Counted from the stretch's first letter, positions 1 to 64,000 are shown. The stretch is 64,000 nt of DNA from an uncultured Chitinophaga sp. (GCA_964549315.1 CAZJUY010000006.1:45639-109638); one strand, 5' to 3'. Made by a program: numbers and translations. The notes: generated by a model from the sequence alone, not told the origin.

Positions 1-1
1 C

Positions 2-3000
2 CCAACAGCAAGTACCTATGAAATAGGACTTAGAGGTGCTTCCAATGCTGATTTTAATAACCGCACAACTACAACTGATTGGAGTGCAACAACTGCAGGA
101 GCAGTAAACTCAGCAAACAATACATTAACTACAACCGTATTTCCCGCATCAGGACAGACATATACATGGACACCTCCATTACCTTGCTCTGGAACTCCTG
201 TAGCAGGAACAGCATCTGGTCCTGCTGCGGCTTGTTCGGGAACTAATTTTAATGTCTCTTTATCTGGTTACACAACGGGGGCAACTGGTATTGTTTTTCA
301 ATGGCAATCCTCTCCGGATGGAGTTACTTATTCAAATATCGCTGGAGCTACAAATGCTACTTCTGCAGTTAATCAAACATCCACTACATACTATCAATGT
401 ATTGTTACCTGTACTGCAAGTGGATTATCTTCCACATCTAATGCATTTCAAGTAACAATGAACCCTTTTTACAATTGTTATTGTGCAAGCAATGCAACAA
501 ATGCTGGTGACGAAGAAATTTTTAATGTAACCGTTGGGTCATTAAATAATTCTTCAACTTGTGCTACAACAGGTGGACCAGGTTCTGTTTTAAGTCTATA
601 TTCAGATTATACAACAATTGCAACTGCTCCCAATTTGGCGAAGTCAGCAAATTATACTTTCTCAATTCAAATTGGAACTTGTGGTGGAAACTTTACAAGT
701 GGTACAGCAATATTTATAGATTACAATCAAAATGGATTATTTACTGACCCAGGGGAGCAAGTATTTACAACACCTGTAGGGACAAATGGCCCACATACGG
801 TTACAGGTAATTTTACGGTTCCAATGGCTGCATTAAGTGGCACAACCAGAATGCGTGTTATTAATGCAGAAGGCTTTGCAGGTGCAGGAATTACTCCTTG
901 TTTAGTTTATGGTTATGGTGAAACTGAAGATTATTTAGTAAATATTGTTCCATTGCCACCTAATCCTCCTACACCGGTTCAAGACCCAAGCATCCCTACT
1001 TGTGCTAGTGGAACAGATTTAACAGTCCCTGGCTCTCCAGCCCCTGGTGACGCATGGTATTGGCAAACAACTGCAATGGGAACAAGCACAGCTAATGCTG
1101 TTTCTGGACCGTACACTGTATTTTTAAATGGAACATATTATGTAAGAACGTACAATGCTGCAAATATGATTTGGTCTGCTGGTTCTGATTCTGTTGTGGT
1201 TTCAAATATTCCTTTGGCACCATTGCCACCTTCACCAACTGCTGCTGCAAGTCCTGCTTGTACAAGTACTACAATTTCGGTTGTTGCACCTCCTTCTGGT
1301 GTGGGTTATTTTTGGCAAGGAACAACTGTTAACGGAACAAGTACTACACAAAATGCAACGAGTCCATATACCGTAAATGCAAGTGGAACGTATTATGTTT
1401 CTGCTTATGATTCTACTTCATCTTGTTGGTCGAACACAAATGGAGTAGCAGTTCAAATAGATACATTTATTCCACAAGCACCTGTAAGTTCTGGAAATGT
1501 TACAATATGTGCTGGTGCATCTTCTGCAATGATTGCTGCAACTGTTGCTTCATCAGGATCACAAACAGTTAGTTTTGGAACAAATTTAATTTCAACAGGT
1601 ACAGTTCCTGCTGTTTTTAATGCTACAATTCCAGCATTACCTGCAGGAGCTACTATTACAGGAACTCAATTGGAAATATTGGGTGCTACTGCTTTAGGTG
1701 GTTCATACAGAAGCGAAATTCGTGTTGCATTGTCAGGAGTTATTACTTTGCCTGCCACACAAATTTCTCCTTTAGCATCAGCAGGATTAATTACACCAGA
1801 CCCAGTTATTACAGTTGCTAATCCTCCAATAGGCGGTGGTGCTGTTACATTAACATTAACGGAAACATTTGATGATGGAGGTAATGATGCTTCATTTAAC
1901 GAAATAAGATTAATAATTAACTATACATTACCTACAACAACTATCAATTGGTACAATGCTTCAACAGCTGGAGTTATGCAAGGTTCAGGTTCTCCATTCC
2001 AAACAGTTGGAACAACATTGTTACCAAACACAAATACTGCAGGAACATATACGTTTTATGCCGAAGCAGTTTCTGGAGCATGTGCAAGTACAACTCGTTC
2101 AAATGTGGACGTGATTATTAATCCATTACCAGTAATGACATTAAACGATACTGCAGTTTGTACAGGTTCTACCTATACACTTGATGCACAAAATGCAGGA
2201 AGTACTTATCTGTGGAATACTACCGAAACAACTCAAACAATTGTTGTTTCAACAGGAGGAGCTTATTCTGTAGATATTACAACAGCATTAGGTTGTACCG
2301 CAACTGACAATATGAATTTAATTTTAAATTCATTACCAATTGTAAACTTAGGTGCTGATGTTGCTTTTTGTGATGGCGATAACATTACACTTGATGCAGG
2401 AAATACTGGAATGGATTTTTTATGGAATGATACAGCCGCATCTACAACACAAACAATAACAGTTACAACGGGTGCAACTTATTCGGTATTGGTAACAAAC
2501 CCAAGTACGGGTTGTTCAAATACAGATGATATAATTGTAACAGTAAATCCAAATCCAGTTCAAAATTTAGGAGCTGATTCTGCACAATGTGCTGGAACAA
2601 TTACCTTGGATGCAGGTTCAGGAAATTATAATTACATGTGGAACGATGCTTCTACATCACAAACATTAATTGCATCTGCAACTGGAACGTATTCTGTTAT
2701 GGTAGTAGATAGTATTACCGGATGTTATCAGGCAGATTCTATAAACGTTACTATCAATTCATTGCCAGTAGTTGATTTAGGACTTGATTCAATCCAATGT
2801 GGTGGAACAATTGTTTTAGATGCTGGTAATACAGGTTCTACTTATTTATGGAGCGATGCATCGGCAAGTCAAACACTTTCTGCTACATCCACAGGAACCT
2901 ATGCTGTAACAGTAACTGACGTGAATTCATGTTCAGCTTCTGATACAATTGACATCACAATTAATAATTTACCTACACCAAATTTAGGTGCAGATTCTTC

Positions 3001-3892
3001 TTCTTGCGGAGGAAGTATTACACTTGATGCTGGAAATTCAGGAATGGATTATTTGTGGAACAACAGTTCAACAAGTCAAACCATTACCGTATTTATTACA
3101 GGAACTTATTCTGTAATGGTTACTGATTTGTCAACTGGATGTCAAGCAGCAGATACAGTTAATTTAACAATTGGAAGTATTCCTGTTGTGAATATTGGGA
3201 ATGATAGTACACAATGCGGAGGTGTAATTACATTAAATGCTCAAAATGCTGGTGCTACTTATTTATGGAGTACTTCAGCAAGTACACAAACTATAACAGT
3301 TAGTACAAGTGGTACATACAATGTAACAGTTACAAATTCCGATGGATGTTCTGCAAGCGATACAGTAATGCTAACAATTAATCCTTTACCTGGTGTTGGA
3401 TTAATTCCATTTAGCAGCCCGGTTTGTAATGATTTAACATCATTTATTTTAACAAACGGAACACCTTCCGGTGGAGTATATAGCGGACCTACAGTTGTAG
3501 GAAATGTGTTTAATCCACAGGCAGCAGGTGTTGGCTCGCATACTATTACATATACAATTACTGATGGTAATGGATGTTCTAATTCATCTTCACAAAATAT
3601 AATGGTAAACAATTGTATAGGAATAATTGAAAGTAGCAATACTTATTTTGTAAATGTATATCCAAACCCAACACAAGGTACATTTACATTAGCTATTGAT
3701 AATGCTTCAATTGATGAGTTGTTAATTTCAATAGTAGATATGCAAGGGAAAGAAGTATTTGCTGTTCGCGAAAAAAATATTGCAACAGAGTACAAAAAAC
3801 AAATTGATTTATCTGATGTTTCAAAAGGAATTTACTTTATTAAATTAAGTACAGGTTCCGATGTTAAAGTTCAGAAATTAATTATTCAATAA
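2..3892 (+). CDS. Large secreted cell-surface repeat protein, T9SS cargo with a type-A (Por_Secre_tail) C-terminal sorting domain. The 5' end is partial: the frame is open from the window edge and the tracked Met at 458 is internal.
   Basis: The frame containing 458..3892 is open back to nt 2 with the same Thr/Ser/Gly-rich composition. The C-terminus 'VNVYPNPTQGTFTLAIDN...GIYFIKLSTGSDVKVQKLIIQ' is a typical Por secretion tail. There are 6-7 tandem ~70-aa repeats, each with two conserved Cys ('LPxxNLGAD..C.G..TLDAGN.G..YLWN..ST.QTITV...GTYSV.VT....C...D...VTIN', nt ~2120-3400), and two ~85-aa repeats (nt ~950-1460). Confidence 0.8.
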   Translation, partial: PTASTYEIGLRGASNADFNNRTTTTDWSATTAGAVNSANNTLTTTVFPASGQTYTWTPPLPCSGTPVAGTASGPAAACSGTNFNVSLSGYTTGATGIVFQWQSSPDGVTYSNIAGATNATSAVNQTSTTYYQCIVTCTASGLSSTSNAFQVTMNPFYNCYCASNATNAGDEEIFNVTVGSLNNSSTCATTGGPGSVLSLYSDYTTIATAPNLAKSANYTFSIQIGTCGGNFTSGTAIFIDYNQNGLFTDPGEQVFTTPVGTNGPHTVTGNFTVPMAALSGTTRMRVINAEGFAGAGITPCLVYGYGETEDYLVNIVPLPPNPPTPVQDPSIPTCASGTDLTVPGSPAPGDAWYWQTTAMGTSTANAVSGPYTVFLNGTYYVRTYNAANMIWSAGSDSVVVSNIPLAPLPPSPTAAASPACTSTTISVVAPPSGVGYFWQGTTVNGTSTTQNATSPYTVNASGTYYVSAYDSTSSCWSNTNGVAVQIDTFIPQAPVSSGNVTICAGASSAMIAATVASSGSQTVSFGTNLISTGTVPAVFNATIPALPAGATITGTQLEILGATALGGSYRSEIRVALSGVITLPATQISPLASAGLITPDPVITVANPPIGGGAVTLTLTETFDDGGNDASFNEIRLIINYTLPTTTINWYNASTAGVMQGSGSPFQTVGTTLLPNTNTAGTYTFYAEAVSGACASTTRSNVDVIINPLPVMTLNDTAVCTGSTYTLDAQNAGSTYLWNTTETTQTIVVSTGGAYSVDITTALGCTATDNMNLILNSLPIVNLGADVAFCDGDNITLDAGNTGMDFLWNDTAASTTQTITVTTGATYSVLVTNPSTGCSNTDDIIVTVNPNPVQNLGADSAQCAGTITLDAGSGNYNYMWNDASTSQTLIASATGTYSVMVVDSITGCYQADSINVTINSLPVVDLGLDSIQCGGTIVLDAGNTGSTYLWSDASASQTLSATSTGTYAVTVTDVNSCSASDTIDITINNLPTPNLGADSSSCGGSITLDAGNSGMDYLWNNSSTSQTITVFITGTYSVMVTDLSTGCQAADTVNLTIGSIPVVNIGNDSTQCGGVITLNAQNAGATYLWSTSASTQTITVSTSGTYNVTVTNSDGCSASDTVMLTINPLPGVGLIPFSSPVCNDLTSFILTNGTPSGGVYSGPTVVGNVFNPQAAGVGSHTITYTITDGNGCSNSSSQNIMVNNCIGIIESSNTYFVNVYPNPTQGTFTLAIDNASIDELLISIVDMQGKEVFAVREKNIATEYKKQIDLSDVSKGIYFIKLSTGSDVKVQKLIIQ

Positions 3893-3911
3893 AATTTAAT
3901 TAGTATAAAGT

Positions 3912-3944
3912 AAAACGCCTCAGAATTTCTGAGGCGTTTTTTGC
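3912..3944. terminator. Rho-independent bidirectional terminator between convergent genes
   Basis: Perfect dyad 'aaaacgcctcagaa / ttctgaggcgtttt' followed by a T-run (ttttttgc). It lies between the stop at 3892 (+) and the stop at 3964 (-). Confidence 0.8.
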
Positions 3945-3963
3945 TTTTAATGATAGTGTTTTA

Positions 3964-5922
3964 TCACTTCTGCTGTTCAGCAAAAGTAGAAATAGCAATA
4001 ATCTGGATTTTTCGTTCTAGAGCAGCCGCAGGGCTGTAAACAGAGTTTTTAGTGTCGTAATAATCATCACTCACATTTGGTCTTGCTTTTAATTCTCCTA
4101 TTTCTTCTTCAAAAAAAGTAATACTTCCTTCTGCCGTATTTGAGTTGTTTACATATTTTACCAATATGCCATTTTCATATTCCATAAAATAATTTTTTAA
4201 GCTCGAAATTCTTCGTTTAGCTAAATTCACATTGTAATCGGTAGAAGCAAGTGGGCTACAATAGCCTTTCATGGTAATAGTTACTTTTTCATTGTTTTTT
4301 AAAACTTTTACAAGCAGTTGAGCAAAACGTTCAAGGTCTTGCATTCCTGCATCCACACTATCATCAAACAATGCATCAATATCATTTATGGCGCGCTCAT
4401 AATCTTTTTCTTTTGCGCCTTTACTATATTCTTTTTTATACTGCTCACGCATCACCGAATAATCTTCGTATGTTTTTTTGTAATTCTTTTTGGTGCTTGT
4501 TGCTAAAGTTTTTTTATCAGGCTCATCATTATGGAAATAAAGCGTAAGCGGAACCAACACTTTCATTTGTGTTATAAATATTTGTGTGCTATCCACTTTT
4601 TTTGGTGTTTCTTCAATCTTCGGAATTTTAAACATATAAATATCATTACAGCAAGATTCTTTTTCTTCGAAATAAGAACCCAAACGATTAGATGAAATAA
4701 ATGCTTGTGTTTTTTTTGAGTTGATGCTAAAATAAATATCGTTGTAATTGCTGTTTATGGGTAGTCCTAAATTTTTGGGGTCTTCAAACGTGCTTTCTTT
4801 GTAAGCACTTTTAAAAATATCAAAACCACCTAATCCTTTATGCCATGTACTGCTAAAAAATAATTCGTTACAAGGTGTACAATAAAAAGGGGTTATTTCA
4901 TCTTCAATAGAATTTACTTTTTTTCCCGCATTAACAGGCTTTCCATAACTGCCATCTTTATTAATTTTACTATACCAAATATCCATTTGTCCTTCTCCTC
5001 CTGGTCGGTTCGAAGAGAAAAATAAAACTTCATCATCACCCAAAAAACCTGTTGCGGGTTGTGTATTGGTATACCCTTTTGCATTTATATCATCTGGTAA
5101 TTTTTTAAGCGTTAGCCAATGTCCGTCTTTGTATTCGGACGAATAAATTTCACAATTAAACTCCTGCGCATTTTTTTGTTGGCATCGGCTGATATATACT
5201 TTTGTATAATCACTGTTAAAAGCAGTGTTGGCAGTATGAATACCTTGTTGGTTAAAAAGTGTATCCAACTCTTTTGATTTTTGCCATTTAATTGAATCCT
5301 GAATGGAAGTATATATTTTGTTATAATTAACATTGTTTTTTTTATCTCTGTCTTTTGCATCACGTAAGGAAGAGAAGTAGAGTAGGCTATCCACCTGCAT
5401 GGGCGCATATTCCGAAACTTTACTATTTACTGTGCTATCTAAATGAATAACGGTGATTGATTTGTCGGGAGTACTTGTTAATATTTGCGCTAAATCACAA
5501 GCAGCTACTTCTTGCAATGCTTTTTTTACAAAATAACTGTCTTTCTTTTTTTTGTTTTTCTTTGCGTACTTATCAAACATTTTTTTTGCATCCTTGTACT
5601 TGCCTTTGTTTTTTTTGATTGATGCTAACCAAAACACACATTCAGGATACAACTTTCCGCTTGGGTCTTTTTTATAAACTTTGCTATACCAATGGTCGGC
5701 AATGTCAAAATCGTAATTTAATCTGCTTGCATCAGCATATTTGTATTGCAATGTAACATCCGATGAATCCTGTAAAATAGCTTGGTTATAATAGATAGAT
5801 GCGCTAAAAAAATTGTTTTCAGCAAAGGCTTTATCTCCGTCTTCAATCAGCTGTTTATACTTCTGAGCTTTTGAAAACAAACTAGTAAGGAGGAATAAAA
5901 AGAAAATTGTTTTTCTCAACAT
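3964..5922 (-). CDS. OmpA-family envelope protein with an N-terminal TPR-like region and TolB-like (PD40/WD40-like) beta-propeller repeats
   Basis: Signal peptide MLRKTIFFLFLLTSLFSKAQ. PD40-like motifs 'LLYFSSLRD', 'VLFFSSNRPGGEGQMDIWYS', 'ELFFSSTWHKGLGGFDIFKS'. C-terminal OmpA-like peptidoglycan-binding motif 'MKGYCSPLASTDYNVNLAKRRISSLKNYF'. Confidence 0.75.
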   Translation of the reverse strand: MLRKTIFFLFLLTSLFSKAQKYKQLIEDGDKAFAENNFFSASIYYNQAILQDSSDVTLQYKYADASRLNYDFDIADHWYSKVYKKDPSGKLYPECVFWLASIKKNKGKYKDAKKMFDKYAKKNKKKKDSYFVKKALQEVAACDLAQILTSTPDKSITVIHLDSTVNSKVSEYAPMQVDSLLYFSSLRDAKDRDKKNNVNYNKIYTSIQDSIKWQKSKELDTLFNQQGIHTANTAFNSDYTKVYISRCQQKNAQEFNCEIYSSEYKDGHWLTLKKLPDDINAKGYTNTQPATGFLGDDEVLFFSSNRPGGEGQMDIWYSKINKDGSYGKPVNAGKKVNSIEDEITPFYCTPCNELFFSSTWHKGLGGFDIFKSAYKESTFEDPKNLGLPINSNYNDIYFSINSKKTQAFISSNRLGSYFEEKESCCNDIYMFKIPKIEETPKKVDSTQIFITQMKVLVPLTLYFHNDEPDKKTLATSTKKNYKKTYEDYSVMREQYKKEYSKGAKEKDYERAINDIDALFDDSVDAGMQDLERFAQLLVKVLKNNEKVTITMKGYCSPLASTDYNVNLAKRRISSLKNYFMEYENGILVKYVNNSNTAEGSITFFEEEIGELKARPNVSDDYYDTKNSVYSPAAALERKIQIIAISTFAEQQK

Positions 5923-5959
5923 ATATCAAAAATATAGCTTTTAAAATTAGAACACAATT

Positions 5960-7504
5960 TTATTTTTTAAGACGATTGATTGTTTTTGATATGTATATTT
6001 CTGTTGGCATTAATGAATGCTGAATACGTTTTGCATATTTAATACTATCAATAATTTCTCTCTGTTTTTCTTCTATTATTTCTTTTTGAAGAGTTATTTC
6101 AAGATTTGCTTTTTTCTTTTCTCTAAATCTTTTGTAGGATAAAAATGCTAAGCCTATAAGCAATAGTATTCCTCCAATCATTGCATATGTAATTATGTTT
6201 TGGCGAGCAATACGTTCGTTTTTTACTTCTTGGTCTTTTGTCAATAATTCTATTTCTTTTTGTTTTTTCTCACTTTCGTATTGTGTTTCAAGTTCATTCA
6301 ATTGTTTTGAATTTGTTTCATTTAACAACGAGTCTTTAGTTGCCATATATTCATTCACATATTCATAAGCTTTTTCAAAATTTTTCATTTTAGCATAGGT
6401 TTGCGAAAGAGCCAAATAAGAATTTTTTAATTCCTCTTTTATATCTAACTCTTTTGATAGTTTTAATGAGTTCAATTGATATTCAAGTGCTTTTTTGTAA
6501 TCTCCTTTTTCTGAATAAGCAGAACCTACACTATAATCAATATTTGCAATTGTCTGTTTGTTGCCAATTTCTTCGGCAATTTTTCTTGATTTTAAATAAT
6601 ACTCAATTGATAAATCAAATTGTTTGTATTCGTAAAATATATTTGCCAATATAGAATAAGAGTACTGCAAGCCACCAACATCTCCAATTTCATTTTGAAT
6701 GGCAATAGCTTTATTCACAGCTTCTGAAGCTTCGGTGTGTTTTTTTAGTTGGTTCAATGCACTTGATTCTAAAATATAAGTGGTAGCAACACCACTTTTG
6801 TCATTTAGTTCTGTACGAATGGTTCTGCATTTTTTAGCATATTCTATGGCTTGTAAATGTTTTCCTTGCATATAAAAAGCTCTACCAATATTATAGTATG
6901 CCATGTTGATCCCATAATTGTCTTTTGCTTTTTCAAATACTTTCAAAGATTTAAATAAATACTCTGAAGACAATTTGTAATCCCCTTTCATATTGTAGGT
7001 ATTTCCCAAATTTTGATAAGAGGTTGCAATACTTTTTTCATTGTTTAATTTTTTGCTATACTCTAAACTCATTTCTTGATAATAAATAGCCGAATCAAAC
7101 ATTGCTAGTCCATTAAAAGCACTACCAATATTTCCCGAAGAACTAGCCATTCCTTTTAAGAAGTTTACTTCGGTATAGCCACTAAGAGTTTTCATAAAAT
7201 ATTGCCGAGCATTAGCAAAATCTTGTTTTAAATAGTAATAAACCCCAATAACATTATTTGCTGCAGCTTCAGTTGTTTTGTAATTTGATTTGATGGAGAG
7301 AGCTAAAGCTTCTTCTGCTAGTTTTTTTGATTTTTCTGGGTCAGAAAATTTTATTTCAAACCCAATTTGTGCCAATAAGCTTGCTCGGGTTGTGTCATGT
7401 TTTGCTTTTGGAAGAAGCGCTTCCAAACTATCTACTTTTGAAGTTTGAGAAAATAGTGATTGAATTATTATGCAAAAAAATAATGTGGTTGCCTTAAATT
7501 TCAT
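5960..7504 (-). CDS. TPR-repeat membrane protein. It is the short paralog of the TPR-PP2C sensors: TPR array, then coiled coil/TM, then the juxtamembrane 'YAKRIQ.SL.P' motif, with no phosphatase domain.
   Basis: Signal/TM at the N-terminus, then ~9 TPR-like repeats (NxGxxY patterns). There is a coiled-coil 'LNELETQYESEKKQKEIELLTKDQE' and a TM 'IITYAMIGGILLLIGLAFLSY'. The protein ends 'IIDSIKYAKRIQHSLMPTEIYISKTINRLKK*', 37 bp from the next gene. Confidence 0.75.
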   Translation of the reverse strand: MKFKATTLFFCIIIQSLFSQTSKVDSLEALLPKAKHDTTRASLLAQIGFEIKFSDPEKSKKLAEEALALSIKSNYKTTEAAANNVIGVYYYLKQDFANARQYFMKTLSGYTEVNFLKGMASSSGNIGSAFNGLAMFDSAIYYQEMSLEYSKKLNNEKSIATSYQNLGNTYNMKGDYKLSSEYLFKSLKVFEKAKDNYGINMAYYNIGRAFYMQGKHLQAIEYAKKCRTIRTELNDKSGVATTYILESSALNQLKKHTEASEAVNKAIAIQNEIGDVGGLQYSYSILANIFYEYKQFDLSIEYYLKSRKIAEEIGNKQTIANIDYSVGSAYSEKGDYKKALEYQLNSLKLSKELDIKEELKNSYLALSQTYAKMKNFEKAYEYVNEYMATKDSLLNETNSKQLNELETQYESEKKQKEIELLTKDQEVKNERIARQNIITYAMIGGILLLIGLAFLSYKRFREKKKANLEITLQKEIIEEKQREIIDSIKYAKRIQHSLMPTEIYISKTINRLKK

Positions 7505-7582
7505 AATAGTAGTATTGGTATATCAAAAATAGAAAATCTCAACGAATATTCGTTGAGATTTTCACACTTGGTTCTTACTTAT

Positions 7583-10500
7583 TTATTCACCTTTTAATAA
7601 TGTTACATGTCCTGTGTAATCATGATTTCTGTTTCTGAAATCTTTTACGTTAATTTTATAAACGTAAACTCCTGTTTGTGAGATTTCACTTCCACCATTT
7701 GCTGTTCCATTCCAACCTTGGTAGATATTATCCGTTTCAAAAATTAATTCTCCCCAACGGTTAAATATCATCATTTTAAATTCGTTTATTTCGGCACCTT
7801 TTGCAGTAAAATAATCATTGTGTCCATTTCCATCAGGTGTAAATGCATTAGGGATATAAAGTGTAAATTCTGGTTTTATCTCTACTGGAATAGCAATTGA
7901 GTCTCTACATCCATCAGGACTTATTGTAATTAGAGTTACTAGGTACTCGCCTTTATCAGCATAAGTGTGCTGCGGATTTATTTGAGTAGATGTTCCTCCA
8001 TCACCAAAACTCCAAGTATGTGATGCATAATTGATAGAGTTATTTACAAATTTGTAAATCGGACTTATAGTAGTTCCATCCATCGCTTCGGCAGTAAACA
8101 ATGCTTTTGAAGGAGTGTAAACTACTACAGTTGCTGTTGTGTTTGCAGTATTCACACATCCAAATGGGGAAGTTACAGCTACAGTAATATTGTAAATCCC
8201 ACTTTGTCCGTAGGTATGTTGCGGACTCGTTTGATAAGAAGTTGTACCATCACCAAAATTCCAATTGTATTGAGCTCCATTATTAGTTGTAGAATTATCT
8301 ACAAAGGTTAAATTCACTTCACCACAATCAACTGCTGAAGCAGGTGTCAAACTTATAACTGGCAATGGATTTACTATCACTGGAACTGTTCCAGTAATTG
8401 AATTATTACATGCATCTGTTACCGTTACAATGTAGTTTGTTGTATTTGTAGGAGATACTGTAAATGGTCCATTTCCTGAACCTAATCCATTACTCCAAAC
8501 TACTGTTACGGGGCCAGTATTTCCTGAAACAGTTGAAGAAATAATCGCACTATTTCCTACACAAATTGATGATGAAGGAGAAATCGTTAAATTGGCTGCA
8601 GTTAAAGATGTAACGTTTATAGAAACACTTGCCATATTACCTGTACATCCGTTCGCATCGGTTACACTTACATTATAAACGGTTGGTGATGTAGGAGACA
8701 CATTTTGTGATGCTCCTATCATTGAGCCATTCCAGATGTAAATGTATCCACCATTACCACCAGTTGCATTTGCATTTATAGTTGTTGATTGCCCAGAACA
8801 AATAGTGGTTGTTCCTGCGGCAATTAAACTAATAGGTGCTGGTTGTGTAACACTCACACTTGATGTTGCAGTACATCCATTATTATCTGTTACTGTAATA
8901 TTATATGTTCCAGAACATAATCCGTTTGCACTAGCACTTGTTCCACCAGTTGGTAACCATTGATAAGAATATGTTGGTGAACCGCCACTTGGGATTACCA
9001 CTGCCTGTCCATTACAAGCGCCATTGCATGTTGCTGGGAAGCCTGCTGTTGCCAATGTAATAGGTGTAGGTTGTGTAATATTAATATTTGAAGTAGAAAC
9101 ACAACCATTTGCATCTGTTACAGTTGCAATATAATTTCCAACAGATAATCCATTTATTGTTTGCGTGTTTTGTATTGGTGATGTGTTCCATGAATAAGTA
9201 TAAGGGCCAACTCCTCCAGATGCACCCACTGTTGCTTGTCCATTATTTAAACCATTGCAAGTAATATTATTTACCACCATGGCATTACTTATAAGGGCAG
9301 TAGGTTCTGTGATAATAAAACTTTGAGTGATTGAACATCCATTGTTATCAGTTACTATAACAGATATACTTCCTGCATACAAGTTTGTTGCAGTTGATGT
9401 AGTTTGTGTAGGGGTTGAATTCCAAACATAAGAATAGGGCGCTGTTCCTCCTGAAGGTAAAATTGTTGCAGATCCATTATTTGATCCATTACAAGTTACA
9501 TTGGTTTGGTTGGATGTATATGCTAATGCAGTTGCAGGTTGTGTAATTGTTACACTTGAACTTGTAACACAACCATTTGCTGTGGTAACAGATACATTAT
9601 ATGTCCCTGCTGCTAAATTATTTATTGTGGCAGTGGTTGCTCCGTTGCTCCATAAGTAGGTATATGGTGGCTGACCACCATTTGCATTTACCGTTGCACT
9701 TCCATTATTCCCTCCATAACAACCTACGTTTGTAGAACTCATGTTCACATTTCCAGGAGCAGCTCCGCTTCCAACGGTAACATTTGCCGTACTTGAACAA
9801 CCTCCTGCACCGGTTACAGTTACTCCATAAGTTCCTGCACTCAATCCATTGTGTGTTGGATTACTTCCTCCAACCGACCATGAATATGTAAAAGGTCCTG
9901 TTCCACTTACAACAGAAACTGTAGCCGTGCCATTTGATGCTCCACAGTTTGCATTTGTAGAGGAAGTGTTTAATACAATTCCAGTAACGCTTATGCAAAA
10001 TGAATAAGATTGTGTTCCATTGTATGGACAGTTGTTATCTTGAACAGTAACAGTAAAACAGTTAGATGCATTTCCAATATTTGCTTGGGTTGGAGTCCAG
10101 CTAAAAGTTCCTGTTGGTCTTGAGCCACCACTTGATGTAAATGTTGCACCACTAATTCCACTGTTCCATGTGATGGTTACGTTTTGTGATGCATCAGCAT
10201 CAAAAGTTGGAATGTTAAAATTAATTGGAACACCTGCACAAGCAGTTAAGGAATAAACTCCTGTGTTATTAATACCATTCACATAAGGGTTGTTGTTTGT
10301 ACAAGTGATTGTACGCAATTGAATGTCTCTCATCACACTGCCAACTAAAACTTCATTACGATATTCTTGTACTAAAATGGTAAATACTGTTACTTGTAAT
10401 GCAGTTGGCGTCATACACATGTCTCCAGTTAAGTTATTAAACGTAACTGCTGGAGATGATAATAATGGTTGTTGTGCTGAGTAAGGTGCGTTATAAGTTA

Positions 10501-11146
10501 CAGTGGTTGTTGGGCTAGTGTTAGGGGTGATTAAAGTATAATATAATGAGTCTCCATCAATATCAGTAGAACCATTATTAAAACAATAAGGTTGACCTAC
10601 ACAAACAAAAGGGATGGGTGGATTCGAAAATGTAGGGGAGCTATTGCAAGGGAAATTAAGATTATCTAAATGCGCCTCGATATAAATATTTTGACTGCCT
10701 GGAGCTTGAATTGTGCCTATTGCAGCATTTCTACAGCATAGGTTAAAACTCATCACCCAGTCGGTACATTGTGCTGGGAATGTTACAATGCCTCTGTATA
10801 TGTATTCCTGAACACCTGGGTATGTTCCTCCCGAACATTGCGTTGTCATTGTAGCGCATATAGGAGTAACTTCTATACCTGTGTTTGCAATACGATTTAA
10901 TGTTACGTTAAAATTTTGGTTGCACGATGCCGATGAAATATTTATTGAGGCTGTGTTTGGTGCTGCTACACCCGCGCAGTCGCGATAAAAGGAAAGTGAA
11001 ATTTGATACTGATTGCCACCTAGGCATTGGTATGTTAAGTCCGCACTTTGTGCATGCGAAGCATAAGCTTCATTTTGTGATTGAATAAATAATATTAAGA
11101 AACTTATTGCAACGAAAACCTGTTTTATAATAGTAGTTGTTTTCAT
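7583..11146 (-). CDS. SprB-repeat cell-surface adhesin with PKD domains and a type-B T9SS C-terminal domain (gliding-motility-associated CTD)
   Basis: Signal peptide [29 protein letters not shown]. There are at least six SprB-type repeats ('[25 protein letters not shown]', '[25 protein letters not shown]', and others). Two PKD-like modules ('[30 protein letters not shown]', '[30 protein letters not shown]'). C-terminus '[18 protein letters not shown]...NRWGELIF...GVYVY' matches the TIGR04131 type-B CTD. Confidence 0.85.
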   Translation of the reverse strand: [1187 protein letters not shown]

Positions 11147-11362
11147 AATAATCCTCCGTTTCTTTTAAATGGGTAAAACAATAAATTAAGAACTTACCTC
11201 TTTCAACGCCCCAAAAAATAAAGAGTTTCAAAAAAGCTAATAAAAATTCTATTTTGTTAATTAGCTGAAAGTGCCCAAAAATAAAAAGATACAAAAGGTT
11301 GAAACTTAATAAAATTTGTTTCGTACAACTATGCCAGTGGTTAGAATCTTTAAAGAAATAGC

Positions 11363-13453
11363 TCAAATAATTAATCCTATCACAACCACATCATCCACTT
11401 GTTCTAAGTTTCCTTTCCAATTATCAAATGTGTTTGCAATTATTTCTTTTTGAGTATCTATTGGCTTGTTATAATTTTCGGATAGCAATTTTTTGAGCTG
11501 ATTGTATTTGAATTTTTTCCCTTTGTCGCCACCAAATTGGTCAGCATACCCATCACTAAACAAATAAACAGCATCTCCTTTTTGTAGTTGAATTTTATGG
11601 TTGGTGTAATTATCTACAATACCATCTAAATTTATTCCTATTGGAAATTTATCAGCTTTTATCTCAAATATTTTTTGGTTTCTTACATAATATAAAGAAT
11701 TGAATGCACCAGCATATTGCAATTCATTTGTTTTAGTATTTAAAGTGCACAAAGATAAATCCATTCCATCTTTAACTCCTTTACCATCTTCTGATTGGCG
11801 TAATGTTTTTGTAACACCAGCATCTAAATGTTTTAAAATTTCTGCAGGTTCTGTTAAACCAACTTCATTTACTGCTTGAGTTAATAAGTTAAACCCTACC
11901 ACACTCATTAAGGCACCTGGAACTCCATGGCCAGTACAATCAACTGCTGCGAAACAAACAAATTCATTTTTTTGTTCTATCCAATAAAAATCACCGCTAA
12001 CAATATCTTTTGGTCTGTAAAAAATAAAACTATTGGGTAAAAGCGTTTTCCAGTGTTGATTGGGCGGCAAGATAGACTCCTGAATGCGTTTGGCATAATT
12101 AATACTATCTGTAATTTCTTTTTTTTGCTGAGTTATTTCAATATTTTGATGTTCTAATAATTTGTTTGCTTTTTGTTTTAACTGGAATCTGTTTAGTAAA
12201 AACAACGATAGAGTTACGACTAGCAAAATGGATACTATTAAAATAAACATCCACATTTTGTTTTTGTTCAACTGCAATGACTGAATCTCAGATTCCTTTG
12301 TAATTATTTCTAATTCTTTTTGTCGTTTTTCCGATTCATATTTTGTTTGTAATTCATTTAGTTGTTTAGTATTTTCAGAGTTAAAAATCGAGTCTTTTAT
12401 ATTTATCAACTCTTTTTGGCTTTCAAATGCTTTTTGATAATTTCCCATTTTAGCATATGATTCAGAATAGGTTTCATATCCGTATCTTATTAACTCTTTT
12501 GCATTTAACTCTTTAGCAATAGCCATTGCCCTGTCTAAGTATTGAAAACCTTTTTCGTATTTTGATCGATTACAATAATTGCTACCCATACTAAAAAGTG
12601 TTATTGCTAAGTTGTATTTATCTTTTAGCTTTTCTCTAATTTTTAATGATTGTTCAAAATAGAATAAAGCAACTTCATGTTTCCCTTCATCTTCATACAC
12701 ACTTCCAATATTATTTAATGTAAGAGCTGTCCCCGATTCGTCATTTGCTTCTTTTCTTGCGACTAATGCTTTTCTATTGTATTCTAAACTTTTTGCTGTG
12801 TCTCCTTTGACTTTATAGATTAAGGCAATGTTGTGTAGTGAGTTGCCAATTCCTCTTTTGTTATTTATTTCTGTTTTTATTTTTAATGACTTATGTTGAT
12901 ACTCTAATGCTTCATCATATTTGCCAAGAAATTTATAAATTAAAGCAATGTTGTTATAAGTACTTCCAAGCTGCCATTTACTTCCTCCTACTTCTTCAGA
13001 AATTTTTAATGATTGTAAATAATAATCTAAAGCTTTGTTATAATCCGCTTTGTCGTCATACACTAAACCAATATTGTTTAGGGCAACTGCAATTTTATTT
13101 TTATTATTTAGTTGTTTCGCAATTTTTAATGAACGGTTAAAATATTCTAAAGCTTTTTCATAATTGCTGGAATAATAGGAGATAAGTCCGATGTTATTAT
13201 AAGAATTCATTTTCCCTTCATTAAAATCAATTTTTTCAGATAGGGTCAATGCTTCGTTTGCCAGTTTTAAAGCATCTTCTGTGTTGTCTGCAGAGTATTC
13301 GTAAGCAAGCTCATTTGTTATTTTAATTCGTAATGTATCAACAATATTTTTTTGAAGAATATTTTTTAAACTATCGGCAGTATGGTTGCTTTGAGAAACT
13401 GAAAATTTCGCAAACAGGAATAGCAATAGAAAATATGCAATTTTTTGTTTCAT
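11363..13453 (-). CDS. TPR-repeat membrane sensor fused to a PP2C-type (SpoIIE/RsbU-like) serine phosphatase domain
   Basis: Signal peptide, ~9 TPR repeats, a coiled coil 'LNELQTKYESEKRQKELEII', a TM 'MWMFILIVSILLVVTLSLFLL', then 'SINYAKRIQESILPP...SGDFYW'. PP2C motifs present: 'VDCTGHGVPGALMS', 'DGMDLSLC', 'FSDGYADQFGG' and 'EQVDDVVVIGLII'. Confidence 0.85.
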   Translation of the reverse strand: MKQKIAYFLLLFLFAKFSVSQSNHTADSLKNILQKNIVDTLRIKITNELAYEYSADNTEDALKLANEALTLSEKIDFNEGKMNSYNNIGLISYYSSNYEKALEYFNRSLKIAKQLNNKNKIAVALNNIGLVYDDKADYNKALDYYLQSLKISEEVGGSKWQLGSTYNNIALIYKFLGKYDEALEYQHKSLKIKTEINNKRGIGNSLHNIALIYKVKGDTAKSLEYNRKALVARKEANDESGTALTLNNIGSVYEDEGKHEVALFYFEQSLKIREKLKDKYNLAITLFSMGSNYCNRSKYEKGFQYLDRAMAIAKELNAKELIRYGYETYSESYAKMGNYQKAFESQKELINIKDSIFNSENTKQLNELQTKYESEKRQKELEIITKESEIQSLQLNKNKMWMFILIVSILLVVTLSLFLLNRFQLKQKANKLLEHQNIEITQQKKEITDSINYAKRIQESILPPNQHWKTLLPNSFIFYRPKDIVSGDFYWIEQKNEFVCFAAVDCTGHGVPGALMSVVGFNLLTQAVNEVGLTEPAEILKHLDAGVTKTLRQSEDGKGVKDGMDLSLCTLNTKTNELQYAGAFNSLYYVRNQKIFEIKADKFPIGINLDGIVDNYTNHKIQLQKGDAVYLFSDGYADQFGGDKGKKFKYNQLKKLLSENYNKPIDTQKEIIANTFDNWKGNLEQVDDVVVIGLII

Positions 13454-16400
13454 TATATTTTAATTCCGATTACCAATATATCATCAACTTGTTCTAGGTT
13501 CCCTTGCCATTCAGAAATTGTTTTGTCTAGCAGCACCCCTTGTTCTTCCATTTCGGTGTTTTTTTGTAAAGCTATTAAAGTTTGATGAAATCTTTTCACC
13601 ATATATTTTTTACCTTTTTCTCCGCCAAATTGATCAGCGTATCCATCCGTTGTCATATAAATAACATCTCCTTTTTCTAATTCTAAAGTATGATTTGTAA
13701 ACACACGATCTTCATTCATCTGATCTCCACCGATGGGCTGTTTATCAGCTTTAATTTCTTGCAATTTATTTTCTTTAATAAGTATTAAAGAACGATTTGC
13801 TCCTGCATACTGCAATTGTGTTTTGTTGTTATTAAATACACAAATAGAAATATCCATTCCATCACGAGTTTCGCTTTGTTCTAAATCTTGTTTTAAAGAT
13901 TGCCGAACGCGTTCATGAAGTAAGTTTAAAATTTTGGCTGGTGTAACAATATTTTTTTCTATTACAATTTCATTAAGTAAGGTATTTCCAATCATACTCA
14001 TAAATGCACCAGGAACACCATGTCCTGTGCAATCAACGCATGCAATAATGTATTGATTGTTATGTTTTGTAAACCAGTAAAAATCACCACTTACAATATC
14101 TCTTGGTTTAAATAGTACGAATGATTTTGGGAATGTTTTTTTTATTTCGTCCTTTAATGGAAGTATTGCTTCTTGAATGCGTTTTGCATAATTGATACTT
14201 GATTTTATATCATTGTAAGCAACTTCTATAATTGTATTTTTTTCTATTAGTTCTTCTTTTTGCTTTACAACTTCAGATGTTCTTTCTGATACTATTCGTT
14301 CGAGTTTTATTTTTGCTACTTGTAGTCGTCTAACACTTAATTGAACTATTAGAATAATAATAATGATAAGTCCTAAGAAGTAAAATACATAAGCCCAAAT
14401 TGTTCTATATAAAGGAGGCAGTATGGTAAACTTATAATTAGCTATTGTACTTTCATGCTCATATATATTTTTTGCTTTTACTGAAAAGGTGTATTCGCCT
14501 TCATAGAGATTAGTGTATTGTTTTACTCCTGTTGAAGACCAATCCGACCAAGCAGTATCAAAGCCCGAAAGCTTATAACTGTAAAGTAATTTATCTTCTC
14601 TTTCAAAAAATGCAGCAGCGTAATCAAAGGAAATAGAATTGTAATTATAGTTGATAGTTTGTTCAATATTTTTTTTAGTGCTATCACTTACAATGATATT
14701 AAGCAAGGAGTCTTTTCCGATTGTTACTTTTCTAATAATTGTATTATAATTAGGAGAGTAGTTCTTTTTAATGCCTCCGTCATATCTTACAAGCACATCT
14801 GTTAATCCTATCCACAATATTTTATCACTATTTTGATAAAAAGTGTAGCCTTGATTTTCTAGGAATAATAATGCTTTTTGAGTGATTTTTCCTCCTGCTG
14901 ATTTTTTGTTTAATAAATCTAATTTGTTGCCACTATGATTGTATGTTATATCTAAGCCTTTTGAAATGGCAAAACATTTCTGTTTACCCTTGTCTAAGTT
15001 TGGAAGATATTCGTAGGTGTTTGTTGTAGTGAAAAAAAATAATTTATCATTGTTGTTTACAATATTCGTAGCTTGTTTAGGTGCACCCTGCGTACTATCA
15101 TATTGAGATATTTTATAATTTAATTTCGCATCTAATGTTATTTTTAAGATTCCACTATTTCTTGTTGCTGCCCATAGTTCAGAATTTACATTCTTGTTTA
15201 TTTCTATTAAATGTAAGACATCACTTGTGGGAATTTCAATGTATTTAATGATTTTCCATTCATTGTTTTTATCTTTTTCTAAAATTTTTAACCCGTCTTT
15301 TTCTCCAACATACATTCTATTGCTATTAGTAGTTGAATTACACAGAACAGTTGAATAAGCTTTAGTTAGCCTTTTGCTATTATTCCCAACTATTTCAAAT
15401 ACACCGTCACTAGTTGCTGCAAACAGTTGATTTCCATTTGCATTAAAATTCCAAACTTCAAAATAAGTTCCTCCTATTTGTTCAAATTGTAATGGTTTTG
15501 GCTTTCCGCTAATATTATTATCGTTTAAAATAGCTGAACTCATCCCTGAAGTAGTTCCTAAATAAATTTTATTATTAAAAATAATAATCGACTCAATATT
15601 ACCACTAAACCCTGTTTTATTGCTGTAATAATATAATGGAGAATGAATAGATATTTTACCGATACCATTATTTGTACACACCCACAGTTGATCTTCAGAA
15701 TCAAAAAAAATGTTTGCTATAGATTCATCGTTTAAACCATCTGTTTTGTTGATTCGACTAGTAATTTCTAGATTTTTATTTAGAAAAAACAATCCAGAAC
15801 GTGTATTTAAAATAATAGAGGAATCATTAAACCACCTTATTCCCAGAGGGCCTGCATCTAGTATTTCTTTTTGTGAAACAGGGTTTATTTTTTTTGTTTC
15901 ATTTGTTGCAAGATTCATTATAAAGAAACCTTGATCAACAGATAATGCAATGATTTGGTTTGTGTTTTCTTTTGGGTAATTTACCATTCCAACGATAGGC
16001 TCGTTGGCAAACAACTCTCCTCCAGAAATTAATGTTGTTTTTTTTCCATCAAATTGTAGCATGCCAATTTTGCGTTCTCGAAAATAAATTTTGTCCCCTA
16101 TTTTGAATGAGATAGATGCAAAAGAATTTGATGAAGGTGGAATTGTTTTTACAATCCCATTCTCATATACAAATAAGTTTTCACTGGACTGAAATATAAC
16201 TGCATCATTAAGTTCATGAATTTCCCATATATCTGCAAATTTTTTTGCTTCTTGATTTAAGTTTTTTGAGATCGATTGATAGGTCATTTCACCTTTTTCA
16301 TTTGGTTTTAAGTACCCAAATTCTCCAACTGCCCCAACGTAAATAGTTCCTTTTTTATCTTTTATCAAAGAGCGAATAGCAACACCGCTTGTAATAAATA

Positions 16401-16617
16401 TCTTTCGCCAAGATTTCCCGTCATACTCAAGTATATTAGTACTGTTGCCAAAATAAAGAACGCCTCTCTCATCTTGCACACAATTCCAAACTTGCATAAA
16501 ACCATTGTACTCTTTTGGTGAATAGTTGCGTATTGGATAGCCATTGTACTGAGCAAACAGTTTTATGCTATAGCAAAGAATTAATAAGGTGAAAAATATT
16601 TTTTTAAGGTAATACAC
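13453..16617 (-). CDS. Periplasmic beta-propeller (two-component-regulator propeller repeats) plus Y_Y_Y sensor, then a TM helix, fused to a cytoplasmic PP2C/SpoIIE phosphatase
   Basis: Signal peptide. Repeated Reg_prop-like blades ('VWNCVQDERGVLYFGNSTNILEYDGKSWRKI' and others). Y_Y_Y-like segment 'YSYKLSGFDTAWSDWSSTGVKQYTNLYEGEYTFSVKAKN'. TM 'IWAYVFYFLGLIIIIILIV'. Then 'SINYAKRIQEAILP...SGDFYWF', 'VDCTGHGVPGAFMS', 'DGMDISICV', 'TTDGYADQFGG' and 'EQVDDILVIGIKI'. The stop overlaps the start of the downstream paralog (ATGA at 13453). Confidence 0.85.
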   Translation of the reverse strand: MYYLKKIFFTLLILCYSIKLFAQYNGYPIRNYSPKEYNGFMQVWNCVQDERGVLYFGNSTNILEYDGKSWRKIFITSGVAIRSLIKDKKGTIYVGAVGEFGYLKPNEKGEMTYQSISKNLNQEAKKFADIWEIHELNDAVIFQSSENLFVYENGIVKTIPPSSNSFASISFKIGDKIYFRERKIGMLQFDGKKTTLISGGELFANEPIVGMVNYPKENTNQIIALSVDQGFFIMNLATNETKKINPVSQKEILDAGPLGIRWFNDSSIILNTRSGLFFLNKNLEITSRINKTDGLNDESIANIFFDSEDQLWVCTNNGIGKISIHSPLYYYSNKTGFSGNIESIIIFNNKIYLGTTSGMSSAILNDNNISGKPKPLQFEQIGGTYFEVWNFNANGNQLFAATSDGVFEIVGNNSKRLTKAYSTVLCNSTTNSNRMYVGEKDGLKILEKDKNNEWKIIKYIEIPTSDVLHLIEINKNVNSELWAATRNSGILKITLDAKLNYKISQYDSTQGAPKQATNIVNNNDKLFFFTTTNTYEYLPNLDKGKQKCFAISKGLDITYNHSGNKLDLLNKKSAGGKITQKALLFLENQGYTFYQNSDKILWIGLTDVLVRYDGGIKKNYSPNYNTIIRKVTIGKDSLLNIIVSDSTKKNIEQTINYNYNSISFDYAAAFFEREDKLLYSYKLSGFDTAWSDWSSTGVKQYTNLYEGEYTFSVKAKNIYEHESTIANYKFTILPPLYRTIWAYVFYFLGLIIIIILIVQLSVRRLQVAKIKLERIVSERTSEVVKQKEELIEKNTIIEVAYNDIKSSINYAKRIQEAILPLKDEIKKTFPKSFVLFKPRDIVSGDFYWFTKHNNQYIIACVDCTGHGVPGAFMSMIGNTLLNEIVIEKNIVTPAKILNLLHERVRQSLKQDLEQSETRDGMDISICVFNNNKTQLQYAGANRSLILIKENKLQEIKADKQPIGGDQMNEDRVFTNHTLELEKGDVIYMTTDGYADQFGGEKGKKYMVKRFHQTLIALQKNTEMEEQGVLLDKTISEWQGNLEQVDDILVIGIKI

Positions 16618-16634
16618 GTAATAAAAATAAGCTA

Positions 16635-17909
16635 TTATTTCAAACGATTTAAATTTTTTTCAATGTACTTGTCTTTTGGTAGTAAAGACTGTTGTATTCG
16701 TTTAGCGTAATGAATGCTATCTAAAATTTCTTTTTGTTTACCATCAACAATAGCTTTCTGGAATTCAACTTCTCGTTTTTGTTCTAAAATAAGTTCGTTT
16801 GCTTTTTGTTTGTTCTTATAACCAATAAAAATGGTTGCTATTACAATCAATAATAATGCTGATAGTATATATAGATTTTGTGTTTTAGCAGTTTGTTGTT
16901 CAAGTTTAACCTCTTTTATTTCGTTTTCTTTATTTAGGTTTTCGATTTGCAGTTGTTTTTTTTCATTTTGATATTTAGCTTCCATTTCATTTATAAGCCT
17001 TGCGTTTTCTGTGTTGTAAATTGTGTCTTTTAGGTTTGAGTATTCTGCAAAGTATTCATAAGCTTTTATGTAATTGTTTTGTTTTATATAAATATCAGAA
17101 GCCATTCTGTAGGAGTGTTTCAATAAATCCACATAGTTTATTTCTTTGGAAAGTTCTATGCATTTATTAAAATTCGTAAGGGCATTATCATATTGTTTCA
17201 TTTGTAAATACACTTCGCCAATATTTGTGTAGTTAATTGCAACTGATTTTTTGTCATCTAGCTCTAGTCGCAATTTCAATCCCTTATTTAAATAAGAGAT
17301 GGCCTCATTATACTTGCTTTGTGATGCATAAACTTCTGCTAAATAATTTAAACAGTAAGATTCTCCTAATTTATTATGTGATGATTGGTAAATTTTTAGC
17401 CCTTTCGTAAAACAGTCTATAGCTAAAAATGTATCATTGTTAAGTTGATGAATAAGTCCTATATCGCCCAATGAAGAAGCCATTGCGGAGCTATCATTCA
17501 TTGATTTTGCTAGGTTATATCCGGCAGTAAATTGCTCCAAAGACGCTTTTAAATTATTTTGTTTTTTATAATATGTTCCATAATAGTTATACATGGAAAT
17601 TAAAACATCGTTATATTTTTCTTGCTCAGCTATTTTCACAGCTTTTTGATAATACTCTAATGCTTTTGGGTAATTTCCTTTGTAATAATTCGCAATGCCT
17701 TTGTTTTTATAGCCTTCTGCAAGAGCGTGTTTGTTGTGGTTGGACTCAGCATATTTTATTAATTGTTCAGCAAAATAAATACTGCTATCTAAATTTGTGT
17801 TGGTAGTTCGGTTAAAATTATTTAATAAGACAGATAGTGTATCTGCTTTAGTTTTGTTAGTAAGTATTACTAGGAATATAGTTATATATATTTTAAATAG
17901 TTCTTTCAT
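16635..17909 (-). CDS. TPR-repeat membrane protein, second short paralog ending at the 'YAKRIQ.SL.P...NRLK' motif with no PP2C domain
   Basis: Signal peptide, TPR array, coiled coil 'INEMEAKYQNEKKQLQIENLNKENE' and TM 'LYILSALLLIVIATIFIGY'. The C-terminus 'ILDSIHYAKRIQQSLLPKDKYIEKNLNRLK*' ends 18 bp before the start of the next gene (16617). Confidence 0.75.
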   Translation of the reverse strand: MKELFKIYITIFLVILTNKTKADTLSVLLNNFNRTTNTNLDSSIYFAEQLIKYAESNHNKHALAEGYKNKGIANYYKGNYPKALEYYQKAVKIAEQEKYNDVLISMYNYYGTYYKKQNNLKASLEQFTAGYNLAKSMNDSSAMASSLGDIGLIHQLNNDTFLAIDCFTKGLKIYQSSHNKLGESYCLNYLAEVYASQSKYNEAISYLNKGLKLRLELDDKKSVAINYTNIGEVYLQMKQYDNALTNFNKCIELSKEINYVDLLKHSYRMASDIYIKQNNYIKAYEYFAEYSNLKDTIYNTENARLINEMEAKYQNEKKQLQIENLNKENEIKEVKLEQQTAKTQNLYILSALLLIVIATIFIGYKNKQKANELILEQKREVEFQKAIVDGKQKEILDSIHYAKRIQQSLLPKDKYIEKNLNRLK

Positions 17910-18024
17910 AAATTATTCAATAAATATAACTGATTTAAGCATAAATTAAGTTTTTGTAATAATATTTTTTTAGATTTAATTTATTCCTAAATTAGCATAG
18001 GAATAAAGTTACCTCTTAAGAATT

Positions 18025-19674
18025 TTGTTAAAAATAAAGTTACCAATTTTTGTTTTTTTGTTTGCCCTCTTATTTATAGGAGGTGAAAATAGCTATGCGC
18101 AAGTAAACAATAAAAGAGGCGCGAAAACCTATTTGGCTAATGAAGATTACAACCGCGCTTTAAAAGAATATCTTAAACAATATCCCGAAAAAAAAACCGA
18201 TTTGCCTCTGAATTTAAACATAGGGATGTGTTATTTGAACATAAATGATGATAAATCAAAAGCAATACCTTATTTAGATTACGTTTATAGAAGTGGAAAG
18301 TATAATAATAACTTGCTTCTCTATTTGGGAATGGCTTATATGTACAATTATGAGTTTGATAAAGCCATTGGTTTTTTTAATGATTATAAAACAAAATCAA
18401 AAGATATAGATGTAGCAAATGCATTAATAGACAATTGCGAAAGCGCAAAAGTGCTAATTAAAAAGCCCATAAATGTTTCATTTGAAAATTTAGGAAAAGA
18501 AATAAATACTGCCTTTCCTGATTATTATCCTTTTGTTAATGAAGAAGAAAGCATCCTTTATTTTACAACGAGAAGAGATGCAACCATAGGAAATGTGCAG
18601 AGCTGGCAAGGATATTATACTTCTGACATTTATTTTTCTAAAGTGCAAAACGGAAAATGGTCAAAAGCTAAAAATGCTGGACCACTTTTAAATTCGCAGG
18701 AAGATGAACAATGTGTTTATCTTTCTCCTGATGGTAAAATTATGGTCGTTTATATTGATAATCAAAAAGTAGCAAGTGATTTGTTTGTTACTTCGATGTC
18801 TGGTAAAATAAAAAATTTTCCTAAGCCAACAATAATTGATGAGCCTATAAGTTCCGCAGATGTTGAATTTGAAGGTTGTATCACAGAAGATGGAAGTACA
18901 ATTATTTTTAATAGCGACAGGGCAGGAGGTTTTGGCGGAATGGATTTATACATGAGTAAAAAATTGCCGAATGGTAATTGGGGCACACCAGTAAATTTGG
19001 GAAGTGCTGTGAATACTAAATATAACGAAGGGTTTCCAAATTTTGATGAAAAAAACAACATTTTATATTTTGCATCTGAAGGACATTTTAATATGGGAGG
19101 CTATGATATTTTTAAATCAAAATTTAATTTAAAGACACAAAAATTTGAAGAAGCTGTTAATATTGGTTATCCATTGAATACTCCAGAAGACAATGTTCAG
19201 TTTTCATTAGCTGGAAACAAAAGAGATGGTTATATATCTGCTTACCGTAAAGAAGGTTATGGTGATTTAGATATTTATAAAGTGGTGTTTCACGATATTG
19301 AGCCTGCTCTAACAGCCTTTAAAGGTATTATTACCACAAACGACTCTTCTATAAAAGAAATAAATGCTTCTGTAAGGTTGTTGAATGCCCAAACTAAAGA
19401 AGAAATAGAATGGAAAGAGGTTAATTCTAAAACAAAACGTTTTGTTTTTGCTCTTGAGGCTGGTAATTATACAATTGAAGTGGAATGTGCTGGTTATGAT
19501 AAATACACAGAAAATTTTAGCATTTTGGATATGTCTGACTTTACTTCAGTAAAAGAAAAAAAAATACAACTTACTAAAATAGGTTCTGCTCCAATCTCAC
19601 CTGCTGCTAATACTAAACCGCAAGGAGCACCCAAATCTCCGCCTTCAAAGTCCACTGCAGTTAAGCCTAAATAA
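18025..19674 (+). CDS. Secreted TPR/TolB-like (PD40) repeat protein with a carboxypeptidase-regulatory-like beta-sandwich and a Pro-rich tail. It is a paralog of 3964..5922 but lacks the OmpA domain.
   Basis: Signal peptide MLKIKLPIFVFLFALLFIGGENSYA. PD40-like motifs 'ILYFTTRRDA', 'IIFNSDRAGGFGGMDLYMS' and 'ILYFASEGHFNMGGYDIFKS'. C-terminus 'GNYTIEVECAGYDKYTENF' then 'APISPAANTKPQGAPKSPPSKSTAVKPK'. Confidence 0.7.
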   Translation: MLKIKLPIFVFLFALLFIGGENSYAQVNNKRGAKTYLANEDYNRALKEYLKQYPEKKTDLPLNLNIGMCYLNINDDKSKAIPYLDYVYRSGKYNNNLLLYLGMAYMYNYEFDKAIGFFNDYKTKSKDIDVANALIDNCESAKVLIKKPINVSFENLGKEINTAFPDYYPFVNEEESILYFTTRRDATIGNVQSWQGYYTSDIYFSKVQNGKWSKAKNAGPLLNSQEDEQCVYLSPDGKIMVVYIDNQKVASDLFVTSMSGKIKNFPKPTIIDEPISSADVEFEGCITEDGSTIIFNSDRAGGFGGMDLYMSKKLPNGNWGTPVNLGSAVNTKYNEGFPNFDEKNNILYFASEGHFNMGGYDIFKSKFNLKTQKFEEAVNIGYPLNTPEDNVQFSLAGNKRDGYISAYRKEGYGDLDIYKVVFHDIEPALTAFKGIITTNDSSIKEINASVRLLNAQTKEEIEWKEVNSKTKRFVFALEAGNYTIEVECAGYDKYTENFSILDMSDFTSVKEKKIQLTKIGSAPISPAANTKPQGAPKSPPSKSTAVKPK

Positions 19675-19719
19675 TTGGTTTGATTTTTGTTCTAGTATAC
19701 ATTATTAATACTGAATAAA

Positions 19720-20220
19720 ATGAAATGTCTATTTTATGTTTTAGCATTGTCTTTAATGTTTTCTTGTAATACCAACAGTCAAACTGCCAATCAAACATCC
19801 ACAAAAAATATGAGCACAAATAACAATGACACATCAAAAGTTGTAAAAACTGAAGAAGAATGGAAAAAGATTTTAAGCCCAGAACAGTACAATGTTATTA
19901 GAGAAAAAGGCACTGAAGCGCCATTTTCTGGTAAATTTTATTTGCATAAAGAAAAAGGAACCTATGTTTGTGCTGCTTGCGGGGCAGAACTATTTACATC
20001 CAATACCAAATTTGATGCAGGATGCGGCTGGCCTAGCTTTTTTGAGGCAATAGATTCTACTAAAATAGTTTATACAAAAGACAAAAGTCACGGTATGATT
20101 CGTACCGAAATTACATGTGCAAAGTGTGGAGGCCATTTGGGTCATGTTTTTGATGATGGTCCAGCGCCTACAGGACTTAGATATTGTGTAAATTCCTTGT
20201 CGATTGAATTTAAAAAGTAA
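19720..20220 (+). CDS. msrB: Peptide-methionine (R)-S-oxide reductase MsrB, with a lipoprotein-type signal peptide
   Basis: Two CxxC zinc pairs ('CAACGAELF', '[16 protein letters not shown]') and 'GCGWPSF'. The N-terminus [17 protein letters not shown] carries a lipobox. Confidence 0.9.
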
Positions 20221-20260
20221 AAAAATGTTAAAAATATTATATGTATATACATATAATGTG

Positions 20261-20268
20261 TATATTTG
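20261..20268 (+). promoter_or_regulatory. Candidate Bacteroidetes sigma-A -7 box (TAnnTTTG) upstream of the YceI-family gene
   Basis: 'TATATTTG' sits ~31 bp upstream of the ATG at 20299, in an AT-rich spacer. The same 12-mer 'tatatttgtaat' recurs at 22311. Confidence 0.45.
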
Positions 20269-20298
20269 TAATCTGAAATCAATAAAAATTATATAAAA

Positions 20299-20901
20299 AT
20301 GAAAAACAAAATTACAATTGCCTTTATGGCTGTGGCTGCAGTAGCAGCATTTGCATTTACAACTCCTAATGCAAAAACAACTTATACAGTTGATACAAAA
20401 ACGACAACTTCGCACTGGTTAGGTAAAAAAGTAACTGGTCAGCACGAAGGAAATATTTCTGTTTCAAAAGGAACGATTATGGTTGACGGTAAAAACATCA
20501 CTGGAGGAACAGTTGAGTTTGATATGACTACCATTACTTGTACTGATTTAACAGATAAAGAATGGAACGAAAAACTGGTAGGACATTTAAAAGCAGATGA
20601 TTTTTTTGGAGTTGATAAATTCAAAACTGCTAGTATAGAAATTACTAAAGTAGCTTTGAAAGATGGTTCTAATTATGATGTAACAGGTAAGTTAACTATT
20701 AAAGGAATTACAAATGATATTACTTTTCCTGCGGTTATTAAAATGGAAGGGAAGGCTTTAGTTGTAGTTGCCAAAGTAACTGTAAACAGAACAAAATTTG
20801 GAATTAAATATGGTTCAGCTTCATTTTTTGATAGCATTGGCGACAAAGCTATTAACGATGATTTTGAATTAGATGTGAATTTAGTTGCTACAACTAAATA
20901 A
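20299..20901 (+). CDS. YceI-family periplasmic (polyisoprenoid-binding-like) protein
   Basis: Signal peptide followed by the YceI-like pattern 'WLGKKVTGQHEGNISVSKGTI...GGTVEFDMTTI...LKADDFFGVDKFKTASIEITKV...DVTGKLTIKGIT'. Confidence 0.75.
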   Translation: MKNKITIAFMAVAAVAAFAFTTPNAKTTYTVDTKTTTSHWLGKKVTGQHEGNISVSKGTIMVDGKNITGGTVEFDMTTITCTDLTDKEWNEKLVGHLKADDFFGVDKFKTASIEITKVALKDGSNYDVTGKLTIKGITNDITFPAVIKMEGKALVVVAKVTVNRTKFGIKYGSASFFDSIGDKAINDDFELDVNLVATTK

Positions 20902-20923
20902 TTACTTGGTTAGTAATTGCAAA

Positions 20924-20958
20924 TAAAAAAAGAGGTGAATTTATTCACCTCTTTTTAT
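20924..20958. terminator. Bidirectional rho-independent terminator
   Basis: 'aaaaaaagaggtgaat tt attcacctctttttattt': a 10-bp perfect stem flanked by an A-run and a T-run, between the yceI stop and the convergent PLP-enzyme stop (20959). Confidence 0.8.
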
Positions 20959-22227
20959 TTATATTTTTTCCAATGCTTGTTCTATATCAGCAATAATATC
21001 TTCATAGTATTCTACACCAACCGATAAGCGAATCATTTTTTCGGTCAAGTTCATTTTCTTTTTTAAATCATCATTTACAGGAGTATGTGTCATGCTGTAA
21101 GGATGTTCCGCTAATGATTCAGTACTACCTAAACTAACAGCTAGCTTAATTAATTTCATAGCATTTAAAACTTTAAATGCTTGTTTTTCTCCTCCTTTCA
21201 CATCAAAGCTAATCATTGCACCAGGCGATAGGCATTGACGTTTGTATGTTGCAAATTGTTTGTCTCCTTTTTTTAATAAACCTAAGTAATATACTTTTTC
21301 AACCTTTGGATGTTTGTTTAACCAATTGGCAATTTTTATTGCATTTTCTGCTTGTAAAGTCATTCTCATTTTTAATGTTTCCAAACTTCGCATCAATAAC
21401 CAGCCTGTATTGGGGGATGCCATTGTCCCCATGATACTTCTAAAAGACTTTATTCTTTTCATAACTTCTTTTGAGCCTACACAAGCTCCTGCAATTACAT
21501 CGCTATGTCCGCCAATATATTTTGTAGCTGAATATAAAACCAAATCAAAGCCATGTTTTAAAGGGTGAGAAAAAACAGGTCCTAAAAATGTATTATCAAT
21601 AGCGGTAATTACTTTTTTATTTTTTGTTGAATATTTTTTTGCAATCTTCACACACATTTTCATGTCAATCAAATCGTTGGTGGGGTTTGCGGGGCTTTCA
21701 ATAAATATCATTGCTAAGTTTGCTGCTTTTCCTGTTGACTCAACAAGTTTTATAATTTCCTCTTTGGATTGGTTAGGCATAAAACCAATACTATGAATAC
21801 CAAATTTTGCTAATACATGTTTGAAAAAATGGTCACTACCTCCGTAAATAGGCTCACTATGTAATAATAAATCTCCAGGTTGTAAAAGTTCTAAAACAGA
21901 AGTGCTAATTGCAGCCATTCCGCTTTCAAATACGGCTCCATCTTCTGCTTCATCCCATAGACAAAGACGATTTTCTAAAATTTCTAAATCAGGATTATTA
22001 ATCCGACTATATATTAAACCAACTTCTTCTTTCGGCTTTAAATTTCTTTTGCCATAAGCAACTTCAAAAAAAGATTTTCCTTCTTCTGCTGTTTTAAAAA
22101 CAAAAGTGGATGTTTGAAATATTGGACATTTTACGGCACCTTCTGATAATTCTGGTTTATAACCATAACTCATCATTAAACTTTCTGGGCGCATTTTCTT
22201 TTTTGTTGTGGCCTTAACTTTAGACAT
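20959..22227 (-). CDS. Cys/Met-metabolism PLP-dependent enzyme of the methionine gamma-lyase / cystathionine gamma-synthase family
   Basis: PLP-lysine motif 'YSATKYIGGHSDVIAGA'. N-terminal 'YGYKPELSEGAVKCPIFQTSTFVF' is typical of the trans-sulfuration family. It is divergently paired with an Lrp/AsnC regulator, as in mdeR-mdeA. Confidence 0.8.
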   Translation of the reverse strand: MSKVKATTKKKMRPESLMMSYGYKPELSEGAVKCPIFQTSTFVFKTAEEGKSFFEVAYGKRNLKPKEEVGLIYSRINNPDLEILENRLCLWDEAEDGAVFESGMAAISTSVLELLQPGDLLLHSEPIYGGSDHFFKHVLAKFGIHSIGFMPNQSKEEIIKLVESTGKAANLAMIFIESPANPTNDLIDMKMCVKIAKKYSTKNKKVITAIDNTFLGPVFSHPLKHGFDLVLYSATKYIGGHSDVIAGACVGSKEVMKRIKSFRSIMGTMASPNTGWLLMRSLETLKMRMTLQAENAIKIANWLNKHPKVEKVYYLGLLKKGDKQFATYKRQCLSPGAMISFDVKGGEKQAFKVLNAMKLIKLAVSLGSTESLAEHPYSMTHTPVNDDLKKKMNLTEKMIRLSVGVEYYEDIIADIEQALEKI

Positions 22228-22310
22228 AATAGAGAGATTTTATTTTATATAAAGGTAATGTAGATCTTTTGTAGTTCTGCATATTCATGAAAAAATAGAA
22301 AATATATCTA

Positions 22311-22318
22311 TATATTTG
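22311..22318 (+). promoter_or_regulatory. Candidate -7 box (TAnnTTTG) for the Lrp/AsnC regulator gene
   Basis: 'TATATTTG' lies ~65 bp upstream of the ATG at 22383, in the divergent intergenic region. Confidence 0.35.
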
Positions 22319-22382
22319 TAATATTATAGATAATAATACTATAAATTGGAATTAACTAATTATAAAAAGAAAAATTTACTGC

Positions 22383-22847
22383 ATGGAAAAATTAGATAAA
22401 TTGGATAAAAGAATACTGCATTTATTGCAAATGGACTCTTCTTTAAATACTAAACAGATAGCAGATGAAATTGGTTTATCTGCCACTCCAACTTATGAGC
22501 GAATTAAACGAATGGAAAAATCTGGGCTTATTCAAAAATATGTTGCTCTTTTAAATAAAGAAAAAGTTGGAAAAAATTTAGTTGTTTATTGTAGTGTTTC
22601 ATTGCAAGTACATTCAAAACCCTTGTTGAAAAAATTTGAACAAGCAATTGCTAAATTGGATGAAGTAATGGAATGTTATCACACTGCTGGAACGTTTGAC
22701 TATTTATTAAAAGTGGTATCAAACGATATGAATCATTATCAAGATTTTATAACAAATAAATTAGCAGCAGCAGAAAATATTGCACATGTACAAAGTTCTT
22801 TTGTGATGACAGAAGTGAAGCACAAGACAGGATATAAAATTGAATAA
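22383..22847 (+). CDS. Lrp/AsnC-family transcriptional regulator
   Basis: N-terminal HTH 'LDKRILHLLQMDSSLNTKQIADEIGLSATPTYERIKRMEKSGLI' followed by a RAM/AsnC_trans-like C-terminal domain. Length is 154 aa. Confidence 0.85.
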   Translation: MEKLDKLDKRILHLLQMDSSLNTKQIADEIGLSATPTYERIKRMEKSGLIQKYVALLNKEKVGKNLVVYCSVSLQVHSKPLLKKFEQAIAKLDEVMECYHTAGTFDYLLKVVSNDMNHYQDFITNKLAAAENIAHVQSSFVMTEVKHKTGYKIE

Positions 22848-22870
22848 AGAAAGTTTGTAGAATAATTAGT

Positions 22871-24208
22871 CTATCTGGAAATAATTATTTTTTTCTGAAT
22901 ACTACTGTTTGTTGTTGTAAATTTTAAGAAATAGCAACCTTGATTTAGATTGCCAACATCAATTTTTTTGTAATTTTCATTCATTACATTTTCAATTTTT
23001 ACAATTCGTCCAGTAATGTCAATTAATTCTATTTTTGAATTATCAAACACGGTTTTCCCAAATGATATTAATAATTCATCTGTTGCTGGATTAGGGCTAA
23101 TCATAATGTTTTCCAAATTGTTCTCTGTTATATTGGTAATTGTTATTATACTAATATTTGAAAAAGCCATATTATTCAAAGAGCGCGAAGGCTGACACGG
23201 AGCGGGTGGAATTACAGAAATAACATAATAATTTAAACCGCTTATCGGATTTATGTCTGTATAAGTTGTAAACCCAGAAGCAATAGAATCATAAAGAGTA
23301 ATCGAGGAAGGTGAATTTCCTCTGCTAATATAGAATGTGCCATAGCCAAATCCACTATATGGATTCCAAGAAAGCTGAGGATAACCCAAAAATAGATTGA
23401 GACTTGATTGTAGATGCATTGTTCTGTGTATGCCTCCTCCATTGTTTATATTTCCGCATGTATCTGCTGTTTGTATTTTGTATTTGTATGCTTGCACCAT
23501 TGTATTAGATGTTATGTCTTCGTAAACAGATGTGTCTGATGATGGAATGGAGGCAATTGTCGAATAAACACCACTTGTACTTGTTTCTCTTTGAATGTTG
23601 TAAAAACCAGTGAAAGAGGAAGTCTTATCCCAAAAAATAAGATTGTGATTACTTACGTTATTTGCTGTTACTTTGCAAATTGGTTGTAAAGGGGCAATGC
23701 ATGGGTTACTTAAGGCAGTTGAATCACATGCTACACCTATAGTAGCAGCATTTGTAGAAAGGGTAAAGGCTCCAGGGTTACCTGAAAAATTAGTAATCAT
23801 AAGAACGTAAAATTCTCCTTGCAAAGCATTTGGAATATTAAACTGTTCTGATAGCCCTGTTGAAAAACTGCAATCGAAAGGACTTGAGCTACCCGAAGAA
23901 ATAGTGCTACACATTGTAGATGAGTTTGAAAATGGGCCCCAAGCTACAAAATCAACATCTAAAGTGGCGCTAGTTATATCAATACTTATATTCCCATCTG
24001 AACAGAGTCCTAAGTAAAACCATGTTGGGTTTGATGTTGCTGTCAGACATCCATAATTTGGACCTAGTGGTGCGGTAGATGATGTTTCTGCTGGATAAGA
24101 TACACTCGTGCCAGTAAGATAAGGGTAAGCGCTATTGCAATTGTTTTGGGCTGCAGTGTTCTTAAGAAACAAAAGTAGTATAAACGGGAGTAGGAAACTT
24201 TTTTTCAT
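22871..24208 (-). CDS. Secreted protein of unknown function carrying a type-A T9SS C-terminal sorting domain
   Basis: Signal peptide MKKSFLLPFILLLFLKNTAAQ. C-terminus 'ISPNPATDELLISFGKTVFDNSKIELIDITGRIVKIENV...GCYFLKFTTTNSSIQKKIIISR' matches the Por_Secre_tail pattern. Confidence 0.75.
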   Translation of the reverse strand: MKKSFLLPFILLLFLKNTAAQNNCNSAYPYLTGTSVSYPAETSSTAPLGPNYGCLTATSNPTWFYLGLCSDGNISIDITSATLDVDFVAWGPFSNSSTMCSTISSGSSSPFDCSFSTGLSEQFNIPNALQGEFYVLMITNFSGNPGAFTLSTNAATIGVACDSTALSNPCIAPLQPICKVTANNVSNHNLIFWDKTSSFTGFYNIQRETSTSGVYSTIASIPSSDTSVYEDITSNTMVQAYKYKIQTADTCGNINNGGGIHRTMHLQSSLNLFLGYPQLSWNPYSGFGYGTFYISRGNSPSSITLYDSIASGFTTYTDINPISGLNYYVISVIPPAPCQPSRSLNNMAFSNISIITITNITENNLENIMISPNPATDELLISFGKTVFDNSKIELIDITGRIVKIENVMNENYKKIDVGNLNQGCYFLKFTTTNSSIQKKIIISR

Positions 24209-24252
24209 GGAGCAAATTTTAAGTCTATATCAAATATAGCATAATTTTAAAA

Positions 24253-24300
24253 AAAAGCAAAAACAAAAGCCTGGATTTCCAGGCTTTTGTTTTTGCTTTT
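24253..24300 (-). terminator. Rho-independent terminator downstream of recQ
   Basis: Long perfect dyad 'aaaagcaaaaacaaaagcctgga tt tccaggcttttgtttttgctttt' immediately 3' of the recQ stop (24301), with a T-run on the transcribed strand. Confidence 0.8.
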
Positions 24301-26505
24301 TTAATTTCCAAATTCACTCATAAATCGAATACGCATTAATCGCATTTCTTCTTCGGTATATTCATCTTCACCTAATTCTTTTAAGGCTGCATCTATTGAA
24401 TCGCTTTCTGATTCTTTAAAATATTCCATTGCTTCTTCTTGTTTATCTTCATCCATGATATCATTTAAATAATAAGTGATATTCACTTTTGTTCCAGAAG
24501 AAACAATGCTTTCAATTTCTGTGATCAAATCTGTTAATGTTAATCCTTTTGCTTTTGCAACATCTTCTAATTTTAATTTACGGTCAATACTTTGTATGAT
24601 GTAAACTTTTAAACCAGATTTGTTTACAATGGATTTTACTACCATGTCTAATGGTCGTTCGATCTCATTTTCGTCAACATATTTTGCAATTAAATCAATA
24701 AATGGTTTTCCGAATTTTTGAGCTTTACCTTGTCCAACACCAGTAATGTTAACCAATTCATCCATTTTAATTGGATATTGAATTGCCATTTCTTGTAAAG
24801 ATATTTCTTGGAAAATTACATAAGGAGGTAATTTTAATTTGTTTGCTGTTTGTTTTAATAAATCTTTTAATGCAGCAAATAAGGCTTCATCAGCTCCTGC
24901 GCTTCCACCTTTTGCTCCGCTTGGTCCGTCATCGTCATCGCTTTCTGTCCCTTCGTAGTCATGATCTTTTGTTACCATTACACTATAAGGTTTATCCATG
25001 AATTTTTTTCCTTCTGCTGTAACTTTTAATAAACCGTAATTTTCAATGTCTTTAGATAAAAGACCAGTTACCAACGCTTGACGTATTACAGCATTCCAAT
25101 ATTTTTCTGTTTTATCATCTTCTGCACCTTTTCCGTAACACTCTAAATCATTGTGTTTGTATGTTTTTACAGTAGATGTTAAATTGCCGAGAAGAATATT
25201 AATAATATCTTTTGTTTTAAATTTTTCTTTTACATCCAAAACAGCTTCAATAGCTAAAGCTACATCATCCATTCCTTCAAATTTTTGTTTTGGGTTACGA
25301 CAGTTGTCGCACATTGAATTACACCCTTTTTCATCAAATTCTTCACCAAAGTAGTGCAATAAAAATTTTCTACGGCAACTAGAAGTTTCGGCATAAGAAA
25401 CCGTTTCTGTTAAAAGTTGTTTCCCAATTTCTTGTTCAGCAACAGGCTTGCCTTTCATGAATTTTTCAAGTTTTACAATATCATCATAACTGTAAAACGT
25501 AACACAATTTCCTTCACCACCATCACGTCCAGCACGTCCAGTTTCTTGGTAGTAGCCTTCAAGTGATTTAGGAATGTCGTGGTGTATAACAAAACGAACA
25601 TCTGGTTTATCGATTCCCATTCCAAATGCAATTGTTGCAACAATCACATCAATATCTTCCATCAAAAATGCATCTTGTGTAGCGGCACGTTCTTTTGCTT
25701 CTAAACCAGCATGGTAAGGAGCTGCTTTAATTCCATTTACTTTTAATGTTTCTGCTAACTCTTCAACTTTTTTACGGCTCAAGCAATAAACAATTCCAGA
25801 TTTTCCTTGTTGACCTTTTATATATTTTATAATTTCTTTTGCTACATTTTGTTTTGGACGAATTTCATAATATAAATTATTACGATTAAAAGATGACTTA
25901 AAAACATTGGCTTTTGTCATGCCTAAGTTTTTTTGAATGTCTTGCTGCACTTTTGGAGTTGCAGTAGCAGTAAGCGCAATAATAGGAACTTTACCAATGT
26001 TTTCTATAATTGGTCTTAATCTGCGGTATTCTGGTCTGAAATCATGTCCCCATTCCGAAATACAATGTGCCTCATCAATTGCAAAAAAAGAAATAGTTAT
26101 TTCATTAAAAAAAGCAATGTTTTCTTCTTTGGTTAAACTTTCGGGAGCAACATATAGTAATTTTGTTTTTCCAGATTTAATATCACTTTTAACTTTTGCA
26201 ATTTCTGTTTTATTTAACGATGAATTTAAAAAGTGAGCAATACCTTCTTCATTACCAAAATTTCTTAATGCATCTACCTGGTTTTTCATTAATGCAATTA
26301 AAGGAGAAACGATAATTGCTGTGCCTTCACTTACCAAAGCAGGTAATTGATAGCATAAAGATTTACCACCACCTGTTGGCATAATAACAAATGTGTCTTT
26401 GCCATCAAGCACACTACTAATAATTTCCTCTTGTTGACCTTTAAAACTATCGAATCCGAAAAATTTTTGTAAACATTCTTGAAGAGAAGTCTCTGTTACC
26501 ACCAT
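24301..26505 (-). CDS. recQ: ATP-dependent DNA helicase RecQ
   Basis: 'FGFDSFKGQQEEIISSVLDGKDTFVIMPTGGGKSLCYQLPAL', a DEAH box 'FAIDEAHCISEWGHDFRPEY', an RQC zinc-binding Cys cluster and a C-terminal HRDC-like region. Length is 734 aa. Confidence 0.9.
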   Translation of the reverse strand: MVVTETSLQECLQKFFGFDSFKGQQEEIISSVLDGKDTFVIMPTGGGKSLCYQLPALVSEGTAIIVSPLIALMKNQVDALRNFGNEEGIAHFLNSSLNKTEIAKVKSDIKSGKTKLLYVAPESLTKEENIAFFNEITISFFAIDEAHCISEWGHDFRPEYRRLRPIIENIGKVPIIALTATATPKVQQDIQKNLGMTKANVFKSSFNRNNLYYEIRPKQNVAKEIIKYIKGQQGKSGIVYCLSRKKVEELAETLKVNGIKAAPYHAGLEAKERAATQDAFLMEDIDVIVATIAFGMGIDKPDVRFVIHHDIPKSLEGYYQETGRAGRDGGEGNCVTFYSYDDIVKLEKFMKGKPVAEQEIGKQLLTETVSYAETSSCRRKFLLHYFGEEFDEKGCNSMCDNCRNPKQKFEGMDDVALAIEAVLDVKEKFKTKDIINILLGNLTSTVKTYKHNDLECYGKGAEDDKTEKYWNAVIRQALVTGLLSKDIENYGLLKVTAEGKKFMDKPYSVMVTKDHDYEGTESDDDDGPSGAKGGSAGADEALFAALKDLLKQTANKLKLPPYVIFQEISLQEMAIQYPIKMDELVNITGVGQGKAQKFGKPFIDLIAKYVDENEIERPLDMVVKSIVNKSGLKVYIIQSIDRKLKLEDVAKAKGLTLTDLITEIESIVSSGTKVNITYYLNDIMDEDKQEEAMEYFKESESDSIDAALKELGEDEYTEEEMRLMRIRFMSEFGN

Positions 26506-26677
26506 TTTAATAATTTATTTTTTGCGTATTAGTACTGAAAAATTATTTTTGTTTGTTCATTTATTACTTGTAAATATATAATAAAAAATTGTTACACAGC
26601 CAAACATTTCTATACTTTAATTTAATTTTTCTACGAAGTGAATAATTCTATCGATAAAATATTTTACTTTTACCGAA

Positions 26678-27394
26678 ATGCTCAAAATAGCTGCAATTGT
26701 TCCTGCTTATAACGAAGAAAAATCGATAGAAAATGTTGTAAAAAGTATTAATTCTATTGATTCAAATGGTCTATTTTCAATTGATGTAATTGTTATAAAT
26801 GACTGTTCAAAAGATTCAACATCTGATATTATTCATTCATTAAAATGCATCGCCTTGGACTTGCCAATTAATTTGGGCATTGGAGGTGCAGTGCAAACTG
26901 GGTTTAAATACGCCTTTGAAAATAATTATGATTTTGCTATTCAAGTGGATGGTGACGGACAGCATCCCGCCAATGAAATATATAAAATTGTGAAAGATGC
27001 TGTGGATCATAATGCTGATGTTGCAATAGGTTCACGGTTTATTAATAAACAAGGGTTTCAATCTTCTGCTATGAGAAGATTTGGAATAAATTATTTTAGA
27101 AAACTAAATAATTTGTTGGTCGGTATAGTTGTTACAGATAGCACTTCTGGTTTTCGATTGATAAATAAAAAGGTTTTGGAAAAAGTGAGCGAATATTACC
27201 CTGATGAATACCCAGAACCTGAAGCAATTATTTTATATGCATTAAATAATTTTAAAATTATAGAAGTGCCTGTTAATATGATGGAAAGGCAAGGTGGTGT
27301 TTCGTCAATTGGTTTTATGTCTTCTATTTATTACATGTTTAAAGTTAGTTTGGCAATTATTTATACTTTTATCCGATTAAAATTTAAGAAGTAA
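26678..27394 (+). CDS. Family-2 glycosyltransferase (polyprenol-phosphate / DPM1-like)
   Basis: 'IVPAYNEEKSIENVV', 'VIVINDCSKDST', 'DGDGQHPANEI' and a C-terminal TM. Confidence 0.8.
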   Translation: MLKIAAIVPAYNEEKSIENVVKSINSIDSNGLFSIDVIVINDCSKDSTSDIIHSLKCIALDLPINLGIGGAVQTGFKYAFENNYDFAIQVDGDGQHPANEIYKIVKDAVDHNADVAIGSRFINKQGFQSSAMRRFGINYFRKLNNLLVGIVVTDSTSGFRLINKKVLEKVSEYYPDEYPEPEAIILYALNNFKIIEVPVNMMERQGGVSSIGFMSSIYYMFKVSLAIIYTFIRLKFKK

Positions 27395-27399
27395 GCCTT

Positions 27400-27873
27400 A
27401 TGCAAACAAAATATTTTAAAGTGAATAAGAAAGAGTATTGTCATATTACGGATGAAAATATTTTTGTTACTAATGAAAAAATTCCAACACGTATTCCTTT
27501 AGAGTATGATTTAAGTGAAGCTTGGAGTGTAAAAAGCATACTGAATTATATATTTTTTGGTTTGCTATTTATTTACACAGCAATATCTATTAATTATTAT
27601 GGAGTAAATTTTTTCAAGCATATCGAAAATTACGGAGCTATTTTATTGTTGCTTCTTTCTTTTGTTCGTATGAAAAATGGCCTTCTGTCGAGTTACACGC
27701 CTACAATAAATCGTTCAAGTATTAAATCTGTTTATTTTAAAACTCCGTTTTTTTCGTTTGCTCGACTTGTAATTTATTTTGAAGGGCCAGAGGGCAAAAC
27801 ATTAAGAAAAGTAATTCCTATTTTATATAAAAAACAAGCAGAGTCAATTTTGAAAGAATTAAAATTAATTTAA
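27400..27873 (+). CDS. Small hypothetical membrane protein (2-3 predicted TM segments)
   Basis: The ORF follows the GT2 gene after a 5-bp gap. Hydrophobic stretches 'ILNYIFFGLLFIYTAISI' and 'AILLLLLSFV'. I recognise no family. Confidence 0.45.
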   Translation: MQTKYFKVNKKEYCHITDENIFVTNEKIPTRIPLEYDLSEAWSVKSILNYIFFGLLFIYTAISINYYGVNFFKHIENYGAILLLLLSFVRMKNGLLSSYTPTINRSSIKSVYFKTPFFSFARLVIYFEGPEGKTLRKVIPILYKKQAESILKELKLI

Positions 27874-28352
27874 TCAATCGATTTTATCATTCCCCAAGCT
27901 AAATCGCTTTCAAAGCCTCTTGAAATAGCGTATTGAACAGCTTTGTAGTTTTTTTGGTATTCTTGTTCGCCTTTATTTTCTTTTATTTTTTTTAGCAAAA
28001 TTTCTTTTAATGTATTTTCGTAATCGTCTTCATCAATCTCTTTCATTCCGGCTTTTATACAATAATCAGAAATCTTTCTTTTTTTAAGTTCAATTTTTAT
28101 TTTCACTTTGCCCCATTTTTTTATTCTAAATTTTCCGCCAGCAAAAGCTTTTGCAAATCGTTCTTCATTTAAAAAATTTTCTGTAATTAAATTTGCAAGA
28201 ATATTTTCTACATCATTACTATACAAACCCCATTCGTATAATTTATCGCGCATTTCTTGCTGACAACGCTCCTGATAAGCGCAGTATTTTTGTGCTTTGA
28301 TATATGCTTGGTTGGGAGTAAGTTTTTTCTTTGGTTTATTTTCAAAATCCAT
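27870..28352 (-). CDS. recX: RecX-family regulatory protein
   Basis: 160 aa. 'LTPNQAYIKAQKYCAYQERCQQEMRDKLYEWGL...ERFAKAFAGGKFRIKKWGKVKIKIELKKRKI' matches the three-repeat RecX pattern of Bacteroidetes. Confidence 0.6.
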   Translation of the reverse strand: MDFENKPKKKLTPNQAYIKAQKYCAYQERCQQEMRDKLYEWGLYSNDVENILANLITENFLNEERFAKAFAGGKFRIKKWGKVKIKIELKKRKISDYCIKAGMKEIDEDDYENTLKEILLKKIKENKGEQEYQKNYKAVQYAISRGFESDLAWGMIKSID

Positions 28353-28356
28353 AATA

Positions 28357-29691
28357 CTAAATCAGTCCTCGCGCTTTTAGTTCCAGATATTTATTAATAG
28401 AATTTACAGATAAATTTTGTGGTGGGGTGAGTATGCTTTGTATTCCATATTTTTCTAACTCTTTTGCAATTAACTTTTTTTCAAATGCAAATTTTTCTGC
28501 AATTGCTTTGCTGTAAATTTCTTCTGTAGTTTTTGCTGGTTTGTTTAAAAAATCAGTTAGCTCGGTATTTTCAAAAAATATAACTACTAACAAGTGGTCT
28601 TTTGCTAGACGCAATAAATATTTTAATTGCCGCTTTAAACCCGATAGGCTCTCAAAATTGGTGTAGAGTAATAATAAACTGCGTTGAGAGATTTTTGTTT
28701 TAATGTTTATATACAAGTTTTCATAATCACTTTCTAAATAACCCGTTTTTTGGTTGTATAATAAATGCAATATTTTATTTAGCTGCCCGCTTTTTCTTTC
28801 TGCTGGTAAAACAGATTGAACCTTATTAGAAAACGTTACAATTCCCGCTTTGTCATGTTTTAACATTGCAATATTAGTAATTACCAAACTAGAGTTAATA
28901 GCATAATCCAATAAACTTAATCCATCAAATGGCATACGCATAATTCTACCCATGTCTATTACAGCATATACTTGTTGTGATTTTTCATCTTGATACTGAT
29001 TGGTCATCAATTTGTTTTTTCTTGCAGTAGCTTTCCAATTGATTGTTCTATAATCATCACCAAAAACGTATTCTTTTATCTGATCAAATTCGCTATTGTT
29101 TCCGATTTTTCTGATTTTTTTGATGCCAAAATCTGTAAGCCTATTTGATATAGCTAATAATTCATATTTACGCATTTGCATAAATGATGGAAAAACAGGA
29201 ACCATTATATCCTGTGAAAATTTGAATCTTTTTTGAATGAATCCAATTGGGCTTTTAACAAAAATATTTACAGATCCAAAATGATATTCTCCACGTTTTA
29301 CTGGTCGAACATCATATTCTATTGTTCTGTGTTTTCCTGAACCTATTTTTAGATGAAAAGAATTGTTTCTTAATTGGAATTGAAAAGGTAACTCGTCAAT
29401 AACTTCAATTTTTATAGGGAATAAATAAAAATTTTCAATAAATATTTGTACTGGATTGTCATCTCCGTTTGAAAGCTTGTCGAGTGTATCTCGTCTCGCA
29501 AATACTCCATTTTTATTTGCATATAAAATGATAATATCAACAAGTAGCAAAGCAACGATTAGTATTAATGAATAAATTGCAAAATCTGCTACCTCATTAA
29601 AGAAAAAGCCAAACACCAAAAACACAACTTCCAATGAAATGATGTAATAAATGAGAGTAGAAAAGTATATTGACTTTATAAATGATTTCAT
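28357..29691 (-). CDS. DUF58-family protein (vWA-like), partner of the MoxR ATPase
   Basis: N-terminal TM pair, then 'YVFGDDYRTINWKATARKNKLMTNQYQDEKSQQVYAVIDMGRIM', the conserved DUF58 core. It sits immediately downstream of moxR. Confidence 0.8.
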   Translation of the reverse strand: MKSFIKSIYFSTLIYYIISLEVVFLVFGFFFNEVADFAIYSLILIVALLLVDIIILYANKNGVFARRDTLDKLSNGDDNPVQIFIENFYLFPIKIEVIDELPFQFQLRNNSFHLKIGSGKHRTIEYDVRPVKRGEYHFGSVNIFVKSPIGFIQKRFKFSQDIMVPVFPSFMQMRKYELLAISNRLTDFGIKKIRKIGNNSEFDQIKEYVFGDDYRTINWKATARKNKLMTNQYQDEKSQQVYAVIDMGRIMRMPFDGLSLLDYAINSSLVITNIAMLKHDKAGIVTFSNKVQSVLPAERKSGQLNKILHLLYNQKTGYLESDYENLYINIKTKISQRSLLLLYTNFESLSGLKRQLKYLLRLAKDHLLVVIFFENTELTDFLNKPAKTTEEIYSKAIAEKFAFEKKLIAKELEKYGIQSILTPPQNLSVNSINKYLELKARGLI

Positions 29692-29707
29692 TTTTGTATT
29701 CTATATA

Positions 29708-30685
29708 CTATCTAGGAATTTCTATTTTTTCAATTATTTGTTTAATAATTTCATTCGAAGTAATACCCTCCATTTCTTTTTCTGGAGTGAGTATTACTCT
29801 GTGTTTTAAAACATTCACAGCAACGTATTTAATATCGTCTGGTGTTACAAAATCTCTTCCTTTGATTGCAGCTATTGCTTTTGCGCTTGTAAGCATAGAT
29901 AAAGACGCACGAGGAGAAGCTCCTAAATAAAGCGAAGTGTTATTTCTAGTTTGGTTTACAATTTTAGCGATATATGAAATTAAGTTTTGGTCAATATGAA
30001 CCTGACTGACTTTTTCTCTGTAATTTTTTACATCACTTGCAGTCATAACAGAATTAACAGTATTGATATCAACTGTGTTTTTTCTATCGTGATAATCAGC
30101 AATTATTTTTGTTTCATCTTCTAAAGATGGGTAATCAATATTTATTTTGAATAAAAATCTATCTAATTGTGCTTCAGGTAAACGGTATGTTCCTTCATGT
30201 TCTACAGGGTTTTGTGTTGCCAATACAATAAATGGTGCGGCTAAAGGATAAGTTTTTCCATCCACAGTAATTTGCCTTTCTTCCATTGCCTCAAATAATG
30301 CTGCTTGCGTTTTTGCCGGAGCGCGGTTGATTTCATCGATAAGTACAATGTTCGAAAATAGAGGTCCTGGTTTAAATTCAAATTCACTTGTTTTTAAATT
30401 GAATATACTTGTTCCGATAATATCGGAAGGCATTAAATCGGGCGTAAATTGAATACGGGAAAAATTTACTGACATTGTTCTTGATAGCAATTTTGCAGTA
30501 AGTGTTTTAGCTACTCCAGGCACGCCCTCTATTAATACATGTCCGTCTGCTAATACGGCAGCTATAAGCATTTCAATCATCGTGTCCTGCCCAACAATAA
30601 TTTTATTTATTTCGGACTTAATAGAATTTACAGCTTGTTGTAATCCGCTCAAATCAATTCTGTTTTCAAAGGTTTGGTTTTCCAT
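29708..30685 (-). CDS. MoxR-family AAA+ ATPase
   Basis: 'IIVGQDTMIEMLIAAVLADGHVLIEGVPGVAKTLTAK', 'VLIDEINRAPAKTQAALFEAMEERQITVDGKTY' and 'RFLFKI'. Confidence 0.9.
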   Translation of the reverse strand: MENQTFENRIDLSGLQQAVNSIKSEINKIIVGQDTMIEMLIAAVLADGHVLIEGVPGVAKTLTAKLLSRTMSVNFSRIQFTPDLMPSDIIGTSIFNLKTSEFEFKPGPLFSNIVLIDEINRAPAKTQAALFEAMEERQITVDGKTYPLAAPFIVLATQNPVEHEGTYRLPEAQLDRFLFKINIDYPSLEDETKIIADYHDRKNTVDINTVNSVMTASDVKNYREKVSQVHIDQNLISYIAKIVNQTRNNTSLYLGASPRASLSMLTSAKAIAAIKGRDFVTPDDIKYVAVNVLKHRVILTPEKEMEGITSNEIIKQIIEKIEIPR

Positions 30686-30690
30686 AGTTT

Positions 30691-31920
30691 TTATCTTTTA
30701 TTGTAAGTGTGAAATTCTTCTATCATAGCATTTAATTTCCCTAACTCATTTTCTGTGATTAAATTTTTTGCTGTTATATCAGAGAAATAATAAAATAGTT
30801 TGTGAATTTTTTCTAATTCAATTCCTGACAAAACACTTATTCTATTGATAAATAAATCATCATAAATAGTTGTTTTTACTTGAAATGTTTTTCGGATGTA
30901 TTCTAAAAAATAAGTTATTTTTTTATCTGCTATATTTTTGTGATTTCCTGATTGATAATATAAGGTGCCTACGACATCAACAAAATCAAGTGTAGTATTT
31001 CTCATTGGTTCAATAACGGGTATAATTCTTTGTTTACGTTTAATGCCGATGAGTATAAATAATAATAAAGAAATAAGTGCTACAAAATAAGCTGTTTTTA
31101 ATGATGTGTTTGCAAACAGAACTCTTAACATATTATCGTTTTGTCCATTCCCCACTTTGTAATACTCATCCCAAATTAAATTTGAAAGCGGTAAATAAGA
31201 TAAACACTTATAAACGTATTCGGAATTGGGTTCATCTGTAAAAAAATAATTCGTAAATACTTCAGGTGTAGAATGGATGTATATTTTCCCTTTCCCGAAT
31301 TTCATTTCAATAAAATTGATTTCATCGTCTGCTGTAATTCCTAATATTTTTGATGCTGTTGTGTCAAAAGAAGTAAAGTAAGTGTTTGTTATTTGTTTGC
31401 TATACTGATAAAATTTTTCAGAATGCAAGCTGGGGCTTGAAAAGTTGAATTGAATAGAATCACTTTTTTTAGTAAAATTATTTATTGCGGAGGAATCAAT
31501 GCTAAATCCATCATCATAATTATAAAAAGCGTCTGTACTTATTTTTAAAGTGTCGGCAAATTTTCCTGAAAAATAGTTTGCTGAAATAAAAGCAGTATTT
31601 CCATTCGTTACAAATTTTAGTAATTCTTTAGTATCTAAATCATCGGGCTCAAAAGATTCATTAATTAATAAATAGTTTGTGTTTTTAAGCGAATTGTTTT
31701 TTAAAATATTGTACAAAGGAGCTTTTTCTGTACTTATAGTTGTTGAACTATATATCTCTGTTATTGCATCATACAGAGCTTTTGTTCCATAAGGAATTTT
31801 ATCTTTTTTGGAATAAGATAAAGACCAATCAATAGGTTTTGGAGAATATATTTTTAAAAGTATTAATGCTAAAAAGCATAATACAAGTACAATGATATAT
31901 TTTTTATTCCCTTTAAACAT
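30691..31920 (-). CDS. DUF4350-like membrane protein (N-terminal TM, large extracytoplasmic domain, C-proximal TM)
   Basis: N-terminal TM 'YIIVLVLCFLALILL'. C-proximal TM 'TAYFVALISLLLFILIGIKRKQRIIPVIEPMRNTTLDFVDVVGTLYYQS'. It has the conserved position within the MoxR cluster. Confidence 0.55.
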   Translation of the reverse strand: MFKGNKKYIIVLVLCFLALILLKIYSPKPIDWSLSYSKKDKIPYGTKALYDAITEIYSSTTISTEKAPLYNILKNNSLKNTNYLLINESFEPDDLDTKELLKFVTNGNTAFISANYFSGKFADTLKISTDAFYNYDDGFSIDSSAINNFTKKSDSIQFNFSSPSLHSEKFYQYSKQITNTYFTSFDTTASKILGITADDEINFIEMKFGKGKIYIHSTPEVFTNYFFTDEPNSEYVYKCLSYLPLSNLIWDEYYKVGNGQNDNMLRVLFANTSLKTAYFVALISLLLFILIGIKRKQRIIPVIEPMRNTTLDFVDVVGTLYYQSGNHKNIADKKITYFLEYIRKTFQVKTTIYDDLFINRISVLSGIELEKIHKLFYYFSDITAKNLITENELGKLNAMIEEFHTYNKR

Positions 31921-32677
31921 TTATCGAATTAAATTTTTCTACAGTTTGCTTAAACTTGTTTTCATCTAATGGAAAATTACCATACCAAAAATATTCGTAT
32001 AGAATACTTAACTCTTTAAATTGCCTGCTAAACTTATTGTTTGAGAGCTCTATTAAATAGTCATTATTTGTTTTATCAATTTTCCATTGTATTAATTTTT
32101 TGTCGGAAAGTTGTTTTAACAACATTAAAAAATGTAAGCGAATAGCTTTTCTATAATCTTTTTTTGATATTGCTTCTGCAATCATTTTCGTAAAATCAAT
32201 TTTATCGATGTCTTCTTCAATTTCACCAAAATCTAATTTTACGCTTGCACTTTTACCATAAAATAAAGCACGAACATTGTTTTTTAAAAGAAGTAAAACA
32301 ACTGTAACTATTACGGTAGCTATTAAAACGTATTGGAATATTTTCCAACCTGTTTGGCCCTCTTCGGTATTGAATAATTTTGATACCATTCGTGCAACCC
32401 ATTCTTTAAATTCTTCCCATGGTGTTCTTGGAGCAGAAGATATTTTATCGTATTTGTAATCCGAGTCATTAAAAATTTCTTTTTGTTTTTCTTCTGATAA
32501 TTTTCGCACTTCAATTTTTGAAGAATCAAATACAACCGTCTTTTTTGTTTTTATGCTATCACTCAGGCAATACATATTTGTATTGTGAAAAATAAAACAC
32601 AATAAAACAGTTGTGAATTTTAAGATACTAAAACTGGGGTTTGTACTCATCGTTATTTGGTTTAGCACCAATTTCAT
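31913..32677 (-). CDS. DUF4129-like protein
   Basis: TM 'IFQYVLIATVIVTVVLLLL', then 'DYRKAIRLHFLMLLKQLSDKKLIQWKIDKTNNDYL...YEYFWYG', the typical DUF4129 C-terminal pattern. The start is uncertain: it overlaps the upstream gene by up to 50 nt. Confidence 0.5.
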   Translation of the reverse strand: MKLVLNQITMSTNPSFSILKFTTVLLCFIFHNTNMYCLSDSIKTKKTVVFDSSKIEVRKLSEEKQKEIFNDSDYKYDKISSAPRTPWEEFKEWVARMVSKLFNTEEGQTGWKIFQYVLIATVIVTVVLLLLKNNVRALFYGKSASVKLDFGEIEEDIDKIDFTKMIAEAISKKDYRKAIRLHFLMLLKQLSDKKLIQWKIDKTNNDYLIELSNNKFSRQFKELSILYEYFWYGNFPLDENKFKQTVEKFNSINV

Positions 32678-33575
32678 TAATACGTTCCATTAAACCAATA
32701 CCCTCTTTCTTTTCTGCTAAACTGTAATAGTGAAAAGCATTTACAAGATAGTAGATGCTATAAATAAATGATGCTAAAAAAGTACAAACAGAAGACACAA
32801 TTATAAATGATAATGAGCTATAGCCTTGCACTGATCCACTTAAAACAATTACTATGGTGTAAATTAATTGAGGAACTAAAATTACCATTGAAATAATTAT
32901 AACCATTATATAATTACAAACCATTAGTAACCATGTCCACCAAAACTCACCACGCATTACTTCTCTAATTCTGGATAATGAATTAATTACAGAATCTTCA
33001 TCATGCATCATTGGAAGATAAAAAGTGGAAAATTGCCATATAAACGGAGGTCCTAAAATCAATAACCCTATTACCACAATAAATCCCATTAAAATTGCAA
33101 CCGCAGTGTGAATAGAACCAATTAAACCTATAATAAAAAATGCTCCAAATCCTATTATAACAATCAACAGAAGCAAAAGAAAAAAACCACCTATTATTTT
33201 GCCAATGTTTTTAATAAAGAGACTTGCCACATCACTTGTGCTTACATTTCCTGGTCCGTTTTTATTATAACAAATCAAATAAGAGAACGTTGTTCCCATT
33301 AATGTTAAACCCGCGAGCAGAGATAAAAATAATGTTACAAAATATTTCCAATTAAAAATATTTGCAAGCATAGCAAATGAATTTAAAGACCCTCCTGAAT
33401 TAACAGTTGTTTGGTAATAAATTCCAAATAAAGTAGATAGCAAAAACAATGGACCTGCTATAAAAATTAAGGATTTAAAAAAGGGTTTAAAGTTTTGACG
33501 TAAAAATTTTATGGTAACATTAAATGTTTCACCAAAATCTCGTGCTTGAAATAAATTTATTTTTTCTTGATTCAT
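32628..33575 (-). CDS. Polytopic membrane protein (hypothetical), part of the MoxR-associated cluster
   Basis: About 6 predicted TM segments. 'ETFNVTIKFLRQNFKPFFK' at the N-terminus. I recognise no family. Confidence 0.55.
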   Translation of the reverse strand: MNQEKINLFQARDFGETFNVTIKFLRQNFKPFFKSLIFIAGPLFLLSTLFGIYYQTTVNSGGSLNSFAMLANIFNWKYFVTLFLSLLAGLTLMGTTFSYLICYNKNGPGNVSTSDVASLFIKNIGKIIGGFFLLLLLIVIIGFGAFFIIGLIGSIHTAVAILMGFIVVIGLLILGPPFIWQFSTFYLPMMHDEDSVINSLSRIREVMRGEFWWTWLLMVCNYIMVIIISMVILVPQLIYTIVIVLSGSVQGYSSLSFIIVSSVCTFLASFIYSIYYLVNAFHYYSLAEKKEGIGLMERINEIGAKPNNDEYKPQF

Positions 33576-33586
33576 ATTTTTATTTT

Positions 33587-34558
33587 TTAAAGGGTGGAAA
33601 TAGATTGTGCTTTTTTATTTAGTTGAATAGGATAAATTACAAAATACCAAATTATAAAAAAGAGAGAACTTCCAATTATTGTTATGCTTAACCAAATAGG
33701 CATATTTGAATAGCGTGTAATAAAACTTTCTAAAAACCCTGCAGCAATAAAAACAGGCACTAGGCCAATAGCAATTTTTACCCCTTGTTTCGCTCCTTTC
33801 ACAAATGAAACTCCTCTAGAATAAGTTCCCGGGAAAAGAATGCTATTGCCTAGGGTTAAACCTGCACAACCTGCAATTACAATAGCTGAAATTTCTAATG
33901 TTCCGTGTATCCAAATAGATAATATAGAATCTAATAATAAGCCTTTTGAATGAAAAAAGTATTGGAATGAACCCAACATTACTGCATTTGAAAATAAAAG
34001 ATACCCAGTTCCTACCGAAAATAATGCTCCTAAAATAAAACACAAGAAGGATACATAAATATTATTTACAGTTATTCCTAAAAACATATCTACTTGATTC
34101 ATGCTTTTATAAACAGCCATTGGATCACCTTTGTCAATATTTTCCAGTGTCATATTTACATAACTATCACCTAAAATAAGGCGAACAAAACTATCGTCAT
34201 AGGCGGAAGAAACAATTCCAACAAGCATTCCAACAATAAAAATGATAAATGAATACAGCAATTGTTTGTGTGAATTTTTAAAAACAAAGGGTAATTCGTA
34301 TTTCCAAAAATGAGCAATACGTGATTTTTTTTCTTTCTTGTTTTTATAAATTTCTTGATGAACTCTGGCGGCTACTGCATTTAAATATTGAGTAGTTTTT
34401 GATTTTGGATAGTGCGTTTTAGAATAAGATAAGTCATCTGTAAGTTGAATAAACAATTCTGCCATTAAATCTGGATTAGATGAGCCTTTTGTCGAAACAA
34501 GAGTTTCAAATTCTTGCCATTTATCAGCATTTTGTTTTAAAAAAGTTATTTCTTTCAC
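33587..34558 (-). CDS. Stage II sporulation protein M-like (DUF95) polytopic membrane protein
   Basis: The N-terminal soluble region is followed by ~5 TM helices ('FIIFIVGMLVGIVSSAY', 'ISAIVIAGCAGLTLG', and others). Architecture and cluster position match the SpoIIM-like member of this conserved module. Confidence 0.45.
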   Translation of the reverse strand: MKEITFLKQNADKWQEFETLVSTKGSSNPDLMAELFIQLTDDLSYSKTHYPKSKTTQYLNAVAARVHQEIYKNKKEKKSRIAHFWKYELPFVFKNSHKQLLYSFIIFIVGMLVGIVSSAYDDSFVRLILGDSYVNMTLENIDKGDPMAVYKSMNQVDMFLGITVNNIYVSFLCFILGALFSVGTGYLLFSNAVMLGSFQYFFHSKGLLLDSILSIWIHGTLEISAIVIAGCAGLTLGNSILFPGTYSRGVSFVKGAKQGVKIAIGLVPVFIAAGFLESFITRYSNMPIWLSITIIGSSLFFIIWYFVIYPIQLNKKAQSISTL

Positions 34559-34612
34559 TCAAGAAAATAGATTTAATTTGCACTTCTGTAAATTTATATA
34601 AATATTTGTTAA

Positions 34613-35329
34613 ATGGATAATATTAAAATACAAACCGCTCAAAATGTTGATATAGAATATGAGGTAGCAAGTGTGGGAGATCGTATTTTGGCAACCTTAT
34701 TAGATTATCTTTTTTTTACAGCATATATTTTTATTTGGATGTTTGTCGCAGCATTAACCAAAGGAATTATTTTTGAAAGTATTGCCATTACAGTAATTAT
34801 TTTCCTCCCCATTTTACTTTATGATTTAGTATTAGAAGCTTTATTTCAGGGAAAATCATTTGGGAAAATGATTATGAAAATCAAAGTTGTAAAAGTGGAT
34901 GGAACTCAAGCCACATTTGGTTCTTATCTAATTCGTTGGCTTATGCGTATTGTTGATATGCGCTTGTTTTCGGGGTTGGTGGCATTAATCACTATTGTGC
35001 TAAACGGGAAAGGACAGCGGTTGGGTGATTTAGCTGCAGGTACTACTGTAATTAAGTTAAAACAAAAAGTAACATTAAATGATACTATTTTAAACAAAAC
35101 AAGACCAGATTATACTGTCGTTTTTCCTGAAGTTTCAAAGCTTTCTGATAATGATGTAGCCATTATAAAAGACGTAATGAAAATGAGTATTCAGAACGAT
35201 AATTACGAAGCTATTGATAAGTTGGCAAAAAAAACAAAACAAGCGATGGGTATTACTACAAACCTGCCTCATAAACAGTTTTTAGCCATTGTAGTTCAGG
35301 ATTATAGCCATTATAGTTTTGACAAATAA
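34613..35329 (+). CDS. RDD-family membrane protein
   Basis: 'RILATLLDYLFFTAYIFIWMF', the R-D-D signature residues and 3 TM segments. It is divergent from the SpoIIM-like gene. Confidence 0.75.
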   Translation: MDNIKIQTAQNVDIEYEVASVGDRILATLLDYLFFTAYIFIWMFVAALTKGIIFESIAITVIIFLPILLYDLVLEALFQGKSFGKMIMKIKVVKVDGTQATFGSYLIRWLMRIVDMRLFSGLVALITIVLNGKGQRLGDLAAGTTVIKLKQKVTLNDTILNKTRPDYTVVFPEVSKLSDNDVAIIKDVMKMSIQNDNYEAIDKLAKKTKQAMGITTNLPHKQFLAIVVQDYSHYSFDK

Positions 35330-35410
35330 TACCTCCAAATAATTTGAACAATTCGTTTGCATATTTAAGTAACAAAATGTACTTTTAGCATTCTTTGAAA
35401 AACACCAAAA

Positions 35411-37216
35411 ATGGCAAAAGACATTTTATTAGAGATAAAAAATTTAGTTACTGAATTTAGAACAGAAGAAGATTCTGTAAAAGCTGTTAACGATATTTCA
35501 TTTACACTTTCGAAAGGCGAAACAATTGGTATTGTTGGTGAATCAGGTTCAGGAAAGTCAGTAACATCATTATCCGTAATGCGATTGATTCCCAATCCTC
35601 CAGGTAAAATAACAGGAGGAGAAATAATATACCATTCTAAAACTCGTGGACCAGTTGATATTGTAAAGCTTTCTGAAAAAGAAATGCGCACATTAAGAGG
35701 GAATGAAATAGCAATGATTTTTCAGGAGCCAATGACTTCATTGAACCCTGTTTACACTTGTGGAGATCAAGTAATGGAAGCAATTTTGCTTCATCAAAAA
35801 TGCACTAAAAAAGAAGCGAAGGAAAAAACAATTGCACTATTCAACGAAGTACAACTACCAAGACCTGAAGCTATTTTTGATAGTTATCCTCATCAAATTT
35901 CTGGAGGTCAAAAGCAGCGTGTAATGATTGCTATGGCAATGAGTTGTAATCCCAATATTTTAATTGCAGATGAACCTACTACTGCATTGGACGTTACTGT
36001 ACAAGCTACTATTTTAGATTTGATGTTGAAACTGCAACGCCAGCACGATATGGGAATTATGTTTATTACACATGATTTAGGTGTTATTGCTGAACTTGCC
36101 GACAAAGTAGTAGTAATGTACAAAGGAAAAATTGTTGAACAAGGAAGTGTATTGGATATTTTTTCAAACCCTAAACACCCTTATACAAAAGGACTTTTAG
36201 CATGTCGTCCACCATTGAATAAACGTTTGCATTGGTTGCCAACAGTTTCAGATTTTATGAAAACAAACGACCAAGGCGAAATGACGGAAAGCAACCAAAC
36301 TGTTGCACAGGTTACAGATAAGTTGGTAGTTACAGGTCAGGAAAGAGAAGAACAACACAAAAAATTATATGCAAAAGAACCGATTTTGCAAATCAAAAAT
36401 TTAAAGACTTATTTCCCAATTAATAAATCTCTGTTTGGAAAAGCAAAAGATTTTGTTCATGCAGTAGATGATGTTTCATTTGATGTATATCCTGGAGAAA
36501 CACTTGGTTTGGTTGGAGAATCAGGTTGCGGTAAAACAACATTAGGAAGAACAGTATTGCGTTTGATTGAGCCAACTTCTGGTGATGTAATTTTCTTTGG
36601 GAAAAATATTACGAAACTCAAAGCCGAAGAAATGCGAGAGTTGCGTAAGGATATTCAAATTATTTTTCAAGATCCATATTCTTCATTGAATCCAAGGATT
36701 ACAATTGGAGAAGCTATTATGGAGCCAATGAAAGTACATGGTATTTTAGAAAATGATAAAGCAAGACGTGAACGCGTAATTGAATTATTGCATAGAGTAA
36801 ATATGACCGAAAGTCATTTCTATCGTTATCCGCATGAGTTTTCGGGTGGGCAACGTCAACGAATTTGTATTGCACGAGCACTAGCTTTAAAACCAAAATT
36901 TATTATTTGTGATGAATCTGTTTCTGCATTGGATGTTTCTGTTCAAGCACAAGTATTGAATTTGTTGAACGAATTAAAAAGAGAATTTGATTTCACCTAT
37001 ATTTTTATTTCTCATGACTTATCTGTTGTTAAATTTATGAGTGATAGAATGGTGGTAATGAATCAAGGTAAAGTGGTTGAAATGGGTGATGCTGATAGCA
37101 TCTACAATTCCCCTCAAAGTGAATACACACAAAAATTAATCAACGCAATTCCTAAAGGACAATTAGAAGATATAAAAGCTTCTATTGAAAAGAAAAAACA
37201 ACAGCAAGCAATTTAA
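35411..37216 (+). CDS. ABC transporter ATP-binding protein with two tandem ATPase domains (Dpp/Opp-type, YejF/GsiA-like)
   Basis: Two Walker A motifs ('GESGSGKSVTS', 'GESGCGKTTLG'). Two signature motifs ('QISGGQKQRVMIAMA', 'EFSGGQRQRICIARA'). Two Walker B motifs ('ILIADEPTTALD', 'FIICDESVSALD'). Confidence 0.9.
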   Translation: MAKDILLEIKNLVTEFRTEEDSVKAVNDISFTLSKGETIGIVGESGSGKSVTSLSVMRLIPNPPGKITGGEIIYHSKTRGPVDIVKLSEKEMRTLRGNEIAMIFQEPMTSLNPVYTCGDQVMEAILLHQKCTKKEAKEKTIALFNEVQLPRPEAIFDSYPHQISGGQKQRVMIAMAMSCNPNILIADEPTTALDVTVQATILDLMLKLQRQHDMGIMFITHDLGVIAELADKVVVMYKGKIVEQGSVLDIFSNPKHPYTKGLLACRPPLNKRLHWLPTVSDFMKTNDQGEMTESNQTVAQVTDKLVVTGQEREEQHKKLYAKEPILQIKNLKTYFPINKSLFGKAKDFVHAVDDVSFDVYPGETLGLVGESGCGKTTLGRTVLRLIEPTSGDVIFFGKNITKLKAEEMRELRKDIQIIFQDPYSSLNPRITIGEAIMEPMKVHGILENDKARRERVIELLHRVNMTESHFYRYPHEFSGGQRQRICIARALALKPKFIICDESVSALDVSVQAQVLNLLNELKREFDFTYIFISHDLSVVKFMSDRMVVMNQGKVVEMGDADSIYNSPQSEYTQKLINAIPKGQLEDIKASIEKKKQQQAI

Positions 37217-37226
37217 TAATTCAGTA

Positions 37227-39272
37227 ATGCAAAGTAGGAGAAGAATCAACATAGCATTGCTAGTATTATTGTTGGCTGCTGTTGTAGGTTTGATTGTTGT
37301 TGAAAAAAATAAAAAGACAGAGAAACTTTCTGTCTCTTCGAATATTACTTTCCAAGATTCAACATATTACTCTGAATTATATGCCGAGTTTTTTAATTTC
37401 GAAAATATTGATTTAGGTATAACTGCTTCTAAAAAGACTTATTCTGGAACGCAAAGCACTATGCTTACTCCTGAAATTGAGTTTGGTTTTGGAATTACTA
37501 AATCTATTACCCAACTATCGGTATTAAAAAATACAGAACAAGTTATCATTGATTTTATGTGCATGTCTCCAATTGTAGATAGTAGCGTTCATTATGTTTT
37601 GTCTGTGAGTAATGCTAAAAACGAATCCGTTTTTTGGGATGGAAAACCAATTAAAATTGAAAAAGCAAATACTTGGATAAAAAGTCAAATTAAATTTAGC
37701 ATTAGTCCAGAATTGCTTATTCCTGAAAATACATTTCAATTTTATTTATGGAATAGAGATAAAAAGGAATTATACGTTGATGATTTAAATTTCACACTGT
37801 ATGGAAAAGTGATATATAAAGAGGAAAAATCAACACAAATTTCGTCTAATTATTTTTTTGATTTTGAAACAAATGATGGTTTGTCGGGCACAGATAATTT
37901 AAAAGCTTGTACTTCTCATTCAGGTAAAATAGCTTGCGATTTGAGTGAAGGACAAGAGTTTGGTGTTTCAGTTATAAAAACAGTAAAAGAAATAAGTGAT
38001 GCGCCTTTAACAAAAATAAGTGCTAGTGTTTGGTTTTACTCATTAGAAGAAAATACAAATACGCACCTTACGGCTTCAGTAGTAAACGATAAAAATGAAA
38101 CAGTGTTTTGGGGAGGAAAAGGAACGGATACTGGAAAATTTCCTAAGAATCAATGGACAAAATTGAATGTTTCGTTTGCTTTGCCTAGCGATAAAATCTC
38201 TATGAATGATGTGGTTCAAGTAAATATTTGGAATAAAGGAAAAAATAAAATTATTGTTGATGATTTAGAAATTATTTATGGCGATCAGCCAGAAAGAAAA
38301 GGGAAACCAAATGTTATAGACCCATCAGCATTTACAGGGAGCAGTTTTGTTCCTGAAAAAAACAAGCCTCCTTTTCAAATTTTGTATTTGAATAAACAGA
38401 TTGTTGATATTGATGTTTTGAAAAATTATAATTCAAATGACCAGTTTTTTTCTGGTGATTTTGTTAAAGACAAAAATAATTTGGATGAATTACTTAGTAT
38501 AAAAAACAATAAAGCTGAATTGTTGAAATTCAATACTGAACAAAAACAATTTATGAGCGTTTGGAAAAGCAGTTCTGATAATGATTTGACTTCAACAGAA
38601 ATATGGAATTCCAATAATTATATTTTTTCTGCAGATTTTAATGGCGATGAGAAAACAGATTTATTGACGATAGATAAGACTTCAGGGGAAACCAAACTTT
38701 ATAATTTTGAAACAAATAAATTTATTTTAAAAAATACGTTAAAAGGCATAGACAAAAAGCATTTAAAATATTTGAACAATATGAATGTTGTTTCCAACTT
38801 TAATATAAATAAACTGCCTGCTTTAGTTTATTTCACTGAAAAAAATATGGTATTACTTCAGTTGAAGGCTGACAAATTGGAAGAAAATCAAACAAACTTA
38901 ACTGGAGACTTTATGATTTTTAAAACTGCAGATAAACTATTTTCTATAGTTTCTTCTTCTCAAAAAAACACTTTATTAAGATTGAATACAGAATGGCGAT
39001 TTGATTTACAGCTAATTGAAAAAAACAGTTCAGAAATTAGCATTAAAAATGTTTTAGATTTTAAAGGATATGCTAATGACTACAATCCTAAATATTACGA
39101 ATACACAAAAATTATAATAGGAAGATTTATGGATAAAAATAGTTCTTCTGTTTTGGTTGTTTCCTGCAATTGTAAAGACGATAAGTTTGATGGTGTGCTT
39201 TGTAATGAAATTGAAAATTTAAAAGAATTACCCAATTCAATTAATATTTATTCAGTAGATGATGTTAAATAG
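37227..39272 (+). CDS. Single-TM hypothetical protein carrying two copies of a ~130-aa beta-rich domain shared with the C-termini of the GT-C-like proteins further right
   Basis: The likely start is MQSRRRINIALLVLLLAAVVGLIVV at 37227; the tracked ATG at 37185 overlaps the ABC gene. Domain copies end 'FQFYLWNRDKKELYVDDLNFTLYG' and 'VQVNIWNKGKNKIIVDDLEIIYGD'. Confidence 0.6.
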   Translation: MQSRRRINIALLVLLLAAVVGLIVVEKNKKTEKLSVSSNITFQDSTYYSELYAEFFNFENIDLGITASKKTYSGTQSTMLTPEIEFGFGITKSITQLSVLKNTEQVIIDFMCMSPIVDSSVHYVLSVSNAKNESVFWDGKPIKIEKANTWIKSQIKFSISPELLIPENTFQFYLWNRDKKELYVDDLNFTLYGKVIYKEEKSTQISSNYFFDFETNDGLSGTDNLKACTSHSGKIACDLSEGQEFGVSVIKTVKEISDAPLTKISASVWFYSLEENTNTHLTASVVNDKNETVFWGGKGTDTGKFPKNQWTKLNVSFALPSDKISMNDVVQVNIWNKGKNKIIVDDLEIIYGDQPERKGKPNVIDPSAFTGSSFVPEKNKPPFQILYLNKQIVDIDVLKNYNSNDQFFSGDFVKDKNNLDELLSIKNNKAELLKFNTEQKQFMSVWKSSSDNDLTSTEIWNSNNYIFSADFNGDEKTDLLTIDKTSGETKLYNFETNKFILKNTLKGIDKKHLKYLNNMNVVSNFNINKLPALVYFTEKNMVLLQLKADKLEENQTNLTGDFMIFKTADKLFSIVSSSQKNTLLRLNTEWRFDLQLIEKNSSEISIKNVLDFKGYANDYNPKYYEYTKIIIGRFMDKNSSSVLVVSCNCKDDKFDGVLCNEIENLKELPNSINIYSVDDVK

Positions 39273-41205
39273 ATTGTTTAATAAAGTAAAAAGGGAAGCA
39301 AGTATGCTATTACTTATAGTAATTGTATTGGCATCTTGTAATTCTGATAATAAAGACAAACAATCATTTTCTTGTGAGGATTTTTCTGTTCAAAATTTTA
39401 ACCCAATTGTAAACTATCAATCAGATAGCAGTAACAATAAAACTATTTATATTGACTATAACAATGCGTTGGATGGTTTTGTAATCCCTTCTGTAAATCA
39501 AACGGAGGATGGACAATTTGAGTTTGAATTTGAAATAAAAAATAAGAGCAAAAAAGCACAAAAATTTTATTACAAAATATATTATCAAAACGAAAGCTAT
39601 AAATTTTTAGAATATGATTCTTTGGCGAAAGCTCCAAATCCATTGGCCGAAGAAAATTTCTATGGAAGCTGGGAAGTTGCAGATGTTATTTTTAGAGAAA
39701 CTGCCTCTATTCCTTCTACTGAAGATTTTATTAAAATAAAAGACAAATTTCGTATTGTAGGGAACCCTAGAAATGAGTTGAGGTACTTTAATGAAAATGT
39801 GAACGACAGGTGGAAACGAAACCCAAGAGTAGGGAAGTATAAATTTATGTTGGTAGTTTGTACCGTAGAGGATTTGAAACTTATTCCTAATGAAATCAAA
39901 AATATTTGTATTAAAGAAAAAGAACATTTTATAAATCCATTTTATTATTATAATTATGGTGAAGGCAAGTCACTAAAACAATCTATTGTATATAATGCTT
40001 CTCAAGATTTAAATGTAATTGCGAAACCTAATTTGGGTGTAGGAATTTACATTAATGATATGATTTTTAAGGGAAATAATTATGATAGATCATACTTCTG
40101 CAAAACATGTGGGCAAGACAGCAATATCTACAAAAATTCTGCTATTCAACAATTTATAAATTATGTGGATGCATCCACTAAAATGGAAAATATTCCGGTG
40201 ATTGCCGATATTTTAAAAGACAACTATTCAAATATGGATTATAATTGGAACAAAAATTTTTATAAAAAAGAAGAATTGATTCCTACTTTAATTCAAACAT
40301 CTAAGCATCCTTGCCAAACCGTTTTTTCTGATGAAAAAGAAAATAAAATTGTGATTAAAAATCCTGCTACAAAATATGGCGAATGGAAAAAAGAAAGTGT
40401 AGGAATTATTACACGTCACGGTTTTACTTATGGTAAGTACAGAGTAAAAGTAAAGCTTACGGAATTACTAAATAAAAATGGAGTATGGAATGGTTTAACA
40501 AATGCAATTTGGTTAATTACACAAGGTGGTGGTGAATGGAATTACAGAAGAAATTGCAACAAAGAAGGTTATATGGCTAGTTACTGGGGAGGAAGGGATG
40601 ATAAACGTGTTCCAGCAGTGGATTATTCTGAAATAGATTTTGAAATATTAAAAACACCGCCTTATTGCCCTGACAATGCTTTTCCTCCAGTATTTAAAAA
40701 TTCAAAAGACAATAATAAAAATATAAATAGTTGGAATGTATCCATGCCTACTGATATTACTGACAATAAAAATAATATTACAGTAGCTTGTACCAATTGG
40801 GACATGGCTTGTTGGGAACCCAAAAACTTTGGAGTAGGTTGTAACGAATTAAAACACAAAGAACAAACATATTATACTCATCGTTGGGATCATTGGTACA
40901 GAGCCCTAACCGAAAAGAAAGAAGAGAATGATGATGAGCTTTTTGCAGGTGAATTTTATTATTTTGAAATAGATTGGCGCCCAACCGAAATTATTTGGCG
41001 TATAGGACCAAGTCCTGATAAAATGCGTGAGGTAGGTTATATGAATGAAACAGTAACTTCCATACCAAATAACCAAATGCTTTTAATAATAACACAAGAA
41101 TACCATAATACCAAGTGGTGGCCTGGCGCACCTTACTCACAAGATAATTTGCCATTCCCTTTGAATGATATTAAGGGTGAGATTTATGAGTTGGTGATTG
41201 AGTAA
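39259..41205 (+). CDS. Lipoprotein, possibly a GH16-like (concanavalin-fold) glycoside hydrolase
   Basis: Lipobox 'LIVIVLASCNSD'. 'VWNGLTNAIWLITQGG', then 'DYSEIDFEILK' (E-x-D-x-E, like the lichenase 'EIDIEFLG'), then 'YYFEIDWRPTEIIWRIG'. The call rests on motifs only. Confidence 0.4.
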   Translation: MMLNRLFNKVKREASMLLLIVIVLASCNSDNKDKQSFSCEDFSVQNFNPIVNYQSDSSNNKTIYIDYNNALDGFVIPSVNQTEDGQFEFEFEIKNKSKKAQKFYYKIYYQNESYKFLEYDSLAKAPNPLAEENFYGSWEVADVIFRETASIPSTEDFIKIKDKFRIVGNPRNELRYFNENVNDRWKRNPRVGKYKFMLVVCTVEDLKLIPNEIKNICIKEKEHFINPFYYYNYGEGKSLKQSIVYNASQDLNVIAKPNLGVGIYINDMIFKGNNYDRSYFCKTCGQDSNIYKNSAIQQFINYVDASTKMENIPVIADILKDNYSNMDYNWNKNFYKKEELIPTLIQTSKHPCQTVFSDEKENKIVIKNPATKYGEWKKESVGIITRHGFTYGKYRVKVKLTELLNKNGVWNGLTNAIWLITQGGGEWNYRRNCNKEGYMASYWGGRDDKRVPAVDYSEIDFEILKTPPYCPDNAFPPVFKNSKDNNKNINSWNVSMPTDITDNKNNITVACTNWDMACWEPKNFGVGCNELKHKEQTYYTHRWDHWYRALTEKKEENDDELFAGEFYYFEIDWRPTEIIWRIGPSPDKMREVGYMNETVTSIPNNQMLLIITQEYHNTKWWPGAPYSQDNLPFPLNDIKGEIYELVIE

Positions 41206-41238
41206 AAAAATTATATTTGTATAGTAAATTTTAGAGCG

Positions 41239-41973
41239 ATGTTTTATTATAAAAAATGGGCCATTGTAGTACCAATGGCAAACGAAGAAGAAGATTTTAA
41301 ACCATTTATAGAAATGGTGAATTTTGTGATTAATGAACTAAACCCAGGTAATGTTTATTTTATAATCGACAAAGCATCTAAGGATAGAACATTGGAGTTG
41401 TGTCAGGAATTATCAGCAAAAGACCCGCGTTATGTAACAGTTTGGGCGCCCGATAATAAAAATGTGGTAGATGCTTATGTTAAAGGATTACGTGTTGCTT
41501 ATGAAGCAGGACACGAGATTATTATTGAAATGGATGCAGGCTTATCGCATGACCCAAGAGCAATACCAATGTTTTTACGAGTATTGAACGAAGGAAATGA
41601 ATGTGCATTTGGAAGTAGATTTATTAATGGTGGTTCTATGGGCGATTCTCCTTTTAAACGCAGAATGCTTTCTAAAACGGGGACAGTATTAGCAAATATG
41701 CTTTTAGGAACAAAATTAAAAGACATGACATCTGGGTACCAAGGTTTTCATAGAGATGTAGTAGAAAAGATTATTAATCATGATTTTAAATCCAAAGCAC
41801 ATTTTTATCAAACAGAGTTAAGGTATTTATTACGTAAACGAAGAATGTTTGAAGTGCCAATTCATTATCAAGCACCATCTCCTCGTGTATCAAAAAATGC
41901 AATAAAAAATGCATATCAAACATTGTTTTATTATTTCTTTCAACGATTGATAGGAAATAAACCAACATTGTAG
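41239..41973 (+). CDS. Family-2 glycosyltransferase (polyprenol-phosphate sugar synthase-like)
   Basis: 'WAIVVPMANEEEDFKPF', 'YFIIDKASKDRT' and 'EMDAGLSHDP', the DxD/QxxD region of DPM1-like GT2 enzymes. Confidence 0.8.
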   Translation: MFYYKKWAIVVPMANEEEDFKPFIEMVNFVINELNPGNVYFIIDKASKDRTLELCQELSAKDPRYVTVWAPDNKNVVDAYVKGLRVAYEAGHEIIIEMDAGLSHDPRAIPMFLRVLNEGNECAFGSRFINGGSMGDSPFKRRMLSKTGTVLANMLLGTKLKDMTSGYQGFHRDVVEKIINHDFKSKAHFYQTELRYLLRKRRMFEVPIHYQAPSPRVSKNAIKNAYQTLFYYFFQRLIGNKPTL

Positions 41974-41983
41974 CACCTTGTCT

Positions 41984-42200
41984 TTTCGAACGAAACGTAG
42001 TGTAGAGAGAAAAGAAATCTTACAAATAATGAGATTCCTCTCTGCGGTCGGAATGACACATAAAAACTGTCATTTCGAACGGAATGAAATGAAGTGAGAA
42101 ATCTTACAAATAATGAGATTTCTCCTTACAGTCGAAATGACAAATAGGAATTGTCATTTCGAACGGAATAGAATGGAGTGAGAAATCTCTTAAAGTAGAC
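41984..42200. repeat. Array of ~85-bp REP-like repeat units (2.5 copies), each containing two hairpins, upstream of the GIY-YIG gene
   Basis: Unit 'TTTCGAACGGAATGAAATGAAGTGAGAAATCTTACAAATAATGAGATTTCTCC..GTCGGAATGACA....TGTCA'. Hairpin 1 is 'gagaaatct(N11)agatttctc'. Hairpin 2 is 'cggaatgaca(N9)tgtcatttcg'. Confidence 0.85.
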
Positions 42201-42210
42201 TTTTATTAAA

Positions 42211-42522
42211 ATGAACTACAATTATTTTATTTATATACTTACAAATAAGAATAAAACCGTACTATATATTGGAGTTACAAACAATTTGGAAAGAAGACTT
42301 TTAGGACACTCAAATATTTTCAAAAATAAGTTTAAATTTACGACTCGTTATAATTGTGTCCATTTGATTTATTATGAGAGGTTTTCAGATATTAATCAAG
42401 CAATAAAACGAGAAACAGAAATTAAAAAGTGGAGAAGGGAAAAGAAAGAAAATTTAATTAAATCAGTCAACCCTAAATGGGAATTTCTGAATGATGAAAT
42501 TAAAGAACGTTTTTTTGAATGA
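42211..42522 (+). CDS. GIY-YIG nuclease family protein (COG2827-type small URI-domain endonuclease)
   Basis: 103 aa. 'YFIYILTNKNKTVLYIGVTNNLERRLLGH' carries the GIY, YIG, Arg and His motifs. 'NQAIKRETEIKKWRREKKENLI' carries the catalytic Glu. Confidence 0.85.
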   Translation: MNYNYFIYILTNKNKTVLYIGVTNNLERRLLGHSNIFKNKFKFTTRYNCVHLIYYERFSDINQAIKRETEIKKWRREKKENLIKSVNPKWEFLNDEIKERFFE

Positions 42523-42525
42523 TGG

Positions 42526-42730
42526 GGTTTCTTCTCGCAATCAGAATGACAAACACGAAGCTGTCATTTCGAGTGAAGTGAAGCGAAACGAGAAATCTTT
42601 TAAATAATGAGATTTCTCCCTATGGGCGGAATGACAAATAGGGGATGTCATTTCGAACGAAATGCAATGAAGTGAGAAATCTTTTAAATAGTAAGATTCC
42701 TCCCAATGGTCGGAATGACAGTATAAATTT
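42526..42730. repeat. Second block (about 2.5 copies) of the same ~85-bp double-hairpin repeat, downstream of the GIY-YIG gene
   Basis: '...cagaatgacaaacacgaagctgtcatttcgagtgaagtgaagcgaaacgagaaatcttttaaataatgagatttctccctatgggcggaatgacaaataggggatgtcatttcgaacg...'. The six-frame ORF 42541..42906 (-) is just a translation of these repeats. Confidence 0.85.
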
Positions 42731-42793
42731 GAAAAAAACATAACGGTATAAATACTAATAAAAACTGCGCCTTTGCGCCTCAGCGGTAAAAAT

Positions 42794-43795
42794 ATGAAAT
42801 CACTAATTATAACATCTATTGCAAACGATAAACATCCAATCTTAAAACAATTTGCAAAAGAATGCAAAGAGCATAATACTCCTTTTATTGTAATAGGGGA
42901 TACCAAATCACCAGCTGAATTTGATCTTGAAGGCTGCGATTTTTGGAGTGTAGAACGTCAATTAACTTTGCCCTTTGAATTAGCAAAAATTACTCCTACA
43001 CGTCACTACTCAAGAAAAAACTTGGGTTATTTATTAGCCATAAAAAATGGCGCAACAGAGTTAGTTGAAACCGATGACGATAATATCCCACGCAAAGAAT
43101 TTTGGGAAGCAAAATCGCGTGAAGTAAAAAGTTACAAGTTTGAAAATACAGGTTGGGTAAATGTGTATCATTATTTTACCAAGCAAATGATTTGGCCTAG
43201 AGGATTTCCATTAGAAGAGTTGCAAAAAAAACAAATAGATACAGCTACTTTAAAATACGAAGCAATAAATTGCCCGATACAGCAAGGATTGGCTGATGAA
43301 AACCCAGATGTGGATGCCGTTTACCGATTAACTTATCCTTTGCCACTAAATTTTGAAATAAAAACACAATTGGCATTAGGAAAAAATGCATGGAGCCCAT
43401 TCAATAGCCAAAATACATATTGGTTTAAAGAAGCATTTGCATTAATGTATTTGCCATCTTATTGTAGTTTTAGGATGACAGATATTTGGCGCAGTTATGT
43501 AGCACAACGTATTGCTTGGGAATGTGGCTGGAGTGTTTTATATCATGAACCAACCGTTTGGCAAGAACGTAATGAACATAATTTGATGAAAGATTTTGAA
43601 GATGAGATTTCTGGCTACACTAATAATTTTAATATTTGTAAAGAATTACAAAGTCTTGAACTAAAAAAAGGACAAGAAAATATTTTTGATAATTTAATTA
43701 CCTGCTATCAAAAACTAATTGACATAAATGTAATTGGCAAAGAGGAGATGGTTTTGCTAAAAACTTGGGTTGGGGATTTAGGGAAATTGATTTAA
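42794..43795 (+). CDS. Hypothetical protein, possibly a nucleotide-sugar (GT-A-like) glycosyltransferase
   Basis: The likely start is 'MKSLIITSIANDKHP' at 42794; the tracked 42773 ATG lies inside a small dyad. Acidic 'ELVETDDDNIP' is DxD-like. The call rests on the locus context of glycosylation genes. Confidence 0.4.
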   Translation: MKSLIITSIANDKHPILKQFAKECKEHNTPFIVIGDTKSPAEFDLEGCDFWSVERQLTLPFELAKITPTRHYSRKNLGYLLAIKNGATELVETDDDNIPRKEFWEAKSREVKSYKFENTGWVNVYHYFTKQMIWPRGFPLEELQKKQIDTATLKYEAINCPIQQGLADENPDVDAVYRLTYPLPLNFEIKTQLALGKNAWSPFNSQNTYWFKEAFALMYLPSYCSFRMTDIWRSYVAQRIAWECGWSVLYHEPTVWQERNEHNLMKDFEDEISGYTNNFNICKELQSLELKKGQENIFDNLITCYQKLIDINVIGKEEMVLLKTWVGDLGKLI

Positions 43796-43805
43796 AATTG
43801 GACTT

Positions 43806-45677
43806 ATGTTTTCAAAAATTAACAAGAACAATAAAATTTCTCTTCTTGCAGTTTTTGTTATCTCTTTTATAATATTATACTTTCATTATACACTTCCTAG
43901 GTATAAATATTACGGATTTACAAAAGAATTTGAGTGGGATATTCTATCTTACTACTTGTATTTGCCTTTGACTTTTATTAAGCATGATTATGGGATAAGC
44001 GATTACGCTTATATTCAAACTATTTTTGAGCAGTATCATTTTTCTCCTTCTTTTTACCAAGCCAATCAGTTGCATAATGGTAATTGGGTAATGGTTTATA
44101 CATCTGGCATGGCAATTTTACAATTCCCCTTTTTTTGTATTGGACATCTTTGGGCTAACTTGGGAGGATATCCAATGGATGGATTTTCGTTCCCATATCA
44201 ATTTTGTGTTTCGACAGGGAATATGTTTTATATCATTTCTGGCATTTTTTTGATGAGAAAAATTTTATTGAACTATTTTTCTGACGGTATTGTATCGGTT
44301 ACTCTTATATTATTATTATTAGGTACAAATTATTTTCGAGAAGCGACAGACTATAATATGGGGCCTCACGCAATTCTTTTTGCATTATACTGTCTGCTGT
44401 TATTAAATACAATAAAATGGCATAAAACCCCGAAAATTAAATATTCTATACTTGTTGGAATTTCTGTAGGGTTTCTGACCTTAATTCGCCCAACAGAATT
44501 AATTTGTATTCTTATTCCAATTTTTTGGAATGTGAGTAGTCTGCAAACATTAAAAAATAAAATCAGTATTGTTAAACAAAATTGGAAACATTTACTAATA
44601 CTGGTATTTACGGTGCTCCTCGTTGGTTTGCCTCAAATAATTTATTGGAAATATTTAACCGGGTCATGGGTATATAATAGCTACGATAACCAAATATCTT
44701 TTGATATCTCCGAATCTCATTTATTTAAAATTTTATTTAGCTTTAGAAAAGGCTGGTTTGTATATTCTCCATTGATTGTTATTGCATTAATAGGAATCTA
44801 TTTTTTAGGTAGAAATAAATTAATGGAAGCGAGAAGCTCAATTGTTTTATTTATTATCTGCAATGTTTTTATTCTTTCTCATGTGCCTATTTGGTGGAAT
44901 GCTGGTAGTTTTGGGCAAAGATTTATGGTGCAATCTTATGCATTATTGGCACTTCCAATGGCTTGTTTTATAGAGATAATAATCTTTCAAAAAAAAATAT
45001 TTTACAAAATTCTATTAATTCCAATTTTTATCTTTCTTGTATTTTTGAATTTGTTTCAAACATGGCAATTTGTTAGATGGATTATTCCTGGAGATGGAAT
45101 TACAAAAGAATTTTATTTTCGGTCTTTTTTAAAAACTGCTGTTACAGAAGAAGATAGGTCTTATTTGGAATTACAAAGAACTTTTGATAATACTCAAAAA
45201 TTTGACGAGAATAATAAAGCCTATAAGTCAAAAATCCTTGCTTTTTATGATATTGAAAATTTCAAAAAAAATAATTTTGTTGATTCTGCAGGTCATGCTT
45301 TAAGTGGTAAAAAATCATTTATGATGACCAGTGAATATTGTTACTCTCCAGGTGTTGACACTTCATTCTTCGCAATAACCGCTAAGGATCATGCATGGAT
45401 AAAATTTAGTGTTTCTTTGTATTCTTTACGTGAATTAGAAGAGAAGGATGCAGTTATAGTGATGCACTTTTCTCATAAAGAAAAATTATATAGTTATATG
45501 GAATTCCCTTTTAAACAAGATCAAATTGCTGCCAAGAAATGGAATATTATAACAGCATATTATTTAACACCATCAGTTTTTTCAGAAGATGATAGGTTGA
45601 AAGCCTATGTTTGGTACAAAGGAAAAGATACATTATATGTTGATAATATCAAAATTGAGGCATTTGAAAAGAAATAA
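43806..45677 (+). CDS. Polytopic membrane protein, GT-C-superfamily-like, with a C-terminal extracytoplasmic beta-rich domain
   Basis: At least 10 TM segments in the N-terminal 420 aa. The C-terminal soluble domain ends 'LKAYVWYKGKDTLYVDNIKIEAFEKK'. The N-terminus 'MFSKINK' resembles that of the convergent neighbour. Confidence 0.6.
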   Translation: MFSKINKNNKISLLAVFVISFIILYFHYTLPRYKYYGFTKEFEWDILSYYLYLPLTFIKHDYGISDYAYIQTIFEQYHFSPSFYQANQLHNGNWVMVYTSGMAILQFPFFCIGHLWANLGGYPMDGFSFPYQFCVSTGNMFYIISGIFLMRKILLNYFSDGIVSVTLILLLLGTNYFREATDYNMGPHAILFALYCLLLLNTIKWHKTPKIKYSILVGISVGFLTLIRPTELICILIPIFWNVSSLQTLKNKISIVKQNWKHLLILVFTVLLVGLPQIIYWKYLTGSWVYNSYDNQISFDISESHLFKILFSFRKGWFVYSPLIVIALIGIYFLGRNKLMEARSSIVLFIICNVFILSHVPIWWNAGSFGQRFMVQSYALLALPMACFIEIIIFQKKIFYKILLIPIFIFLVFLNLFQTWQFVRWIIPGDGITKEFYFRSFLKTAVTEEDRSYLELQRTFDNTQKFDENNKAYKSKILAFYDIENFKKNNFVDSAGHALSGKKSFMMTSEYCYSPGVDTSFFAITAKDHAWIKFSVSLYSLRELEEKDAVIVMHFSHKEKLYSYMEFPFKQDQIAAKKWNIITAYYLTPSVFSEDDRLKAYVWYKGKDTLYVDNIKIEAFEKK

Positions 45678-45679
45678 AA

Positions 45680-47653
45680 CTATTGTAAGATAATGCTCAA
45701 GTTGTCAACATAAAAATTATTTTCGGAAGGGTTCCAAAAATAAATTTTTAAAATAGCATCCTTTGGTAAGTTATTTGGTAAAATAGATTTCATGCTTATT
45801 TCTTTCCAAACTTCAATTTCTTTAATTTTTTCTGGAATAAATAGTTCTTCTCTAAAAAGTGTTTGGTTTTCTTTTTCAACCGAAACAACTAGGTGAGAAG
45901 TATTACCTTCTTTACAAAAAATAAAAGAAGAAATAATGATTGTTTTTTTTGTGTCTAGCTCTAAAATAGGTTTTGTAATTCCAATGCTGTACTCGTTGTT
46001 TTTATTCAATTTTAAACTGTATTTGCCGTCAAAATATATTTCACTAGAAGTTTCAGAAACATCTTTACATCCTTCTTTTTTTTCGAATGATGTTTTATAA
46101 ACATCTACCGTGTCTTTGTTTGAGTCAATTCCTGCAAAACATTCAAAAACATCACATTTTGCGTTTTTGTTTTTTGTAATAATTTTTACAGGATTACATT
46201 CTAAATTGTTTTTTACAAATAGGGTATATCCCGTATTTATTTTTTTATAATTATCACACTCTTTAAATCCTTTCGAAAGAATAAAAGCATAATTAGCATT
46301 TTCTGGGTCTTCAAATTGGTTGTGAGATTGTACGTATATTATTTTATTAATAGAATCAAAGTTTAATTTTTTCCAGCCAAACCATTCATCCTTTGCAGAA
46401 AAATAGACATTTTTTTTAGCAAGCGCCTCTGCGCTATTTTTGTAGTTTTTAAATGCGCTTAAATCATAGTAAAAAGAAAAATCTTTAAATTTATAAGAGG
46501 CGCAAATAAAGATAACAGTATTCTCATCCTGCATTTTTTTTACCATAGGAACAAAGTGTTTCCAATCATCTTCTCGTTCTTGTGTTATTCTGAAAGATGA
46601 AAAAATAAACAGTAATAGAGGTAAAATGAATGCAAGTTTGTATACATTATTTAACTTAATGTTTGCAAAACAATAGGCTATAAGTAAAAATAGGCCCAAA
46701 CTACTATATAAAATATAACGAGTTAGAAATACAGGAGTGTATTGGGCTATAAAAAAATCCAATCCTATCGGAATAATAAATAATAAGGTAAAAACTGTAA
46801 AATATTTAGAATTGAAATTTTCGTAATACACCCCAATTTTTTTATTTACTATCACTAGAAAAACAAATAAGAATACTAATGTGAGGAATATATAAAACAA
46901 ATTATTATTACCCATTAACAAGTTCGTATGCCATCTAAAATCAGCATAGTTTGGTGCATGTGACCAAAACGATCCTTCTTTAGGAATATTAGATAACAAA
47001 ACATTTACCCATGGTAAAAATGCTAGACTTACTAAAATTTGGCTGGTAAAATAATAGACAACAATTTTTTTATTTTCTTTTAAGAAAAACCAAATACATA
47101 AAAATTGAACAACAAAAATAAAAATTGTTAAATAATGAGTGTAGAGGAGTAGAGTATTTGTTAGGAATAAAAAAATGATATCTCTTTTGTTTTGAGATTT
47201 AATAATATTGAAATAAAAATAAAAGGATAAAATGCATAACAATTGAATTAATGCATAGGGTCTTACTTCAGTAGCGTAAAACTGTTGTGCATTTGAAAAT
47301 AGAAAAAGAAAAGACACTAAATAAGCTGATTGTTTGTTTATGTGCTTTTTTGTAAACAAAAAAAGTACTAATCCTGCTAATGCGCTACATATTACAGAAA
47401 ACATTTTAGCTGACACATCAGAAATCCCAAATATTTTAATCCAAAAATGTAACAATGCTATATGCATTGGTGGATTTTGATCATGCAAAAAAATTTCTTT
47501 TAGTTCTGATAAGCTCTTTTGTGCTTGAAAAATACTGTAAGGTTCGTCACCATACAAACTTTCATTTGTAATTTCATAGCTTCTCACAAAGATGGTGAGC
47601 GATAAAAAAGTCAAAACAAAAAATAGTAAAGGTTTGTTAATCTTTGAAAGCAT
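45680..47653 (-). CDS. GT-C-family glycosyltransferase (ArnT/PMT-like, polyprenol-phosphate-sugar dependent) with a C-terminal beta-rich domain
   Basis: 'LYGDEPYSIFQAQKSL...HDQNPPMHIALLHFWIKIFG' is the first periplasmic-loop DE motif typical of the GT39/GT83 families. There are ~11 TM segments. The C-terminus is '...AILKIYFWNPSENNFYVDNLSIILQ'. Confidence 0.75.
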   Translation of the reverse strand: MLSKINKPLLFFVLTFLSLTIFVRSYEITNESLYGDEPYSIFQAQKSLSELKEIFLHDQNPPMHIALLHFWIKIFGISDVSAKMFSVICSALAGLVLFLFTKKHINKQSAYLVSFLFLFSNAQQFYATEVRPYALIQLLCILSFYFYFNIIKSQNKRDIIFLFLTNTLLLYTHYLTIFIFVVQFLCIWFFLKENKKIVVYYFTSQILVSLAFLPWVNVLLSNIPKEGSFWSHAPNYADFRWHTNLLMGNNNLFYIFLTLVFLFVFLVIVNKKIGVYYENFNSKYFTVFTLLFIIPIGLDFFIAQYTPVFLTRYILYSSLGLFLLIAYCFANIKLNNVYKLAFILPLLLFIFSSFRITQEREDDWKHFVPMVKKMQDENTVIFICASYKFKDFSFYYDLSAFKNYKNSAEALAKKNVYFSAKDEWFGWKKLNFDSINKIIYVQSHNQFEDPENANYAFILSKGFKECDNYKKINTGYTLFVKNNLECNPVKIITKNKNAKCDVFECFAGIDSNKDTVDVYKTSFEKKEGCKDVSETSSEIYFDGKYSLKLNKNNEYSIGITKPILELDTKKTIIISSFIFCKEGNTSHLVVSVEKENQTLFREELFIPEKIKEIEVWKEISMKSILPNNLPKDAILKIYFWNPSENNFYVDNLSIILQ

Positions 47654-47654
47654 G

Positions 47655-48374
47655 TTAGGAGCTGAAATTATACTTTAATATACACCAAATAGCTCTAAAT
47701 CCATCTTTCCAGCCAATTTTTTTGCCTTCTTCATAAGTTCTTCCGTAATAAGAAATTCCAACTTCATAGATTCGAATTTTTGGCACTTTAGAAATTTTTG
47801 CTGTTATCTCTGGTTCAAAACCAAAACGTTTTTCTTTTAGTTTTATATTTTGTATGATTTCTGTTTTAAATAATTTATAACAGGTTTCCATATCTGTTAA
47901 ATTTAAATTGGTAAACATATTGGATAAAAATGTCAAAAATTTATTTCCTATAGTATGCCAAAAAAATAAAATACGATGAGGTTCGCCACCAATAAATCTA
48001 GAGCCATAAACCACATCAGCAAAGCCATTTGCAACGGGTTTTAATAAAATATTATACTCTTCTGGGTCGTATTCTAAATCGGCATCTTGAATAACTATAT
48101 ATTCCCCAGTCGCTAATGAAATTCCTTTGTGTAATGCAGCTCCTTTTCCTTGATTATATTCTTGATTGAATAAGCGAATGTTAAATTGACTGTGCTCGGA
48201 AATATATTTTTCAATTACTTCTTTTGTTCCGTCATTTGAATAATCATTAACAATGATTATTTCTTTTTCAATATTATTTATTAATTCTACTGCAATTACC
48301 TTGTTTAATATTAGGTGAATTGTTGCTGCCTCATTATAAGCAGGAATAATTATAGATAATTTTTTAATTTGCAT
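47655..48374 (-). CDS. Family-2 glycosyltransferase, ArnC/DPM1-like (polyprenol-phosphate sugar synthase)
   Basis: '[14 protein letters not shown]', '[12 protein letters not shown]' and '[12 protein letters not shown]'. The stop (47655) is 2 bp from the stop/start region of the GT-C gene, an operon-like arrangement. Confidence 0.85.
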
Positions 48375-48376
48375 TT

Positions 48377-48467
48377 AATTAGAATAACTAATTCATTTTA
48401 ATTGCATTGTTTTTAAAAGCAATTCTTGTTTATTTGGATTCCAAAGATAAACTTTTAATTCGTCTCC
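48377..48467. repeat. Copy A of a 91-bp near-identical direct repeat (1 mismatch versus 50611..50701). It is a relic of the 3' end of the 50609..52504 gene and abuts the GT2 start codon.
   Basis: 'aattagaataactaat[t/c]cattttaattgcattgtttttaaaagcaattcttgtttatttggattccaaagataaacttttaattcgtctcc' is present at both sites. On the minus strand it encodes '...GDELKVYLWNPNKQELLLKTMQLK'. Confidence 0.9.
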
Positions 48468-48544
48468 CATTTTAATTTCAGATTGATTCTGTTATACTAA
48501 GTTATGCCGTCTTTAGTCCCATTCTACAATGGCGAATTAAAATT

Positions 48545-50440
48545 TCATTGCTGATTTTCAATAATCCAAAGTGCATCAATATAGATAGCAGAATCGAGTG
48601 GTATGTTTTTTGTTTTTGCTTTTTCCTCTATTTCTTTTACCCATGCTGGTACACTTTTAATTTCAAGCATTTTGTTAAAAAGTATTTTTTCTTTTGTAAG
48701 AGTGCTATCGTAAACAAAATTTAAATCTAATTTGAGAACATACGCAGCATTTTTTTTAAGGGCTGTTTCCTCTGATATGTTTTCATTTAATGCTTGTTGT
48801 TTAATAATAGCGTACCATTCAGGAGTTGATTTTATCTCTTTGCTTTTTGAATAAATTTTGTTTTTAGCAATAAATTGCTTTAGTTTAATTGGAGATAGAA
48901 TCCCAATAAAATTATAATCTACATCTATATAGGCCCAATTGTTATTATATTTTAAACAATAACTAATAGAATCAATTGCTTCTTTAGTCAATCCTACATG
49001 TTCAAGATTTTTTAAATAATCGCGATGAACCAATAGTTTAGTAATGTTGTCATCTTCTTTCATATAATAAAAAGGAGATGCGTTAGGGCTACTCATTAGT
49101 TCGGGGAAGTATCTTGAAATAAAAATTACATTATCCGGATTGTAAAGCCGAGGGTAATTTTCAAAAAACCAGTTGGATAAAGGCTTTGGTTGATTCGTAT
49201 CCCAATCATATTTAGTTAATGTGGCATGATAATAAACGGTAGCAATTTGTGTGATTATTGAGAAGTAAATAATAATCTTTTGAATTGCTTCTTTTTGTAA
49301 GTCCATTACTAAATAAAAAAAGTGCACCAAAATAAATCCACTAATATAAGTCACGTACCTTAAAACAACTGATTGCCCATGATTCCAGTCATATATTGTT
49401 GCGGAAATGCAAATAGCGCCTATCATTGAAAATACAATAATTAGATCTAAAAATGGGACACCTTTTTTTATAAAAACAATTTTTCTAACAATAAGAAAAA
49501 TATAAGCGAATAAAACAAATGGTATAGCTAGTATTGCACCTTGATTAACATCAAAAAAGAATCCAACAATTCTGTTTACAGTAACATAGTCAAAACTTAA
49601 TGCTCCTTGGTATTTTATCAAATTAGTTTCCCCAAAATGATAGAAATAGAATACTGAAGGGATAAAAACGATTAATATACTCAAGCCGATTTTAATTAAA
49701 TTTTTTAAATTTATTCCGTTGATATATATTACATAAAGTGATAATCCAGCTATGACAATGGCAATGGGTTGATTTTGTAATGAGGCTAAAGAAATTAAGA
49801 ATAACCCCCAATAATATTTTTTAGAAAGAAACAGCCAAAGACCTAATGTTGCAAAACAAACAGTTGCAATTTCAGGGTGTTGCCATGATAAATACCAATA
49901 GTTAGTGGAATAAAAAAATAAAAAAATAAATGCAGCTGTTTTAAATTCATCAAATACAGAGAATTTGAATAGTAGGAAACAGGTTATTAATAATAAAATT
50001 AAATTTGTTAAAATTCCTATAAACAAGGGATTAAAGCCAATAATATTGCAAAGAATTTTTGAAGGAATATTTAATAAAGAGTAGAAAAAAAAGTGAACAC
50101 TAAATTGCTTCCCATCTTTACTAGTAAAAAAGCGATAGTCAAAATCTAATTTTTTATGGTTCTTTTGTGCTACATACTCTTGAACTTCATCATAGTATTT
50201 TGATTTTTGATTGGTTTCCCACTTGTTTACTTTACAGTACGCCTTTTTAAATGATTCAAAATCTTCTTTATTTACGTCAGGACTAAAATGATTATACAGA
50301 GCCTCTGTTGTGATGGTATATTCTACTGCATCTCCATTAGGATACAAAGGTTTTTCCTTGCTTAAGCGAATAATTGCTAAAATGGTAATTAATAATAGAA
50401 CTACTGTTTTGTACATATTTATTTTCAAGCGCATGCTCAT
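48545..50440 (-). CDS. Polytopic membrane protein, GT-C-like (hypothetical)
   Basis: 'YPNGDAVEYTITTEALY' in the first loop, then ~11 TM segments. Its C-terminal domain differs from that of the neighbouring paralog-like genes. Confidence 0.55.
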   Translation of the reverse strand: MSMRLKINMYKTVVLLLITILAIIRLSKEKPLYPNGDAVEYTITTEALYNHFSPDVNKEDFESFKKAYCKVNKWETNQKSKYYDEVQEYVAQKNHKKLDFDYRFFTSKDGKQFSVHFFFYSLLNIPSKILCNIIGFNPLFIGILTNLILLLITCFLLFKFSVFDEFKTAAFIFLFFYSTNYWYLSWQHPEIATVCFATLGLWLFLSKKYYWGLFLISLASLQNQPIAIVIAGLSLYVIYINGINLKNLIKIGLSILIVFIPSVFYFYHFGETNLIKYQGALSFDYVTVNRIVGFFFDVNQGAILAIPFVLFAYIFLIVRKIVFIKKGVPFLDLIIVFSMIGAICISATIYDWNHGQSVVLRYVTYISGFILVHFFYLVMDLQKEAIQKIIIYFSIITQIATVYYHATLTKYDWDTNQPKPLSNWFFENYPRLYNPDNVIFISRYFPELMSSPNASPFYYMKEDDNITKLLVHRDYLKNLEHVGLTKEAIDSISYCLKYNNNWAYIDVDYNFIGILSPIKLKQFIAKNKIYSKSKEIKSTPEWYAIIKQQALNENISEETALKKNAAYVLKLDLNFVYDSTLTKEKILFNKMLEIKSVPAWVKEIEEKAKTKNIPLDSAIYIDALWIIENQQ

Positions 50441-50465
50441 TAAGTAAAAGTAATATTATCTTGTT

Positions 50466-50606
50466 ATCTTAATTTTTTTAGTCTGAATGTCAATCCAATT
50501 ATGAATACTTCCTTCTGTATAGGTTCTAAAATAGTAGAAAAATTCTGATTTGTAAATTCTAATTCAAAACATCTTTTATCTAATTTAATATTTTGTATGA
50601 TTCTCA
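50466..50606 (-). pseudogene. Decayed, internally deleted remnant of an ArnC-like GT2 gene
   Basis: The minus-strand ORF 'MRIIQNIKLDKRCFELEFTNQNFSTILEPIQKEVFIIGLTFRLKKLR' aligns to residues ~172-215 of the intact GT2 at 47655..48374 ('[42 protein letters not shown]'). It shares a 15-nt identical stretch 'aatcatacaaaatat'. Its ATG sits directly after copy B of the 91-bp repeat, just as the intact GT2 follows copy A. Confidence 0.6.
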
Positions 50607-50608
50607 TT

Positions 50609-52504
50609 TTAATTAGAATAACTAATCCATTTTAATTGCATTGTTTTTAAAAGCAATTCTTGTTTATTTGGATTCCAAAGATAAACTTTTAATTCGTCTC
50701 CTGATTTAGTTTGAATAGGAATATCGTTCGCAGAAAAATTCGCACTGAATACACCTTTTGAACTATAAATGAAATCATTTAATCGGTAATTTTTCCAAAA
50801 ATATAGTGAGCCCTTTTCTTGTAGTGACATTATAAAAAATACATTCCCAGCTATATTTTGGTTAGTTTCAAATTCTACTTGGCAAGAAAGAGCTGTTCTG
50901 CCCTTTGGCAAACTGTCGAGTAAAACAATGTTAATTCCCGGACTATATTCAACTTCCGAATTTATTTTAAATGATGAATAATTAGCAATTGTATCAATAA
51001 AAATGCTTGTTTTTTTGAAAATTAATTTTGGTTTTGCTAACACATTTTTAGTAATAGGATAGATCTTAATTATTTCTAATGAATCAACATTTTCATTTTT
51101 TAAATCTTCTGGTCTTAAAAAAAAATAGTCGTCTAAATAGCTAATTCTTTTTGCACGCATTGTTTGGTTTAACCAGTTAAGTTGGTTTGTATTTCTATAA
51201 AAATTTATACTACTTTCTAATGATAGTGGAATGCCTATTGATAGATTAAATTTTTCAGACGACACTTTTTTTATTTTTTCCAAATCGGATAACATGTCTT
51301 TTGTTTCGCAATCGTCTTTCCACTCATAAACATATTTAAAATTAATCGAAAACAGGAAATGTACAATCACGAATAAGGCGAACAGATGAAGACAAACTTT
51401 GTATATATTCTTTTTCAACATTAACTCTTTTACTAAAAAAATAAATACAACTAAAAAAATAGCATATAAAAACAAGACTGCTCTTTCTATCAAATACAGC
51501 GTGCCCAATAAATAATGTTGTAAAACAGTAAAAAATAATATTCCTAGGAATAATAAAAGCATTACCGTTAAAGAGGATAAGTTTTCTGATTTTTTATTTT
51601 TTAAAAAATTGAAAATACTATAGTATAATGCTATGAATATTACAATAAGAATAAATCCCTTGGAAAGTCTTATTAAATAGTATGAAAAATCTAGTCCGTA
51701 CCATAATCGTGGAATAATAGTTCCTAGTGTATCGGTCCATAATCCACTTTCGCCACCCATAAACAACGCTCCAGCTTTACGTAATTCAAAAGAATAGGGT
51801 AGTATTAGAAACAAGAAAGAACCGAATAGGAATGTTGGTAGTAAAAGTTGGTAAATGGTTTTTTTAATAGCATTTATCTTGTTAGTGTTTTTATTATAAT
51901 TGTTATAGAAAAAAATCAGAATGATAATACAGTACAGAACGAAAAAGTAGTTTAATAATGTTAAATTACCTAGTGTGCCTAATGCTGCAAATAGTAGAGA
52001 AATTACAGCATATTTTATTTTAATTTTTTCTGAATTAAACTCAAACAAATAGTATATGCTTGGCATTAAAAATCCTAAAGAAATTCCATATCCGCGAGAT
52101 AATGAAAAAAAATCTAGCATAAAAGGGTTTAAATTCAAAATTAAAAAAGCAGAAATAGAAACCCATTTATTGTTTAATTTGAGAGTTAATTTAGCAGAAT
52201 AGAAAAGAAAAAACAGGTGAGAAAATAGAGTAGTTAGTCGAAGCGTAAATTCAGAAACGCCAAATAGTTTTGTGAAAAAAATCCCTCCAATTGAATTTAG
52301 TATATGATTGTTTGCTGACATCACTCCAAATTCCTTTGGATAATATATCCCGTGCTTAATAAATTCTAAATATGTATAAGATTCATCCCAAGTAATTGAA
52401 AGAAGGTAAGCTCGAGTTACAGTGTATGAAAAAATTAAAACTCCAAAAACAATGATTGTTATGAATGCAATCTTATTTTTGGAGTAAGGATTATTATTTA
52501 GCAT
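50609..52504 (-). CDS. Polytopic membrane protein, GT-C-like, with the shared C-terminal beta-rich domain
   Basis: 'SITWDESYTYLEF' is a DE-type first-loop motif. There are ~12 TM segments. The C-terminus 'GDELKVYLWNPNKQELLLKTMQLKWISYSN' is encoded by repeat copy B. Confidence 0.6.
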   Translation of the reverse strand: MLNNNPYSKNKIAFITIIVFGVLIFSYTVTRAYLLSITWDESYTYLEFIKHGIYYPKEFGVMSANNHILNSIGGIFFTKLFGVSEFTLRLTTLFSHLFFLFYSAKLTLKLNNKWVSISAFLILNLNPFMLDFFSLSRGYGISLGFLMPSIYYLFEFNSEKIKIKYAVISLLFAALGTLGNLTLLNYFFVLYCIIILIFFYNNYNKNTNKINAIKKTIYQLLLPTFLFGSFLFLILPYSFELRKAGALFMGGESGLWTDTLGTIIPRLWYGLDFSYYLIRLSKGFILIVIFIALYYSIFNFLKNKKSENLSSLTVMLLLFLGILFFTVLQHYLLGTLYLIERAVLFLYAIFLVVFIFLVKELMLKKNIYKVCLHLFALFVIVHFLFSINFKYVYEWKDDCETKDMLSDLEKIKKVSSEKFNLSIGIPLSLESSINFYRNTNQLNWLNQTMRAKRISYLDDYFFLRPEDLKNENVDSLEIIKIYPITKNVLAKPKLIFKKTSIFIDTIANYSSFKINSEVEYSPGINIVLLDSLPKGRTALSCQVEFETNQNIAGNVFFIMSLQEKGSLYFWKNYRLNDFIYSSKGVFSANFSANDIPIQTKSGDELKVYLWNPNKQELLLKTMQLKWISYSN

Positions 52505-52512
52505 GAATGAAT

Positions 52513-53169
52513 TTATTCAATAATCATTTCTGGTATTTCTCCTTCTACAATTAGTTTTCCTTCCGTAGCATTTTTTATTTGCTCAACACTAATGCCAGGT
52601 GCACGTTCTAATAATTTAAATCCTTGTGGTGTAACATCCAGCACTGCTAATTCTGTTACTATTTTTTTTACACATTTTACTCCTGTCAATGGCAAAGTAC
52701 ATTTGGTCAAAAGTTTAGATTCACCTGCTTTATTTACATGTTGCATTGCAACAATAATATTTTTTGCTGATGCAACTAAATCCATTGCGCCACCCATTCC
52801 TTTTACCATCTTGCCTGGTATCTTCCAATTGGCAATATCTCCATTGTCGGCAACTTCCATTGCACCCAGAATAGTTAAATCTACTTTACGTGATCTAATC
52901 ATTCCAAAGCTCATAGCTGAATCAAAAAATACAGAACCAGGAACTGTAGTGATAGTTTGTTTTCCTGCATTTATTAAATCAGGGTCTTCTTCTCCTTCAA
53001 AAGGAAATGGTCCCATTCCAAGTAACCCATTTTCAGATTGTAAAACAACATTCATTCCTTGAGGAATATAATTAGCCACTAACGTAGGAATACCAATTCC
53101 AAGATTTACGTAATAACCATCTTTAATTTCTTTTGCGATACGTTTCGCTATTCCAACCTTGTCTAACAT
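52513..53169 (-). CDS. scoB: 3-oxoacid CoA-transferase subunit B
   Basis: 'VNLGIGIPTLVANYIP', 'VVLQSENGLLGMGP' and 'SFGMIRSRKVDLTILGAMEV'. Length is 218 aa. Confidence 0.85.
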   Translation of the reverse strand: MLDKVGIAKRIAKEIKDGYYVNLGIGIPTLVANYIPQGMNVVLQSENGLLGMGPFPFEGEEDPDLINAGKQTITTVPGSVFFDSAMSFGMIRSRKVDLTILGAMEVADNGDIANWKIPGKMVKGMGGAMDLVASAKNIIVAMQHVNKAGESKLLTKCTLPLTGVKCVKKIVTELAVLDVTPQGFKLLERAPGISVEQIKNATEGKLIVEGEIPEMIIE

Positions 53170-53259
53170 ATTAATTTGAAAATTTGAAAGTGTGTCAATT
53201 TGAAAATGGTATTCTCGTTAACACATTATCTGTTTTACTTCGATTCCGTTTTTAATGTT

Positions 53260-53625
53260 TTAATTTGAGTTTATTATAGTTTTATTTTTTGAAGAAGAAA
53301 TAATCTTCGACAATATTTTAACAATCTCTTTTATTTCTTTTTGTAGCAATTCACAATCAGGGTAATTTTCCGATTTTTGGCACAACAATAACCAATACTC
53401 TGTTTCATCTGCTTCTTTGGCTGCAATTTTCATTTTGTGAATAAAATCTGCCTTGCTTTCTGCATTTTGCGCCTCTCTAACATTTGCTCCAATTGATGTT
53501 CCTGACTTTAATAATTGATTTGCAATTACATATTTTCTGTTGGACTCCAACTGTTCGGCAAACTCAACAATCAATAAAGCAAACTCAAACGTTTTTTCAA
53601 CAATAATATTTGGTTTCTCTTGCAT
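53260..53625 (-). CDS. Four-helix-bundle protein (TIGR02436 family, homolog of the 23S rRNA intervening-sequence protein), inserted between scoA and scoB
   Basis: 'KTFEFALLIVEFAEQL...IANQLLKSGTSIGANVREAQNAESKADFIHKMKIAAKEADETEYWLLL'. Confidence 0.8.
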   Translation of the reverse strand: MQEKPNIIVEKTFEFALLIVEFAEQLESNRKYVIANQLLKSGTSIGANVREAQNAESKADFIHKMKIAAKEADETEYWLLLCQKSENYPDCELLQKEIKEIVKILSKIISSSKNKTIINSN

Positions 53626-53732
53626 AGAAATTTTAATTCCTTTTTTAATTTTTTCGTTTTCTCTATTGGAACAGACATCAATCTTTTAATGATGTCAGCA
53701 TTTTCAAATTTCCAAATTGAAAAATTTCCAAA

Positions 53733-54440
53733 TTATTTTTTCCTAACCGTTCGCTGTTCAATTCGTTTTTCATAGTTTACTCCTTGAAAGATTCTGTGTA
53801 CATATATTCCTGGTGTATGAATATGATCTGGATTTAATTCTCCAGAAGGAACTAACTCTTCTACTTCTGCAATTGTTATTTTTCCAGCCATTGCCATCAT
53901 AGGATTAAAATTTCGTGCAGTTTCTCTAAAAATTAAATTGCCATGAGTATCTCCTTTCCAAGCTTTCACAATAGCAAAATCTGCATCAAAAGCCATTTCC
54001 ATTAAAAATTCTTTTTCTGCACCATCTACTTTAAAAGTTCTTGTTTCCTTTCCAATTGCTACTTCTGTTCCAACACCAGCAGGAGTGAATATTGCAGGCA
54101 TTCCGTATCCCGCTGCTAAACAACGTGTAGCTAATGTGCCTTGTGGAATTAATTCTACTTCCAATTCACCACTTAATAATTGACGTTCAAATTCAGCATT
54201 TTCTCCTACGTAAGAAGAAATCATTTTTTTTACCTGACGTGTTTTAAGCATTAAGCCAATTCCAAAATCATCAACACCAGCATTGTTTGAAATACATGTT
54301 AATCCTTTTACTCCTTTTTTTACAATTGCTGAAATGCAATTTTCTGGAATTCCACATAAACCAAAACCGCCAAGCATTAAAGTCATATTGTCTTTAATAT
54401 CATTTATGGCTTCATCAGCATTTTTTACTGTTTTATTCAT
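53733..54440 (-). CDS. scoA: 3-oxoacid CoA-transferase subunit A
   Basis: 'DNMTLMLGGFGLCGIPEN', 'CISNNAGVDDFGIGLML' and 'ELEVELIPQGTLAT'. Length is 235 aa. Confidence 0.85.
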   Translation of the reverse strand: MNKTVKNADEAINDIKDNMTLMLGGFGLCGIPENCISAIVKKGVKGLTCISNNAGVDDFGIGLMLKTRQVKKMISSYVGENAEFERQLLSGELEVELIPQGTLATRCLAAGYGMPAIFTPAGVGTEVAIGKETRTFKVDGAEKEFLMEMAFDADFAIVKAWKGDTHGNLIFRETARNFNPMMAMAGKITIAEVEELVPSGELNPDHIHTPGIYVHRIFQGVNYEKRIEQRTVRKK

Positions 54441-54451
54441 GATAAATAATT

Positions 54452-54997
54452 CTATTTTATATTCTTAAGTTTATAACCTACTTTTTCTCTTGGTATATTA
54501 TTTTCTTTCTTTTCTAAAAGCTCGTCCAAATATTGAAATATTAGTTCAATGTTCTTACTTTGATTTCCAAGTTTATGTCTAATTTGTTCAATCTCAGTTT
54601 TTAGTTCAGAAGTATCTATAAGTACTTGTTTTATTTTTGTAAATATTCTTATTATTTGAATATTTACACCAATTGCACGTTTGCTATTAAGAACACTAGA
54701 TAGCATTGCCACACCTTGTTCTGTAAAAGCAAAAGGGGCATATCTTAATCCTATTTTGTCAGCTTTGGAGGTCACATTTTGTGATCTCCAAAGTTCAAAT
54801 TCCATTTTTGTTAATTCAAACATAAAGTCTGAAGGAAACCGATCAATATTACGTTTTACAGATTGTTTTAAAACTCTTGTTTCAACTCCATATAATACTG
54901 CCAAATCTCTATCTAGCATTACTTTTTGTCCTCTGATGAAATATATTTGATTCAATACGATTTCTTCAGATAAAATAATCTCTTTTTTCCCTGACAT
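54452..54997 (-). CDS. ORF6N-domain protein (phage antirepressor/KilA-N-related DNA-binding domain)
   Basis: 'IRGQKVMLDRDLAVLYGVETRVLKQSVKRNIDRFPSDFMFELT' matches the ORF6N consensus. There is a C-terminal coiled coil. Confidence 0.75.
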   Translation of the reverse strand: MSGKKEIILSEEIVLNQIYFIRGQKVMLDRDLAVLYGVETRVLKQSVKRNIDRFPSDFMFELTKMEFELWRSQNVTSKADKIGLRYAPFAFTEQGVAMLSSVLNSKRAIGVNIQIIRIFTKIKQVLIDTSELKTEIEQIRHKLGNQSKNIELIFQYLDELLEKKENNIPREKVGYKLKNIK

Positions 54998-57258
54998 TAA
55001 TAAAAATCGTCTGTTACATTAAAATTTTCTTTTCCTTCTTCTAATTCTTTATTGTATTTGCTGCAATCTAAATCGGCATCAATTTTTTTAGCTGGCTTTT
55101 CAAAATCACCTTGTGTAATTTTTATTGATTTATCTGCATATATTTTTGTCATGTACTTAGCAAATATTGGTAATGCCATGCTGGCTCCCTGTCCTTGGTC
55201 GGTAGTATTAAAATGGATTGCTCTATCTTCACCACCTACCCAACAGCCTGAAACTAAATCGGGCGTAATACCCATAAACCAACCATCAGAATTGTTTTGA
55301 GTAGTACCTGTTTTACCAGCCATCGGTTGGTTTAGTTTATAACGGTAACGTAAACGAACACCAGTTCCTGAAGTAACAACACCTTTCATTAATTGTATCA
55401 TGATGTATGCTTTTTCTTCACTCATTACTTCTTCGGTTTTCGGAACAAAGTCCGCTAATACTTTTCCGTTTTTATCTTCTATACGTGTTACAAAAGTTGG
55501 TTCTATCCAAGTTCCTTTATTTGCAAAAGTTGCATTAGCTCCAACCATTTCGAAAACTGAAATTTCTGGTGTGCCCAAGCAAATTGCTGGTACCGCTTCA
55601 ATTGGTGATACAATTCCCATTCTTCGAACCAAATCAACAGTAGCTTGTGGACCAAATTGTTTCATAAAATAAGCAGAAATATAATTTACAGAATTTGCCA
55701 ATGCTTGTTGTATCGTTAGCATTTTACCATTTAATTTATCGTCAGAGTTAGAAGGAGTCCATTCTTTTCCATCATAACTTATTGTAGTTGGTACGTTTGG
55801 CAAACGATAACATGGTAAATATCCTTCTTGAATTGCTAAAGCATATACAAAAGGTTTAAATGTTGAACCTACTTGCCGCGCATGACCAATTTGAACATGG
55901 TCGTACTGAAAATATTTATGGTTAATACCTCCAACCCAAGCTTTGATATAACCTGTTTGAGGTTCAATTGACATAAATCCAGCTTGCAAATAATATTTAG
56001 CATATTTAATTGAATCCCATGGACTAAGTACTGTATCTTTTTCCCCTTGCCATGTAAATAATTTCATTGGAATAGCTGTATTAAATACTTTTTCAATCTC
56101 ATCCATTGATAAACCTGCTTTTTTTAAAACACGATAGCGTTCGCTACGTTTCATTGCAGTTTTCATGATTGTATTGATTTCATCTTTTGAAACATTCCAT
56201 GCAAAAGGTGCATTTTTTTTGCGCGTACAGTCTTTAAAAAATGCTGCTTGCAAATCGGTTAAGTGCTCCGTTACGGCTTGTTCACCATATTTTTGCATTC
56301 GAGAATCAATGGTGGTATAAATTTTTAAACCATCTCTGTAAATATCATATTTAGTACCATCAGGTTTGCGATTTTCTTCGCACCATTTTTTGAGAAATAC
56401 ATCACGCAGGTATTCTCTAAAATATGGTGCCAATCCTTCGTTATGATCTTCGGGGTGAAAATCTAGTTTTAGTGGAATCGCTTTAATTGAATCACATGCT
56501 TGCTCTGTCAAATAACCATATTTACACATTTGTTGAAGAACGGTATTTCTTCTTCCTTCGGCTTTATCATGAAAACGGTTTGGGTTGAAGTAAGAAGGAT
56601 TTTTTGCCATTCCAACAAGCATTGCTGCTTCTTCTATATTCAGCGAATCAGGTGTTGTATTAAAATATATTTGTGCTGCAGATTTTATACCTACAGCATT
56701 ATTCACAAAATCAAATTTATTTAAGTACAATGCAATTATTTCTTCCTTGGTATATTCTTTTTCTAATTTTACTGCAATAATCCATTCCTTGAATTTACGA
56801 ATCACTAAACCAATTTTACTTAAATCCTCGCGAGGGAAAAGCATTTTTGCTAGTTGTTGAGAAATTGTACTACCACCTCCACTTGATGAGCTTCCGGTGA
56901 GTGCACCATAAACAACCCTACCAAGTGATCTGATGTCAATTCCAGAATGTTCAAAAAAACGCGCATCTTCAGTAGCAATAAGTGCATTTATTACATTTGG
57001 AGAGATTTCGCTATACTTAACATTTGTTCTGTTTTCGGCATAAAATTTCCCAATCACTTTTAAGTCGCTGGAATAAATTTCTGTTGCTAAAAGTGTTTTA
57101 GGATTTTGTAATTCTTCTGTATCTGGCAAGTCAGAAAATAAGCGTACAAAAAGCACCATTAAAAATATTCCAACTATTGGGCTTGAAAATAAAACCCAAA
57201 ACCATAGTATTGCTTTTTTGGAATTTTGTTTTTTATCTTTTGTTTTTTCGGTTGTCAT
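54997..57258 (-). CDS. mrcA: Class A penicillin-binding protein (PBP1A: transglycosylase plus transpeptidase)
   Basis: N-terminal TM. GT51 motifs 'ATEDARFFEHSGID' and 'GGSTISQQLAK'. Transpeptidase motifs 'STFKP', 'SVN' and 'KTGTT'. Confidence 0.85.
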   Translation of the reverse strand: MTTEKTKDKKQNSKKAILWFWVLFSSPIVGIFLMVLFVRLFSDLPDTEELQNPKTLLATEIYSSDLKVIGKFYAENRTNVKYSEISPNVINALIATEDARFFEHSGIDIRSLGRVVYGALTGSSSSGGGSTISQQLAKMLFPREDLSKIGLVIRKFKEWIIAVKLEKEYTKEEIIALYLNKFDFVNNAVGIKSAAQIYFNTTPDSLNIEEAAMLVGMAKNPSYFNPNRFHDKAEGRRNTVLQQMCKYGYLTEQACDSIKAIPLKLDFHPEDHNEGLAPYFREYLRDVFLKKWCEENRKPDGTKYDIYRDGLKIYTTIDSRMQKYGEQAVTEHLTDLQAAFFKDCTRKKNAPFAWNVSKDEINTIMKTAMKRSERYRVLKKAGLSMDEIEKVFNTAIPMKLFTWQGEKDTVLSPWDSIKYAKYYLQAGFMSIEPQTGYIKAWVGGINHKYFQYDHVQIGHARQVGSTFKPFVYALAIQEGYLPCYRLPNVPTTISYDGKEWTPSNSDDKLNGKMLTIQQALANSVNYISAYFMKQFGPQATVDLVRRMGIVSPIEAVPAICLGTPEISVFEMVGANATFANKGTWIEPTFVTRIEDKNGKVLADFVPKTEEVMSEEKAYIMIQLMKGVVTSGTGVRLRYRYKLNQPMAGKTGTTQNNSDGWFMGITPDLVSGCWVGGEDRAIHFNTTDQGQGASMALPIFAKYMTKIYADKSIKITQGDFEKPAKKIDADLDCSKYNKELEEGKENFNVTDDFY

Positions 57259-57292
57259 GTTCAGTAGGATGAACTTTATTTTTTAAATAATA

Positions 57293-57775
57293 TTATTCAG
57301 CTTTTTCAATTCTTAAGCCCACATCCATAATCAAAGGGATGTTGTCAGAGCGCATGCCATGCTGAATTTCAAAACTATATTTTCCTGCTAGAGGGAAACG
57401 CACATTTTTTTTAAATGGGATTTGATTGTCGTATATATCTCCAATTCCTTTTCCAATCCATTTTCCATTGGCATCCGCAAGAACACATTCCAATGTATCA
57501 TTTGAATATTTTCCATTTGGGAAAATAGTTTTTATGAATAAAAATAAATTGCTGTATGGATATCCATCTGCATTTCTAACATTTATGTAAAAATTGGTTG
57601 ATGTAGAAGGGTCAAGAATATTCACCTCAAATTTTTTAATATCACTTATTTTCCATCCAGATTCAGGTATATCTTGGTTTTCTTCAAAAACTCTGTTTTT
57701 ATCACAAGATGAAAACAAAAAAATGCCAAGCAAAAATGCGAATGAGAAAATGGTATGTATGCTTTTGTTTTTCAT
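57293..57775 (-). CDS. gldH: Gliding motility lipoprotein GldH
   Basis: 160-aa lipoprotein ('LFSSCDKNRVF'). 'GYPYSNLFLFIKT' and 'LECVLADANGKW.GKG' resemble GldH. The holB - PSP1 - gldH - PBP1A synteny, as I recall it for gliding Bacteroidetes, supports the call. Confidence 0.6.
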   Translation of the reverse strand: MKNKSIHTIFSFAFLLGIFLFSSCDKNRVFEENQDIPESGWKISDIKKFEVNILDPSTSTNFYINVRNADGYPYSNLFLFIKTIFPNGKYSNDTLECVLADANGKWIGKGIGDIYDNQIPFKKNVRFPLAGKYSFEIQHGMRSDNIPLIMDVGLRIEKAE

Positions 57776-59086
57776 TTATTGAGCTTGTGGTGGTTTTGGG
57801 TTGTTATTGTTTGGTCTTGGTTTATTATTATTTCTATTGTTTCTGTTTCTATTGTTGTTTTTGTTTCCCGCATTAGGATTTGGGTTTTGTTTTGCACCCT
57901 GACTAGGATTTGGATTGTTGTGTGGATTAGTTGGTCGTTTCTTATTGTTTTTGTTTCTGTTGTTACTTTTTTTCTTTTTGTCGAATCGAGTTACATCATC
58001 TTGTCCTACAACATTTTCGTAATCTAATTTTTTCTCTACAACTTTTCGTTCTACATAAACCGTTAAATCTGCAGGCTTTTCTCCTTTAGTATTCAATTCA
58101 ATAATTTCTTTAACTCTATCTACAGGTAATGCAATAAAATTGTCAGGTTCAGAAGTGTAAGAGAAAAACATAGTTCTTCTGAAAATATCTGTTTTCTGAT
58201 GAAATGCTCTTCCTTTTTCTGTTTCAAGTTTTACATTATTTACATCAGGAAAATCGTGTAATGCATCCAAATAGCTATCTAATTCAAAGTTTAAACAACA
58301 TTTTAATTTACCACATTGCCCAGCTAACTTTAATGGGTTTAACGATAGTTGTTGATAACGGGCAGCACTTGTTCCTACAGAACGAAAATCTGTTAACCAA
58401 GTCGAACAACATAACTCTCTTCCACATGAACCGATTCCACCCAACCTGCTTGCTTCTTGTCGTGCACCAATTTGGCGCATTTCAATTCTAATTTTAAATT
58501 CATCAGCCATTACTTTAATCAACTCTCTAAAGTCAACTCTTTCATCTGCTGTGTAATAGAATATAGCCTTAGTTTTATCGCCTTGATATTCCACATCACT
58601 AATTTTCATTTGTAAACCTAGCTTCACTGCAATAGTTCTAGCACGATGCATCGTATTGTATTCAAGTTTCTGAGCTTCTTGCCATTTATCAATATCGGTT
58701 TGTTTGGCTTTTCGGTAAACTTTTTTTATTTCAGCAGAATCAAAATTAACATTGTGTTTTTTCATCTGTAATTTTACAAGTTCACCTGTAATGGAAATAG
58801 TTCCAATATCATGTCCAGGAGAAGCTTCTACTGCAACTACATCACCAACAGCCAATGGCAGGTTATTTACATTTTTAAAAAATTCTTTTCTGCTGTTTTT
58901 AAATCGTATTTCAACAATATCAAATTGTGATTGACCACTTGGTAAATCCATATTAGCTAGCCAGTCGAATACGCTTAGTTTATTACAACCGCCAGTTCCA
59001 CAAGAGCCATTATTTTTACAGCCACCAGGCAAGCTTTTACTTGTTGTGCTACACCCTCTACTCGTTGAACATCCACTACATCCCAT
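57776..59086 (-). CDS. PSP1 C-terminal-domain protein (RicT/YaaT-like) with a Cys-rich N-terminus and a long Asn/Pro/Lys-rich low-complexity C-terminal tail
   Basis: PSP1 core 'DIVEIRFKNSRKEFF...GDVVAVEASPGHDIGTI' and 'CGKLKCCLNFE'. N-terminus 'MGCSGCSTSRGCSTTSKSLPGGCKNNGSCGTGGC'. Tail 'NNRNKNNKKRPTNPHNNPNPSQGAKQNPNPNAGNKNNNRNRNNRNNNKPRPNNNNPKPPQAQ'. Confidence 0.75.
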   Translation of the reverse strand: MGCSGCSTSRGCSTTSKSLPGGCKNNGSCGTGGCNKLSVFDWLANMDLPSGQSQFDIVEIRFKNSRKEFFKNVNNLPLAVGDVVAVEASPGHDIGTISITGELVKLQMKKHNVNFDSAEIKKVYRKAKQTDIDKWQEAQKLEYNTMHRARTIAVKLGLQMKISDVEYQGDKTKAIFYYTADERVDFRELIKVMADEFKIRIEMRQIGARQEASRLGGIGSCGRELCCSTWLTDFRSVGTSAARYQQLSLNPLKLAGQCGKLKCCLNFELDSYLDALHDFPDVNNVKLETEKGRAFHQKTDIFRRTMFFSYTSEPDNFIALPVDRVKEIIELNTKGEKPADLTVYVERKVVEKKLDYENVVGQDDVTRFDKKKKSNNRNKNNKKRPTNPHNNPNPSQGAKQNPNPNAGNKNNNRNRNNRNNNKPRPNNNNPKPPQAQ

Positions 59087-59129
59087 ATCTTGTTTTTTCT
59101 TTAAGTTAATTTAATTGCGAAATAAGACA

Positions 59130-60290
59130 TTAATTTACGCCTACTTCATTTGGTTTTGGAACGTTTAACAATTCATTAAATTTAAATGCCAAATCCATAA
59201 ATAAAATTTTTGGATTTGCATTTCGTTCCAAATGATAAAATGCTTTATTCAATTCTTCTGTAAAATGTTCAATATTATTTGCATGCATAAAAGCAGCGAA
59301 TTTTTTTACGAAGTCTAATTCTTTTTCTGTAAGTTTTACTAAAAGCTCAGTGCTGTTGTTCATTAAAAAACATTGTCTAGAAATATGCAATGCATATGTA
59401 ATGAAATTTTTTTGTCGTTCTCTACCAGCTTCACTAATTCCATTTGTCCAGCTGATTATTTCTTTAATGTTAAACTTTAAACAGTTGCGCATTAATGTTT
59501 GGAAGTTTAACAAATTCTGAGAATTGTTTTCAATATCACTTAACAACAGTAAAGCTTCAGAATAATTTCCATCTGATAAATGCGCTGTTTTTTGTGCATC
59601 TTCAAAACTTAACTGATGTTGTTGAACAAGAGCATTTACTATTTGTTCTTCAGTTAGTTTATTTATTTTTATGAGCTGTGTTCTCGAAACGATTGTTCGT
59701 AATAACTGATCTTCATTTTCACACACTAATAGAAATAAAGTTTTTTCAGGTGGCTCTTCCAGTATTTTTAAAAGTTTGTTGGCTGAAGTTGTATTCATTT
59801 TTTCTGGCAACCAAATAATCATAATCTTGTATGCCGATTCGTAAGTGGTAAGACTTAATTTTCGTAATATTTCAGCACTTTCTTCGGTTCCAATTATTGC
59901 TTGTTTGTTTTCTGCGTTCAGAGAATCAAACCAATCAAATAAAGTAATGTAAGGGTTATTTAAAAATGCACTTCTAAATTCGGTTAGCACATCATCGCTT
60001 TTTCGAACATCTTTTGAAAGAGCAATTGGGAATACAAAGTGTAAATCAGGATGAATAATTTTATTGTATTTAATACAAGATAAGCAAGTACCACAGCTAT
60101 CTGTTTCTGATTTATTAGTACATGAAATATATTGAGCGTAGGCAAGTGCAATTGGTAAGGCGCCAGACCCCTGCGGACCCAAAAATAATTGAGCATGACT
60201 AATTCGTTGTTCTTTAACAGAACGAATTAATCTTTCTTTTATATTTTCTTGACCAATTACTTGACTGAATAGCATATTTAATGAAAACAA
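59130..60290 (-). CDS. holB: DNA polymerase III subunit delta' (clamp-loader AAA+)
   Basis: 'HAQLFLGPQGSGALPIALAYAQYISC', a zinc module 'CGTCLSCIKYNK', and the SRT-like motif 'LRTIVSRTQ'. Confidence 0.8.
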   Translation of the reverse strand: MFSLNMLFSQVIGQENIKERLIRSVKEQRISHAQLFLGPQGSGALPIALAYAQYISCTNKSETDSCGTCLSCIKYNKIIHPDLHFVFPIALSKDVRKSDDVLTEFRSAFLNNPYITLFDWFDSLNAENKQAIIGTEESAEILRKLSLTTYESAYKIMIIWLPEKMNTTSANKLLKILEEPPEKTLFLLVCENEDQLLRTIVSRTQLIKINKLTEEQIVNALVQQHQLSFEDAQKTAHLSDGNYSEALLLLSDIENNSQNLLNFQTLMRNCLKFNIKEIISWTNGISEAGRERQKNFITYALHISRQCFLMNNSTELLVKLTEKELDFVKKFAAFMHANNIEHFTEELNKAFYHLERNANPKILFMDLAFKFNELLNVPKPNEVGVN

Positions 60291-60368
60291 CGACTATTTT
60301 TTAGTCAAAAGTTTACGCTCTCAAATATACAGAAATCCTTTGATTTATTTTAGGCTATTTTTCTAGTT

Positions 60369-63308
60369 TTATTTTCTTTCTTCCATTGGTTTTGTAATGG
60401 TATTTTTAGGCAATGTACTTCCTTCTGGAGGATGTAAATTATTCAAATTCCCATCTTTAATAAGTGGATTTCCATCGGTATCTAATTCAACTACCTCATA
60501 CCCTAATTTTTTTAATTTTTCAAAGTTAGATTCCTTATCACCAACAACTAAAATTATCATTTTATCGTAAGGCAACATTTTTTTTGCAAGTCCATCAATT
60601 TCTGTTTTTGAAATAGATTTTAGAATCTCGCTTTGTTTGTCAGTAAAATTCTTTTCTAATTTATAATCAAGAATTCTTTTTATAAATCCTGCTTTTTGTT
60701 GTGCTGTTTCATATTTTAGAGCTTCACTTTGACCCATTGAATTTTTAGTAAACAAAAGCTCTTCTTCAGTAATTCCTTTGTCGGCATAATTTTTTATTTC
60801 ACCTAAAAATTCAATTAAACTACTATCCGTAGCATTTCCTCTAACACCAGCATATCCAGTATAAGGGCCGTTAAATTGGTTGCCATTAAAAAAAGAACGT
60901 GCGCCATATGTCCAGCCGTGTTTCTCCCTTAAACTTAAATTTATTCGGCCATTAAATGCTCCTCCTAAAGGAAAATTCATTATCTGAGCTTTGTAAAACA
61001 TGCCAGTTGCATCATAAGGTATAGAAAGGTATCCAATTCTGATTTCAGATTGAGGAGCTTTTTCTTTGTTTACAAAGTAAATTTTTGTTTTATCAATGTA
61101 AAGTGGGTTGGGCTCTCTATAATGTTCTACCAATATTGGTTTCCATGTTTTTAGGAAATTTATTTTTTGTAAAACTTGTTCTTTTTCAATATCACCAACA
61201 ATTACAATAGATGAAACTGTAGGCGAGAAATTGGTTTGATAATGCTCTTTAATATTTGTTAAGGAAAGTTCAGAAACGGACTTTTTTGTCCCAAGAGAAG
61301 GAATTCCCATGATATGTTTTGAACCGTAAAGCAATTTGCTATATACATTATTTGCAATAGTAGTAGCTTGTGTACTTTGATTTTCAATACTTTCAAGACG
61401 TTGTTTTTTTAATCGTTCAAAATCTTTTTCGTCAAATTTAGGCTGGAATAACATTTCTTCTGCTATTGCCAATGTTGCATCAAGGTTTTTTGTAAGTGAA
61501 AAAATGCTTAACACAATATCTTGCCCGTTGTCATAAATATTTATTGAACTTCCCAAACGATCAAGCATTTCTCCAATTTCTTCGCTTGTGTGTTTTAGTG
61601 TTCCTTCGTTTAGCATACTTGCGGTTAATCCTGCTATCCCCGCTTGTGAGGGATGGCTGTACCTGTGTCCAGCTTCAATACTAAGTTGCATTGTAACAGT
61701 TGGAACTTCTGTGTTTTTTGTACCAATAATTTTTAATCCGTTTTGGGAATTTTCAGTCCAATATTCAGGAGCTTTTACAAGTGCAGCTGGAGGAGAGTTT
61801 GGTTGCTTACTTCTATCTAAATTATCTTTTGCTTTGTTGTAAACTAAATTTTTGTATTCGTCTGCTTCAACAGCATTTGTATTTCTTGGTGGGCATTTAT
61901 AATTATCTGGTTTTGCAATTACTTCCGACTTACCCTTTGGATAGATGCTAAGAACAACTGCATATTTGTTTTTAATATAGGTATTATAAACACGCATCAC
62001 ATCTTCTTTTGTTACTGAATTTGTGGCTTCAATTTCTTTTTTGATGTAATTTGGATTGCCTGTAAATGTTTGGTATGAAGCTAATCTGGTTCCTTTTCCT
62101 TGAACACTGGATAAAGAGTTTATTAAATCCGTTTCTCTGCTTGCTTTAAATTTTATTAAATCGTCATCTGTTACACCTCGTTTTTCAAATTGTAATAAAG
62201 ATACTTTTACCAGAGAATCCATTTGTGAGAGTGTTTTGTTTGGAAATGTTCTTACATTAATTGAAAAATTTCCAGCAAGTTCATCTGTTGGATGAAAAAC
62301 ACTTGCAAATTGTGCCATTCCAGATTTTACAAAATTTTGATAAAAAATAGAACTTTTCCCTCCGCTTAAAATATCTGCTAAAGCGTCAAGTGCGGCTTCA
62401 TCTTTATGTCTTATTGGAACAGTTGGGAAAACAAAATTGATTTGTGGTGCTCTAATATTGTCTTGATAAGAAATATATCTATCACTTTCTAAGATAACAG
62501 GAGCTACGGTTTGTGCTTTTACCTCTGGTCCTTTAGGAATGGACCCAAAATATTTTTCTGCAAGTTTTACAACTTCAGCGGTATTTACATCACCTGAAAC
62601 AGTTAATGTTGCATTGTTAGGGCCATACCAACGCAAAAAGAATTTTTTCAAATCAGATAAATTCATTTTATTTAAATCGTCAATATATCCTATTGTTAAC
62701 CAGGAGTAGGGGTGTGCAGGAGGGTATAAAGCCTCTCCAATTTTTTCATAAGCCAATGCATACGGTTTGTTATCATAATTTTGACCACGTTCGTTTTTTA
62801 CAGTTTCACGTTGTACTTCAAATTTTCTTTCAGTAACAGAGTCAAGGAAAAACCCCATTCTGTCTGATTCTAACCAGAACGCAGTTTCTAATTTATTGCT
62901 TGGTAAAACCTCAAAGTAATTTGTTCTATCTCTGTTTGTTGTTCCATTTAAGGTGCCACCTGCTTCTGTAACGATTTTAAAATGTTGTTCATCTCCAACA
63001 TGTTCAGAACCTTGAAACATCATGTGTTCAAAGAAATGTGCAAAACCAGAACGCCCTTCTTGTTCTCTTGCAGAACCAACATGATAAGTAACATCAATAT
63101 ATACAATCGGATCTGAGTGGTCTTCATGTACGATTATGGTTAAACCATTTGGTAGTTGATATTTTTCATAAGGGATAACTAATTCAGAACCTTTACGAGT
63201 TACTTTTTCAATTAGTTTGGTTTGAGCAGCACAAAATAATATTGTGGAAATAAATAGTAATGATAGAATATATTTTTTCACGATAATTTGTTTTTTGTTT
63301 AAACACAA
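60369..63308 (-). CDS. Secreted M16-family (pitrilysin/insulinase-like) zinc peptidase with tandem M16 units
   Basis: Signal peptide. Inverted zincin motif 'HFFEHMMFQGSEH' with a downstream Glu ('NGTTNRDRTNYFE'). Length is 979 aa with a second inactive M16 repeat half. Confidence 0.85.
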   Translation of the reverse strand: MCLNKKQIIVKKYILSLLFISTILFCAAQTKLIEKVTRKGSELVIPYEKYQLPNGLTIIVHEDHSDPIVYIDVTYHVGSAREQEGRSGFAHFFEHMMFQGSEHVGDEQHFKIVTEAGGTLNGTTNRDRTNYFEVLPSNKLETAFWLESDRMGFFLDSVTERKFEVQRETVKNERGQNYDNKPYALAYEKIGEALYPPAHPYSWLTIGYIDDLNKMNLSDLKKFFLRWYGPNNATLTVSGDVNTAEVVKLAEKYFGSIPKGPEVKAQTVAPVILESDRYISYQDNIRAPQINFVFPTVPIRHKDEAALDALADILSGGKSSIFYQNFVKSGMAQFASVFHPTDELAGNFSINVRTFPNKTLSQMDSLVKVSLLQFEKRGVTDDDLIKFKASRETDLINSLSSVQGKGTRLASYQTFTGNPNYIKKEIEATNSVTKEDVMRVYNTYIKNKYAVVLSIYPKGKSEVIAKPDNYKCPPRNTNAVEADEYKNLVYNKAKDNLDRSKQPNSPPAALVKAPEYWTENSQNGLKIIGTKNTEVPTVTMQLSIEAGHRYSHPSQAGIAGLTASMLNEGTLKHTSEEIGEMLDRLGSSINIYDNGQDIVLSIFSLTKNLDATLAIAEEMLFQPKFDEKDFERLKKQRLESIENQSTQATTIANNVYSKLLYGSKHIMGIPSLGTKKSVSELSLTNIKEHYQTNFSPTVSSIVIVGDIEKEQVLQKINFLKTWKPILVEHYREPNPLYIDKTKIYFVNKEKAPQSEIRIGYLSIPYDATGMFYKAQIMNFPLGGAFNGRINLSLREKHGWTYGARSFFNGNQFNGPYTGYAGVRGNATDSSLIEFLGEIKNYADKGITEEELLFTKNSMGQSEALKYETAQQKAGFIKRILDYKLEKNFTDKQSEILKSISKTEIDGLAKKMLPYDKMIILVVGDKESNFEKLKKLGYEVVELDTDGNPLIKDGNLNNLHPPEGSTLPKNTITKPMEERK

Positions 63309-63386
63309 ATATATCGATAAGTTTTTAAAAAAAACGTAAGAGATTGTTGAACGGTTTAATCCTCAGAGGAGCGGAGAAAATAATTT

Positions 63387-64000
63387 TTATCTCATTCTGG
63401 CAGCATTGTCTTCTTTTTTGCTGCTATCATGAAACTTAATGCCTATCATTAGTTCATGAGTACCTGTGCTATATTTTTTAATATTTGTCATTGTAAAATC
63501 ATACGAATAAGCGAACATAATATTTTCTTGCATAGTAAAACCAACCATAGCAGAAACAGCATCTAAATATCTAAATGCACCACCAATCCAATACTTGTCT
63601 TTGTAAATTCCACGCAATCCTAAATCAAATTGCAATGGAGCAGGCTTTACATACTTAATACATGTTGAGGGTTCAATTTTAAAATCTTCTCCTAGAGGAA
63701 ACTTATATCCTGCAGTTGCATAGTAGTGTGTTGCTAGCCTACTCAAAGTAGAAGTATTTGTATCAAAAAATTTAATTTTGTTTTGGAAAATTTGCGGAAC
63801 ACTTGCTCCAATATACCATTTTTTATCTTTAGAGTAAACATAAATACCAGCTCCAAAATCAGGAATAAGAACTGATTGAACACCATTACTTATTACATTA
63901 TCTGATGGGTCTCTCAGCGTTATTTTTGAAGCATCAACCATAAATTGTAATATACCTGCATTTAATCCTAACGATACTCTAATGTTTTCACTTGCTTTTA
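63387..64000 (-). CDS. PorP/SprF-family T9SS outer-membrane beta-barrel protein (3' part; the ORF continues past the window edge)
   Basis: The frame is open beyond 64000 ('...KASENIRVSLGLNAGILQFMVDASK...'). 'YYATAGYKF', 'LGLRGIYKDKYWIGGAFRY' and the terminal 'HELMIGIKF' match the PorP/SprF pattern. Confidence 0.7.
   Translation of the reverse strand, partial: KASENIRVSLGLNAGILQFMVDASKITLRDPSDNVISNGVQSVLIPDFGAGIYVYSKDKKWYIGASVPQIFQNKIKFFDTNTSTLSRLATHYYATAGYKFPLGEDFKIEPSTCIKYVKPAPLQFDLGLRGIYKDKYWIGGAFRYLDAVSAMVGFTMQENIMFAYSYDFTMTNIKKYSTGTHELMIGIKFHDSSKKEDNAARMR

Follow-up and report, generated by a model that had tools for sequence, protein, structure and literature searches.

A duplicated gene tip around a predicted GT-C membrane protein gene: a probable recombination scar in a surface-sugar island of an uncultured Chitinophaga

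Genes and direct repeat at the X-GT2 junction

The window analysed here (64,000 nucleotides of an uncultured Chitinophaga sp., drawn from a single NCBI contig of 117 kb) includes an island of GT-C glycosyltransferase genes that lies between scoB and a STELLO-like gene of this Bacteroidota genome. The genes of the window described below are all on the minus strand. Gene X (50609..52504) encodes a 631-aa polytopic membrane protein whose C-terminal domain carries the motif GDELKVYLWNPNKQ. X has no Pfam match of its own; relatives in its family include PMT_2/GT39-annotated proteins, several homologues carry PF13231 and one is named 'glycosyltransferase family 39'. A second gene, GT2 (47655..48374), encodes a 239-aa protein that possesses both a Glycos_transf_2 catalytic domain (PF00535, E 1.1e-34, residues 7-176) and a DxD motif (QDADLEY). 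GT2 is highly conserved across Bacteroidota, with at least 598 relatives confirmed among the 600 candidate stretches listed; 80 GT2 loci, 69-89% identical, were kept for comparison. The term ArnC-like, used in the first-pass annotation, holds at the level of the GT2 superfamily but not for the ArnC equivalog, as the score against the ArnC model PRK10714 was 56.9 bits (cut-off 529). Scores against AglJ (102.8 bits, cut-off 325) and PpgS (49.4 bits, cut-off 370) were likewise too low, and no NCBIfam model gave an equivalog-level match to a characterised polyprenyl-phosphate sugar transferase. Directly downstream of GT2 lies Z (45680..47653), encoding a 657-aa GT-C protein (PMT_2; PF13231, E 1.2e-8), an order also present in the close relative L083.

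A combination of repeat search, MAFFT alignment and reading of the sequence identified a 93-nt direct repeat with one mismatch, consisting of copy A (48375-48467) and copy B (50609-50701) at an offset of 2234. The repeat and its sole mismatch (48393 t versus 50627 c) had been detected previously, but with a length of 91 bp. In the MAFFT alignment the repeat is a single near-identical block with sharp edges on both sides, and the complete TAA stop falls within it. Copy B is functional coding sequence; it was correctly assigned to the C-terminal end of X but spans the final 30 codons plus TAA rather than ~25 codons. Copy A does not code for protein and represents a relic of the X 3' tip, placed, as first proposed, directly upstream of the GT2 start codon at 48374, and the join (TAAATG) was read from the sequence. 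The substitution at 48393 is private to copy A and converts a relic-frame TGG (W) to TGA, making the stop of the minus-strand mini-ORF (MGDELKVYLWNPNKQELLLKTMQLK) that had already been noticed. No further copies of the 93-nt block were detected, and metagenome contigs gave no exact match.

Immediately to the left of copy A, 15 nt (48468..48482; TCTGAAATTAAAATG) encode SEIKM; they may extend the X-tip relic in diverged form or represent microhomology at a joint. Nine of these 15 nt match copy B and 12 match the X gene of another relative (i.e. L081), in register, and the X family consensus at this site is x-E-x-K-x before GD.LK.Y.WNP. This possible extension of the relic is short and was noticed post hoc. 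Identity is thus uneven, with one difference in 93 nt within the block versus six in 15 nt directly to its left, where copy A resembles X of L081; this contrast suggests a recombination or conversion boundary.

The GT2 remnant and gene Y

Directly after copy B lies a remnant of a second GT2 gene (50456..50608), which comprises GT2 codons ~171-185 and ~197-239 in two frames, split by a ~40-nt frameshifting deletion, and ends ~15 nt before the start codon of the next gene, Y. A 47-codon ORF at this position (50464-50607) had been interpreted as a decayed, internally deleted second GT2 that aligned to GT2 residues ~172-215. The pseudogene stands, but the called ORF mixes two frames: only its first ~17 codons are in the GT2 frame, with 9/16 identities to residues 172-187 of the intact GT2 by BLASTP (E 0.004), and the rest of the homology is in another frame after the ~40-nt deletion. 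In this other frame, IRIYKSEFFYYFRTYTEGSIHNWID matched positions 194-222 of a profile built from 80 GT2 orthologues with 14.3 bits, corresponding to an E value of 0.015 in an unbiased scan of 22,002 six-frame 50-aa windows from six loci. The similarity to the GT2 family is beyond chance. The remnant scored 14.3-14.9 bits against the GT2 profile, its segment order is collinear with the 3' part of GT2, and it contains the 'IIQNIKL' signature, which is specific to the GT2 of this clade. The 15-nt identical stretch reported earlier was located at 50602-50588 and 47859-47845. Nucleotide identity to GT2 is 77% for segment 1 and about 56% (hand count) for segment 2. No convincing natural relative of segment 2 was present among 1.84e9 representative proteins; the sole match, a 998-aa protein (P0174; E 8.1e-4, 32% identity), was judged spurious. 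To judge from these sequence comparisons, 50456-50608 is a genuine 3' pseudogene of a GT2 from this clade.

Gene Y (48545..50440) encodes a 631-aa membrane protein with 49 homologues and no sequence match in Pfam, NCBIfam or PDB. An AF2 model of Y had a pLDDT of 88.7, and its five best Foldseek matches in PDB were all GT-C proteins (i.e. ALG12, ALG3, AftA, AglB and PglB) with probabilities of 0.84-1.00, but with E values of 0.013-0.16 and TM-scores of 0.30-0.47. Y is thus predicted to be a membrane protein of GT-C fold. Two acidic residues of the first extracytoplasmic loop, D37 and E40, directly follow the first helix and are invariant in 28 family members. The Y stop codon is followed by a unique 62-nt spacer (48483..48544), for which there was no significant match in the window or the 117 loci; a global comparison with the part of X upstream of copy B gave no significant similarity (p about 0.08, z about 1.5).

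Apart from Y and the GT2 stub, no other plausible genes and no terminal inverted repeats were observed in the insert, whose GC content equals that of its flanks. A transposon or IS element was rejected on the basis of no transposase, no inverted repeats at the ends and a duplication of 93 nt versus 2-15 bp. An integrase-mediated islet was likewise rejected, as 48375-50701 contains no tyrosine or serine recombinase ORF. The neighbours of the insert are glycosyltransferases and a CoA transferase.

Related loci with and without the insert

Two Logan assemblies of a close relative (i.e. L083 and L084) lack both Y and the remnant, and in these X is joined directly to GT2 through the same TAAATG. 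Their flanks are 96.8-98.7% identical to the window, with X of L083 95.5% identical in nucleotides and GT2 plus Z 89%. Relative to these assemblies, the window contains 2,234 extra bases exactly at the X-GT2 junction, consisting of the GT2 3' stub, the complete Y, the 62-nt spacer and a repeat of the X 3' end that is 93 (possibly 108) nt long. A single L083 segment (11784-11891) aligned to both copies A and B, and no L083 counterpart of 48482-50607 was found, in agreement with the initial suggestion that Y sits between two junction copies. Comparison with a close relative, as had been recommended, showed Y to be absent at this site in L083 and L084. Adjacency of X and GT2 was also observed in L081, L002 and L093, supporting the proposal that X-GT2 is the ancestral unit. 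The polarity of the difference between the window and L083 is ambiguous, since L083 may either never have had Y or have shed it through recombination of copy A with copy B.

Orthologues of Y occupy different slots of the scoB-to-STELLO island, a hypervariable, fast-changing surface-sugar locus, in other genomes. Y follows Z in L081, where there is no GT2 trace upstream of it, and a divergently oriented W-like gene in L085 and L087. In L093, Y (3923-5836) directly follows GT2 (3203-3922), forming an intact module of the X-GT2'-Y type. Neither a donor locus nor a second genome with the filled arrangement was found among the loci compared.

Origin of the arrangement

By these levels of identity, the repeat is either much more recent than the remnant or much more effectively homogenised: the 93-nt block is near-identical whilst the remnant is only about 56-77% identical to GT2, which upholds the earlier view of a recent recombination or gene conversion. 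The contrast leaves two options, a recent move of an old [GT2 remnant-Y] unit or homogenisation of the 93 nt by gene conversion. On balance, the arrangement is probably a recombination scar in a hypervariable GT-C gene island, left by a displacement-type gain of Y in the following order. An X-GT2'-Y module, of the type intact in L093, would have been joined upstream of the resident X-tip-GT2-Z, with pairing between homologous sequence within X or at its end on one side and, on the other, an illegitimate joint assisted by microhomology. The old X 3' tip would have been pushed downstream, still attached to GT2, and the redundant GT2' would have lost codons 2 to ~170 and then decayed further. The near-identity of the tip relic to X may reflect a recent overwrite by gene conversion or a recent last step involving an already old [GT2 remnant-Y]. 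The displaced X tip, the gained segment, TTAAA at one joint and 9/15 matching nt at the other would fit a displacement footprint; no anchor or donor was located. The microhomology TTAAA(A) is common to the X stop region and GT2 codons 169-170. A 99%-identical tip beside a remnant of about 56-77% identity is not accounted for by one displacement event alone; either gene conversion or a cassette that had decayed beforehand is needed in addition.

A recent copy-choice (template-switch) insertion is plausible but unlikely as the source of the same structure. Here the nascent strand, in the course of replication or repair, would have left the X stop at TTAAA, copied a decayed [GT2 remnant-Y-spacer] of a different molecule or locus and re-entered the resident template 93 nt back. 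The repeat would then be a genuine duplication of the target, and the 15 nt beside copy A on its left would be re-entry microhomology only. Short imperfect identity at both edges of the insert (TTAAA and 9/15 nt), the very sharp edges with one mismatch in 93 nt, the much greater age of the remnant than of the repeat and the unique spacer are all consistent with this explanation. Against it, SEIKM reads as X-like (xExKx) and matches X of L081 at 12/15 nt, which is unexpected of random donor sequence, and no locus was found in which an already decayed remnant stands upstream of Y, L081 having no GT2 trace at that position.

There is a small chance that an old tandem, [X-GT2'-Y][X-GT2-Z], was reduced by deletions that removed most of both GT2' and the second X, with the tip maintained by repeated gene conversion and the left-over lost from L083/L084 through recombination between copies A and B. 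L083 is the exact predicted pop-out product, a remnant this decayed is compatible with an old event, and the spacer weakly, though non-significantly, resembles X upstream of the block (z about 1.5). This history nevertheless calls for more steps than its rivals, among them two large deletions and continued conversion of 93 nt of non-coding DNA; two full modules were seen in none of the genomes among the 117 loci, and the X-like similarity ends abruptly ~15 nt to the left of the block.

An assembly artefact, in which a metagenome path threads a 2.2-kb cycle or the segment of a second strain through a common 93-nt node, is very unlikely. The window derives from one NCBI contig and its proteins did not turn up a second time, a close relative lacks the insert, and an assembly graph would hold a repeat node at this point. 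However, each copy has unique sequence on both sides, the joint of Y, spacer and relic must physically exist in some genome, and similar scars occur in independent genomes (L081 and L082, from different sources, and L043). A length of 93 nt is also below that of typical reads and of the largest assembly k-mers.

Finally, the conserved junction element raised in the first-pass annotation, which would be for example a promoter, leader or RNA needed by the next gene and kept identical by selection and not by recency, is scarcely credible: copy A does preserve the native sequence upstream of GT2, and TATCTTTG in the block presumably fits the Bacteroidota -7 box TAnnTTTG, but there are only two copies, relatives have a plain X 3' end that diverges like ordinary coding sequence (copy B differs from L083 at 3/93 positions, all private to L083, and from X of L081 at ~20% in a four-way alignment), 47000-53500 gave no Rfam match at E up to 1, no terminator-like site (stem-loop plus T-tract) occurs in or near either copy, promoter-like sites are at chance level, and what follows copy B is a dead gene stub with no need of expression signals.

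The proposed displacement-type gain has parallels in known systems. Displacement arrays of Rhs, CDI and T6SS effector-immunity genes ('C-terminal displacement') have a proposed origin in homology-facilitated illegitimate recombination (PMC5361080, which cites Jackson 2009, PMC2935791). As in such arrays, a new module would have entered behind a conserved anchor, moving the old 3' end and the gene after it further back, where the old end stays as a relic, and footprints accumulate in a hypervariable locus with no integrase or transposase. Unlike them, the genes are glycosyltransferases and not toxin/immunity genes, the displaced tip is near-identical to the live tip rather than a variant and is no expressed orphan, and a single displacement step is visible. 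Homology-facilitated illegitimate recombination is described for transformable bacteria and E. coli conjugation (PMC3240628; de Vries and Wackernagel 2002 and Prudhomme 2002, as cited in PMC5361080). The window may have in common with it one homologous anchor, one illegitimate joint at microhomology and foreign DNA beside the anchor; its classical form deletes recipient DNA and leaves no direct duplicate, so the fit is by analogy. Campbell-type integration and pop-out similarly places an insert between two direct copies of a chromosomal segment, and the relative is the exact product expected, but there is no circular intermediate, replication function or integrase and the repeat is only 93 nt.

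In functional logic, the locus resembles the gtrABC O-antigen glucosylation clusters of Shigella and Salmonella (PMC3688519, PMC3259042), which also combine a conserved cytoplasmic GT2 that loads a sugar on polyprenyl phosphate with variable, horizontally exchanged polytopic transferases decorating a surface glycan. It differs in that no GtrA-like flippase was identified, the locus is a chromosomal island and not prophage-borne, several GT-C genes (X, Y, Z and W) have one GT2 in common, and a C-terminal beta-strand domain is present in X, Z and W.

The scar is an ordinary one, a further case of an already known type of event. Duplicated tips occur elsewhere, with a GT2 tip duplicated around a 530-aa gene in L081 and a fumC tip around a 429-aa gene in L043. 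It is doubtful that these and the present scar represent a general, so far undescribed Bacteroidota route for adding single genes at junctions, bracketed by intact and relic upstream 3' tips. If this were true, near-identical tips would act as a recombination switch through which lineages gain and shed GT-C transferases and hence surface-glycan variants without a dedicated recombinase. For the present locus, the displacement-type gain would supply Y as a further transferase of lipid-linked sugars that the conserved GT2 feeds, whilst GT2 would retain its native upstream sequence. RecA-dependent pop-out between the 93-nt repeats could then delete Y and restore the exact arrangement of the relative.

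A near-identical repeat and a decayed GT2 copy flank Y

All genes around the repeat are encoded on the minus strand, with a transcription order of scoB (52513-53169), X (50609-52504; 631 aa), a 47-codon ORF (50464-50607), Y (48545-50440; 631 aa), a non-coding spacer of 77 nt, copy A of the repeat, the intact glycosyltransferase gene GT2 (47655-48374) and Z (45680-47653). X encodes a polytopic membrane protein and Y a membrane protein. The first-pass annotation had described a 91-bp direct repeat with one mismatch; the single mismatch was confirmed (t at 48393 versus c at 50627) whilst the repeat measured 93 nt. Copy A (48375-48467) and copy B (50609-50701) are offset by 2,234 nt, as concordantly indicated by the sequence and both methods, and similarity drops abruptly on either side in pairwise alignment. 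As previously noted, copy B is coding and copy A non-coding; as read directly from the sequence, copy B comprises the final 30 codons and stop codon of X, and copy A has a terminal TAA directly abutting the ATG of GT2. The mismatch changes a Trp codon to TGA in the relic frame, giving rise to the 25-codon mini-ORF recorded in the first pass. No metagenome contig matched when 26 nt of the block were used as an exact search pattern.

The 47-codon ORF had been interpreted as a decayed second copy of GT2 (i.e. GT2'). As its product matched intact GT2 only weakly in pairwise BLASTP (residues 172-187, with 9/16 identical; E 0.004), a profile was constructed from the GT2 of the window and 80 orthologues from other genomes and run on six frames of 50441-50612. 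A segment in a second frame, IRIYKSEFFYYFRTYTEGSIHNWID, aligned with an almost invariant 25-residue stretch (profile positions 194-222; 14.3 bits). In an unbiased profile scan of 22,002 overlapping 50-aa windows from six loci, the remnant was recovered with an E of 0.015 after correction. The only other matches were to true GT2 genes and, weakly, to other GT2-type genes, among them the second GT2 of the island (i.e. scoB to a STELLO-like gene), together with one more relic in locus L081 of another genome (E 0.017). Both profile searches uphold the assignment to GT2 but place the second part of the remnant in another reading frame from that originally proposed. Overlap of the two segments at DNA level indicates a deletion of ~40 nt (roughly codons 186-196), which explains the change of frame. 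The remnant (50456-50608) contains GT2 codons ~171-185 and ~197-239 and ends ~15 nt short of the Y start codon.

Segment 1 of the remnant contains IIQNIKL, which lies within a hypervariable stretch of the GT2 family. Exact IIQNIKL was present only in the GT2 of the window and its nearest relatives (L083, L001, L092 and L093), indicating that the parent of the remnant was a GT2 typical of this clade. Segment 2 exhibited a DNA identity of only about 56% by hand count, and phylum-wide invariant residues have been lost from it. A HMMER search of segment 2 against 1.84 billion representative proteins (E up to 0.001) produced a single match, a 998-aa protein (P0174; E 8.1e-4, 34.5 bits, 32% identity, query residues 9-31) that was judged spurious, so that no natural protein is convincingly like this segment. 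A word-index search for relatives of the remnant returned no match. Derivation from a divergent functional GT2 subfamily was rejected and the state of the remnant was taken, from these comparisons, as decay.

Presence and absence of Y, and similar scars in other genomes

The closest homologue of X (95% aa identity) is carried by the Logan assemblies L083 and L084. Nucleotide identities between the window and these relatives were 96.8-98.7% for flanking genes, 95.5% for X, 93.8% for the STELLO-like gene and 89% for GT2 plus Z. In both relatives GT2 directly follows X (TAAATG), and neither Y nor the remnant is present. Positions 11784-11891 of L083 aligned twice with the window, once with the end of X and once with copy A plus its left flank, indicating that the window differs from this strain by a clean 2,234-bp insertion or deletion at the X-GT2 junction. 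As had been noted, Y lies between the two junction copies, and it is the gene present in one strain and absent from the other. The X-GT2 adjacency was also observed in the more distant relatives L081, L002 and L093 and is therefore the older state, in keeping with the ancestral unit originally postulated.

A total of 49 homologues of Y were detectable. Orthologues occupy varying slots of the same scoB-to-STELLO island: following Z in L081 (78% aa identity), following a W-like gene of divergent orientation in L085 and L087, and directly following GT2 in L093. The X-GT2-Y order of L093 is exactly the setting in which a GT2 3' end would remain ahead of Y. No GT2 trace was found upstream of the L081 orthologue of Y.

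The joints of the insert were examined at nucleotide level. The sequence to the right of copy B (TAATTAAAATGAGAATCATACAAAAT) and codons 169-176 of intact GT2 (TTTAAAACAGAAATCATACAAAAT) have TTAAA(A) in common, and the right joint therefore falls in this motif. The 15 nt immediately left of copy A (TCTGAAATTAAAATG) translate as SEIKM in the relic frame and match copy B (IQTKS) at 9/15 positions and, in register, X of L081 (TEIKN) at 12/15; x-E-x-K-x is the X-family pattern at this site. Identity between the copies hence declines from 92/93 within the block to 9/15 just beyond its left edge. Within the block, all informative states are common to copies A and B, with three private changes in L083 and one in copy A. 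Further leftward than these 15 nt, no X similarity was detectable by global alignment against shuffles (p about 0.08), and interpretation of the 77-nt spacer as a decayed continuation of X was rejected as not significant. The spacer had no match anywhere else and the composition of the insert exhibited no anomaly.

In L081, a sequence 85% identical to the final 59 nt of GT2 (4219-4277) lies at 5868-5926, directly after an inserted gene for a 530-aa protein of unknown family and before the next gene, an arrangement also present in the independent assembly L082. With the GT2 profile this relic, IGWKAIFRDLWCILKYNL, scores 15.7 bits, and the architecture is that of the window. A systematic self-comparison of all 117 fetched loci and part of the window (1.7 Mb) revealed this layout in L043 too, with an 80-nt fumC tip repeated (within 14696-14781 and 16332-16417) around a 429-aa gene of unknown family with no Pfam match. 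A related variant is present in L044, in which a gene for a Por_Secre_tail protein is closely preceded by a second copy of its own 212-nt 3' tip (10048-10259 and 11660-11871). The L043 and L044 duplications may represent additional scars of this type beyond the glycosyltransferase island. The window locus is therefore not alone in having this footprint.

Origin of the scar

Any account has to reconcile a repeat that appears young, with a divergence of about 1% that is no more than that between the window and L083, with a GT2 remnant that is old and heavily decayed. This discrepancy had been recognized in the first pass, where gene conversion or recent recombination was suggested, and both have a place in the preferred account, displacement-type recombination. 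An X-GT2'-Y module would have joined upstream of a resident X-tip-GT2-Z, with the old X tip staying attached to GT2, and the redundant GT2' would then have decayed. The tip relic would either have been recently overwritten from X by gene conversion, or the last relocation would have been recent and the cassette already old. In the main rival, a cassette that had already decayed would have been inserted recently by copy choice, creating a true 93-nt target duplication; this account explains the sharp edges of the repeat and the microhomology but leaves the X-like 15 nt beside copy A unexplained. An old tandem of two modules reduced by deletions is possible but requires more steps. An assembly artefact is unlikely as both repeat copies have unique flanks and scars of the same type occur in independent genomes. 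Transposition or integrase-mediated insertion was excluded as the insert lacks such genes or ends. The additional suggestion of a conserved junction element was not borne out by searches for a structured RNA, terminator or promoter. Overall, the original interpretation was supported after refinement of its coordinates and reading frame.

Among known systems, the scar most closely parallels those of Rhs, CDI and T6SS effector-immunity loci, with their displaced 3' ends and orphan genes, and the glycosyltransferase-island case is a new example of a known scar rather than a new kind of element or system. It is improbable that tip duplication is how Bacteroidota generally insert and remove genes, serving as a glycan-variation switch.

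Putative transferases and variable slots of the island

GT2 contains a clear Glycos_transf_2 domain and matches several models of polyprenyl-phosphate sugar transferases (AglJ, ArnC, PpgS and dolichyl-phosphate hexose transferase), all far below cut-offs. PMT_2 matches were obtained for Z and for a further protein, W (43806-45677; 623 aa). X has no Pfam match of its own, and members of its family contain PF13231 or are named GT39. No sequence-level match to Y was found in Pfam, NCBIfam or PDB. An AlphaFold2 model of Y generated with 28 homologues was confident (pLDDT 88.7), and its best five Foldseek matches in PDB (i.e. ALG12, ALG3, AftA, AglB and PglB) were all GT-C enzymes, with probabilities of 0.84-1.00 and weak E-values of 0.013-0.16. 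Residues D37 and E40 of Y, just past the first helix, are invariant. GtrB/GtrC and ArnC/ArnT are established GT2/GT-C pairs. By analogy, one conserved GT2 likely loads polyprenyl phosphate with sugar and several variable GT-C enzymes pass this sugar to surface acceptors. The functional analogue is provided by gtr clusters, in which a conserved GtrB is paired with a variable GtrC (PMC3688519, PMC3259042).

A motif, K.Y.WN....L.VDN/D (e.g. FYLWNRDKKELYVDDL and KIYFWNPSENNFYVDNL), was observed inside or at the end of the proteins encoded by 37185-39272, 43806-45677, 45680-47653 and 50609-52504, and suggests that these proteins have in common a C-terminal domain of beta-sandwich or carbohydrate-binding-like type. 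The last strands of this predicted domain are encoded by the 93-nt repeat.

Other differences were noted in and beside the island. An ORF6N-domain gene (54452-54997; site 54445-54997) fills the PBP1A/scoA spacer, which is only 8 nt in L083; this single-gene insertion is precise, and no repeat was noticed beside it. The scoA-scoB spacer contains a gene for a 23S-rRNA-intervening-sequence protein (53260-53625), with the arms of a 56-nt imperfect inverted repeat on either side (53172-53227 and 53680-53735); this spacer contains a PDDEXK_3 gene in L081 and is empty in L085, indicating a second small-gene slot. In the interval from the second GT2 to the STELLO-like gene, a 103-aa GIY-YIG gene (42211-42522) is surrounded by five hairpin-containing repeat units (41979-42727), mostly 84 nt apart. 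Copies of this repeat family are also present in L083, in the scoB-X interval (about 9791-9986) and close to the STELLO-like gene. The PMT_2-like W has no counterpart in L083, where the slot (14649-16289) holds a different 546-aa PMT_2 gene; in L081 this slot is occupied by Y. The N-terminal ~200 nt of Z are unusually diverged from L083 (55-78% identity per 100-nt window). The differing W slot and the diverged start of Z both point to additional breakpoints of recombination within the island.

In annotation, the ORFs of 47 aa and 25 aa are to be treated as pseudogene fragments and not genes, and Y and X as putative GT-C transferases. Gain of a putative surface-glycan transferase gene by one strain, or its loss by a relative, is pinned to the base, and the scoB-to-STELLO stretch emerges as a slot-like island in which a changing set of GT-C enzymes would be served by one conserved GT2. 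These findings suggest that glycan decoration varies among strains of this species as a result of a simple repeat-mediated insertion/deletion difference.
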